Part shown: in pieces, positions 1 through 64,000 of the stretch
How the letters are laid out: each line of letters opens with the position of its first letter
Position numbering within the stretch: position 1 is the first letter of the stretch
NCBI GenBank assembly: GCA_963924565.1
Contig: OZ004613.1
Location: forward strand, 15,252,001-15,316,000
Direction of reading: 5' to 3'
Origin: Ascidiella aspersa
Taxonomy: Eukaryota
DNA length: 64,000 bases
Made by a program: the position numbers and the translations under genes
Notes under the pieces: generated by a model
Told to the model about the DNA's origin: nothing
Seen by the model: only the letters and a program-made list of their open reading frames with translations
Databases searched by the model: none

Positions 1-11
1 TATGCGATCAG

Positions 12-1556
12 GTGGTTGGCAACACACGTACAGCTGTTTTTTCGGAGTACGGAAATCATGGCAATGACGACTGGTTGGAGGGAGAAGTTAGTGTTTTCGG
101 AGACACCGAATATCAAGTAGGTCAAGTCAGTTAGAAAAACGGCACATTGCATGTTTATCAATTGTTCCAACCCTATTTTGTAAATGGCAACTTTAGTTAA
201 ACAATACGGCAATAACATCTTTAAATTCGGGTTAGCAATCTGTTTGAATATTATAAAACGGATTACTAGATTTCGGAACAAAAAGAACACCTCGGTGACG
301 AATGGGATTCGTTTGTAAATTATTTAATTTGTTTTTTCAGATCGCTTTTGAAGGAACACGTGGTTCTAGTTACCAAGGTGACATATCAATTGACGACGTC
401 GTAATTCTTCCAGGTGCTTGCGACAATGAAGGAAGTGGAAATGTCATCCCAGCAGGTAAACTGAAGCAACTACATTTGATTATTAGCATGCTTGAATTAT
501 ATTTTTCGAAGTTTATCTGTATTGACACTTGATATAAAAAGCAGGTCAAGGACAATGTTCGACAAACTAAGAGAAAGGCAGACAGTTTCGAATAAATGTT
601 TATGGTCTAATAGTGTGACATTTGTGATTAAACAAAAGTGGTTTATAGGTAAAGTGGTTGCATAGTGCTTTTTGTGGGTCATTAATTTAATTTTTTAGAA
701 AGAGAGTCGTGAAATGTCGCGATGTTTGACTTTTACATCTTGTAACGCAATTGGGGAAATCTTTTTCTTTGAAAGGTCACGATCTGCGAAAAATTTCGTC
801 TTCTTATTGTGACAATCTAATCATGGAAACATGGTTATTGGTTATACCATCATGGCAGACGTGGACAACTAGATTTATTATTTGACAAAAATAGATTAGA
901 ATTAAACTTAAAGCATTTTTCCCAAATTAGATTGGAATTAGAATTGGATGCTTTTAGTTTTCTTAAATTAGATTAGAATTAAAATTACCTAATTCTTGAA
1001 AACCAGAATTTGTACCGGAACTACATTTTATTATTCACAATCAATCTAATTAAAAAATATTTGTGTTCTATTTTATACGTTTTAGCATAGCAAATGCTTT
1101 TCAGCCTGTAAAAGTCGCCTACAAGTCGTTGCGACCAGTATTAATTTAAGTTCTTTGTTTCGACTGAGAGATAAAACATGCCGTTGGACGTAGATTTTTT
1201 CTTTTTGGTAAAATCCGAATTAAAGTAAAACTAGAATTAGAACACACAAGCAAAGTTACAAATTAGATTAGACTTATATTTAGCCCCGTTTTACTCTAAT
1301 TCATTGAATTAAAAAAATTAGAATTATCTAGAAGGCTGCAGCATGGGAACATGGTTAAACTAAAACTTCCTTCACATGAAACAAAATATTTTTTAGTACA
1401 TACACGCCAGTCAAATCCCAGTTTGAGATTGTATAAACACTTTTCTTGTTTTTAGATTGGCCACAATTGTCACAAAAGGGGGAATCCTACCATGTAATGG
1501 ACACGATCTACAAAGAAATATCGGAGGTTCAAATTCAAAACCAAGGACTGCCTTAA
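12..1556 (+). CDS. 3' exons of a MAM-domain protein (gene begins left of the window); exons ~12-116, 341-455, 1456-1556
   Basis: Spliced translation [35 protein letters not shown]|[27 protein letters not shown] matches the MAM C-terminal signature (W...Y/FQI.FEG..G....GDIAIDD.....G.C). GT/AG at 117/340 and 456/1455. The last exon (stop TAA 1554-1556) is less certain. AATAAA at ~1651. Confidence 0.8.
856..1338. mobile_element. Degenerate hAT-type MITE with TAGAAT/TAGAT subterminal arrays in the MAM gene intron
   Basis: CAG...CTG ends; 8-bp TSD catcatgg (848-855) / cagcatgg (1339-1346), 7/8 match; repeated TTAGAA/TTAGA motifs near both ends. Confidence 0.55.
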
Positions 1557-2310
1557 ACCAGTTTCTTAAAACAATTTTTTTTGTAGATTTTTAGTATGGT
1601 GAAAAATCGCGTGACTTTCTGTTTTTGTGATTAAATTGAATGTGGAAATGAATAAACAAAGCAATCAGCGCGAGCAGTTTTATTAGCTAGCGAGATAGCA
1701 CACATGGAAGGAATTAAAACGCGGGACCTGATTTTCCGAAATCGGAGTTAACGGCTGTGTTTCTTCAAGATAACGATGAATAATAAGAGTGCAAAATGAA
1801 ATAAATTATTGAATTGTCATGCATAAAACAGATAATGGCTGGAAATAAAAACAGATAGTGTTTCTTAAGGTGTTAGCCAATGCATTTTTTAATAGATTAA
1901 AATTTTATACAGATCTATTTATCATATTTTTACTACTATACACTTTTCAATAAAAAAATCGAATAAAAAGTCTTATTTGGTGCAAAATAAAAAAGCTTGA
2001 AATTGCGCATAAAGATTGGATCCTACAAGACACAATACGGTGAACGTAAAAGGCACAAGTGTAAATTGTGAACAATATATTGGGATTGTTGTAAAGTTAT
2101 GTTTAAACACATCAAAAAGCTAACAATTACTCGTAAACACCCTGAAATAATATTTGGTAATAGAAAGAACAAAATGAAATAAAACTCCAACACAACAATT
2201 GATCAAGCAGTTAGTTTACCCTTTCAGCTAGTTAGGCCTCGTTAATTAAAAATCAACATTTCCGTCTTAATTAGAAAAAAAGAGATATCCATTATGTCGG
2301 TAATTTTCGT

Positions 2311-5300
2311 CTACGCTTCAGAAGTGAGTTTTCCTGTAAAAAACATAAGCATGAAAATAATGCAAACGCATTTCCCACAAACTACATTTGTTATGAAAAC
2401 GTTTTCAAATCTGTCGTCGTTATTCTAATAAATCAATTTTCCTGAAGTCTATATAAGCACTTACCCCCTTCGTATGCCCCTCTTTCATCTGGTTTTCGGC
2501 GGCAATAGATGGTGACACCGAGGATTGCGGCGAAAACTACCAGCCCCAAAAGCGTCCAAAGTACGATTTCGGTTGTGTGGCTAGTCGACGGAGCTGTACA
2601 GAGGATAAGTGTTAAGGAGACAATCCTTAAACAAGGTGACAAGCGCGTTCACCTAATCGGATAAGACGGCTACTACGAATTTTTTTTTAACAGAAACAAA
2701 CATAAAAATCAGAAACAAGAAAGGCTAGGATATTACCTCCGCCAAACACATTGGACACAAACAAAAGAAAGTAAATAAACAGATTAGAAATAAAAAAAAA
2801 AAAACGCAACGTTAGCGTATGGTGAATACAATTAATTTGGAAAATCAAACAAAGATGTCTCACAATTCAAGGCGTGTTAACGGTTTAGACCATTTATGGT
2901 TTAAAGCGAACCAGGGTCCACATTTCATTCACAACAACTCTAATTTATTTCAATTACAGGGTTGGTTTACCTCCTAGGTCGCTGTAGACGGAAACCGACC
3001 TGCCCTCAAGTGGTTGCGCAGGACGAAAGTTACCGGAAAGCAGAGCTTCAGAAACCGCTGCATCTGGTTGAACAATAACTGTTGCTTAGCATTATTGCTA
3101 CACTTTAAAAAAACTATTCGGAGAATAAAAACTTTAAGAACAAAGTATTCGTAGAATAAAAACTAAAACAAACCCTAAATCCGAATCATTTAAATTAAAC
3201 GATAAAATTTGTATTCAGAATCATTAGATTGGACCTTTACAAAATAAAATCGTGAAGCGCTCGTGAAAATCATCGAAAAACATAAAAAATGTGCTTTGTT
3301 AACAAAATTATCACTGGCAAAACTGCTAGGTAAGCGAGAATACGAAAAAAAAAAAAAAAAAAAAAAAAAATAGACATGCTTGTTCCTTCAGTATAAAAAA
3401 TTACCTGTGTCTTTTAGCAGCGAGTTGGATGCATCCAGCGTTCCGTTTCCCTGCACTATTTCGAGATGGTGTAGTTTAAAGATCGATTGAAACGCTAAGA
3501 ACTGACAGAAAAACAGAAAAATCGTGGCGTTAAACAAGCGAAGCAAGCGTATTGACTTATTACGACTAGCAGCATTAACCCGGCCAAGTCGAGTAGGATA
3601 CACGCTTATATATTTCGTTTTAAATAAAGCTTTTTACAATAACGTTTTTCTAAAGTTAAGCTTTTTTCGAATCTACTCTTGCTCGGGCACATACAACAAT
3701 GAAGTTTCCTATATCTAACTTTATCTCAATTAATCTGATGATATTTTTGCAGGTAGATATCGTAAAGTGCATATGGGTGGACAATGAAAATTTTACGTTT
3801 TGCATTATTTAAAAAAGGCTTACTCGTTCTTTGCTGACAGATATGGGGTGAGTAAAGACCGACCACATTACGGATTGTGTACAAGGAGGCGTCGTAAGAG
3901 AGCCATAGTAGCGGTAATACGACTTGTTGGTGGGAAGTAGATCCATCAGATCCGGGCCATTGACAACGGGAAATTCATCGTCTGTAAAACAAACAAATAG
4001 TTAATCCCACAGGCGATTGTGAAAAGCTCTGAATTCTTCAGGTCTTGGATTGAGAGATATTTAACCTTTTTTTTTAAAGTACGGTAAACCAGATATCAGC
4101 TAAACAGTTGTGTGCAATATACGCAATTACACATGCTACTTTTATTGGAAAAAATGGATGGATTCGTTTCCACTGCCCTGTGTGTAAACTGAGCTTGGAC
4201 GTAAAAAATAAGCACTGTGTAATACATATATTCGAAACTGATTTGAGACTCAATTTTGGGAACAATATACAACAGATGCTATAAAATGATTAATAATTTA
4301 AGCGAACGACGTTAAACCATACTAAAGCACTGACTAAGAATTTTTATTGGATATTATTTAATTAAGTATTGGTATTGGATATCAAACGGTGTTAATTAGG
4401 TTTACTTCAGGCTACCTTCGTACTGGATCAAATCAAAATATTCGGTAAGTTTTTCCAGTGCTTCGTCAGCTTTATCCGATGGCAGCTGCCCTTCGTCAAC
4501 AACCTTGAAGAATACGCCAAGCACGGCAAGGTCATCTGTGTGGTCGTCATCGCCATCATCCTCTTTTTTATGGACAATGTGCATCTTAAAAAATATTCGT
4601 AAGGTTAATTTATTACATCAGGTGTCTTCAGGGTGGCAAAAAATCTACTGTTTTTTTCGCAAACAAAGCGATCCCACAAAACATATTAGCACATTACCAC
4701 CGACTTGTTGTGCCCTACCTTCACAAACATCTTTTAAATGCCGACTGATTTCGGTAAGAGCTTCCATAGATTCGCAGTTTACGTTAAATAAATATGCAAG
4801 TATATTTGCAGTTTCCTAGGTAATAATTAAACTTACACGTGTGTATTTAAAAAATCCGATACGAAATGCTCAGATTTAAAATTCTTCAAATCCCGGGTCA
4901 GTTATTTCAGGTAATATTTTTTTTTGAAAGGATAAAATTTGCAAAAAACGACGAGGTCAAACTTGTTTTATATTTTGTTACTAGAAAGACTGCGACGCAT
5001 AACACACGCAAATTTACAGGAAAACACATTTAGGATGTGAAATGGGATTACATAGCTGGCGCCAGGAAGTTACCTCGATTGGGAAGTGTTGGCCGTTTAC
5101 AGTGTGCTCGGAGCCACCAGTTGATGTGACGCCCGACTCAGACACGACAGCCCTGGCCCAATGAAAGTGAAGCTGATGTGCCTCAAACTGCATCCCTGCG
5201 TTCTCAAAGTACAAGTCTTCCGGCAGGTTGTACATCACTGACAAAACAAAACGACTTTTAGTCCAATACAATCGCACTAAAAGAAATACGCTTGTTGAAT

Positions 5301-8300
5301 TATGTTGCATTTAAATTTTAACGATTCATTTTTACGCACCCCAAAATAATATTATAATATTTAATGCTGAAAGCACTATCTCTCGAAAGGTTTTAAATAC
5401 AAGTAACGATTACTTTTTTTGTTTTTTAGTGGAAACAATTAGTGGATGTGCAGGACTTCTAAAAAAGCACAGTTATTGTTTTTTAAATTAGACATCCAAC
5501 GTAACTGATAAAAAAATAGCGTATGATAATACTCCAAATCGAATTAGACGTACTTTTTCAAAATAACAAAACTATTGCCGAATCTTAACAGAGGAAAGTA
5601 GCAAATTATACCTTGAAAAGGTACTCTTGGCGTGAAATTACACCAAAAAAGTTTTGTACAAATGCGCATGGTCTATAAATTCGCCAATCTTTCGAAAAAG
5701 TTCTCAAAACAATCTAAATGTTCTTTCGCTAGCATTTTACAATAAACGCAAACACCACAGAAGGCTAACGTTTTTTCCGGTCTACCTGTGTGCCCATTGT
5801 TAATCAGTTCGCCATAGGTTTGCTCGCTGTAAGACGGAGAAAAAGAAAGACGTTTAAGTTCAGCCGACTCCTTGATTGACTTGGTGGCAAAGTCGATGGG
5901 CGATTGCTTCGTTCCGCTACATTCCTTCTCAGTGTCTGACCAATGGTTGGGCCCTTTGCAGAATGTAACGCTATAAGTTAAAAATTGAAAAAAGTTTTTA
6001 CACGAAAAAAATGTTAAGGCCCTGTTTCAGTAAGACCAAATAGAAAATTAAGAATTGAATGTTAGACTGTAAAAAAATAACAATTATATTTTTGTATGAC
6101 ACGGCCAAAATGTTGTTTTTACCTGTTGATCGTGACAATTTGTACACGTATATTCAACTGCTTCTTGGGTTAATAACCCGTTTGACGTGATGAAGTTATG
6201 TGGCGTACACACAACCGCGTTAACGGATAAATTCGTTAACGGATAAATCATGGTTAATTCGTTAACGGATAAATCAAGTATTATTAATTTTACATAATTC
6301 CCAGTGAGTTAAACGATAATTGTATCATTTGGCGAATTATGTAATGATTTCAAGCCTAAAGTAATTGTTCTGATATGCTTTATTTCCCCAATTTTTAAGA
6401 GTTAGGGCTTCCTTAAAAAAATTAAGGAGGGCAAAAACCACTGATCTATCCTTTAACGTTTCTCTGGTCCTAGTTTGACTCTTAATTTGTATGTTGAACA
6501 TAAACTTTGCAAATATCTACATCTACACTCGCTTTAAATCGGTTAAAAATTTATTATTTTTAGTTTTGTTTATAAAGCACCACGAGCATAAAGTGCTGTG
6601 TGCCGCAGCTACCGTTTAACTGTCGCCCTTTTTGACTTTGCATGAAGCGTCAGGCAACCGTTTGCTAGACTGTCAAGCAGAAAACCCAATGAAATCTACG
6701 TTACAAAACAATCAAAGGCAAGTGAACCACTGATTTAACGTTTCTCCAGAATGCGTGTATACATAACACATAACAGGTCCCAAAGCGTAGCTAAAACTTG
6801 TGGTATAGAAAGCAGTAATCGTGCCGTCAGTTAACACGCCAGATAACACTGAAATTACCGACCCGTAGTACAAAAACGTGCCTAACATTCCAAGCGAAAA
6901 TCACTTTCATTCTCTATTAGGAAGCGCAGCACAAAGTAATCTATAAAGATTTGCATACCTCAGCAGAAACTGCAAAACCTACCGTGTTCGCCGTCGTAAT
7001 GCCAGCCACTTGCTGACGTCACATGAACATCTGCATAAACAGAGATTTAAGTCAGCGGTTTTACGTATCGTTTCAAATTGACGATAAGCAGACTTTGCAG
7101 TAAAACTTTTTAGGCGAACCTTTGCGTCTATCTTGTATAAATTAAAGCTTATAGGGGCGAAAAAGTAAAATGATTTAGAAATGCAAGAAAAGTAAAATGA
7201 ATTGTAAGTGCAAGACAACGCGGAAGTCCAAAACAATGCGCAAAATAGATTTGTGATATTTCCCAAACACCAGTCTTTCTACGTTGTCAAATGACACTTG
7301 GTTCACTTAGGAGTTGGTCCTTCGTCAGTTCAGCTGAGAGGGGGAACACGCAAATGCGATCAACTAATAGGAAAATACACAATAAGACTTACAAGGCAAC
7401 GATATCTAAAGCAGAATAATCTATAATACCAAAGTATTTAGACCAACAACAAAATACAGGTAAATTTAGTAATATCCACGACAGAATAAGATTAAATCGT
7501 CTGAATAAGAAAAAAAAAAAAATCAGACCTAAGGGAGTAAAAGATATCTTAGGGGGGCCGTTTATCTGAAAATCTAAAAGATAAGAAATGTAAAACGTCC
7601 ATTTTCGGCGTATTTAATCATAAAACGCTCCTTTTTTGCTCATCAGTATTTTGTCAATAGACATATACTTTGTTGTTGTGCCGCCGCCGTTTTTAGGTCT
7701 GATGCAAGTGAAAAAAGGTTGCGGAGCACTTGCCTATAGCGTTTTCGGGGAAAGCGGTTTGCTAAACAGTATTTCACAAGAGCATAAGTGCAGGTTCGTT
7801 GAAACATAAACCCTTGCATAACACTCACCGATGTCGTAGAATCCGGTAACGACCCTTCCGTTGAGTTCTTGGGTAGGCCGAAAGTTGTCACTCATTTCCT
7901 CATCTTCGTCTTGTTCCTCCATTGCGTGATTTGACTCGTGTGAGTCGGGCGCATCTGTTTAAAACAGGACAGGGTCACAGGAGTCACCAGTCTAGTGACC
8001 AGTTCCCTATGCACTGCAAGACACAACCGATTGAATAGAGCATTTATTGACGTACATAGTCTATACGCAGAGTACATAAACAGAGACTTGCTGAGTATTT
8101 CCGCATCCTATCAGAACATGGTCTCGACATATATACTTTGTTGCTGTGGTGGTCTAACTCACACTGTGTTTACATGAAGGACAAATTATACTAAATGAAC
8201 GTCATAAGAAAGTCATAATAGAAGCCGTGCTTCAAAACAACTTGCGGTGATAAAATAATACAAAAATATAGACTGAAATTCGTTTGTTAAAAATTTGATT

Positions 8301-11300
8301 GCAATTTACATTATTGTTTACATAATTCCATTCAAAATAAGTAATTAGCCAAATCGGATTTCATTTCGAGTAAATAAAAGCCATTTCAGATTGAATTTAT
8401 GTAAATAAAACGTGACGTTAACTTTATTCAGATATATAATGAGTTTAATGACTTAGGTGCACTTAAATCACCAACTTTACAAGTTTATTGAAAAAGACTT
8501 GACTTGGACTTAAGATATGTTAAAAAGGCTGGTTTGCAACACTGCCTTTATAACAGATAGCATAAACTCAATACATTTTAGATTCGTTTTTATACTTTTA
8601 GTTAAATCTTGTTGTACGTGGATGATACCCTACTTTTAAAACAACTTTTGGGTTGGGCACAATATATGAAAGAGCAGACATTCGTTGTAGTATTAAGATT
8701 CAGAACTATGCTTTCAACGCACATTGTTTAAACGTTTTTATAGTCTTTTCAGAATGGCGCTGGGCCTAGTTTGACTTTTAATTTGTATGTTAAACATAAA
8801 CTTTGCAAATATCTACATCTACACTCGCGTTAAATCTGTTAACAATTTATTATTTTTAGTTTTGTTTGTAAAGCACCACGAGCATAAAGTGCTGTGTGTC
8901 GCAGCTACCGTTTAACTGTCGCCCTTTTTGACTTTGCATGAAGCGTCAGGCAACTGTTTGCTAGACTGTCAAGCAGGAAACCCAATGAAATCCACGTTAC
9001 AAAACAATCAAAGGCAAGTGCATACCTGGGGGCGGGGTTGTTCGTTTAGGTGCCACCTTCAGACTTTGAAGTATTTTGAGCTGTTGATTAAAAGGGTAGA
9101 CATATCAGTATTTGTTGAAATAAGTGTTTCGACTTGAGAAACTGGTACCAGGCATTTTAATCTCCATTAAAGCACACGATACAACATTGTCGTATACTGT
9201 CAAAAATATAAAAACACATTTTCTTGTTTATTTCGTGAAGACTTTCCGCCTCCACACTAGTGTCAGAATTGCAATAAAAAGCTTGTAAAATTGCACATAC
9301 AAATTGATTCACGAAACGTTGTACAATGTTCTTTAAAATTTAAAGAATATCTTTTTAGCGATAACCAGAAACTTTTTCCCCAATAAAATGTGTTTGAGCT
9401 CAGTTTATCATTTATATGGACGGTTAATGGAAAACGCTCGACTACCTGGAAAACACTAAAGTCAAGGTGTGGCCAAACACGGCTATTTTTTTCAGTATCG
9501 ACACTGTCAATTTTCATGTTATTTAATATTTGCCTATTATACCTACATAATGCAAAAATATCGTTAAAATTCCAATATGTCTTTGTTTGGTAAATCTTGT
9601 TAGCATAAACACGCCGTGCGTCTCATGGCAGTTAGCTAAAATCTTAAGGGCAAGGTCTTTTGTCGCACTGTACGCTCCAAGGTATTTTGCTTGATTCCAA
9701 TTGCATATTGCATACGAGACTTTTGTTAAGGCATATTACATTTTTGCCAAGCCGCCATAAACAAATCAATGATCCGCCGCTGCTCGGATTCTATTTATTT
9801 TTGTAAAGTCAAGTAAAACAGATTTTGGAAATTTTGAATGCTTGATTGCATTTATTTAAGTCCTACAGTGTGAATGAAAAGATAAGGCTCTTTGTGGTTA
9901 CCCAAGAAATACCATCTTGCTTTTGGTCTCAGACTGGCTATGCACCCCTGTTCTAGTCTGTTAGTGAACTAGACCGTTGACATAAATTAGGACGATTAGT
10001 GCATGTGCTTTTTCCGGCCATTACGGCGCAGTACATGGCTCAGCAATGCGATAACGGAAACAGCGTAAGCAGTGTCGGTTGCCATATTTGGATACACGGC
10101 ATGTACGCTTGTAGAAAGAGTTTTCTGTTTTGAAATAAATTTACCTGATCAGGCGAGATTGTTACTGGGTTTTGGTAGACTGTCCACTGAACGGCCTCGT
10201 AGCAAGGCGGGGTAGTGAGCGAGCCAGAGTATCGGTAATAACTTCCGGAAACCGGAAGCAACGACACAAGGCTGACGTTCTTGCTGAGGTCGGCAGAGTC
10301 ACCTAAAAATGGAGTTTGTTTTGGTGTTTAAAATTACCATAATATTAAAATATTGGACATAGAGCAGAGAATCCAAAATCATTATAACCGAACACATACC
10401 ACTTTTAAACATAAATGTTACTTGTCGAATTATAGCAATAAGTCAGTGTTGTAAACAAGTAATTTTAAATCAAAAGGACTTAAGTCCCAGTCAAATCGTT
10501 CAGAAAATAACTTAAGTTCAAGTCAAGGTTTTTTTATTAAATCACAAGTAAAGTCCCAGCATAATTATATCAAGTCAAGTCATAATTATAGCTTATGACT
10601 TGAAGTAAATTCCAAGTCAAGTTCTTACTAAAATTAGAAAAATAAGATATATAAACGAATTTTATAAAAAAAACCTTCCTCATTTTAACCAAAGTCATTT
10701 GTCTGATAGACTTAGTCAAGTCAAGTCATTTGCCCAAAAGACTTAAGTCAAGTCAAGTCATTTTTCCCAAATAACTTGAGTCAAGTCAAGCAATTTAAAA
10801 ATCAGTTACTTAAGTCAAGTCATTGACTCAGTTTAGTACAACACTGTATTACGTTGCGTGTTATATTCCGCCGCAGACAATCGGCGATTATAGACCACAA
10901 TGCATCATCACGGACTGATAAATATTATACAAAAATATTACTTTTTTAATAAATTGCGTAAAGGAGCATGGTTCAAGTTTTTGTCGTTGTAATTGGTAAG
11001 TCACGACAGATTTTTATTGAGTTGTTCGCACACAAAGAAAACGTTTAACATTTGTGTTCTGTACCGCTATGACATTTTCGTGCAATTTGTTCAACTAAAA
11101 AATGACCAACAATACAATTAAATCTTACTTAAGATTTCATAGAATATATAACATTTGGTGCAAAACTTCTTCACGCGATTTGTTTTGTTTTTGCCTGACG
11201 AGCAAAATATTTTACTAGTTCATCATTGTGATATTTCTTTGCGATAAAAGTGCGAAGAAGTACCAAAAACGAAAGCATTTGGGTGGGGCCTTTTGCATCA

Positions 11301-13555
11301 ATCAGAGTGTAAATTTGGCGAAAAGTGCAAAACTTCAAAGATCAAACGTCTAGTTCAAGGACAGATAAGCTTGTTTTATGAAAAAATTAAATGATTTTTA
11401 TTAGCTTTTGACATAACCTACTAATAATGGAACAGGTTTTAAGTCCACAGAAAACCTGCATGGCCGCACGACACATTGGTAAATTAGTAAGTAGAGCACA
11501 TCTATACATTCTTATTCAGTTTAGGAAGGAACTTGGACTTTGCCAGTTTGAATTGCAATTGATTGGGTGTCACCAAAAGCAAGTGTCAATCGCATCTGAC
11601 AAAAAACTCAAGATATTTTTAGCACAGTAAAGGGCATTTGATGTACTTGTATTTTAAGTGGGTAACAGTTAAGGAACAATTTAACGAATAATTGAGATTA
11701 TTAAAATATCAGTTATAATTTAATTATCCACTTCACCTTTTTGCTTGGCCAATGCAGCGGTTTCCAACAAGGTTTGGTAAGCTGCATTATTTTTGTTTCC
11801 ATTTGCTTCAAGAAAAATTCCTAAAACGGCTAAACCATCGCTCATATCCTTTATCTGGTCAACGCTGGTATATGGGTCCTTGATGTGGACAATGTGCATC
11901 TTTACAAATAATAACTTGTTCAAATAACCATTTTCATTATTTTTTAATAAATTTTAAAATTAGAAACTTTAGATTTAAATAAAAAAATAGGTTAGAATAA
12001 AAATATTTTCATGCACAACAACAAAGCATAATTTCATGTAAGTGCATAGGGCCCCAAGATTTTAAAATGGTAGTTTAATGTTTATTAATGTTAGTTCATC
12101 AAAAAAGTAACATCACAGCATGGAAAAGTACTGTGACTAATTATTTAAAACAGGAAGCAGAGTATGGCATGTTCATAGGTTGGCAAGTGTCAGCCACGTT
12201 CCAACAAACCTAATACAACATCTGCTTGTTGAGTTTATAAAATTATATAAATGAATGAAGGTTAACATTAGCTCATTTTAGATGAAGTACATATATGATG
12301 GAACCATGAAGAGGATATGTCACTCTAATCCGTACCACATCAATTGTTGTTGACTCTCATCCTATTTTCAATTGATTTATCCTTTTCAAAGCAGTGCAAT
12401 TTATTCCACAATTAAATTAATTAATCTAAAGCTTTTAATTTCAAAGTAATTTAAAGTTATACATTTTTAGTCTAGTAAACATTGTAATAAATAATTTTGA
12501 GTAAAACTATATTTAAAATAATGCATTTTGACTTGTCATGCTGCCTATATCGACATTTTTGTTACTTTGCATACAATTAAAAAAAATAATGTACACCAAC
12601 CTCAGCATCAAAGAAGTGGCCATTGACAGAATGCTCAGAACCACCATTAACAGATGAATTGGCAGCCCTCCAGTGAAAGTGTAGCTGGAGAGCTGTATAG
12701 GTGCCATCAATGCCACTCCCACTTAAACGAAATACCTTTCCCTTGGGAAAATTGAGCTGCACTGAACATTGAGATGTAAATAACAATTAATAACTGTAGC
12801 TTTATTGACACAAAAACACTACGATTGACTAGGGTGCTAATTAAAAAAAATACAAATTTAAATACTAAAGCTAAAAACTGCAGTTCACAGGCAATGTGAT
12901 GTTAACATTCTTAATAACTTGTTTGAGATTCAATATCAATTAATAATGAAGCAGCTAATTAAATGTTAACATTAGTCATCTCTGAACAAGATTAAAGTAA
13001 AGAATTCCAAATTGGTGGTTACTATTTTACTATAAATATATAACCTGTATGGCCATTATTGATAAACTGTCCATCGGACAGGGATTGGTCATAACCCATT
13101 AATTGTAGAAAACCAAGTTTGTCATCTGGCACCACAGAGCTTGTCATTATGTTTATTGGAGATTGAGAAGACAAGCCACATGCTGGGTTCAACACATCCC
13201 AATCTTGTGGACCTTGATTTTTGAAAATAAAACTTTATACTGTATGCTATTAAATTACCGCTAAAAAGAAATCTAAAATTTATTTTTACTAACCACTTTT
13301 GCCTTTGTATTTCCAGTTTGATGCAGAAACATCTAAAAAAAACAATTGTGATAAAATAACAAGGGTATATGTACATATGTAACAATTGTTCTAGATGTAT
13401 ATAAAATTTAGACAAGTTTGGTTTAACATCTCATGGTAATTATTCTAATAAAAGTAACATATAATGTAGATAATATTAAACTCCAAACTTATTAAGTTGT
13501 ACTTACCATCACAAACAAACAAACCAAACCAAATGCAAAGGAGTGTGAAATACAT
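2311..13555 (-). CDS. Tandem two-domain alpha-carbonic anhydrase, type I membrane protein, 655 aa, 17 exons
   Basis: Exons (minus): 13555-13507, 13332-13294, 13212-13045, 12761-12601, 11899-11737, 10302-10145, 9080-9026, 7954-7829, 7030-6983, 5953-5786, 5237-5074, 4584-4416, 3981-3824, 3501-3405, 3063-2971, 2593-2465, 2333-2311. All are GT-AG and phase-compatible and sum to 1968 nt with no internal stop. Layout: signal peptide [16 protein letters not shown]; two sets of [53 protein letters not shown]; [24 protein letters not shown]; tail [19 protein letters not shown]. Confidence 0.85.
2971..7030 (-). other. alpha-CA domain 2 (membrane-proximal) exons
   Basis: [102 protein letters not shown]. 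Confidence 0.95.
6464..6724. repeat. ~260-bp direct duplicate of intronic 8760-9020
   Basis: Near-identical sequence (about 11 substitutions by eye) in two different CA introns. Confidence 0.95.
7380..7510. repeat. Dispersed repeat fragment, also at ~14830-14965
   Basis: aa(t)a/gagactta.aa.gcaac.ata.ctaaagcagaa...gtattta.accaac.ac...gaataagattaaa(a)tcgtct.aataaga is shared between the two sites. Confidence 0.7.
7829..13332 (-). other. alpha-CA domain 1 (N-terminal) exons
   Basis: [101 protein letters not shown]. Confidence 0.95.
10444..10846. mobile_element. Old hAT-type MITE with AAGTC pentamer arrays
   Basis: TIR CAGTGTTGTA...TACAACACTG; dense AAGTC/GACTT arrays; degenerate 8-bp TSD caataagt/tattacgt. 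A related fragment lies at ~8440-8545. Confidence 0.7.
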
Positions 13556-14173
13556 ATTTTAACACTTAAATCTAAGAAAAAATAATATATAGAACTTCAG
13601 AATAACCTAAAACTATACAGAAAACAACGTCCAAACGCAAAACAAATCATTTAAGAAAATTGATCTACTGCCACACTTTCGTCGCCCAATCTCTTTTACT
13701 ATAGGCCTCCTCATTAATTTCCCTTCCATAATGAAAGAAAACGTAAGCTGTATGTACGTAACTTTTTTGTACGCATCTTCCAAATGTCGATAAAATTTTA
13801 AGAGGGCACTAGCACAATAATTTATCAGAAACAATTTAACAATAAATAACATGCATTATAATTAACAAATGCAGCAACGTTTCATTACACGCGCGTTGTA
13901 TGCTTTGTTACTATGGCAACATGTTCGGTTCAGCGCCAATTAGCGCAAGAGTAAAACAGATATTTATTTCAGTTATATAGAAATAGCTTTGAATTAAGCG
14001 GCGGCAATCTGTCTTTTCAACGCATTCGATAAAGACGAGCTAAGCTAAATGTATATCACTTTTCGACTAAATTATTGTTTGCTTAGTCAATAAACACCGC
14101 CGGCGTTGTGCTGTGTCCGCAAGTCAAAATCTAAGCTACTAACAGAACAGGATAACATTTAGACTACTAACAC

Positions 14174-14429
14174 TGTTTGCCTCCATAACAGTTGAATTAA
14201 TACTAACATTACGAAGCTAAATTGCAGGCCTATCTCAGATTGTGGCTTGCAGCCATAAGTCAAGCCGGAACTTCTATATTCCAAAATTCCCTCGGCGACA
14301 GTAAATGTTTGCCTCCACAACAGTTGAATTAATACTAACATTACGAAGCTGCATTGTATCTCAGATTGCGGCCTGCAACCATAAGTCAAGCCGGAGGTTC
14401 TATATTCTAAAATTCCCTTGGCGGCAGTA
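14174..14429. repeat. Two-copy ~128-bp tandem duplication upstream of the CA gene
   Basis: tgtttgcctcca.aacagttgaattaatactaacattacgaagct...ccataagtcaagccgga...aaattccc occurs at 14174-14302 and 14306-14429. Confidence 0.9.
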
Positions 14430-16363
14430 TTAGCAGGGTCACAACGTCGTCAATTAGTGCTCCACAAATGGCGTTACGACAGAAACTCATCGTATACTTT
14501 GCCTACTAACTGACGTTTATCGGCGGCATATAAGTTAAAGACTAGTTGTAGGCTAAGCAGTAACATAATACGTCTCAACACAGCAAAAGGTCGCATATGC
14601 ACGAATACATACAGTGCAGAGTAGACCCAGTTTACTCTACAAGATTTAAAAATGAAATATTACTGTGTAGGACATAAATATTCAATTAGGTCTAGCAAAA
14701 CAAACTTTTAAGGCTATATTCTACGCCCTAACACATTTATGTATAGGCAGTGGTGGGATTTAGCCGGTTCCATAGAACCGTCTTGCGAAATTGTATGAGA
14801 TCAGCGAACTGGTTAGCATGGGAACACACAATGAGACTTAAAAAGCAACAATACCTAAAGCAGAAAAATGCATGAAACCATAGTATTTAAACCAACGACA
14901 TAATAAAGCAAAATACCGAGTAATACTCAGTACGGAATAAGATTAAAATCGTCTAAATAAGACCTAAATAACGCCTGAAACTGTGTGTATAGAAGGTTTG
15001 GGACGATCGGGGACCCTAAGATTCGCGCGGAGCGCAACAAAAATTAGCACTTACGTTGTTGAAACAGCAAAATACAATATTGGAGGGCATGGCCAAGTGC
15101 CAACCACAATATGAAGACTATAATAATAATTTGCGCATAAAATTATTGATACCGGTATATTAAGAACATAAAAGTTCGTTATTTCTGAGGCTATTAATAA
15201 GGGATCCCAGAAAATATAAATTCAATCATATATTGGCAAGAATTGACATTTTATTATCGGCGATATAGTTAGATTCGGACAAAATTATTCAAACACTTAA
15301 ATTATTACATTAGAAATATAATTTCGCTTTGGAAATGTCATAATATTGTTTCAACCACACCTATAGTGCTGAAAAATCCTAATGTTGAAATAAGTAGCTT
15401 ATATCAATGAGTCAATTAACAAGGTGTTGATATAAATGTGAATCAGAACTTTCTCTTTAAATTAGTTTACTAAATAGCAAACAGTATTACACTTTTTAAA
15501 GATTTCAGTTAACTCTGGAATATGCATTAAAAAGCCTCAGTAACATGAGTCGGCTGTGTGTAAACAACTTTGCCTTCGGCGCTTCTATAATCTCATATTT
15601 ACAACGAGATAATCACTCAACGGCACGGAAGTTTTTAAATCAATTTGTAGCTGCAATTGAGTCAGTGTGCTCCAGAAATTTGATTGACAGATCCGACAGC
15701 CAAAAACACTCATAGCAAGTAATCTATTCAAACGGAATGAAACAACTCGAACCAAATTATAGAACATATTTTATTGCACAGTCAATAAAATTGGAGGAAA
15801 ATATACTTGTATAATTTTAGTAAACAGTAAAGCAGATAAAAGTGATTGAACACATAAACGAACAGCGCTAACAAATGTAACTTGTTGGCTACTTTACCAC
15901 AGATACCATCGAAGCGTGCACAGTTGCACACCTTTTAAATATTAAAAATCCCAACATAATTATGTGATTTCATCTAAATAAGCTGCTGATAATTTAATCA
16001 ACTAATGGAAATATTCCATTTTTAAGAACTACAATTAATTCCTGTAAACATATCTAACTTGTGCAAACATTTATTATACTGAAAGCTAATGCGAAAGACA
16101 GTTGAAATTTGCTTTATCACACAACACTGTCACTTAACTTGGGGTTTGATGGTAATTCAGCCAGTACCATTTGGCAAAATAAATAAAATTAACAGCACCA
16201 ATTTAAGGCAAATCTCGCTACACATAAGACAGGTTATTTTGGCACACCAGAGCTAGGTCGAACAGGCATGCCACACTTCTTTCTTTCGCTCGAAGCGCCG
16301 TTTTTTCGCCATGCCACGCTTCTCGGTTTGCCCAACCCGAAGTGGGATTTTTGGTGTTGCCCG

Positions 16364-19300
16364 CTATATCCAAACTGCCGACAGTTTTAAGTCCACCTTC
16401 TCCATTGCACGTAAGTTCTGCAAAAAACAGCAAAGCATTGTGTTACGTTATTGGTTTCCTCGTGTTCTTTTTTCGGATTAGATGATTGTTTCGTCGAACT
16501 ATTCTTCGCTTCATTTCATCTGTTTCACGTTTTCAACATTTTTCGTTTGCACCCTCAGCACTAATCGTTTTTAGGTTTCAGCGGTTGAGTGATGTTTCTC
16601 AGTTGCCTGGTGTTCGTTCTGGTCAATTTTCGCATTTGGCCAAAAGACAGTTTTTTTTTGTTACAGCTAATACTGCTCAAAAGTTTATATAAACATTCAT
16701 CACAGTAAACCAAGTTCAGGTTGCTAGTTGGTGGTTAGCTTTTCATCTTTTTCGAATATCTATACCGACTACTAGTACTAGACAGGCTTTTTTTCCTAGT
16801 TGGAAATCAGGAAGGTCACAATTTATTAGGCTGAACTATGTGACAACAGCCGGTTCCCATTTAGACAGCAAAAAGCTTTAACAGTGAGGACAGTAGCTTA
16901 AACAAGGGATATCAGTTTTATCAGGAACAGTTGACCTACATTCCATAAAAAATACCATACCATTCTTTTTTAAATTATTGACATTACAAAATACTATTTT
17001 ATCAACGTTTTTTATTTCACTATGTACATATTTCTAATCGGAAGATTACACGTTGATATACTGACATTTTACCTCAAATCGAACGACATTTTAAGGGGGG
17101 GGGACACTTGCAACAATAAGTGCAGTGTAACGCCTAATTAAATATATAAAACTTAAGAGGACTTTATTATGCGTTACACTTTTAATCCAGGTAAACTTAA
17201 AATATCTATGAATTATGTCAAAATAAGATACTGATAGATCAAATCGTCACCTTAATATTTGCTTCGTAATAGTTCAGGTCTGAAGTCACCAAACCATGCT
17301 GCGGTCCGCCGTCATTTCGTACATTGAACTTATGCAGCAGCTTACGCATTCGCTGGCGAAAGTCCTCGTTTAGCTTTAAGATGATGCGGCGTGTTTGGCA
17401 CTGAAGCATAAAACATTGCAGCAAACCAAGCGTTAATTTAACAGATTGAAGCAATCGAAGCGTTATCGAGTTCCTTTAATCGGCTTGCTGTTATAAAGAC
17501 TGGCAAACATAATTTTTCGTAAAAGCAACATATGATATGTAATTGATAACAGTAGCGAAGCATGTATATTGTAAAGTACATGTTTTGCTAAAATTTATTA
17601 GAGGTTTATCAGTAACACTGATAATCTTGTTTTGTGGTCACAAGCTAAACATATCGTAAATCTTCAAAACAGACTCACTAAAACAGTTACATTAAATAGT
17701 TTTGTCTTGTTTAAAAGGACCTTTAGTAGGAATAAAAGCTACATGGCAACACGACCGAACCGGTCAAAATTAAACCTAAAACGTCAGAATACCACTTAAC
17801 GCATCCAAACTTCATCACTAACTCCTCCCCCAACTACTAAAAATAGTCTAATGCTAAAATATCGGGGCATCAACAGCAGCGTTCAAACCACAATGTCAGA
17901 ACGGACGGTGTCAAAGAACCAACCTAGTACTTTTTCGTGCTATTATAGATGTTGTTTAGACGATTTTGAATTTATTCCGATGGGTTAAGGGCTATTTAAT
18001 AAGTAATTAGAACTCAACTATAGATCACTGGGTTTATTATTGCCTGTAAGAAGGTGCCGTCTGTTTCACAAAAAAACAAGCACGCTGCTTTGTGTTGATT
18101 AGTAGTTTATCAGGCGTTATAGTGTTGCACAAAATGTTTTATCGTTTGTTGTGTGTTGTTTTCGCCTTATGTTCACTATTGCGTTGTCACTCACTTAACT
18201 TTTGTTGCCTTTCCACTTTTGCACCTCACCTTTCACGTTTTATTTCTTATCTTATCACGTTTTTCTTTGGCACCTAATACTTAGTTACGTTTGACACAAA
18301 CACCATTTCTTTCTCTCGTTGTTGTGTTTAGCGTAGTGGAAAACGAATGGTGACAGTCAGGCTGGGCAAGCCTGGGATAACCATCCGTTTAGATCGCCGT
18401 CGTTTACTCCCTATTTTAATCTCTGGTCGCTTTATATTACGCGCTTTCATTGTTTTATGTTTTATATGTTAGTTCGCCTCTGTCGTCCTATATTATATAC
18501 AACACAGATAAGTCTCGTGTAGTGCTCAGGCATCCGACAGGCCGTGAAGTAGGGAGTCCTGAAATAGTTGAACATTAACGTAACAATAGTTCATTGAATG
18601 CTTTTTGTGATTTAATTCTTTGGTTAAACAATATCGACTACAACAGTTATGGATAATAGCTTATAGTCGGCTTATTATGCGCTTCTCCATTTAGTTGTTG
18701 CTTTTAAGAAAAAGTTAACTTACTAAAAAGTACAATATCGTTTTTGAAACAATCAACCCATTGTTGTTGCTTAACTAAATATATTGTTTTTATATTTTGG
18801 TCGAAGAACTCAGTAAGATAATAACTGAATAAACATTAAAAAAAGTTTTTCACCGTCCGGCCAAAGTGTCTGAATTGAATAAAAACGTTATAAAAAATTA
18901 GAGAAACTAGGCACATAACTCAAACGTATGTACGTTTCTCATAAATAAGCACAATATAGTAATTTGTAAGACAGCGCCCTTAAAAATAATCACATATCCT
19001 AGAAATATGCACAGAATGGTGACCCTGTTTAAAGGTTTCGTTGCCCTTCAGTTTTGAACATAAATTAACAAAAATTACTGCACAAAATCAACAACAAATA
19101 TCTCAAAATAACATTTTCTCCCTTGGCACAGGAACCCCTTATGCTGGCATTTATAAGTATAACCCTAACATGAATATTAGTAAATATGTAGCTGATCGCG
19201 GGGATACAGACACTATCAGGTAAATAGTTTTCCCCACCTGGGGCAATAGCGCGCTGACGGTTTCGTGGAACTTGTTGATTTGTTTGCAGATTTGTCGGAA

Positions 19301-22300
19301 GGCGGGCGACGGCATTGGAGCCTTTACTTCCCACCGGCCGAGCTGGCGGTCAAAAACTCCCCCCACTATCGACACCAGCTTATGCTCGATTTCGTTTACG
19401 TGATCCTGCAAACGAAAACACAAATCAGTTGTTAGTAGGGCGATATTTTTGACCTAAAAATGAGAAATTTCGTCCTAAAATTGTAATTTATAAAAGACAA
19501 ACAACTTTTTAAATTCTGAAGAAAAACAAGAAGCTGATTATTTTAGAGAAATGTTGTGTAAACAGTTAAAATACAACGTAAGAATAAGACTTAATATATT
19601 ATCGAAACGTGAAATGTGTGATTAGAAAATCACAAGCGCAAAAAATACAGCAAATACCTTTTAATACATTAGTCCACATCATAGATACACAACTATATAA
19701 AGCAAAAACGAAGTTCGAGCTGATCCTAATGCGACAAACTAGGCCTGGGAGGTTAATTAAGCCGGCTCGCGAATACAGTATATTGCTCTAATGAACATAT
19801 GATACAGTTACAATGTCGTTGAATATAATTTACTACTATTTTTTTTTATAACACTTTAACTGAATGACAATTTCAAAAAGCTGACTATAGTTTTTTTTCA
19901 TTTTTGTAAACGATTTACGTGCATCAAGTTGGATTTGAAAGAAGTTTGACAAATATTGGCCTAACGTATAAATTCTTGACAATTTTTTGTAATAAGCATT
20001 ATTAAAATACACAGAGCAGCCCTCGAGTCTTGTAAAGTTACAACAGACTTGGTATATTGCAAGTGGAAGGTAAAATCGTAAGGTCTGCACCTAAACAGGC
20101 AATTAACCTTGAGCCAACCTTTTAGTTCAAACCGATTACTTTATGGCAATCAGACTAAAGAATAAAGATAAAAGAGAAACTGCGACAACCTTTTTTTTCC
20201 GGGTCATCACGTGGAATGCGACAAACAAAGTTTCGGTAGGAAGTAGGTACACACACTAGTGCAGTTTAAATGTTCAAACTCGGTTCGCGTGCCCGAAGGG
20301 GTATAGGCTAAATTTTAAGCGCAGTGTTTTGTTTTTTTAGCCCTACTTCTTTACCACGGTTTAACGCACATGCTTTCATGCATACATGGTTCTACAGCAA
20401 TTGGTCCCATACGCTACTTTGTTTTCAAATCATATTTAAACCCTTTTTAGCAAATCATCGATCCAACTCGACACAATTTTGTTGAAAAACTGCAAGCGAA
20501 ATAATTACCCGAACCTGAAAGTCTTTTGTGACGTGATCAAAATGACGCAGCACCGATCGGTGCTTGTGTGGCAAGGTTATATCGTCGTCGGTGTCACGTA
20601 ACTGAAGGTTAACGTGCGTCATCAGCTTGCCCTCAAAGTGAGTTCGTATCGACGGAATGCAGTGAAGGACAAGCTAAATAATACAGGAAAATACAAGGCT
20701 TGTTAAGTCGGTAAACTATCAAACAAGACCAACGTGCAAACATAAGAACAACTGCAAACTCATATGGTGCAGTTATTAATATGAAAATAAGGGGTAATTC
20801 ACAATTACCAGCTAAAATGTGTTCAGCAAAGTTTTACAACTGCTTTTTCAACATTATGGCACATTAAATTTGCAAGATTGTTTAATAATTTCTGATTTAT
20901 AATCATGTTTTAAATCTGCACAGAAAGCATTTTATATTATTGAATATTCTTTATAATGACATACTGTGTTCGAACAAGTAAATCCTTTGCAGGTCGGGTT
21001 AGTTGCCACTTGTAACTGTGTACAACTTGATACATTGATTAAAATATTTGATTTAAAGTCTTTGATTTGTAGTCAGCTTCAAGCTAGACCACAATGCGTA
21101 TAGTAAGTGTTTTAAATAATTATTTGGTTAACCAAAAAATGAGTGCGTTAAACGTTTTTTACTTGTATTGGAATTGCTACCGGGTTTTAACAACCGATAA
21201 GGGTTGTTTATTTAAAAAATTCTAAACCAACAAATTACTTGAGGTATTCAAACAGTTTCGCGCGGCGCCCGGAAAGTACCCACCTGTAAACACCTTGAAG
21301 CCAGCGCGAGATTTTTGGTCGTGATCGTTTTCAGTCCAACAAGCTGCAACGCGCCGGCGCCCAGCACTAGTTGGCAAGTACGAGAGTTGAACAGGGTCAG
21401 GAGGTCACGCAAGCGGTGAACCAAATCCGGGGTTGAGGTCGGAAGGTCGTCGGAGCATCTGTGTGCAATTATAAAGCATTCAAGAAGATGCCAATTCACA
21501 ATGTAAAATACGTTGTAGACTGTTAATAGGACAGTGGCAAATCTAATGATGAAAGAAATTACATCTGACAGCTTACAAAGGGCTATTCTTGATTTTCGCT
21601 GGCTATATTTATCCAGGCGCTTTTGCAAGCGGCGAGTAAAAACGACAACATAATTTGGTATAAAACTCAACGGCTTTTGCTGTCGAGATTCGCAAACAAG
21701 ATGCAAATTATGCAACAGATAACCTTCTCATAAAATTAGAGGCGGGCCTGAATGTGAAAAAGGCAGATCATTATTGTGTGCTTTTCGAAACAGGCCTAAA
21801 CTATCGGACCGCGGGCACGGCAAATACTTACTTGCAGTATTCGGTGACCATCTTAAGCAGAATGAGGACGGTTCCAACCACTGCGTAATTCTCGCCATCA
21901 ACTTCGAGACACTCGCTGCTGCTTTTGCTGTTGCGTAGAACATATAAATGGTGAAACATTTCCAATCTTATGGATCCGGGTATAAGATTTTGTCAGAAAT
22001 AATATCGGTTGGACTAATTTACGTACTTTTAAAAAATCAAAATGATAAAAATTGAGAAAAATTAAGTTTTGATATTGTGAAAATTACAAAAAAAAACAAT
22101 GTACAGGGTAATTAGGCTGCTTATCAGCACGATTGTCGGAAACCTAAGACCGAAAATTAAGAAGATACCTGTTTTATCATATTAAACTAAGACACGCTTA
22201 GGTAAAATCAGAAAGTTTCCAACCTGTTTTCTGTCACAACACCCTTTCCTGTTTTCGAAAATCACAACGCGATTCTCAAATTTTAAATCTGAAAGTTGAC

Positions 22301-25300
22301 TTTCAGTAGACTCGTAAAGCAACTTATAAAGCCCTTCTGGAGTCCTACTGGCCAACGATAAGATAGCGGCACCCATATATAGTACACAAGACGCCTGCGG
22401 AGAGGTTTACCGAAATCGATCAGACTGCCTGATTTCGGTAAGCCTCTCCTAAGGCACCTTGTGTGAGATATTTTAAAGCAGTATTTTTTTTATTTTTTTA
22501 TATTATTTCGTTTTTATTTAAAAAGTTGGAAAAATATTGTTACAGGTCTTTCAGTTGTGTATACTGTTGAGTTTAACCCTGTGTCGCAAAACGGGCCTTC
22601 GGTGGTCGAATGGCAACGTTTTTATGTATATAAGACAAGGTAGGCCACTAAACTGGGAGTTATGCTTCGGCCGTTGGTTGTAAGTGGAGCAATGGTGACG
22701 TCATAAACAAAACTGATTCAACTAAAACAAATGTCCGTACCACAATTGCAAACCTCGCGGGTGTTCACTGTTCATTCTACCTCAATTGCAAAATTTTTAA
22801 TTTATATTGTCTGTTTTTCTTGTCATGTCGATTCACAAATAGTACATGGCGACGCCCCAGACAAACCTCTAGAGATCCCTATAGGTTGGGAGCCACTTAT
22901 CTATAGACTAACTCTGCATTAACAAAACGAACAATTTAACAAAAGGTTTGCAACCGCAATATAAACAATTTCAAAACGTCAAGTGTATTTCTTTTTTTTA
23001 ATTTTCCCAGCTCATACCCACACAAATCGTAATAATTATTACTTTAGGGCCCAGATTTCCAAACACTAAACTCGATTTACAAATCATTTTAAGTGAGCAT
23101 AAAAATTAATGGAAAATGGCCCAAATTGAATCACCAGAAGATCTAATGAATACTGGACTAGAGATTGATTGGGACATTATCCAAAAAATTTATGAAAGTT
23201 AAGAAGAAAATAACTATTCATGATGTAACAACTTAAACGCGTTGTTTCTAAAACACCTTGACCAACTTACTATTATTCACTGTAACATGCAAAGTTTGAC
23301 AAAAAACAAGCATAAACTTGAGGAAATTTTGACTAAAATGACAATACAACCCACTTTTATTTTAATATCAGAAACAAAAAATAAATGTTTTACACAGGGC
23401 TGGGGAGCCGGAGCTGGAGCCCGGAGCTAAGCATTTTCTCTGGAGCCAGAGCCGGAGCCGGAGCCATTGTTATTATTTTTGTGGAGCCGGAGCTGGAGCT
23501 GGAGCTGGAGCCGGAGCCATTTTTATTATTTTTGTGGAGCTGGAGCCGGAGCCGGAGCCATTTTTATTATTTTTGTGGAGCTGGAGCTGGAGCCGGAGCC
23601 GGAGCCTTTTTTATTATTTTTGTGGAGCTGGAGCCATTTTTCAATTTGTGGTGCTAAAGCTAAGAAATTATATTTTGTTTCATCTCCAATGTTAGTTAGC
23701 CTAAAGCAATTTTTAAAACTTGCCATTGAATAAGTGACTGGTGGCACCGGAGCTGGAGCTGGAGTCATTGGGTGTGTGTTTGATGGCTCCGGAGCTTGAG
23801 CCGGAGCCAAAGGATATGAGTTTTACTACTCCGGAGCTGGAGCCGGAGCCAAAGGATTGAGTTTTACGACTCCGAAGCTGGAGCCGGAGCCATTTAATAA
23901 TTGGCTGATGGCTCCGGAGCTGGAGGCGGAGCTAATGCTATTTTACGGTGGCTCCCCATCCCTGGTTTTACAAACACCATTTAATGTTAACATAGATGGG
24001 TATGAGTTTTATCACTCAGATTCTACAACAAATGCAGGAGGTGTCGGTATATATGTAAAAGACAATATATCTATTAACTTAAGAAATGACTTGCACATAA
24101 ATACTGTCAATCAATGTGAAGACCTTTGGCTGGAAGCCAATTATACAGGGAGCCAAAAACCCATGCTAGTTGGGGTAATCCACCGCCACCCTAATAATAA
24201 TTTTAAAGACTTTGAAATAGCTGTAGTAAAATGCCTAGACAACCTTTAACAACTAAATTACACATATCAGGGTTGTTCCTCAAAAATTTACACTCGCCAG
24301 GCGGGCGAGCGGCTATGAATCAGCACTCGCCCGGACGAAATAACACTCGCCAAATTTGCTGGTACGCCGTCTGCAAATTTCCGTCCTAGCGGGGTCATAT
24401 CATGGGTTATCGTTAACCTGTCTCATAGTTTCTATACGAAAACATTAGTAAGTCTGGACGTTTATGTCCATGCGTGGATCAACAAATTAATGACCCATAA
24501 AGCAGTTTACGCTTAAAACAATGTTTTTTGCCGAAATATGTTTAACAATCTTTCGTGAAAAAATTAATACTGACAATTTAGTAGCCACGGCCTGCCTCCA
24601 TTTTTCTAAAAATCCTTGCGCTCTCTTTTTTTCGTATTCTGTTTTTTCTGTGCTTGAAGGACGTTTTAGCGCAGGTTGTTTAACGCCACAAACGAAACGC
24701 CACATTTCGCCTAACACTATAGTTACTAGTTTAACAGCAAATAATGTCCAAATAATTGTAAATTTACAACTAAACCATTCAATCGAAAAACATGCACCAG
24801 AGGGTATGTGCTGCGCGACGCCCTATAGTTGGCTGTTTCAATTTTCCAAGGGCGTACGCAATGGTTTCGATTCGTATATTAACATAATTGCGATATAAAA
24901 TATTTACAGACAGTTATATTTTAGGCTTTGGCTTGGTTGACCGACGTCCAACATGAACTAACTTCAGCAATTGCTTATAATTTTCGTATACAAACAATTC
25001 AATAAATACAGTAAAGTAAAATTCGTATCGCTGGGTACATCGCAAGTGCAATAAACTTTTTGAAAGGCGCCAACGACTGGGTTAAACATTGAAAAATTAA
25101 CAAACGTTGAAGTTAAACAAAAAACCTCATAACTATTTACTACTGCAGCAACGTCTTTTGATTGTTTGCCGGTAAACGATTTTTTAAAACGGGACAAAGA
25201 GTCTTTATTACAAGGTTCGAACGTGACTTCGAGTAACCTTATTATTTGTGTAGTGTTGAATGTATTTTCGCCTTAGTGTTTAAGGAAATAACTGGCGCTA

Positions 25301-28300
25301 AGAGATATTTTGCTTTAGTGGTGTTTAGCACAAATTGCCCTACACTAACGAATTAAATTCCTCTCCGAAGTCAATCAGCACTCAAACGGAGCGAATTGCA
25401 CTCGCATTGGCGAGCGGGCGAGTGCTTAAGCCCAACCCTGCATATATTCACAAGTACTCTCAATGAACATGCTCCTTTAAGATCATTTTCCAGAAGAAAA
25501 AAAAACTTAAACAAAAGCCCTGGATAACTAAAGCAATATTCAAATCTATTAAAACAAAAAATAAATTATTTCGAGAGTGCTACAGATGCAAAAGTGTAAA
25601 TAAAATAAGTAAATACAAAAAGTATAGCAAAAAATGAACTCAAATTAAACAAATAGCAAAACAACAGTACTTTCAAAAACAACTACAAGAAAGTAAATCA
25701 TCAACCCAAACTTGGTCAACCATAAAAAAAATAATTAACAACAAAACACATAAAACTAGCATAAACAACATTACACAAGATGGGAAGCTAATTACAGACC
25801 ACCAGGAAATAGCAGCGCAAATGAACAAACACTTTTCAACTATTGGGAAAACTTTGGCAGACAATATTGAACCAACACAAAAACATTTTAGTGATTTTTT
25901 ACAACATTCCTGCTCAAACTCCCCTTTCCTTGCACCTATAACAAAACTTGATGTAAAAATACAGATAAAACAACTTAATAATAAAAAATCAGAGGGCCCG
26001 CACTACATTCCAGTACGATTTATAAAAATGGCAATTGAAGTTATAACACCATATTTAACTGCTCTATACAATGACTGCGTCATTTTGTTCTACTTTCCTC
26101 AATGTTTGAAAATAAGTCAAATAACACCAATACCTAAGATTACAAACCCTAATAAATGTTATGATTTTCGACCAATATCTATCACTCCAATATTCTGTAA
26201 AATATTTGAAAAAATTCTACTGCAACAAATGTTAAGTTTTCTGAAGAAAAATAAAACAGTTACAAAGTACCAATTTGGGTTTCGCCAAAAACATTCCACA
26301 GATCTTCTCATAGCACACTTTTATGAAAATATTTTACACAGCCTAGACCAGGGGTCGGCAACCTACGGCCCGCGGGCCGGATCCGGCCCGCCGATGTTAT
26401 TCATCCGGCCCGCCGCCTCTTTGGCAAATTAGACACGAGTCTATTTCACAAACTTTTCTATTTCACAAACGACTATTTCAAGTACCTAATTGCGAAAAAT
26501 TTTCGCGCTTCGCGCGAATGCTAATTCTACGTCCAGTTTGTTTACGCTTAGATACTGCCTTTTCAACCAGACCAGCGATTTTTACCGTTGCGCCGTGGAA
26601 CACTGGCAAGTACGTCGCCCCAAACGGAAAACGTATAAAAAAAAATATTGGACATTTTTTATTTTTATTTTCGGCATTGTAATAAAACCTTGCAAGAAAT
26701 ACCGGTGTAACCCCCCCAAAAAAATCGAGCTCGCTTCGCTCGCCAGGTTTGCCTTGACTTAAAAACGTTAACAAACCCTGAGCTAGATTAACTTTAAATG
26801 TTATCGCGTTCCTTCAAATTAGTTTTATTACACTTTTCATTAGTAGTATGGACAACGAACGTATGAACTCGAATTTTAAACCAAACAAACGTTTTTTTTT
26901 TCGCGCTTTGCGTCAACACCTTACGGCCTCTGTAAAAGTAATTAAGCACGTTTTTAAGTACAAAAAATCCGAGCCCCAGCTGATTCAATTCTTAGTTATC
27001 ATTTTGAGCGGCCCGCAAAGACCTTTTTGAATTTGGTCTTGGCCCGCGACTAGAAAAAGGTTGCCGACCCCTGGCCTAGACAGACAAGCATATCACTGCA
27101 CCATATTTATGGACTTATCAAAAGCTTTTGACACAATAAACCATTAAATTCTGGAACACAAATTACAAAACTATGGCCTTAGGGATGGACCATTGGAACT
27201 GCTAATTAGTTTTATTTCTGGACGAAAACAATGCACAATAGTCAATGGAATAATATCAAAACCCAGAACACCAACCTATGGCTTGCCACAGGGCAGTATT
27301 TTATCTCCACTTTTATTTCAACTATATATTAATGACTGACCAGAAACCAATCCTTTACAATGTAGACTATTTGCGGATGACACAATTCTGTTTCAATCTC
27401 ACAAACAGTTAACTGAACTTCAAACAAAAATACAAATTGGAATAAAACATGCAGACATATGGATGAGATGTAATCAATTATCAATAAATTACAGCAAAAC
27501 CAATTACATGATATTTCACTACACACGGCTACCTGATTTACAAGAGTTTTCAATTAAAATAGGAACAAAAATAATTACCAAAATAGGCATTACTAAATAT
27601 CTCGGACTTTATATAGATGAAAAACTAACTTGGAAAAACCACATATCATATATATCATCCAAAATAGCCCGTAACACAGGCATATTAGTGAAAATAAAGA
27701 AATATGTTAATCAACCTACTCTTCTAACATTATATTATGCATTAATTCATCCTTATCGCCAATATTGCGTAATCAGTTGGGGGCGCACCTATACTACAAA
27801 CCTCAACCACATCCAAACACTTCAAAACAAATCAATAAGAATAATTACGAACACCCACATTACAACGCCAATCAAACCTATTTACAATAGACTCGCCATA
27901 CTCCAAATTTACCAGTTAGTAGAATTAGAAATTTTTAAGTTCATGTATAAATTTGAAAAACAAGGCTTAACCTTAGTTTTCAATTCATAACACAAGGCAA
28001 AATAAATCAAAAAACTACTTCCATCCCCAAATTAAAACCGATGCAGGGAAAAGAAGCTTAAAATTTGTTGCAGTTAATCTATGGAAACTCATACCCAACA
28101 CGGCCAAACAACTACCATACAAAAAATTTATTTCCTTTATAAAATATGACTTTCTTAATAATTAAAATTCGTAAAAACACAATGTGAGCACGTGTGTTGT
28201 CGTGGAAACCTGCGCAAGTTAAAAAAATCCTATGCGACAACGCAAATTTTGTTAATGCTGCTTCTCTCTCCTTATTTCGTAATATTGAATTATTGTTGTG

Positions 28301-31300
28301 TTTTATCGAAAATATATTTTTTCTCAAGTTTTCTTTGATGTTTTTTTTGTTTTTTTTCTATAGTTTTGTGTTTCTTGGCAGTACCCGTACCCGTATATAT
28401 TATACAATCTATCATGTTTTAAGGGGTGGCTGACTTGGTGACCTTCGGGTCTTTCGTCACCCTGCACGTTTATTTCTTCGTTTCTTTGTATTTGTTTTCC
28501 AAAATCACTACAAAACGTGCAAATAAAATATCTATCTATCTACACAAATTGTTCATTTTTCTATAAACTCTCATTCAAAGTGTGCTTAAAATAGTTTCGA
28601 AATCGAGTGAAATATTGCCAACCAGGTTTTAACCGAATGTTTATTGTAGATTGCATACCTTTGATCTTCATTTGTCACGTGACCATTGGTTAAGTCATTG
28701 GGTTGTGACGTCACGTGTCCATCGACCAAGTTCTGAACAAGGCGAGAAAGCTCGGGTGGAACTTCAGCCTAACAATATATGTGTATTTACATATGATAGC
28801 CTTGTTGTGTTAAATATAGAGTACTTATATTACCAATCTTTGTATATGGCCGTATTTGTCCTAATTCTAAATAGAGAAATCAGGTGGCACTGTATAAAGA
28901 CAAATTGTATTTGATTCTCGACAAGCTTTCGCACAACCGTGCTTCATCAGGTCAAAGTATAAATGAAAACAATTAAAATGCACGTAAAAGCACAGGCGCA
29001 AGTAAAAGGCGATAAGAATGGTGACGTCTAACATATCCACAGGCACATGCTCGCAAAAGCGTGTTACTGACGCAAAAACAATTATTCTACGATGCCTGCG
29101 CTTCAAGGTACGATGGGTGTAGTACAGCCTGCTATGAGGTGTAGTGTGACATAAAGCCCAAATCCCGATTGAGCCCCACATTAATGGCATCGAACTTTTT
29201 AATTATGTTTTGTTCGACTGTGAGCCTCGCTTGGGTGCCGTTACTTACTTTTTTGATCACCGAAACTCTAAGGTCTTTTACACTGTGTGATCCTTGGTTA
29301 AAATGTTCGCCGACCGGTTTCTCCATATGTCCATGCCTTATGTCACTTTTATGTCCATTCATGCGCTTTCTGATTGTTTGTCCAGTTTCTCCAATGTATA
29401 TGGTTCGGGGAAATTTTACGCATGTGATTGCGTAAACCGCATTGATGGTATCGCAGTTGTAATTGCCGCCGACTTCAACGCTGCTGCCGTTCGGTCCTTC
29501 AATGATGTGACTTCTATTGATATGTGAGCACAGTTCACAACGACTTTTCCCGCAGGGCAGGGTACCAAAGTTTTGCTTTTCGTCTTTAAATTTGCTGGAG
29601 ACGACTATGTTGCGCATGTTGCGCGGTTGCCGATAACTTATAAGTGGCTTTAAAGGAAATATCGAAGCGGTTTTAGGAACATTTTAACCAAAGGATCACA
29701 CAGTGTAAAAGACCTTAGAGTTTCGGTGATCAAAAAAGTAAGTAACGGCACCCAAGCGAGGCTCACAGTCGAACAAAACATAATAAGAAAGTTCGATGCC
29801 ATTAATGTGGGGCTCAATCGGGATTTGGGCTTTATGTCACACTACACCTCATAGCAGGCTGTACTACACCACCCATCGTACCTTGAAGCGCAGGCATCGT
29901 AGCATAATTGTTTTTGCGTCAGTAACACGCTTTTGCGAGCATGTGCCTGTGGATATGTTAGACGTCACCATTCTTATCGCCTTTTACTTGCGCCTGTGCT
30001 TTTACGTGCATTTTAATTGTTTTCATTTATACTTTGACCTGATGAAGCACGGTTGTGCGAAAGCTTGTCGAGAATCAAATACAATTTGTCTTTATACAGT
30101 GCCACCTGATTTCTTTATATTACCAAGGAATTAAATTGTACTACATCAAGCTGTTTAAAAACACCGTTAAACATGTGTACAACTTCTCACTTGTTTCCAA
30201 ACTTCGTTGTCCAGAATAAGCGACAGTTTGTTTCTTCGTTCCTCGTGAAACCGCGCCACGAAGCGGTGGGCTTGTGTCTTAAGGGCGCCACGTAGCGACC
30301 CGTTTAAGTTGAGGTTTCTGTCCTCAAGAGGTCGCCCTACAAAACATCAAGCTCGATTTGTTATTTTACAACATAAGACAAAAGGTCCTCCAATCAATTC
30401 AGATTAATAGACTAATTTTAAAAGTATATAACTAAACGTTGTATTAAATTCCTTTGGGAAACAGAAAACATTATGTTTTTGCGTAAACCACCGGATTTAT
30501 GTTTAATATGCATTCAATAATTGTTAAACTGAATTACGAACACTCCCAGTTATTTTAGCAGTATTACCAACACTCGCAGAGATTTAGCTGTATTACTAGC
30601 ACTCCCAGCGATTTTAGCAGTATTATCAATACTTCAAGTGAGTTTAGGTGTATAGTGAACACTCCCAGTGGTTTTAGCAGTATAAGCAATACCCCCCAGT
30701 GGTTTTAGCAGTATTAAAAACACTCCCAGTGATTTTAGCAGTATTAGCAATACTCCCAATAATTTTAGGAGTATTAGCAATACTCCCAGTGGTTTTAAGG
30801 TGTTTGACGATTGAAAAACAAAAATTATTTTAGGACAATTTGTCAAAATACCTGAATCGCCGCCGCTTTGACGACGAACAACGGATTCCGACTCGGTTGT
30901 AAAACGCTTGACCGATTTTGCGAGTAGTAAGAACTCGCTCGATCCGAGTTTGTCCAATGAACTGTCTTTGCCTTTAGCAATGAGAACTTTTACACATCTG
31001 AAAATTCATGTGAAATTAAGCGCCACTAACAAAGGGTTAACACATAAAACATATTTAGGAGATGGAAATAAGGTATTTATCTCAAATCGCCTAAACTGCA
31101 AAACAATCCTTAAAATGAGGATTGCTGACTATGTGTCTTAAGCACACGGCAGAAACGCTCATCTCTACGTAGCGAAATATTGAAGATATCTAACGATCTA
31201 ACATCTACTGAAAACTTTCTGACTGCGGGTGCGTTAGTTTTAAATGGGGTTATACAAACTGTTTCATTTTTTATTTTTTTGAAAATAAAATGTTTATAGG

Positions 31301-34300
31301 ACTCTAAGTAATTGCAAACTAGAATAAATACGCCAAAGTGCATTGCAGACATAAAACTTTTGGCCATGCATTTAATACTTCAACAAACGACATTTTGAGG
31401 CTGTATAAAAACTAACCAACCTGTCGTGCTGGAAGTCACATGTCCAGCATGAAAGGTCCCGTAGCATGCGAGCAAAGTTGTCAAGGTCCTCCTGGTTCAT
31501 CGCCTCGCCAATAAACGAAGACGTCGCGTCCGATTCCGTCTAAAGCAAAACATTTCACAGCATTAGCGGATTGCTACTTCAGACAATCAGTACCGCTAGA
31601 CAATTGGCATTTATTCCTTTATTTCTTCAACAAATTTTACTTTGGATTTAGAAATATTGGAAGGACTTTTTTAAAATAACATATAATGCAGCGATCAGTC
31701 AATATATCCAAATTGATATACAATTTTAATATCTTAAAGAGATAATAATAAAGCAATTTTATGTGAATTTACTTTTAGACGGGCATCATATATCAATATA
31801 AATTAAATGTTGTTGTAAAGTATTTCTAGGCACAGTAAATAATAATCAAATAAGAAAAAGTAGCTTCCATTAAAAACAAATGACGAGAATGAAGGCCTTT
31901 GTTTAAGGTCAGTGCGTTAATCGCCAACTAGCAATCTGAAAGACAAGTCATATCATTTAACCTTGATGTCCGATGCATCTTCCTGTCCACTCGAGGTCTT
32001 GTCGTCGGACATGTAACCGTTGCAGTCTTCCGTAGTGGGTTGCGGTGGAGCGCTGTAGGAGTCGGCGGCTGAAGAGATGAGCTCGTCCTCGTAACTCGCC
32101 AGGCCGTACATGGCGTCGTTCTCCACATCTTCGGCAAAGGGGTTCGTAGCGTCTATAAGGGCTGGAGTGTCGACCGACTTAACTGAAGATTGCTGCCTAG
32201 GGTTTGGAGTGGCGCTTTCTGGTGTATCCGTTAGAAACGGGTTCAGTAGGTCTTCTTGGCTGACTGCTGACGGTTCATTAAGGAAGGGATTGAGTTTATC
32301 GGATGCGGCCGATTCGTCAGACGCTGTGGCGATTTCTCTTCGCTTTGGTGTTTTTTTCGTCCTGGCCTTTGGTAATTTGTGATGCTTTAGTTTGCGCTGT
32401 ATAATTCCGCCGTACGAAGCCGAATCGTTCGCCACAGCGCCGATATGGTTTAGAATCGATTTGACGCGTCTGCGGTGGGCAAATATTAATTGATTTGGAA
32501 ATATATATATATATATTATTTATTTTTTTTGTATCTTTCAAATTTGCATGAATTTATGATTGGTTCATAATACAAACCAAATATCTTAAAAATTTACAGA
32601 ATTTACCACTGTTACTTAGAACTTTTTCATCGCGAAATTCCTTTAATGTAAAAATTGTTAAAAATCAAACACCTTAGCAAAACTAGTAGCCGGTCGAAAA
32701 TCAAGTTGAGAAGAACAATCCAGTCAGAGAAGATGAGCATTCTCATCTTTGATGCAAGAGTCTCTTGTCTTTCATCTCTAGTATCCACTGGGGCGTCCTC
32801 TGGTTGGTCATTTCTTACTGGAAGTGCCTCCACTGCCTGTAGCACTGACTGTTTGATCAAGGTTTTCACCGCAGCCTCAATTTCAGTTCTGCAACAAATT
32901 TCTCTTAAAATAAGGTCAAGCCTACTTTTATCGCTAATAGTAAAGAGCTTATGGCCATTCAAGTCTCTTATTTTAATTGTGTCTTAAAACTAGTTATATT
33001 TGTGTATTTGCACAATATATTAGTCATCTTAAAACAATATGAAATAGCACTGATCCCCATAATGTTAGCTAATTATTATTTCTGTTTAGTTTTTACATAT
33101 TTAAAGTAATGCATATTTAAAGATGATTATAAGAAGTCCTTTACTAAAAAATAAACTTAGCATTTTGCAATGATATCCAAAAACATGTTGAAAACCTCAT
33201 GCCGTCCAAGAAGTCATATTGTCCCTGTCTTAGAAGCCCCAGGGTAATGGCAGTGATGCGATGCGGCTCCAGGCACACGTGTCCCTCATCTATTGGTCGG
33301 TGGATCTCACGACACATGCATTCCTCCATCTCTTTGTGCATCATGTGACCAATCACACGTTCCATCTCAGTCAGCTGGCTACTTAGATGTCTGTATTGAA
33401 GGGTGCAACAGGAAATTTGGAAAAATATATTTTTCCGAATAAAACAAATGATTACAGAGTATTTATCTATATGTAGATTTATAAATATAATTAATAACTC
33501 AAAAAAAAACACCTAAAGCATTGTAGACCAGCTAGTTCTTGGTGGAGCACCTCTTGGGTGGTTCGGATTAGGTCCAAAGACCCAGCATATTCGTTGGTTG
33601 AAAGAAGTAGCTGAATAGTTGGCTGTGTCTGATGAACAGTGACCATCATTTGGAGTCTCTCCATGAGGCTTGTCAAGTTTTCTTTTGATTGATGAAGATT
33701 AACAACCTTACCACAATAATTTTACATGTAGTTAGTAAAGGAGTACTACAGTAACGATATCATGTTGAATAATCAAAATTGGGAATTGACAAAGTTTACA
33801 TAATTACATGTAATTACATTACCAAAATCACCTGAAGAGAATTGTGTACTATATTTTGATCAACTTGCTTTATTTTAGTCAGAAGATGCTTGACATTCAC
33901 TTGAGTAGCATTTAGATATTCCTGCAATTCAATGAATATCAAAATTATCTAAAAAATATGTCCGGAATCATTGCAGAATTTTGCAAATAACTGATGATAC
34001 CTGTATAATTAAAAAAAATAATGAAAGCATGTTTAGCTTACGTGCAATTTTTCATGTGATGACATTGCCTTAAAAAATGCGTCAGATCTAAGTGAAATTT
34101 GTCGAACAATTGCCATCTCAACCATGTCTAAGTAGTGACTCAATTTTTCTTGCAACAACTTTGATGAAGACACTCCTCTTCTTATAGCTACAGTATCACT
34201 TGAAGCACTGTATAAATGAATCAATTAAAATCTAACAGTAAGGCCATGTTAGAAAAACCAGCCAGCAGTGATGTTCTAACTTATGACCTCCAACACCAAG

Positions 34301-37300
34301 AGCTGCTACCCAATACCCATAGCTCATAGCTCATATATTTTTAGCACATACATTAGTTCTACCAATGGGGTATCCAGGTGGGGGTTGATGGTCAGACGCC
34401 CACTTTTGACAAGTTCTAAAATCGTTTTTTGGTGGTTTTGTCAGGTTTCTGTCCAAAGCAGGAATGTTTTTCAATACAATTGGGTTAATAGTCTTAAGCT
34501 AATGCAAAACTAAAATCAAACCTAAAACGCAATAGATGCAGGATAATTTTTTTCTTGGTCGCCTTTAATCTTTCAGGTTGGTTGATCGGGAAGTGCACAT
34601 GCGACACTTCAGCGAATAGAATCGTTTAATCGATTCGCAAAAAAATTTCATGTAAACCAATAAACAAACGACAGTACATAATTGAGAACACTAAATACTT
34701 CTTCCTTTTTTCTGTGTTAAAAACGTCGAGTTAGGCTCTGTTAACGTTCCTGGCTGTTCGCTGTCTGCGCTTATCTGGTGTTGGTGTAACAACGGCCTCT
34801 TCAACTGAGACAAATTCTCTTAAAAGTGGCCCAACTTTGACCGTTGTGACACATTTCGGGGTCGCTTTTATCTTCTAATACCACCCGACAAACGTGAAAA
34901 TGATTCTTTTCCTCAACTACTGACTTGGCGCACAGCTGCGGTGCAGATGTTGCGATAATCGTGGCATTACACCCAGGAAAATTATTCTTCGTTTTTTTAA
35001 TTGTATTGCATATGGCAAAAGGCGTGCAGTTTTGCATAGTATGTGCATTGAACTTAGGAAACTACGCTGCCAATGGTGGAATTAAAATGTAGCAAACTTA
35101 ATCAAACATATTTTGCGGTCTTGGTTTAGGTCAGGGGCGTATCCATAAATTCAAAAAGGGGGGGGGGGGGTTCAGAATTTTCAACTTGGGAATTCCCCGT
35201 TATTTTTCCGTCTGACGGTAATGACGTCATAAAATAGTGACGGATATGACGTCATAAAATAGAGATGGTAATGACGTCATAAACAAGAAAAAAAAAACAT
35301 CCGAAAAAGCCAATTAACGTCCAGCAAAAGCGAACATTTAGACGCAAAGCGATCACGTGCGTTGTTGACAATCCTGCCAGGCGCCAACTGCGAAACCGCT
35401 TAGTGTGCAATCGTTAACTTAAGGCGAAAAACTAAACCAAGGCCGTGAAAAAGGTGTGATTGATTTTGGTAGATCCATGTACGGGACTAGCTAAATTAAG
35501 CACGTCTGTCGCCACCTGCAATAGTAAACACAGATCGTTTTTCCCAGGTGTTTTTCGATTAGCGCGACATATATAACTACTTCGAAGAAACGGTATAACT
35601 TTAATATTAGTTAATCTAGTTCAACGTTTGATAACCGTTGTAAGTATGGTCGCACCTGGCGAGCGACGCAAGCGTGATTTTTTTTTTGGTATAACGGCAT
35701 TTCTTTTAAATTTCTTGCAAGTTTTTATTACATTGCCGAAAATAAAAAAATGTTATATGTCAATATTTTTTAATACGTTTTTGGTTTGTCCGCGACGCAC
35801 TTGGAAGCTTTCCTCGGCGCAACGGTAAAGAAGCGCTGATCTAGTTGCACCGTCTAACTCGACGTTTTCATGGAGAAATAAGTGGAAACCGCTTTATTTC
35901 TATTATTAATTGTCGAACACACACTTGCTGATTAGCCAACCCGAACGATTAACAAAAGGCGAAAGAGAAAAACTATCTAGCGTTTACGGTCGACTAAACA
36001 AAATACGAAAAACGGCGTTTTGCGTTTGATTTTGGTTTCGATTAGCTTAAGAAGTGTGACCCAATTACATTAAAACACGCAGCTTCGGACGGTGAGTAAA
36101 ACTCTGCCAAAAACGAACAAAAAACGATAATGTCACTTACGAAAACTTCTTAATGCTGTTTGTGCATGTAAAATATAATGGTGCAACCTTTTCTTAGTTG
36201 ATGAAGCATCCTTTTTTTCATCTAGCTGACTGGCTTAGAGATTTTTGCGTCTGCACCCTTAGAGTGCAGGAACAAGAAAAAAAGCCCCCAAATTTTTGGC
36301 GACAATTCTGCCAGGAGCCAGCTACGACACCCTTAAGCAATTGTTAACTTTATTTTAAATTTAAAACCTAAACCAGTGGGGGGGGGTCGGAACCCCCCCC
36401 CCCCCCCCCCCTGGATACGCCACTGGTTTAGGTTTTAAGTTTAAAATAAAGTTAACAATTGCATAAGGGTTTTACATGCACAAGCAGCATTAAGAAGAGA
36501 CGGACAGTGAAAGTTGCTCAAATAAATCAACCTTCTTATTGAAAAAGTGTATGGAATGACAAAAATGAAAGGCTTGATGACTTATAAAACTAGACTAAGC
36601 GTGGAGTAATACGAAAAACTTTGCAAAGGCTCATAAATATAATCTGTTAGACACTACTAAAGCGTAGATATTACCATTGCAATCGGCTGGGTCCAATTAC
36701 CATCTGTAAATTAGAATATCGCATATCACTGCGATCGAAGGGCAATTCGTCATTACGGTGCAACAAATCTTGCACAGAAAGAATAAAAAGAGGCTATTTT
36801 CTAGTATAAGAACACGACGGTTCCAAAATCCGATCTGGAAACCAACCATATGCCAAGTTATGTTATGATTGATGGAAATGAATGCTAAGTGACATATATC
36901 ATGGTCAAGTTATAACTTACAAATACTGCAGAGAAAACAGTCATAAGCAGATATGTGAAAAGATTTTCCACTGCCCCAATTTTAGCGTAGACAACAACCT
37001 TCTAAAAATCCAGCTAACGCTGTCTAGCAAGCAGAAAGTAGCACTGCAGCTGCACCAGCTGAATTCCTTACAAATAAAACTTAACCACAGAATATAGTGA
37101 CAAATGTGCAACTCTATGGCTTGAAAATTGTTTCTATTGTGCCCCGTTATATACTAGTTCTGGGAGGATGTGACCTTGTGGCTTTGTGCAAGACTACACT
37201 ATAAATAAATGTTGCATTTTATCAACTGAGCTGCTGCTTGGCATCAGTGGATCGCGTTCATAAACAGAACTTGTAAAATATTATACTGTATACTAAATAT

Positions 37301-40300
37301 CAAATTATGTTGCATGTAAAGGAAGCAAATGCTTGGATATGGATAAGCATACCAAGAAATAATGTGAATATTTTTGATTTATTTCTTTTGGTCATCTTCG
37401 CCTTGCTATGTATCGCTTTAACGCGAATAAAAGTTAGTAAAAAAGTGTTAGTTTTGAGTTTTAAGGTTTGCTTTCGCTAAACATTAATTGGCTGTTCCTT
37501 ATTAGGGTTTTACCAATGTTATGACGTCAATACCATCACTGTTTTATGAAGTCATTAGTCATTAATGTCAGAAGGAAAGTGGGGAAATTAAAAATTCGGG
37601 ACCACCCCTTTTGAATTTCTAGATACGCCCTGAGTGCTACATTGTATATATATATATATATATATACAGACACTTTTGTGGACATACTCAAACAGATATG
37701 TAAATTTTCAGTTTATAATATATCTTAAATTATGAAAGTCTTATTTATCATAATAACTTCTCTTATGCTTTATACTGTAAACCAGTGGTTCCCAATCTTT
37801 TTGTTCTCGCGACCCTTTTCCAGTTTTCGAAAACTTACGCGACCCCTAAGTTGTAGTGTATAAATTAAAACGATTACAATTCTTGACCGATTGTTTTAAA
37901 ATTTGTTTAAAATATATATTTAATTGTTGCATTATGATTTTATTCGATAACACTATTAGACTAAAGTTTAGTATTTAATCGTTAATGTGATGTAACAATC
38001 ATTATTGTGATATAATAACTATGTTTTTTTCACAACGGTTAGTAGTTTTTTTTAGCTTGTAGTTTCTGTCTTTAATGAGTCTGAGGATAAACATCTACAG
38101 TATTAATAAGTGCAACTTGATTATAGGTTAAAGTTTTCACATAGTTATTTGACAAATTACGAGGACTAATGTGAACAAGTTCTGAACTTAAAAGTATGAC
38201 GTGTGTACTGTTCCAAAAAAGGTTGACAAGCACTGCCGTAGGCTACCTACGATTAATATCGGGAACTCAATAGTTAGCTTATATTGCTAAAATAAAAAAC
38301 AAAGTCTATCTCGCAACTTGCTTCCCGGCGGCTCACTGTTTGAACATTCATTGTCAACAACACTCACTTAAGTCAGCATTTCTATCAACGATGATTTGTA
38401 TTTAATTGTCGTCTTCACGACCCCCAGAGAAAAGGCAAAGGACTCACTAGGGGGTTGCGACCCCCAGGTTGAAAACCACTGCTGTAAACCATACAATATT
38501 GAAGAATACGAAAGGAAATGACAAATTAAATTTAGACAAAAAATAGAACATGGTTTATTTTTAAGGAAAATGATTTGCATTAAGGAAACACTATATAAAA
38601 TATTATTGGAAAATGATGTCTAAAACTCTTTGAAACAGCATTTTTTGTCAAAAAATGAAGAAAAATAACATTTCTAAATATACCAACTGAGCCAGGCTAC
38701 ACATTTTACCATTTTACTATACAGTAAAACTTGAAAGAAGATATTTTGCACTAAATAGTTTGTGCTTGATACAAAACTAAGACACTTGAATTTTATATAA
38801 ATTTGTTATATCACAATTTACAAATAAAAACTGATGTGTACAATTCGAATTATTCTTAACATATTTTCCTATTCTTGACATTGTGGATAAGTACTGAAGT
38901 AAATCAAACAATATACTAACCTTGTCAAATCAGTTGAGGCTTTGTTAGAACTTAATACTGTTGTAAATGTGAGTGGATTTTCCATTGCAAAATCAGATTG
39001 GAGAAATATTTGTGGAAGTGCATCGACAGCTGCTCGTGTTTTGAGAATAGCATCTCTCTCATGCTGAGCAGCTATAACAGACTTCATCACCACTTTGTTT
39101 TTTCTGGAAAAAATGACAGATTGAGAACATTTTAGTAAATTTCTGAAAATCACAAAAGCTCAAAAAATGTCAAAAACTTAAGTATTTATATTTAACAATA
39201 AAAAAAAAAGTTAAAAAAAATTCATTAAATCACCTAGAGAAAACTTTTGTTAATATGAATAATATATCTTATATCTATTTGTCGTCCAGTCAGGAGGTCG
39301 GTTAGCATGTATTCGCTTCTGGTGCGCTTTAGTCTTCTCTTAGGGACTGAACAAAGAGCGGCGGTATTACACTGTGCTTTGCTTATCCACGGGTATGCCA
39401 ACGTGCGACTTGCAAGTTTGTAAGTGGCTCTTCTTAAATTGCGCAAAACAAGGCTGACCAGCAACTTGCATTTTTTACAACGGAGACTACATGCCTTCTG
39501 ATCACCACAAAATACAAAAAACACATCACATGCTTTGAAATTTCTCCTGTAAGGTGTTACTCTTATTGTGGGTATGCATTTAGTCAACGATACGCACGAC
39601 AGGGCCTTTGCATTTTTACAATAAAGGTATCACGCCTTCCAATAACCGCAATTTGCAAAAAACACATCACATGTTTTGCAATTTTTATCTGTGTAACATA
39701 TATAGCGCAATGTAGTAAAACGCTTAGGCATAAGTAAAGCTGTTATTGCATTTCAAAAAAAATTATGCATTATTTAGCCATTTTTTCTCTGACAAAGATG
39801 TTATGCTATCCGTAACATTTGAATATATGACCAAAGCCCCATGCAGCTAGCCCTTTGTTACAAAAGCTGCCACACAGGCCATATTTCTACAGCGATTAAA
39901 GGGCTACAAAAAAATACAAAAAAAAAAAAAAGTACAAAAATATGATTTAATTTTTTCTGTACAACAAATAACTTTTTGATAAAAAAAATATTAAATTTTA
40001 GCATCACGCCAAGTTAATATGCAAAATACTAGTTTAATAATTAATAAAGATATATAAATCAAAAAGGTTATTTGGATTTTACTTTAAATTAATTCAAGTT
40101 TTTAACATTTCCCAGGTATATAAAAAAATCAGTATCGGTTGACAAAAATTGTAAAAAAACGGGTATCGGTATAGGTCCAAAAAAGTGATATCGGTTGATC
40201 TCTAGTAACGGGTTTTTAAAAATTACTTTAACCACTTAAAATTTAAGTTTGCAAATTACCACGCTTATTGCATGGATATACTTATATCGCCGGGACAACT

Positions 40301-41883
40301 AAAGTAGTAATAAAACAATTAGAACTAAACTGGTAAATACTCTATTTAACCTAAGCACCATTGGACATTTCAGCTAGTACTGTATATACTATAGTATATA
40401 TATTTTTCCTTAGATATTTATACAAATCCAATTAAAATAACAATGGCATACTTTTCTATTTTCGAACATACAAAACAAATTATAATTTAATTTTAGTCAT
40501 ATCTATTGAATAAATGGTAATATTAACCCTGTTTGTGAATAAGAATTTTCTTCATTACTGGTTGCTTTACTTGATTTAAGTGTTTGACTGTCGTGCCGTA
40601 ACAATCTGTCACTTGTGTTATCCAGATAATCTTGAAAATGACCTTTTACTACATTAGGGACCCATTTTGATCTTCTGATTGTCGATCCTATAAACAAAAC
40701 AATAGATATTAGTATATAATAATATAAAGAGTTTTTACAGCAATTATTAATTACTTTAGCAGGTCACTGGTGTCCAAGGCATGTGAAATATATATAATTA
40801 AATTGATCAGTCTCTGCTAATTGCCATGGGATTTTAATTGGCACCATTCTACTTGGCTTTATTCTGAAGCAGCCTTTCCTAACCTGGGGTAAAAAATTTT
40901 TATCTTTATGTATCGCCAGCGTAATGCTTCGCTAAATAACTTTTTTTTAGCTTATTGGCAACAACCTTATCTCTTAGTTACTTTATTGTTATGTCACATG
41001 CTGTTTCGATTCATCAGCGTATTCGGCCGTCACGGCATAGATTTAGGTAACATGTCTGCGAGCAGACAGTGTGTTTAAAGTTTCCTTTCTGTGCATGTAG
41101 GCCCTGGAAGATTATAAAAATTTATTCTTAAAAATGTCATATTCAAAAGAAGAGAAAGTACCAGAAAAATTATTTTAATTTTGGAAAAGAATATTTTTTA
41201 ATTTATTTAAGTCACAACTGTCCAGTCTAAACAGACAAAACTAGACCAAAGTGGAATGACAACAACCCGTTGTCAAAAAGCAAAGGCACCCGTTGCATTA
41301 ATTATACCTGATGTAATTATTTATTTCCATTTTTATAGATTTTTATATATTGGGGGTGAATCTGATATTCATCTTTGTCCCCTGTTTTAAGGGCTTAAAT
41401 CATTGTGTTACCTTATTAAGTGTACTGAAATGTAACTGTCAATTTCCTCAATAAGCAATATCAATGAAGTGAAGTGACTTTGTCTAGAGTTCAAGAAGTA
41501 ATAAGGTCAGGTGTTTAATGTTTATACAAGAAACGCATAAGACACTTCGGCAGCGGCCGGTCTACGCCTTATGGGCAAGCGCCTTACACTTAGTAACCCT
41601 AATCGCTAAACAAGTCTCAGCACTGCCATATTGCTAAACTGCAAATTTGTGATATTAGTAGCTACACTATTAGTGTAGTTCTACTATTTGTCCACTCCAA
41701 AGTGCACCTACCTGGTGGTAAATCGCGAAAAGTTTCACCCCATGTTTTTGTAAATAGATCATAGTCTCTTCTTGACTTTCTAGGATCATTCAGAAGAGCT
41801 GCCAAGTTAACACGAGCATCATGAACTGTCCAGGGTTTATCATTTACATTCTCAGATTTTTTCTGCGACCCACCAGAAGTCAT
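16364..41883 (-). CDS. VPS54: Vacuolar protein sorting-associated protein 54 (GARP complex subunit), ~19 coding exons
   Basis: Exon peptides match VPS54 as I recall it: WTVHDARVNLAALLNDPR..FTKTWG; SSKLLQEKLSHYLDMVE..RQISLRSDAFF; VHQTQPTIQLLLSTNEYAGSLDLI; RFHEERRNKLSLILDNEVWKQ|AEVPPEL; YAVVGTVLILL; FNSRTCQLVLGAGALQLVGLKTITTKNLALASRCLQ; WEVKAPMPSPAFRQICKQ; NDGGPQHGLVTSD; ending NLRAMEKVDLKLSAVWI*. Approximate exons: 41883-41712, 40687-40528, 39103-38921, 34207-34042, 33921-33832, 33706-33513, 33390-33195, 32888-32673, 32469-31962, 31539-31421, 30997-30852, 30336-30191, 28768-28659, 21927-21832, 21458-21284, 20673-20515, 19406-19238, 17400-17251, 16417-16364. The start codon is uncertain. Confidence 0.96.
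16441..16820. mobile_element. Possible solo LTR in the last VPS54 intron
   Basis: TGTTAC...GTCACA ends, T-rich body, flanks attg/attt (3/4 TSD match). Confidence 0.3.
18045..18539. mobile_element. Possible solo LTR in a VPS54 intron
   Basis: TGTAAG...CCGACA ends, strand-skewed composition, flanks tgcc/ggcc (3/4 match). Confidence 0.35.
23395..23964. mobile_element. hAT MITE with GGAGCC/GGAGCT hexamer arrays
   Basis: TIR CAGGG(C/A)TGGGGAGCC; perfect 8-bp TSD GTTTTACA (23387-94 / 23965-72). It interrupts the LINE endonuclease region. Confidence 0.95.
24268..25440. mobile_element. Non-autonomous hAT element (CTCGC/GCGAG subterminal motifs) with a possible transposase N-terminal remnant
   Basis: TIR CAGGGTTG...CAACCCTG; CACTCGC/GGCGAG repeats at both ends; minus-strand peptide EYEKKRAQGFLEKW resembles hAT N-termini. 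TSD is not matched. Confidence 0.8.
26349..27073. mobile_element. hAT-Charlie-type MITE
   Basis: 16-bp TIR CAGGGGTCGGCAACCT; perfect TSD GCCTAGAC (26341-48 / 27074-81); GGCCCGC subterminal motifs. It splits the LINE RT just before DLSKAFD. Confidence 0.96.
28917..28956 (-). ncRNA. Minimal type I hammerhead ribozyme (Penelope pLTR), sense to the VPS54 pre-mRNA
   Basis: UUUGAC-CUGAUGA-A-GCAC(GGUU)GUGC-GAAA-GC-UU-GUCGAG: conserved core, 4-bp stem II, stem I UUUGAC/GUCGAG, palindromic AAGCUU stem III. Confidence 0.85.
30033..30072 (+). ncRNA. Minimal type I hammerhead ribozyme (inverted pLTR copy)
   Basis: tttgac CTGATGA a gcac ggtt gtgc GAAA gc tt gtcgag, identical to the minus-strand copy. 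Confidence 0.85.
30535..30800. repeat. ~30-bp minisatellite (~9 copies) in a VPS54 intron
   Basis: Unit cactcccagtg(g/a)ttttagcagtattagcaa repeated at a 30-bp period. Confidence 0.92.
34363..37632. mobile_element. Old hAT element (CAGTGGCGTATCCA-type TIR) hosting a younger relative
   Basis: Ends CAATGGGGTATCCAGG ... AGATACGCCCTG; TSD agttctac (34355-62) / agtgctac (37633-40). 37480-37632 is a diverged reverse complement of 35132-35330. Confidence 0.75.
35132..36425. mobile_element. Young hAT MITE nested in the older relative, opposite orientation
   Basis: TIR CAG(G/T)GGCGTATCCA; perfect TSD GTTTAGGT (35124-31 / 36426-33); poly-G/poly-C subterminal tracts. Confidence 0.93.
37783..38481. mobile_element. 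hAT-Charlie-type MITE
   Basis: CAGTGGTT...AACCACTG; perfect TSD CTGTAAAC (37775-82 / 38482-89); CGACCC motifs. Confidence 0.93.
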
Positions 41884-42644
41884 CTTTGAATTAAGTCGGA
41901 TAAGACAAAATAGGTTACCTTCCGTATATATTTATGAACTTTGTTCGCACTGAGTATAAATATCTGCTTAACAGTAAAGTAAGCATAACTTCATCTGAAC
42001 CATGGTTTTGATAATTTCTAAATCTGGGAAAACAATAATAAAATTGTCAAGCTTCATAGCATACTACTAACATACTTTAATAAATTGCACAATTTGTGGC
42101 TGCCAAAGACTTCAAAAATAAATATATTTTCAGACAAAATTATATGCCAAAACTGCTATTCTACAATGTAAAATCACTATATTCTACAATGTAAAATCAC
42201 TATAATCAACGCTGTAAACAGTACAAGTCGATAGCTAAGAGGAAGTTCTATTTGGGCCAAGTTAAGATACAATAGCAATAGTCAGTCGGTCTCAGCCTGT
42301 AGCCGTAAGTAACTCTAGTGAGTCCCGAAAGGAACTGACATCCAATCCCGATGACTTTATGAAGCCGAAACGAAATGCCAATAACAACACTGGAGTGCGA
42401 TTAGCATTGCTTTGATGCAAAATGCGAATAAATAAATCTGCCACGACACAGTATTTGCAAAAACACAGACGTATTCACGTATAAGTGCGAAAGCATTGTC
42501 CAGCTGACAACAAATAACGCTACACTAACCTGCATCCTAACCCAAATAATGTTTGTTGGTATTGGATTCAAAACTGGCACCGGCTAAAGTCTCTATACAG
42601 ACTATGGCACTGGCCTTTTTATTATTAAATCTAAGTCTCTACAT

Positions 42645-43275
42645 CAGGGGTCGGCAACCTTTTGCTAGTCACGGGCCAAACCAATCTCAGCAAGTTCTCG
42701 GCGGGCCGTAATAAATTCTCACAAAAATTTTGTTATAAAAACGTGTGGTTTTTAATCACTCTGAATCGAGGTCGTACCTAAATGTTTTATGCAATTGAAT
42801 ACAAATATGTATTTTAGAGTCAAAACTTAACGAGCAAAGCGCGAAAAAATATGCGTTTTTTTTTTAAAAAAAACTTTAAATTGCCTTTTAATTTGCAAGA
42901 AGACGTAACGCATTGCGCACACACAAAATTAAAATTAGACACATATCTGATACCCTTTGGTGTAATTTTTCTCATAAAAGACGGAATTCATCAGAGAAAG
43001 GATTATAAAGATTAAGTTGGAGAAACGTACATTTTACAGTGTTCCAATGTTCCATGCTACGATTAGTTTCCACTTAGATAGGTTTTATGCGCACGACCCT
43101 TTGGTCTTAGAAGACTGCCTCAAAAGGAACATGTAGTTTAAAGTGAAAGAAGACGACTCGCACGAAGCGCGAACATTTTTTGCATTTTCGTATGGTTCTA
43201 AAAGTTAAAAGTATGACGCATGGCCTTGTGTATAGTTTAAAAAAGAGGTCGCGGGCCGTAGATTGCCGGCCCCTG
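42645..43275. mobile_element. hAT-Charlie-type MITE upstream of VPS54
   Basis: CAGGGGTCGGCAACC ... GATTGCCGGCCCCTG; TSD ctctacat/ctttatat (6/8). Confidence 0.85.
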
Positions 43276-43912
43276 CTTTATATCTCAGAATTTGATTAAA
43301 GAAAGTCAACTTTATTTTATTTAAATATAAAACGTCGTATAACCAAGGATATTATTAAAAAATGTAGTGTAAAAAATTCGTTTAGGTCAATATGCTATAC
43401 AGTTGTCAAATATATAATTTATTGCAAAACGTTTAAAGGTAAATAACAAATATACTTGCTTTTCAAAAAAGTTAAACAACGATTGGACAATGGTATGGTT
43501 GAATGACCCTTCTTGGAAATCTGAAGTAAAATACATTTGCATTTTTGTTGACACGCATCAATGGTGTTGATTTGGCAAAAAGTTTTTCGAGACTGCTGAA
43601 AAACAGGGACTGCTGAGTCGGTTAAAAAACAACCCAAATACGACTTAAACATTCAACTTCTTTTCTAAAAAGAAATTCCAGCTAAATTGGCCGAAGCCCG
43701 TGCCGTGCGCCACAGCCATGTATTTCACCCATCCCCAGAACGTAGGTAGAAATACATCATTTCACCTCAAGGGGTGTTATATAACGCAAAGAGTTTTTAT
43801 TCGAGAGCCTTGCCGTGGATCGGAAGGGCGCCATCAGCTAACAGGTTGAGGAAAAAGTTGACATAAAAACTTTCTCCCAAGGGTCTACTTTGGACTTATC
43901 GTTCCTCACAAT

Positions 43913-44830
43913 CAGTGTTCCCTCTAAGGTGCGCAACTGCGCAATTGCGCAGCCACACCAGACAAATTGCGCAGTAAAATTTGCTTAAATTTTTTGACAT
44001 TTTTTATTTTTTATTTTCGGCAATGTAATAAAAACTTGCAAGAAATTTAAATAAATACTGTTATACCAAAAAAAAAAAAATGTTATTGCAAACATGGCGC
44101 TAGAAAAATTTCAACACAACGTCACATGTAAAAAGGCCAATTTTTAAAGCAAACGCATTTTTTCTTTGATGCAGTCACATTGTTGCAAAGTAAGAGACAG
44201 CCTATTAGTTGGATCAGTTTGGAGCATCTTGACGGTTGTATAAAATTCCAATAATATTTCGTGTAAACAATTTCACGATCTCGTTAAAAATTATCATTCC
44301 TTATTGGCAAAAGTTCAAAGAACCGCAAAGTGCTCAAAAGCTGAATCTAGAAAATAAATTTTATTTGTTTTTTTTTGTTTCTGTTTTTGTAACTTTTGCC
44401 TGCAACTACCAAGGAAATGTAAAACATCATTAAACTCAAACGTAACAATTCTACTTTCGTTTTACTTGTCGGCCAAAAAAATATCCTCTTTTTAGGTGCT
44501 GAAAAAATGGTAACCCTAAAGTATTAAAGTTATTACGTTTCTTCAAAGTAGTTTTATTACACTTATCATTAGTATTATGGATGACGACGTGTGGACTCAA
44601 ATTTTAAACCAAACAAACGCTTTTTTCACGCTTTGCGCCAACACCTTACTGCCTCCCTAAGTGTAATTAAACGCGTTTTTAAGTGCAAAAAAGATCCGAG
44701 GCCCGCCGGATTCACAGTTATTCTAACATTTTAATAACAACACAAATCTTAGTTAACATTTTGTGCGGCCCGCAAATACCTTTCTGAGTTTGGTTTTGGC
44801 CCGCGACTACAAAAAGGTTGCCGACCCCTG
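43913..44830. mobile_element. Chimeric or nested hAT MITE remnant
   Basis: Left end CAGTGTTCCCTCTAA with TGCGC arrays; right end AAAAGGTTGCCGACCCCTG. The ~300 bp before the right end is homologous to 26795-27073. No TSD. Confidence 0.7.
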
Positions 44831-47800
44831 GTTGGTATTAGTATTTATTTGCCTCTAGTTATTTACATTATTTTGTTAAATATATTTATTAACCAATAAT
44901 CAAGATCAACACTAAATTACAGGCCATGCTCTGTTTTTTTGCCAATTAACGAAATTCTGTATAAAATTTCGCCTCGTGCTAATCTTGTTTTACTTTATGG
45001 TAGCTTATATTTCTGTTCGCTTTAAGTTTTAAATGTGTTTTTCATCATGTTTTTGCTTAAAAGTTAAAATCTTTGGCTATTTCACATATAGCTTTCAATT
45101 TCTTTCTCCGCGCGGAATTGGTTAAGCCTCGACAGAAATGCTCTGAAATTATTTAAACTCGATTTGAGCTATAGGCTACATGTTTTATGACTTGATTTTT
45201 CATTTCATATTTTTAGATGTTATGTAGCCTCCAAATCAACCATCTTAAATCCATCCCAGACTCCATGTGTTTGTTGCAACATGGGTGGCGTTTAAAGAAT
45301 CTGCCATGACAAAGAAAGCGGTAGTAAATAAATCGGTTGGGAAGGACTGTCACTCCTCTAGGGTGGGTTCCTGGCCATTGAAAAACAAGATAATGTGGAT
45401 TTTTTATTGCACCAGTCGGAGGTTTTATACCCACGAGAAGTTAAATAAAAAAAACTCGACCTGACAGCCACAAAAACACCACCAATAATAAACCAAAAAT
45501 CATTTTGGGGTTGTGTAAATATGTTTTTTTTTAGATTTTGTGAACGTGTCGTCTCTGGTGTCTTTCTTCACTGCTACTCTGTGGCATTCTGTGAAATAAT
45601 AAACTAAACAACCAGAAAGAGCAAAAAGTAACCAAACTATTGCCATATCAGTATCACATTTTCCATTGTATTTTACACCTTGATGGAAATGTTCTTATAA
45701 CTTATAGATTATCTAGATTTTCTAAATTAATACAAGTGGCAATACAGAAAGTGCAAGTTTGCACTCATGTAAGCACCTATGCCTATATAGTTGTTTGTAA
45801 TCCAGTGGTCGGGTAGGGCTACTCAAAACGTTCCCCACAACCGGGAGCCTACAAACCACCCTTCTTCATTATCTTGATTCACAGATACGATTAATTTATT
45901 TTTGTCTTTTCAAATTAGCTGTATTATTTTTGACGATCAATTATTTCCGCTTTTTAACCTATCATTCCACATTATTCAAAACATGACTAATGCTTAACCA
46001 GGTTCTTCACTTCTGCTTGTTTAGCCAAAGATGTGTTGTGGTGGCAGCAGCAATATTTTACAGGGATTTACTATTGGTTGGAGATGGATTTACTATAGGT
46101 TGCAGATGTTTTTTCTATACTATACTATATAATGCAGTAATCCCCTGGCGGATACCCAATGTATTGTATAAAATTAGATAATAAATATTGTTCATTGTAG
46201 CTAAACGCAAAAATAGACAAATACTAATGGCCTTTTTTGGTCTATTAACGAGTATAACCTTAGAATGTAATTTGTGTCTACTGGACTTTTGCAAAATTAA
46301 TGTATTCTGGTGTGAGCCTCTATACGATAACTATTTCACAGCAATTTTCGTAATCACAATCACAAAATTGAACAGAATTAGTCCTCTTTTTGTAAATGAC
46401 AGCACTTTTTGGCAGTTTAGCGTATTTAGACTAGATTTTAGGAAAATATTTCGCACGATTTCGATCAAGTCTTACAACAAAGGTATAAGGTTCTAAAAAA
46501 TGCAATCCAAAAATGCAGTTAAGAGATTGGTACGCCACAATTAAATCATTTCGAACTGTTCTATTTGCCTGTAAAGCTTAAAACATCTCATTTCGTCCGC
46601 ATTTTTGGAGCAATCAGATAACAGATCAGAGCGTACAGGCAATTTCAAAATTTAATGAAAATAATTGACTTTTTACTTTAGTTAGTCTAATTATATGGCT
46701 TACAATTTTATATAGCTGGCAAATTTTGGTCCTACAGATCTAAGCGTTTCTAGCTTTCGATACCCACATTTTGTCGCTTGAAGTAGAACAATCTGTGAGA
46801 ACATAAATAGAAGAACCTTAGAACGAAACTTCTAATGAGTACCAGACGAAATTGTGAACAACATCCTTACAAACAATTAAAAACGGCAAATGTTACACTT
46901 TTGCAACTACTTTTTCCTGTTCGAAATTATAGCCAACCCAAATATATATAATACCGTAGCTACGAGACGAAATACTCGGCGTTGCCCAGGTTAAATAGAA
47001 TATTTACGAGCCATTCTTGCTGGTTAAAAATTAATGACACCGACAATATCCACAATAATGTTCGAAGTCTAATTGACTTTTGTCTGGTTAAGCAAAATGA
47101 AACAATCCATCATACTGTGGGCTCTTTGTCACTATTGCACATGTAGAGAAACGACGCATGTCTGTTTGTGCTTGTAATTATAGCGTGTTCGCCTGGTAAA
47201 GTGTTAAATATTTCACCTAGATACTCATTTCCTTTCGTGGCCGTTCTGGCAAATCTAGCCGACATTCGACTCAGCTAATCTCCATCGCAGTCGCTCTTGT
47301 GCTATGTAGTTTCACGCTGCTGTTGGATTAAACACTACAGTCAACTGATGCATGCCTTACTTGCGAGACCCGTTTTTACTGCGCTGTAAGCTCTTTTATT
47401 GAAAGCGAGCTATGCTAAATTATGTGAATGTACAATAAATCTTTAAGCGACCTGACAGTATACACTTTGAAATGCTATGTTTAGTTTCGATTTAGTGGGG
47501 TTCAGATAGCACGGTGGTCATGTCTCACCTGTTGAAATATACACACATTACGTTGTTACGTTAAACTACTAGCCTCTTGTTGTAGCCCATGATTATGGAA
47601 GATAAATGTGGTAAAAAGCATAGACCCAATAAAGAACGTTACGAAAAACTTTTTTTATTTGCAAACATATTTTTTTAAATGGCATAACAAATTTGATTAT
47701 GCCTTTTTGCACTACGTGTCACTAAATAGAAATTTCAAATCATGTGATGTGTTTTGAATCCTGTCATGTCGCGTGTCGCTGTGATTATTTAATCACTAAT

Positions 47801-49366
47801 TCACGTGTTACTGGCATTGTATAAGCTTGCTGAAGCCGCATGTTATAGCCGGTCATTTTAAAAATTTTGGGGTATTTAATATCAAACCAAATTGCAACGT
47901 TGTGCTTTTTTAAATAGAGATACTAAAAACACAACCTTGACTAAACACGTGACGTCTCGCATATTTTACGTAACGAAAACCCGTGACATATATCGATCGG
48001 AAATCATCAACAAACGTAAAACCTGAAGTCGTAGCATGATTTGTTTAAATTGCGCGAAATTTAAGCAAATACGTAATCACGGTAGGTACCATGCATCCAA
48101 CGAAAGAAAATCCCATTTGAAAAGTAAATTTACTTTGTGTTCAAACCGCTGCAATAAACGCGATATTTTGCAAACTCAATCCAAAAGTTGCTTGGTTTAT
48201 ACTCGGTTAGGGTTGCTGTCTGTGTAAGTGTCTAAACGCCTCATGAAAAAATGTTAAGGAAAACGCTCAATAAACGCATTATTTTGCGAACTTAGACTAT
48301 CTTTTACGTGGTTGAACAAACTGCAAAAAGCTATTAAACATAAAGTGTAAACTTCGCCAAATGACATTTTATTTTTACCAAGGCAATGTTCTTGACGTGA
48401 TTTTTACGGTCACGCAGGTTATTGCCCTATAAATGTTTGGAAACGTTTACCCTTTTACGTCAAGAGGTTTTGCGAAAAGTCGCACGCGCGCCTCTTGGAT
48501 TTAATATGCAACCAAAGTGCGACTATAGCACACAGCACTTGACTAAGCTTGTCATACATCTTTCAAATAACGAAAACCTGTTTGCCTAAATTTTGCATGG
48601 TTAAACATACTGCAATAAGTTTTAAGCTTATGTATTTACTGGGAACGTTGAATACGTTCAGTAACAAGATATTTTATAAACATGTGATGAACTGGCCGCT
48701 GTCAAGCCGCTGGAACCCAAGGTCTAAGTACGTCAAACATATTTGAAAACATTAAAATTTATTAAGGCAGTATACTTAATTTAAGGGTCTTACGATATGT
48801 CGCGCGCGCGCCCCTGAAGAAGCGAGCGCACGGTGGGGATTCGCTGGTCCTTTTGTTAAGCGACGATTCACTCCCAACTCGTGAATCGTCGCTTAACCAA
48901 AAATTCGCCAAAAAGTATTTTGCGATAGGCCTATAAATATGTCGTTTGTTAACCTAATTTTCGTCATTCTGGTTAATTATTGAATAAATTTAAACCTATA
49001 AAAATAGGCTAAATATTACCGGTATCAGAGATAAGCTGAAGAAAGGAAGGAAGGTTTAATAATAACAGGGTAAAACAAAATAAAACAAAACAAACAATTT
49101 TTATCCATAAAATTAATAATAGAGAAAATTTGACAAAAATAAATTCTAAAAAAATCCTCCCAGAATGATAATGGTTTGTCGTTGGTTATATATGGTGTCA
49201 CCAAATCACTGACAGGCTGTTAACAAATCGGTGACAGGTGTCAGTAATTTGGTGACACTGACAGGGTGTCAATTTAAAATCGCAAACCCTGAAGCAGTTA
49301 GGAATTGGGTGGTACTAAATAACGTATGGTACCGAATGGAACTTAATGGAACTCAATGGAACTCGT

Positions 49367-52234
49367 ATATTTGATTGTTATATTAGGACCGATGACCGAA
49401 AAAAGAAAAGGGCCTGGAAAATCCAGTGCTGTTTACAACTACTTTAAAAAATGCGAAGACGAGGACAAATTGATGCGCGACGTTGCTGGCTGCTGTACCA
49501 AAGTTAGCATTTCATGTGCGAGCAGCAGCAACGTCTGCTCAAATTTAAAGAGACATCTAAAGAGAAAACACCATGTAGAGTACAATGCTGTGTCCACAAA
49601 GGACAAAAAAATAAAACACACCAGCAGGGCCGTGGAGACGCAAGCTAAGCTGACGTCGTTTTATACAACAAAAAAATCAACATAAACATGGATGACATCC
49701 AAATGAAGAAACACATAATAAGTTTAGTAGTGAAGAACGGTTTACCGCTGGTAAGAAGTAATTTTCTTTCTTGATCTGAAAATTTTAACCCAAAAGGATG
49801 AAACCCTAAATTTAACTCTTTTCATTGCATAGGTGACAATTCTCGAGTCCCGGGTTCAAGGGCCTTGTGGAAGACATGGCACAGAAGCTGGGAGTTGCTT
49901 TAGATCGAGATGCTATCAGGAATCTCATCACCGGTGAAGCCAGCGCAAGAATCCAAGAGTTAAAAGTCGAGTTGCGTGGAAGGCTGGTTTTTCTTAAAGT
50001 TGGTGGATGCACCCGCCAAAAAAAAAATTACTTTGCCGTAAATGTGCAGTACATTGGGGGTGATAATAAAGTGAAAATTAAAACGCTGTCTATACGAGAC
50101 TCGGAAGGCAGACACACTGGACGAGACACGAAGGACATGATCGAGGCAACCATGCAACTCTTTTCTTTAAGCAAAGCCCAGGTCAGTCGTGCGAATACAA
50201 TGATGTCTGCTATTTTAAGTTACTTTTCAGCCAATGCCCAAAAGTGTTAAACACAAGTTTTGAGCTTGTTTTTTAGCCACACAAAAACACGTATGTGTTG
50301 ATTTTGTAACTTTTAATGTAGAATAATAATAGTCTGCCTTAAGTAGCAGACATCACGCCACATTTGGTGCATTGTGACGTTATAATCGAACGGTTTAATG
50401 GAACCCAATGGAACTCAGCGCGTCTACGAGCTGACAGCGCGTCTACGAGCTGAACTGGCGGCCGTGGAAGGAGAAGAACATCTCTCCCTACTTTACAGAC
50501 TTGTATACATGCTAGTGCAATGTATGGTGACGCGTGCATTGTATTATGATGTACATGTAACGCGCACTCGAATACGTACGTACGTATCGAACGGTTGTTC
50601 GTAAACATGAAGTTTAACGCTCACAGACGATGTTTGTTTAATACAAAGTTAGACTGTATTTTAAAACAAGTTTGTTATTGCAGTCAGGGTTTAAAAATTT
50701 CGAGATTAAACTTTTTTAATATATATATATATTCCATTGAATCGGCTTAACGTTGCAGGACTGCAGGTGTAAGCGGTTGTCGTCGACAACGCTTCAAACA
50801 TGACGAAGGCGGTGCAGCTTTTAAATGAGGACGGGGACGAACCAAAAGTTGAAGTGGAGGTAGAGGTGGAGGTAGAGGTGAACGAGGAAATCAACAGGGA
50901 TTCATTTGTCGAAGAGGAAGAAGCCTTGGACACTGGGCTCGAGTTCAATTTGGCTGTGAGCAACGAAGATTTCAATTGCAAAATATATCACATGCGTTTT
51001 GTAATACACACTCTACAGTTGGGGATAAGGGATGACTTGAAAGGCGAGCCGACCGCAGGACTCTTAAACAGGGTATGAGTTGTCGTGAAAAAACTACGAA
51101 CGGCCAACTTAGCCCCAATTTTGAAGAAAAGGTGTGGCCTTCAGACAATTCTAGATATGGAAACAAGGTGGGGTACGACCTACCTCATGCTAGAGCGTCT
51201 TCTGCGCACGAGACCAGTCGTCGAAGAGCTTGGCGACGCGGCTCCTGCTCTTTTCATGTATGAACAAAAGTGGGAACGGGTCGCCACCCTCAAGGGCCTT
51301 TTGGAAGAACCTTACAACGTAACGGTACGGTTGCAAGCCGCAGAATTGACTCCCGGCACGTTTTTAAAAGAATGGTGTTTCTTGAAAATGAAGCTCGGTC
51401 GGTTGGGGCAAACACACTCTGTTGCAAAAGATATTGGATAGTCTAGAGCTCAGGGAGGTAACTATGTTGGAGTATAACGAAATATTTTCAGCAGCTGTGT
51501 CGCTCGACTTGCGGTACCGGCTTCTGTTATGCGATGAAAAGCGTAGGACCGGGAAGCGGGTTTGATTGGAAATACTGCGTCGCCTTCGACGTGTCGAGTC
51601 AGCTGCGGCAGTCCAATCTGACAGCGAAGTTGACGACGAACCTGTAGATACCTCTTCCACTGCTTCTAGTGGCGATGAACTTGAAAAGGCTCTCGACAGA
51701 TAAGCTAAAGCCCTCTCTACAGCCAAGCTGAGACACGCGACGGGAGAGAAAGGCATGGAACAGGCCTGGACGGCCATGGAAGAGCTGGGTCGAATGAAGG
51801 GGAAAACCGTTTTTGAGACAATCCAATACCTTCCTCACGAACTACAGGAGTTGGCGATGGTTCTGTAAGCTTTACCAGTTAGTCAAGTGAGCGTCGAACG
51901 ATTGTTCAGCGCATTAAAATTCATCCTGTCTGATTGGCGCAGCTGAATGAAAGAAGATCTGGTGGAATCTATCCTATTTTTACGTATGAACGAATAATAA
52001 TCGCTATGTTGTTGTATTTTTCTTTCTTTTTTTGTTTCTTTCTTTAAAGTTACGATAAAACTAAATACAGCACAGGGCAACTTGGTTATTTATATTGGGT
52101 ATTTGCTTTTCGTTAGCTGGTTTTATATCTATATATATAAGTCGGATTTGGGAGTCGGACTCGGGAGTCGGAATCGGGTTTATTTTGTAGTTCGGAGTCG
52201 GACTCGGGTTGTTTTAAACCGACTCCGCAGCCCT
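49367..52234 (+). pseudogene. Intron-containing hAT (BED-finger, hATC) transposase pseudogene; right TIR present, left TIR missing
   Basis: SAVYNYF...SNLKRHLKRKH (BED), VVVDNASNM, RFVIHTLQL (CxxH mutated), TRWGTTYLMLERL, PVSQVSVERLFSALKFILSD (hATC). Many stops. Introns ~49751-49832 and ~50182-50760. Right end GAGTCG arrays then CCGACTCCGCAGCCCTG (52234). Confidence 0.92.
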
Positions 52235-53640
52235 GAGGAGAATCACTAAATACTGAATGGTACCGAATGGAACCCAATGCAACTCGTAGGAGAATCACTA
52301 TTACCGAATATGGTACCGAATGGAACGCAATAACTGATGACAAAACTAACTGTCTTTACTTTCTTTCACAGCACTTAGCAAAACAACGATCAGTCTCACT
52401 TGCAGCTGAAATAAAATCTCGAGTTTGCCGTATTAAAACGACGAAGTCGGGTCTTTGTAGATATAATAGCTATTTTGATAAACTCTGCCTAACTTTTAAG
52501 AACTCTGCCTAACTTTTAAGCGATTAAACATGCTTCTTACGTAAGAAGCGATTAAACATGCCGCGACCGTTTAAAAGCAGGGAGTCGAACCGCTTGACTT
52601 TTCCGGTTCAGGTTCGGTTCGGGTTCAAGGAATTTTTCGGAATCCGGTTCAGATCCGGTTTCGGTTTCGAGCAATTTAAAAGTTCCGGTTCAGCTCCGGT
52701 TCGACCGTGGTTATTTCAAAACCGGTTCATAAAGTTCGGTTCGGGTACAATATAAGTTGCGTGAAATTTAAAAATGTGGGTCAATAAATGTAGAGAATAA
52801 TCTTTGAATTGTAGGCCTAAGTCATTTAATCTAAGTTACGTGACGTATTAAAAACAGCCTAGCTCATTATTAGGCTAATATATCTAAAAAATAAAAAAAT
52901 CCACGTTTTGTTTAATAAAAATTCATGTTTTTTCATAAAATTTCGAACATGGCGTAACTTCTGTAAAATATACAAACTCTGTAAAATTTAGTTGTGGCGT
53001 CATGCTGGAGTGAACCGCTTTTGTTTACAGGTTGGGTTCAGTTAAGGTTAAGGTTCCTTTCAAATTATTTGGTTCAGTTCCGGTTCGGCTCCTCACAATC
53101 TTACAAAACACGGTTCAGGTTCGGAAAAAATTGACCCAAAACCGGTTCATAAAGTTCCGGTTCGGTTCCGGTTCGACTCCCTGTTTAAAAGTGAAAATTG
53201 CTATGGTCATTTTTAAGAGTATTGCCATAACTCTCGTTTAAGACCCGGCGGACTAAGCAAGCCAGTTATAGATATTCCGATTTAGACACATTTGGTTCAA
53301 TTGGGCTCCATTCAGGACCATTCGGTACCATTCTGTATTTAGTAATTCTCCTACGAGTTACATTAGGTCTTTTGTGTCCCATTCGTTACCATTCGGTATT
53401 TAGTAATTCTCCTATGAGTTCTATTGAGTTTCATTGGGTTCCATTCGGGTATCATTCGGTACCATTCGGTATTTAGTGATCATCCTACGAGTTACATTAG
53501 GTCCTATTGGGTTCCATTCAGTAGCATTTGGTATTAAGTGAATCTCCAACGAGTTACATTAGGCCCTATTGAAATCTTGTGGGTTCCATCCGGTACCTTT
53601 CGGTATTTAGTGATTCCCCTACAAGTTACCTTTGGTTCTA
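52235..53640. repeat. Foldback-like element with ~50-bp tandem units in inverted arms (49300-49366 + 52235-52335 vs 53290-53640)
   Basis: Unit actaaataccgaatggtaccgaatggaacccaatggaactcgtaggagaatc on +, with reverse-complement units at 53290-53640. Confidence 0.75.
52578..53183. mobile_element. hAT MITE with GGTTC arrays
   Basis: 14-bp TIR CAGGGAGTCGAACC; perfect TSD TTTAAAAG (52570-77 / 53184-91). Confidence 0.95.
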
Positions 53641-54527
53641 TTTTTCATTTTAGTATTGCTTTTAAGGTCCAGTGTGCCATTTTGTGTTCATTGCAACCCT
53701 CCTTAGGTATCATACGTTTTAAAATACTCTCATGCGACATGATATGCTTCAGTGTAAAGTGACATCAGAGGAGTAATGGGTTGCCAGTTTGAAAATTTAG
53801 GCTTTTTTGGTTTTATTCAAAAAAATCATGAGTGTTATGTTCAGAAGAGATCAAACTTACACAAAAAGAGAAAAAGTGCCAAACAAAATTTACAAAAAGA
53901 GAAAAAAATCGCAAGAAAATTTTACAAAACCGACAAAAAATTTGAAAAATTGCTGCAAAAAGAGAAATTGGCGCTGGTCTAGAATCCTACCACTTTTTTT
54001 TTTTTTTTTTTGAGCGGCAGGAGGTAAAGTAGCAAAATTTAGGTTTTAAAATGTAAATTCCAAAGGTAACAATAAAGCTGAAAATTTAGAATTGTGTAGT
54101 TGCCCTTGTGCTGGGTCTACCCTAATGATAAACACACCGTCAGAAAGAGCCAACCCTCTTCTGTACAGCGAGAGCAAAAACAAACCCCTATATGCATGGT
54201 GCGACGCCTAGCGGAACTCTTAGCGTACCCTATATTATAAATCTCTTACCACTAGGTGGCAGCACAGAAACTCTGGTCGAGTCTTGGGGTAGCCTTATTC
54301 TATTCCTAAAACGTAACTATGAGTGCTTAGTGCATTAGCCTTTCTTTACAGAGTCCATTCTTTGAGGGTAATGTGGCTGGAATATCTACGGCCGCCTAGC
54401 ATAGGAAATTGCATTGACGTGCGCAAGTAAAAGTATTTTGAGGTTTATACTAAAATCTCTGACTACCTTATAATGGAACTTAGCTGTTGGATTATCTGTT
54501 TGACAGTAAAACAAAATTTTGCACATT

Positions 54528-55266
54528 TAAAAACTGTATTTAGGATTTCTGGCGATGGCTGCCAAAATGTCCTCAAAATAGCGATCCGGGTCGCGCTGCC
54601 GGCGCTACATAAACTCATCTAGGTAGCCTGGAATAAGATGTGCCGGAGCGCCGTTCACACTTTTTATGTAGCGTTTTGCTGCACACCACAAACTTTCGAT
54701 ATGGTTTGTGTGAACGCCAGCTGGTGATACAAATTCTATTGAATGGTTCACCATCTCGTGCTGGAACCCTATAGCTGGAAAAAAGTATTATCTCATCAAT
54801 TATTTTTTATAAACGAATATAGCGCAACAGCTAAAGCTAAAAACCCTACATTGTTTTAAACTTACACGACAAGTTGTCGTAGGCGCGCCACATGTCGGAC
54901 CATATTGTGGTGCCTGGCTCGATGTTTTTCCAATATAATTGGCTGTAGGGTGGCGCGGTCCCGTTTTTCGACAATTTGCATGAAGCATTCTCTTGAAAAA
55001 CATGAATAAAATGCAGTGATATCGCAACAAACATGTGTATACGGTAAGTTGATGTTATTAAATGAACTCACTTGGTATCAATGTCGACGCCGCCAAATTG
55101 GGGTATTGGCCGTGCCTGCGCATTGGCGCTTGGCTTACGCCGAGCCACCAGCGATTCGTCGATTGCAACGACGTGGCCGACGCCGCCTATCATGGCCCTT
55201 GTAGCCATTAAATCTTCTGAACAAATCTGTAAAAAACATAATATTTATAAAACTTTAACACACACA

Positions 55267-55311
<45 letters not shown>

Positions 55312-56021
55312 CCTACGTACGCAAAAACACACAAAACGATAAACATAGTAGTAATACTTCTCTCAAGAAATTTCGCCAATATGTAACAGTTTGTTTTGAC
55401 AGGGCAGTGTGGCGGAGAATATCTATAGTTGATGCTTTAAATGACCAATGGTACACCAACTCGAATAGTGTTTCCAGGTCGACGTTGGATCCTTTAAAAA
55501 AGGATCCTTTTCTCAAAGAGAAAATTTTTCTACAATTCTATAAAAAAAACAATTTGTTTACACTAACAAAGCTTGGTTTCCAAAGTACAGGTTTTAAAAA
55601 GATAGTTTGGATACCGATGTAATTCATAACAAATTACTAGATATCAAGAACATAATACCATCGTTTAACAAAAGCATCCATGTTTTTTTAGGATAGTGTG
55701 CGTAATCTCGTTATATCTAATGACAACCAAAAATGCAGTTATTTGACACAATTAAATCAAGTTTAAAATATACGCTTGAAGAGTCTAATAACCACGGGCA
55801 TTTAATAGTTATCTTATTAACTAACTTACTCGTTTTGGACAGCGCCAAACCAATCCGTCTTGGGACGATCGCAAAACTTTTTGTTCCATTTGGATCTTAC
55901 AGCTTGGACATTCCATACGTGCTGCTATAATGCCCTTGCTCCGCGCCCAGGCCAAGGCTGAATCGAAAGTTCGGAGAGGTCCATTAGAAAAATAACGTAA
56001 GCTCAACATTGAACGATCCAT
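54528..56021 (-). pseudogene. Merlin / IS1016 (ISXO2-like DDE) transposase with 4 spliceosomal introns, lightly disabled
   Basis: Exons ~56021-55830, ~55531-55357, ~55227-55071, ~54991-54866, ~54773-54528. CPSC...WRC Zn ribbon; SLRKGSFF; IGGVGHVVAIDES; FGGVD; RDRATL.PII; PGTTIWSDMWRAY; HEMVNHSIEFV...GVHTNHIESLW; YLDEFM*RR. One frameshift (~54925) and one TAG at a conserved Trp. Confidence 0.92.
55258..55309. repeat. (CA)n microsatellite inside a Merlin intron
   Basis: ~25 CA units with one interruption. Confidence 0.97.
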
Positions 56022-56829
56022 GGTTCAAAATGTTTTTAACAAAATGATCGTCCTCGTGAAAAATAATTCACAAAGTCGTGTTTTAACTGTGACGTAATAA
56101 ATGCTTATCGCATAGGTTTGAAATGCCGGATGCGTCCACAAAGAGCATTGTTGACGATCTGTCTATAAACTCTATACCTAATAAACCCTGCAAAGCTAAA
56201 GTGACTACGATGCACATTTCTAACTTGTAGGTTACGTTAGCGTTTTGTTTCACGTCTTTTTAATGGACCAGTAAACATAATATAAAAAGTACGACGCTAT
56301 ATAAATTACTTTTTTTGCCATCACTTTAAGGTAAATGAACGATGAAATATATAGCGCTTCGGCAAAGTATTGTTTTACAGGATTTCACTGGCATGTGACT
56401 AAAGGTTAATGCCCTGGATTTCCATCGTTCAATTCTAGAAAAATTTATCCAGTTAAAAAACATTGTACGCTTATAAATGCAGTATTCTGTTTCGTCAAAT
56501 AGGCAATTTTTTCGCGCCTCGCGCGCACCATTTTGCCAGCATTCTCATTATCACATTACTTTTTGACGATGCTTTTTGTCGTCATCTTTGAACATTTCAT
56601 GACCTACGAAAACGAAAATCGTTGATCGCTCCTAGCACGCATGTCGCATATATAGCCTGCTTTATGTGGCCCGCGAAGTATATCAAAGAAATATTGTGGC
56701 CCGCGATGCTGTCAACCTTGGACCACCCTGATTTAAACCATGATTAGTTGGCGATTTTTATTTTTGTCAACAAGAAACAACAATAGTAGAAATTAAACGG
56801 TACGCTCCGTCCGTCTGCATATCATTAAA

Positions 56830-58071
56830 ATGAAGGGAACACAAATTGAAGTAACGTGTACAAGCCGAGAAAATGTACTAGAGCTCCAGAACAAGCTTGC
56901 CAAAGTGTCATATCTACGAAATGTGCGTCTTTTCGAGAGTGATGTTATTAATGTGGGTATCGGATGGGTGCCAATTCCTTTCTCTAGTGAAAGTATCGAA
57001 GAAAATCTAAGCTCGCATTTTGGCGAGGTGAAAAAGATGACTCATAGAAAAGATAAACAGGGATTACTGTCAGGCATGAGAATTGCAACCATGAATAAAG
57101 CAGATGTACAAGAAAATCCCATTCCGAGCTACATTTACGTGGATGGGTTAGAATTTTATGTAACCTACCATGGGCAGCAGTTTACATGCAAATACTGTGG
57201 GGAAGCTGGACACAAACAAGTAAAATGTCCGAAAAGGCTGAACGACTTTCCAGAACTCCTAAACCAGGATACAGACAGACAACGGAAAGCGCCGTTAGCT
57301 GCCAGCGCACAGCAAATTAGAACGCCTCTCTCGCCTGGTTCGACTGCTTTGACGCAAAAACAACCTGCAGATCAGACTTGTGCTGATAAGCACTTGCATA
57401 ACGGACAAGCCGCTCCAATGATAACTGATAAGAACGTACACCTGAAGGCTGGCGAAGGAAAAGACGACTCCCAACAAGATTCAAGAAACGAAGCAGCATC
57501 GAACAAGACAAAGTTTTCAACAGCAAACTTCAAGAAACGTCTCCGCACGAGCCCTCCAGCTTTGCCAGATAGCAAATCGCAGAGCCTCTGCGAAGACACC
57601 ATATCTTTGATTTGCTCAAAATGTAAAACGGAAAGCACAATGGCTCCGGATTCCAAGCACTTTCACTGTTACAAGTGCAAGAGTGATTTCAATATAGTAA
57701 AGGCCTGTTGCGAAGATGCTATGTACCTGGTCCCAGCCAAGCAAAGGGAATTCTGTTGCCCAAAATGCCACTCCAGCATGCGGTGGATGCCATGTTGCCA
57801 GGAAATCCAGCCGGAATTTCAAGTGGACGGAGACGTTTTCGAATGCATCCAGTGTGAAAGGTACTCTATTGCTTGTGTATGCAAAACACTTAATGCGGTT
57901 CCAAAGCTCACTACGAGCAAGGAATGTACTAACCACCTGTGTAAGTTTAAACTTGTTAACTGTAGCTGTGGACAAAAGTCAGCACAGCAAATCGAACCTA
58001 GGTGCCCATATAGATGTGCATGTGGCTTTGAATACGAATGGGACATTGACTTAGGAGTAGAGCGGGTGTAA
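56830..58071 (+). CDS. Tx1-type ORF1 (RRM-like region, CCHC knuckle, Cys-rich C-terminal extension)
   Basis: VP..FS.E.I...LS.FGEV; LSGMR; IPSYIYVDG.EFYVTYHGQ.FTCKYCGEAGHKQVKC is the typical Tx1 ORF1 pattern. Confidence 0.9.
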   Translation: MKGTQIEVTCTSRENVLELQNKLAKVSYLRNVRLFESDVINVGIGWVPIPFSSESIEENLSSHFGEVKKMTHRKDKQGLLSGMRIATMNKADVQENPIPSYIYVDGLEFYVTYHGQQFTCKYCGEAGHKQVKCPKRLNDFPELLNQDTDRQRKAPLAASAQQIRTPLSPGSTALTQKQPADQTCADKHLHNGQAAPMITDKNVHLKAGEGKDDSQQDSRNEAASNKTKFSTANFKKRLRTSPPALPDSKSQSLCEDTISLICSKCKTESTMAPDSKHFHCYKCKSDFNIVKACCEDAMYLVPAKQREFCCPKCHSSMRWMPCCQEIQPEFQVDGDVFECIQCERYSIACVCKTLNAVPKLTTSKECTNHLCKFKLVNCSCGQKSAQQIEPRCPYRCACGFEYEWDIDLGVERV

Positions 58072-58118
58072 CTCTCTTAGATGTAAGTGTTTTTTATTTT
58101 TGTTTAATCTTTATACTT

Positions 58119-61100
58119 ATGCCTATTAACATTGCTTCTTTTAATGTTGCCGGTATTCGTGATGGTACCAAACGTAAATCGATCTTTAATTTTATCAGAG
58201 ACAAAAAATATCATATTACGTTGCTGCAGGAGACACATTGTTGCCCCGCGGACGAAAAATTATGGCGGATGGAATGTGGCGGAGAAGTCATATGGGCACA
58301 TGGAACTAAACGTAGTAGAGGTGTGGCTATTTTGTTTTCCAAGCGCCTAACGTATTCAGTAACAGATTTAATCGCTGACCCACTTGGAAGGTTCTTGATT
58401 GCCTCGTTGATAGTTGGGGATAGAAAGATTACACTAACTAATATTTATGGCCCAAACTCTGACAGTCCGACATTCTTTGATAGCGTATTCTCAAACCTAA
58501 TGACGTCAAGCAGCCCTGACCTTATAATAGGTGGTGACTTTAACGTTATACTAAATGAAAAATTAGATAAGAGTACAGGCCCACAGCACGCAAACCGCAA
58601 CTCACGCTCTACTATAAGAGCGCATATGAACACGCTAGGCTTGCATGACGCGTTTCGTGTCTTGCATCCAACAACCCCAAAATATTCCAGGATTCAAATT
58701 AATCCAAAGGTAGCAACGCGTATAGATTTCTTTCTGGTTTCCCAAACACTTATGTGTGATGTTTTTACCACCGACATTGTCCAGGGAATCATGTCAGACC
58801 ACAAAATAGTGACAATTTCTATTAAATTAGCTCCAAGCCTACACGGAACTGGTTATTGGAAGCTTAACAATAACTTATTAGGAGATAAAAAGTACCTCAC
58901 TGTAATTCGTAGTACAATTAAAGATTATAACATAACCAATCCAAAAGGTCATGTCAACCCGCATGTTAGGTGGGACGCTCTAAAAGCAGTTGTACGTGGG
59001 GTATCAATTAAATATAGCTCTGAGTTTAAAAAACAAATTAAGGCCAAACAATATAACTTAGAAAAAGCCATCGGAGATCTCGAACATGAAATAACGACTT
59101 CCACTCAACCCCTATTCAACAAAAATGATGAACTAACAAAACGTAAAAACGAACTTGACATGTTAGTTGAAACTAGAACAAAGGGGGCTATTATAAGGAG
59201 TAGAGCACAGTGGGCAGAGATGGGAGAAAAAAATACAAAATATTTCCTCAATCTCGAAAAAAGACACACCGCTAAAAAGGCAATAAATCGCTTAAATGTG
59301 GGAGACACAATATGCACAGATCAAACGCAGATAATGGAAGAGCTAACAAGTTATTTTGAACAGCTTTACAAGACCAACAACAATAAATACTCACTGCCGG
59401 CAATTAAATCACAGTTAGCTAAATTAAATCTTCCGCAACTAAACACGGAACAGTTTGCCGCAAGCGAACTGCCTATAACTGCACATGAACTACATACAGC
59501 GGTCCTTTGTATGCCAAAAAACAAATCCCCGGGGCTGGATGGGTTTCCGGCAGAGTTTTATCAAGCATTTTGGCCTGAGATTAAAGATATATTCCTCGAC
59601 TCCTGGTCGCATACCGAAAAAACGGGTCGTTTCAGCCCAACGCAATCTCAGGGCGTAGTAACGTTGATTCCTAAACCTAAAAAAGACCATTTGTTTACAA
59701 ACAACTACAGACCAATCACGCTGCTGAATACCGACTATAAAATCGTATCAAAGGTAATTAACAATCGCATTAAGGCAAACTTACAACATCTTGTAAGTCA
59801 CGACCAAAACGGCTTTATCACGGGTAGGTTTATAGGAGATAATCTCAGACTTTTATTTGATATTATGGATCTAACTGACTCTTGCGAGATCCCGGGAGCC
59901 GTGCTATCCCTAGACATATATAAGGCGTTTGACACTGTAGAGTGGGATTTTATATATGAAGCTATGCAAAGCTTTGGTTTTGGAAACAACATTTTACACT
60001 GGCTGCGGTGCTGCTACAACAACCCATCATGTAAAATCACAAACAATAACTTTCTATCCCGGGTATTCGGAATCGAACGTGGTGTGAGGCAAGGCGACCC
60101 ACTCTCCCCTACCCTTTTTGTACTGTGCATAGAGTGCCTGGCCTCAGCACTACGCGCTGATGAATTTGTTGGTATTAAGCTTTTTAATAATGAGTTTAAA
60201 GTATCTCTACTTGCAGATGACACCTTGGTATTCCTTAAGGGTGATCAGGTAGATTTCGACAGAGTTTTTAATGTTCTCGACGAATACGGCCTAATGTCAG
60301 GTTGTAAAATTAACATGAATAAATCACTTGCGTTTTACGTCGGGCCCGGGCGACAGATTAGGACGGAGCGACCCTTTTTAGATAAAGGGTTAGCTTGGCC
60401 TGCAGAATCATTTAGGTATTTAGGCATAGAAGTTCCAATCATGTCACGAGATGATCTTTTTAAACTAAATTTCGGTAACTTCTTAAGCAATATAGGTACA
60501 ATACTTAATGTATGGTCGTCACGAGGGCTCACCCTTTTAGGGCGAATATGTATTCTCAAAAGCCTGGTTATCCCATCACTAATTTATAAAGTCAGCGTCA
60601 TCCCGATCAACCTTCCAAAAAACTTCCTGCGCAAACTCAAAACAAAACTTTTTCAATTTATTTGGGGCTCTAAATGGGAGAGGATAAAACGAACAAAATT
60701 GTGCGCTAGCGTTGCTCAAGGTGGCGCTAACATGATCGATGTGGATGCCTACATCCTCGCGCTGAGTATGAAATGGGTAACAAAACTATTCGATGACAGT
60801 AATAAGGCGCCTTGGAAAAAACTGGAAAGAAGTAGTATAAGCAACAATGAAATAGAATGTTGGCTTCGCGGAAGCCAGTCTGCCCTCTCTCAAAAAGCCC
60901 GAAAACTGATTCCTTTGCAAACTATCAGAAAAACAATTGCGGACTGCAAACAGTTGATTAGCATAATGTTTACAAATCTAAGGGACGGTAGACCGTTGTG
61001 GATTAACGACCAGGTTCAATACCGTAAACAAACCTTTTTTATAAAGACTATGATTAATGCTGGCATATTGGATTACGCGCATCTTATCAACAATACAGAT

Positions 61101-61883
61101 CATTACATGTCTTACGATAACCTCGCCCAATATTACAGCTTTTCCACCAACAATAATGATTATTTAGAACATCTAAAACTAATTTCGGCTATCCCTGGAA
61201 AATGGGACTTGAATGAACCTAGTAACATATCCATGATTGACAACAAGTTGCAGACTTGTACCAAATTTCTCTTAAAACTTGATACAGTTAAAGAAATTTA
61301 TTCACATATTAAAGATGCTGGCTTGTCCCCCCCAGTCAAACAGCAAATCAAGTGGGAACAGATCTTGCAAGTTTTACCAAACCGAATCCCTTGGGACAAA
61401 CTTTACCAAATTAACTACGACTGTACCGTGGAAAACAAACTTAGAAGTTTTCAGATAAAATTAAACCTTAGGGCCATCGTCACCAATGACGCCCTGTGCT
61501 CATTTGGAATTAAAGACTCAGATAAATGTGTTTTCTGCTGCGATGCATTAGAAACTGTAGCGCACGTGTTTTATTTTTGTACCAAAGTAGTAACTTTCTG
61601 GGAAGAAGTAACTGCCTGGATCTCGACGAAACTTCTGATTGATTTACGCCCTGACCCTGTTCATATGTTGTTTGGTGTTGTGGCGGATCAATCTGAAACC
61701 CTTTTGAATTGTTTGTTGTTGTGTGCGCGTTTCGTAATTTACCGCTGTAAGTACGCCGAATCCGTGCCGAATTTCAATATGTTCCTAAATATGGTTAAAT
61801 CTGTTCAGAAGTCGGAACATCTTATCGCCATTCGGAATTGTAAAATTAACGACTTTCTTTGCAAGTGGCAAGGGCTATTTTAA
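58119..61883 (+). CDS. Tx1/L1 ORF2: APE endonuclease + reverse transcriptase + C-terminal CCHC, intact 1254 aa
   Basis: INIASFNVAG, LLQETH, NIYGPN, GGDFN, RIDFF, SDH; KSPGLDGFPAEFY, YRPITLLNTDYK, LDIYKAFD, GVRQGDPLSP, LADD; CVFC....ETVAHVFYFC. Confidence 0.98.
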   Translation: MPINIASFNVAGIRDGTKRKSIFNFIRDKKYHITLLQETHCCPADEKLWRMECGGEVIWAHGTKRSRGVAILFSKRLTYSVTDLIADPLGRFLIASLIVGDRKITLTNIYGPNSDSPTFFDSVFSNLMTSSSPDLIIGGDFNVILNEKLDKSTGPQHANRNSRSTIRAHMNTLGLHDAFRVLHPTTPKYSRIQINPKVATRIDFFLVSQTLMCDVFTTDIVQGIMSDHKIVTISIKLAPSLHGTGYWKLNNNLLGDKKYLTVIRSTIKDYNITNPKGHVNPHVRWDALKAVVRGVSIKYSSEFKKQIKAKQYNLEKAIGDLEHEITTSTQPLFNKNDELTKRKNELDMLVETRTKGAIIRSRAQWAEMGEKNTKYFLNLEKRHTAKKAINRLNVGDTICTDQTQIMEELTSYFEQLYKTNNNKYSLPAIKSQLAKLNLPQLNTEQFAASELPITAHELHTAVLCMPKNKSPGLDGFPAEFYQAFWPEIKDIFLDSWSHTEKTGRFSPTQSQGVVTLIPKPKKDHLFTNNYRPITLLNTDYKIVSKVINNRIKANLQHLVSHDQNGFITGRFIGDNLRLLFDIMDLTDSCEIPGAVLSLDIYKAFDTVEWDFIYEAMQSFGFGNNILHWLRCCYNNPSCKITNNNFLSRVFGIERGVRQGDPLSPTLFVLCIECLASALRADEFVGIKLFNNEFKVSLLADDTLVFLKGDQVDFDRVFNVLDEYGLMSGCKINMNKSLAFYVGPGRQIRTERPFLDKGLAWPAESFRYLGIEVPIMSRDDLFKLNFGNFLSNIGTILNVWSSRGLTLLGRICILKSLVIPSLIYKVSVIPINLPKNFLRKLKTKLFQFIWGSKWERIKRTKLCASVAQGGANMIDVDAYILALSMKWVTKLFDDSNKAPWKKLERSSISNNEIECWLRGSQSALSQKARKLIPLQTIRKTIADCKQLISIMFTNLRDGRPLWINDQVQYRKQTFFIKTMINAGILDYAHLINNTDHYMSYDNLAQYYSFSTNNNDYLEHLKLISAIPGKWDLNEPSNISMIDNKLQTCTKFLLKLDTVKEIYSHIKDAGLSPPVKQQIKWEQILQVLPNRIPWDKLYQINYDCTVENKLRSFQIKLNLRAIVTNDALCSFGIKDSDKCVFCCDALETVAHVFYFCTKVVTFWEEVTAWISTKLLIDLRPDPVHMLFGVVADQSETLLNCLLLCARFVIYRCKYAESVPNFNMFLNMVKSVQKSEHLIAIRNCKINDFLCKWQGLF

Positions 61884-62885
61884 CGCTCACTTCATGTTAC
61901 TCCGAATCCCCAACTGTATTTTAATGCCTTCCTGCTAGTTCGTCGCTTTCTGACATGTGTTTTATCTCGCCTTTTTTTTTTCTTTCGCACTCGGTTTATT
62001 GTGTCGGCTATATAATAATAAAACTTGTCAAGAAAAAAAAAAAAAAAAAAAAAAAAAAACATTAAAGATCTTTGGCGGTAGGTTACTGGAATGTAGTCCG
62101 AATAGCGAAAGCATTCTTAGAATTATATTTTCCCTCATGAAAATTATTTAGTGTCTTTACTTGACGAAGCTTCGAAGTAAAAGTATCTATTTCTTACCTC
62201 CTTGATCGGTTTCCAAAAGTGGGTCATGAATTTCCATTTTCAGGCGGTTGTACATGCATTACAGTCGCCTGCTTCGAAACAGCTAAATCGTAGGATAAAA
62301 AGTGGGTTTATCACATCAAAGTCAATTTTAGAGTAACAAAAGTACTAGGAAAACAAAGTGTTGGCCAAATACCGGGTTATTTTATTTAACTACAGGGTTA
62401 TTTTATATTTACATTAGGGTTGTTTGGTTCTTCGCATTTTTATTCAACGCACTTCAAAAATCACGGTCTATAGTTTACTTAACAGCACGGTAGCGACCCA
62501 GTCTCGACTCCGCGTCCCATAACCCAACTGCGTGCATAACTTAGCGCAGGACGGCTTTAGTGTGTCGGCACCCGTCCCCTAGAACAGGGGCCCGCAAATA
62601 CCTTTTGGCGCGACACAAAATTGCTAGTACCGAGGTCTTGCGACCCGAATACTTCGGGTTCTTTTTAATAATATAGCTTTGCTAAAAAAACACAGTAACT
62701 TATTGTGTTTCTATTTATAAAGACAAACCTGTGTTATGCGTTTTGTTCATTTTGAAAGAGAAAGGGTTGTGCAACACAACTGAAAAAAGCCTTGGGCTTG
62801 ACTACTTGCGATGTCTCATTCGGATGAAAATTTAGCAACCAATATGTGTTCCTGGGGTTGCAGCCCCACCAACTCCCAAAAGTTG

Positions 62886-63437
62886 CAGAGGTCGGCAACC
62901 TTTACCTAGTCGCGGGTAAAACCAAACTCAGCAAGTTCATGGCGGTCCGTATTAAATTTCCATTAAAAATTTTATTATAAAAATTTGTTATAAAGCACTT
63001 ATAATTATTCTTAATCGGGGACGGCCTAAATGTTTGATCAGTTAAAAATGAGTCTAGTTATACTAAAACAGAAAGCAACGCGCGCATCGCAAAAAAATTG
63101 CGTTTGTTTGATTTAAATCGGCAAACCTTTTAATTTACAAAGAGGCGTAACGCAGTTGGCACACAGAAAACGAAACATCAACATATTTATTATACTCTTT
63201 TTGTTAATGTTGATCACGATAGAATACATCAGCGAATTCATTTGGAAGAAATTTATCATGCGCACGTCACCTTATAACTCAAAGTCAAATTAGATACGCG
63301 CGGGGCGCGAACATTTTGTTTTTCGTATAGTTAAATTAAGACAGTTAAAAAGATCGGGCATGGCCTCGTGTACAGTTTGTAAAAAAATTTGCGGGCCGGA
63401 TGATTTTAACCGGTGGGCCGAAGGTTTCCGACCTGTG
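62886..63437. mobile_element. Degenerate hAT-Charlie MITE (same family as 42645-43275)
   Basis: CAGAGGTCGGCAACCT ... AGGTTTCCGACCTGTG; internal similarity to 42645-43275; no TSD. Confidence 0.75.
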
Positions 63438-63498
63438 TTTTAGACACGAAGTTACATTAACACAAGGACGTTAAACAACCCTGCTTTGTACGGCCTAA

Positions 63499-64000
63499 CT
63501 ATATGCGCCAAGCGCAACCAGACTCGAAAACCTGTAAGTGTGCGCCCTAGTTGATACGGGTTCAGCAGTTACCATCATTACGAGAAAAGTGTGGAACTGT
63601 TTGAAAGCAAAAGTTAAACGTAACTTGTCGAAGTCGAAGTGTCCCGAAACCCTGTCATTCGCCAATGCTGACGGCCACAAACTAAATATGGATGGTTTAC
63701 TTCCAGTACAACTTACAGTTGCTGCTAAAGAGTTACGTATGAATGTTTTTGTTTGTGATTCTATTTCATTCGATTGCATTCTTGGAATAGATTTCCTAGA
63801 AACGCAGGAGTGCGCCGTTTGTTACCGAAACAAGATCTTGAAGATCGACAACAGCCGCGCACCTCTACTCGATATGCCATTCAAGCTGGGAAGCCGAGAC
63901 GTCTTTTTTAAAGATAAAGTCCTGATCCCACCGTCCACAGAGGTTTGTGTCCCAGCCTATTTTATTCGTAGTTCTGAACGTCTCCAGTACCTACCCATTC
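63499..64000 (+). mobile_element. Ty3/Gypsy-type retrotransposon pol fragment (aspartic protease), runs off the window
   Basis: Frame from 63538: VCALVDTGSAVTII...FANADG...VFVCDSISFDCILGIDFLETQ (DTG and ILG.DFL motifs). An in-frame TAA lies just upstream. Confidence 0.85.

Follow-up and report, generated by a model that had tools for sequence, protein, structure and literature searches.

Two-domain alpha-carbonic anhydrases

An internally duplicated alpha-carbonic anhydrase (alpha-CA), Dca/p60, is found at the cell surface of Dunaliella salina. By description it stands apart from the gene considered here, as it belongs to a halotolerant alga, is soluble or surface-attached, and is unrelated in origin. 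The vertebrate enzymes CA XII and CA XIV share with the ascidian protein an extracellular disulfide, a single C-terminal transmembrane (TM) helix, and a short tail, but they carry one catalytic domain per chain instead of two in tandem. Teleost proteins called 'carbonic anhydrase 4-like' (about 570-590 amino acids, from dozens of species) are likewise chordate and have two alpha-CA domains in one predicted chain, although these chains are known as gene predictions and derive from a separate duplication.

Dual-domain alpha-CAs have been described from giant clams, namely tgCA of Tridacna gigas (Leggat et al. 2005, FEBS J 272:3297) and DDCA of T. squamosa (PMC5879104). Like the ascidian protein, these are membrane-associated animal proteins of about 600 amino acids in which a signal peptide precedes two complete alpha-CA domains, each with an active site of its own, and a hydrophobic anchor lies at the C terminus; a role in inorganic carbon handling at an epithelial surface has been proposed. 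However, the clam duplication has an independent origin, and the clam protein may be GPI-anchored, whereas the Ascidiella protein has a predicted TM helix and cytoplasmic tail. Predicted two-domain alpha-CAs are also on record from dozens of animals, among them teleosts, bivalves, and gastropods. A preliminary description of this locus set it against one-domain vertebrate CAs and the algal duplicate, a background that is incomplete, given the clam proteins and the teleost predictions.

The locus lies in a 64,000-nucleotide window of the Ascidiella aspersa genome. With a probability that we place near 0.88, the minus strand (13555-2311) here carries one ascidian gene, whose 17 exons encode a 655-residue, two-domain type I membrane alpha-CA that arose by in-frame duplication of an exon block.

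Gene structure

The exons join into a single open frame of 655 codons (Table 1), and all 16 introns have GT-AG boundaries in a splice-site check of the gene model. Every exon named in the preliminary description is confirmed on this strand with canonical splice sites. The mirrored exon sizes of the two blocks (168/168, 161/164, 163/169, and 158/158), the absence of a stop codon from E8, its GTGAGT donor, and the phase-1 start of E2' are confirmed as well. When the small exons E2, E7, and E7' are counted in, the phase series 1,1,1,0,1,0,1 is identical in both blocks.

Matches to PF00194 run through successive profile positions in 9 of 10 exon translations and give two full series, covering 3-57, 61-108, 109-155, 168-216, and 223-251 in block 1 and 3-57, 77-108, 109-160, and 171-215 in block 2. 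A genome scan returned the same result. Database searches were made with single exons or public orthologues; the joined frame served in local alignments and trees and in checking that the reading frame is open.

An open segment at about 9339-9160 was considered as a candidate for E7 and rejected, and RNA joints place this exon at 9080-9026. A tandem CA locus at 28.704-28.722 Mb of the same genome (C5) was rejected as a close paralogue, with 41-53% identity in the most conserved exons only. The window contains no N, and an Rfam search of its 64,000 nucleotides returned no match.

Table 1. Features of the two-domain alpha-CA gene in transcript order. Positions are those of the window; residue numbers are those of the Ascidiella protein, with CA II positions in parentheses.
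Feature	Position	Strand	Length (nt)	Content	Basis
E1	13507..13555	-		start codon ATG (13555-13553); hydrophobic, signal-peptide-like N terminus; ends in phase 1	sequence
E2	13294..13332	-	39	domain 1 start, W-x-Y motif; counterpart of E2'	canonical AG/GT, phase 1 to 1
E3	13045..13212	-	168	domain 1; Cys41 (23), His84 proton shuttle (64)	PF00194 3-57, E 1.1e-10
E4	12601..12761	-	161	domain 1; zinc ligands His113 and His115; Glu128; last codon Glu139, two residues before His141	PF00194 61-108
E5	11737..11899	-	163	domain 1; third zinc ligand His141	PF00194 109-155
E6	10145..10302	-	158	domain 1; Thr223/Thr224 (199/200), Cys227 (203)	PF00194 168-216, E 5.8e-17
E7	9026..9080	-	55	domain 1	RNA joints 9080/10145 and 7954/9026; tblastn of Phallusia orthologue
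E8	7829..7954	-	126	acidic insert and final strands of domain 1; no stop; phase-1 GTGAGT donor	
Inter-block intron	7031..7828	-	798	between the domain blocks	skipped in RNA
E2'	6983..7030	-	48	inter-domain linker and domain 2 start; begins in phase 1	RNA joints 7030/7829 and 5952/6982
E3'	5786..5953	-	168	domain 2; Cys334, His377	PF00194 3-57; RNA joints
E4'	5074..5237	-	164	domain 2; His402, His404, Glu422; last codon Glu433, two residues before His435	PF00194; RNA joints 5237/5786 and 4584/5074
E5'	4416..4584	-	169	domain 2; third zinc ligand His435	PF00194 match
E6'	3824..3981	-	158	domain 2; Thr519/Thr520, Cys523	PF00194 171-215, E 6.1e-16
E7'	3405..3501	-	97	domain 2	sequence; tblastn of orthologue
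E8'	2971..3063	-	93	domain 2 end	sequence; tblastn of orthologue
E9'	2465..2593	-	129	single TM helix (about residues 611-638), then basic residues	hydropathy; colinear with orthologue TM
E10'	2311..2333	-		final 7 codons and TAG stop (2313-2311)	sequence

Evidence for a joined transcript

The splice across 7829/7030, which the preliminary description had predicted to connect the two domain blocks, is seen in 6 stranded raw RNA-seq reads of A. aspersa with 6 different starts, and the same run contains joints 5952/6982, 7954/9026, and 5237/5786. RNA reads also support the 4584/5074 joint of E5' and E4'. In 6 RNA reads the E5-E6 join shows up as a loose end, and for the E5'-E6' join 12 RNA reads continue past 4416 into the first bases of E6'. 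In a second RNA run, one spliced contig carries 10145/9080, 9026/7954, 7829/7030, and 6982/5952 together, corresponding to E6-E7-E8-E2'-E3'. None of these joints occurs in a DNA run.

RNA depth is low, with about 6% of the run sampled, and the joints of E1-E5 and of E6'-E10' are assigned from splice signals, phases, and colinearity with the orthologue. A minor isoform that carries one domain only may exist.

Orthologues in other ascidians

The gene has a colinear counterpart in Phallusia mammillata (A0A6F9DJ08 / CAB3262943.1, 656 amino acids), with 56.5% identity over residues 5-655. Ciona intestinalis XP_002120107.3, annotated as 'carbonic anhydrase-like', a Clavelina lepadiformis protein, and Styela clava LOC120343427 are in the same length class (656-733 amino acids across the four genera) and have the same architecture. 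Each begins with a signal peptide and has two alpha-CA domains with a short linker between them, then one C-terminal TM segment and a basic tail, and their first domains (D1) group with D1 and second domains (D2) with D2. Identities to the Phallusia protein are lower for Ciona (45%), Clavelina (47%), and Styela (39%) than the value for Ascidiella. These orthologue entries are automatic or transcript-derived.

No study came up in a literature search for LOC100185503 or a dual-domain CA of ascidians, and a search under other names for tandem CAs returned only the clam and Dunaliella cases. The two-domain membrane CA is not new as a kind, being already characterized in giant clams and predicted in other ascidians, teleosts, and molluscs. 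The preliminary description had allowed that this architecture might prove common in annotated relatives. It is, and novelty falls, since giant clams have dual-domain alpha-CAs and many teleosts carry predicted ones, whereas the proposed structure stands.

Protein architecture, active sites, and topology

The RNA junctions, the colinear orthologues in four ascidian genera, and the domain trees bear out the original reading of one protein with two domains, and support a model in which one transcript yields a single type I membrane protein whose two alpha-CA domains are both complete and catalytically intact. Its parts follow in the order signal-peptide-like N terminus, domain 1, a linker of about 8 residues, domain 2, one TM helix, and a short tail. 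The clam-type build, in which one polypeptide carries a signal peptide, two complete domains, and a C-terminal anchor, is evident from the RNA, the open frame, and the orthologues.

Alignment confirms that the zinc ligands, Glu106, Glu117, Thr199, the His64 shuttle, and the Cys pair are intact in both domains, as first described. Sixteen catalytic or structural positions were compared in both domains of ten tunicate-clade proteins. Fifteen of them are kept in 20/20 domains, and position 62 is kept in 19/20, the exception being an Asp in Styela D2. The conserved set includes His64, His94/96/119, Glu106/117, Thr199, and Cys23/203. Pocket residues Val121, Val143, Leu198, and Trp209 are kept in both domains of the ten proteins.

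The signal peptide and TM helix were assigned from hydropathy, using the ten tunicate-clade proteins and one more (P0165). A short linker and one C-terminal TM segment followed by basic residues are present in 11/11 proteins. The only segment over the threshold in the Ascidiella protein is 611-638, which is followed by Arg-Arg-Lys. An N-terminal hydrophobic segment exceeds the threshold in 9/11 proteins, with the Ascidiella and Styela proteins just under it, and the segment encoded by E1 is matched in the orthologues. The protein combines the features of an extracellular type I membrane CA: a hydrophobic N terminus, the Cys23-Cys203 pair in each domain, and one C-terminal TM segment with a basic stop-transfer sequence.

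The predicted product would be a type I membrane glycoprotein of 655 residues with a cleavable signal peptide and, after the TM helix, a cytoplasmic tail of about 20 residues. Both zinc sites would face the cell exterior or the secretory lumen, since no hydrophobic segment other than the N-terminal signal accompanies the TM helix and each domain has the disulfide pair typical of extracellular CAs. This topology, and activity of both domains, are suggested by sequence, and both domains would catalyze CO2 + H2O <-> HCO3- + H+ at the cell surface.

An AlphaFold2 model of the Phallusia orthologue contains two CA folds and a TM helix (pLDDT 87.4). A Foldseek search with this model matched human CA XIV, XII, III, and II with E values of about 1e-28 and TM-scores of 0.87-0.91 over the target, and among PDB entries human CA XIV 5cjf_A ranks first (38% identity, TM-score 0.89 over the target). 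The CA fold is thus seen in the model of the Phallusia orthologue. Its pTM of 0.80 is only a hint that the two domains might pack in a fixed manner, and an ESMFold2 pair prediction of Phallusia domain 1 against domain 2 (score 0.02, mark 0.34) speaks neither for nor against such packing. The protein may form a covalent pseudo-dimer with specialized active sites, as first suggested for this locus.

Alternative explanations

The locus could instead hold two adjacent single-domain genes, coding for a secreted CA (domain 1) and a membrane CA (domain 2), with the junction reads representing rare read-through or chimeras. Tandem CA genes are common, further CA clusters are present in the Ascidiella genome, and low RNA depth gives this reading some room. 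However, the 6 reads at 7829/7030 match or exceed the 2-4 reads at adjacent introns, domain 1 has neither a stop codon nor a terminal exon, and domain 2 has neither an ATG nor a signal-peptide exon. On the last point the preliminary description is upheld by a scan of intron 7031-7828 for an ATG-started hydrophobic exon ending in phase 1, which found weak, non-hydrophobic candidates only, with poor donors. A separate first exon for domain 2 has no supporting RNA reads. RNA depth is 0 in 2 of the 3 bins that lie wholly within this intron, the third (7365-7563) shows a little depth, on both strands, over a repeat, and two edge bins include flanking exons. The fused architecture is moreover kept in Phallusia, Ciona, Clavelina, and Styela. 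A pair of genes is already largely refuted and is very improbable.

Two further possibilities accept a single protein. One domain might be a non-catalytic, CARP-like module with a binding or scaffold role. Inactive CA-related proteins do exist in animals, including CA VIII, X, and XI and the CA-like domains of RPTP gamma/zeta, and domain 2 evolves faster than domain 1 as judged by identity to Phallusia (55% versus 66%). Such a role is improbable, although slightly less so than a pair of genes, given that the zinc histidines, Glu106, Glu117, Thr199, His64, and the pocket residues are intact in both domains of ten proteins. It is also conceivable that an internal TM segment leaves one CA domain extracellular and the other cytosolic, as Koh et al. 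(PMC5879104) proposed from a TOPCONS prediction for the similarly built clam DDCA, one of whose sites would be intracellular. This arrangement is unlikely here, and we rate it as low as the two-gene reading. Hydropathy detects no segment within either domain in any of the proteins scanned (0/11), an internal TM segment would fall inside the CA beta-sheet, both domains have the extracellular-type Cys23-Cys203 pair, and N-x-S/T sequons occur in each.

Origin of the duplication

The preliminary description regarded the internal exon-block duplication as old, which is borne out by the orthologues and the domain trees. In a careful domain tree, all 20 tunicate domains form one clade (99/93), and the tunicate D1 clade has support of 97/90. 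The duplication is older than the divergence between the Ciona/Phallusia/Clavelina and Styela lineages sampled here. Exon block E2-E8, with phase 1 at both ends, would have been duplicated in frame within a CA XII/XIV-type gene. CA XII/XIV is the sister of the tunicate domains in the careful tree (92/80) and in a first quick tree (88), and a second quick tree gives no resolution, within a tree set that excludes CA IV, VI, IX, and XV.

The sequences further indicate that the tunicate duplication is independent of those in clams and teleosts. Tridacna D1 falls within a bivalve D1 clade (100/99) and Tridacna D2 within a bivalve D2 clade (100/98), whereas the teleost domains, D1 and D2 together, make up a separate clade (100/99). 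The D1-D1 and D2-D2 orthology expected from common descent with the clam duplication does not appear in the trees, where the tunicate clade stands apart from the bivalve clade containing both Tridacna domains. In AU tests, a clade of tunicate D1 with teleost D1 is rejected (p = 0.0016); for tunicate D1 with bivalve D1 the result is marginal (p = 0.035), with groups that were named after the tree was seen.

Both active sites are kept in the four sampled ascidian genera and in six related sequences. A tentative proposal, which we hold at less than even odds, is that tandem ecto-CAs have three or more separate origins: one in teleosts, one in bivalves, and one in the tunicate stem, there from a CA XII/XIV-type gene, with others probable in gastropods, crustaceans, flies, acoels, and sea anemones. 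Convergence on this scale would suggest that the real functional gain lies in a fixed covalent pseudo-dimer, perhaps one that mimics the CA XII dimer, and not in mere gene dosage.

Biological implications

By analogy with vertebrate CA XII/XIV and clam DDCA, the ascidian protein probably serves surface pH and bicarbonate handling. From the standpoint of annotation this is an ordinary gene, with the same form predicted in four other ascidian genera. The transcript evidence shows that the tunicate dual-domain membrane CA is a real, conserved protein and not an annotation artefact from fused tandem genes. Its internal duplication is dated before the sampled ascidian split and is independent of both giant-clam DDCA and the teleost two-domain CAs. 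Ciona or Phallusia thus offers a tractable chordate model for why tandem ecto-CAs evolve repeatedly.

A single transcribed gene

The preliminary description had proposed that what look like two adjacent alpha-carbonic anhydrase (CA) genes are one gene coding for two CA domains, D1 and D2, and had suggested a check for RNA junctions across 7829/7030, where the last exon of the first block (E8) would join the first exon of the second (E2'). The splice is present. Raw paired RNA-seq reads carrying the same species label (run X5) were aligned, together with three other runs, to positions 4380-10340. The joint is found in six X5 reads with six distinct start positions, in a sampling of about 6% of the run at a depth of 2-8, where minor isoforms could remain. 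The reads skip 798 bases whose ends are CT..AC, which is GT..AG when read on the minus strand. A spliced contig from run X3 (depth 48.9) carries the same joint plus 10145/9080, 9026/7954 and 6982/5952, and thus spans E6-E7-E8-E2'-E3'. Two more joints (5237/5786 and 4584/5074) are present, and loose read ends connect E5 with E6 in 6 reads and E5' with E6' in 12.

None of these joints occurs in the genomic run X1, and therefore the joined form is RNA rather than a processed DNA copy. In all exonic X5 reads the first mate lies on the plus strand, which fits a stranded library and minus-strand RNA. The absence of a signal-peptide exon between the blocks, noted earlier, also holds: our scan of the 798-nt intron for hydrophobic exons that begin with ATG and end in phase 1 yielded no convincing candidate. 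Two of the three bins wholly inside this intron are without X5 reads, and the third (7365-7563) has slight depth on both strands, over a high-copy repeat. Together, the junction reads, the open frame and orthologous proteins confirm one gene with two CA domains.

Two side observations concern this region. High-copy repeats occupy the introns at about 7365-7563 and 8360-8558, with X1 word depths of about 1,400-1,900 over 7365-7762 and about 10,500 at 8360-8558 (surroundings about 90); loose ends are numerous at 7469-7510 and 8484-8520. At 5874, a third codon position of E3', all five X5 RNA reads have A versus G in the assembly (plus strand), probably a silent polymorphism between individuals.

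Exon model and block duplication

An exon-by-exon profile search matched parts of PF00194 (eukaryotic-type carbonic anhydrase), in order, along two consecutive exon series on the minus strand at 2311-13555, and a six-frame scan of the whole genome (308.6 Mb, 75 contigs) gave an identical PF00194 outcome. Splice-site reading, followed by joining of the exons with a local script, yields a model of 17 exons and 16 GT-AG introns, whose single open frame of 655 codons runs on the minus strand from ATG at 13555 to TAG at 2313-2311. The exon coordinates and sizes first described agree with this reading and with the joined frame; the exon set itself was incomplete, and the small exons E2, E7 and E7' needed adding. 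With these included, E2-E8 and E2'-E8' have identical phase series, and each block starts and ends in phase 1, as in-frame block duplication requires. The outer exons are supported by splice signals and homology.

Features of the two-domain CA gene, its protein, and other loci
Feature	Position	Strand	Remark
E2	13332-13294	minus	small exon added to the model
E7	9080-9026	minus	small exon added to the model
E7'	3501-3405	minus	small exon added to the model
N-terminus	start of the 655-codon protein		hydrophobic
Domain 1	residues ~19-307
Linker	between domains		~8 residues
Domain 2	residues ~312-605
Hydrophobic segment	residues 611-638		strong, single; then Arg-Arg-Lys
Tail	C-terminal		~20 residues
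Open segment	21248-21715	minus	strong Vps54 match (PF07928, E 4.5e-23)
ORF	25821-26432	plus	weak reverse-transcriptase match
ORF	29132-29617	minus	GIY-YIG nuclease domain
Non-LTR retrotransposon	56830-61883	plus	apparently intact
CA gene cluster	C5:28707729-28717108	plus	same genome
CA gene cluster	C9:9670257-9698149		same genome

Protein layout and active sites

A hydropathy scan of the window protein finds residues 611-638 as the sole segment, with none within either domain. In CA II numbering, both domains retain the cysteines Cys23 and Cys203, along with Asn62, His64, Gln92, His94, His96, Glu106, Glu117, His119, Val121, Val143, Leu198, Thr199, Thr200 and Trp209. D1 and D2 are 36.6% identical, with two N-x-S/T sequons apiece. 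Most simply, the protein can be read as a type I ecto-enzyme, both of whose predicted active sites are extracellular.

Domain 1 has an insert at about residues 254-287 (E8, 7829-7954, and E7, 9026-9080) that is proline-rich, then strongly acidic, ahead of the last strands. In domain 2, a different and longer E7' takes its place. The short cytoplasmic tails (E9'/E10', window 2311-2500) of all tunicate-clade proteins carry Tyr-x-x-Gly shortly after the basic stop-transfer sequence, as in KYSEGK, AYEGGK and KYTKG (window protein; Phallusia P0017; two-domain orthologues P0160-P0165, P0010, P0023 and P0025). This element may act in sorting or phosphorylation.

Predicted structure

For the Phallusia orthologue, AlphaFold2 with an alignment of 40 sequences gave a model with mean pLDDT 87.4 and pTM 0.80. 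It includes a pair of CA folds, a loop at 258-275 that is disordered (pLDDT <50) and corresponds to the acidic insert of domain 1, and a TM helix at 606-637. Foldseek ranks human CA XIV highest (38% identity, TM-score 0.89 on target), ahead of CA III, XII, XIII, I and II; none of the solved chains among its matches spans both domains. A pTM of 0.80 in a two-domain chain hints that the D1-D2 orientation is defined, and the domains might form the covalent "pseudo-dimer" hypothesized in the preliminary description.

Orthologues and other multi-domain CAs

A search of 1.84 billion representatives with a single exon, E6', returned 5579 matches. Among the top 150, about 140 contain at least two CA stretches, and thus multi-CA chains are widespread among predicted proteomes. 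The Phallusia mammillata protein A0A6F9DJ08 (P0017, 656 aa) aligns colinearly to the window model across residues 5-655 at 56.5% identity, and the reverse test (tblastn of P0017 against the window) recovered the same exons in the same order. With P0017 as the query, a word search recovered full-length orthologues that likewise have two domains from Clavelina lepadiformis (670 aa), Ciona intestinalis (XP_002120107.3, 674 aa) and Styela clava (733 aa), as well as unnamed marine transcripts. Of these four genera, Phallusia is the one nearest to Ascidiella aspersa. The architecture is not a new kind, and public databases already list the same protein for all four.

A short linker, one C-terminal TM segment and a basic stop-transfer sequence are common to all 11 tunicate-clade proteins. 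The N-terminal hydrophobic segment is above the scan threshold in nine of them and marginally below it in the window protein and Styela. In the 10 tabulated proteins the checked residues are conserved in both domains, and only Styela D2 departs from this, at position 62.

Predicted proteins P0001-P0009 are much longer chains (1,283-3,007 aa) with 4-9 CA stretches each. Among them is a 1,841-aa MMETSP protist transcript with six stretches, and very long poly-CA chains thus occur in protist transcript data.

Other loci in the window and genome

In the C5 cluster, two CA exon series follow one another on the same strand at a distance of about 7 kb and share only 41-53% identity with the window protein in conserved exons; the cluster could represent another tandem or fused CA pair. 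Within the window, ORF1 of the retrotransposon (413 aa) has no Pfam match, and ORF2 (1254 aa) carries endonuclease (PF03372), reverse transcriptase (PF00078) and zf-RVT domains. The two shorter ORFs could be relics of a Penelope-like element. The Vps54-matching segment is a predicted exon of an adjacent Vps54-like gene.

Precedents and origin of the duplication

Dual-domain membrane-associated alpha-CAs are known from giant clams, namely tgCA of Tridacna gigas (Leggat et al. 2005) and the 601-aa DDCA of T. squamosa (PMC5879104), and these are functionally studied analogues of the ascidian protein. A second word search found both clam proteins, many two-domain bivalve and gastropod proteins, and dozens of teleost two-domain "CA4-like" proteins. 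The premise that vertebrate membrane CAs have a single domain stands for tetrapod CA IV, IX, XII and XIV and fails in teleost gene catalogues.

Domains excised by local HMM were placed in a quick tree of 64 rows and in a second, careful IQ-TREE analysis of 70 rows including Tridacna.

Clade support in the 70-row domain tree (ultrafast bootstrap/SH-aLRT)
Clade	Support
Tunicate D1, 10 rows	97/90
Tunicate D2, 8 of 10	100/100
Tunicate domains, all 20	99/93
Tunicate domains + vertebrate CA XII/XIV as sister	92/80
Teleost D1 + D2	100/99
Bivalve domains	90/93
Bivalve D1 including Tridacna D1	100/99
Bivalve D2 including Tridacna D2	100/98

With groups named after the tree was seen, an AU test rejected a clade of tunicate D1 with teleost D1 (p = 0.0016) and marginally rejected one of tunicate D1 with bivalve D1 (p = 0.035). 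The trees and AU tests thus indicate that the tunicate duplication is lineage-specific, the clam and fish duplications having arisen convergently. It is also old, having taken place before the Styela lineage separated from those of Ciona, Phallusia and Clavelina.

Our analysis adds direct transcript proof of the joined gene in the Ascidiella aspersa genome, a full exon model, and evidence for the independent invention of tandem CAs in tunicates, bivalves and teleosts.
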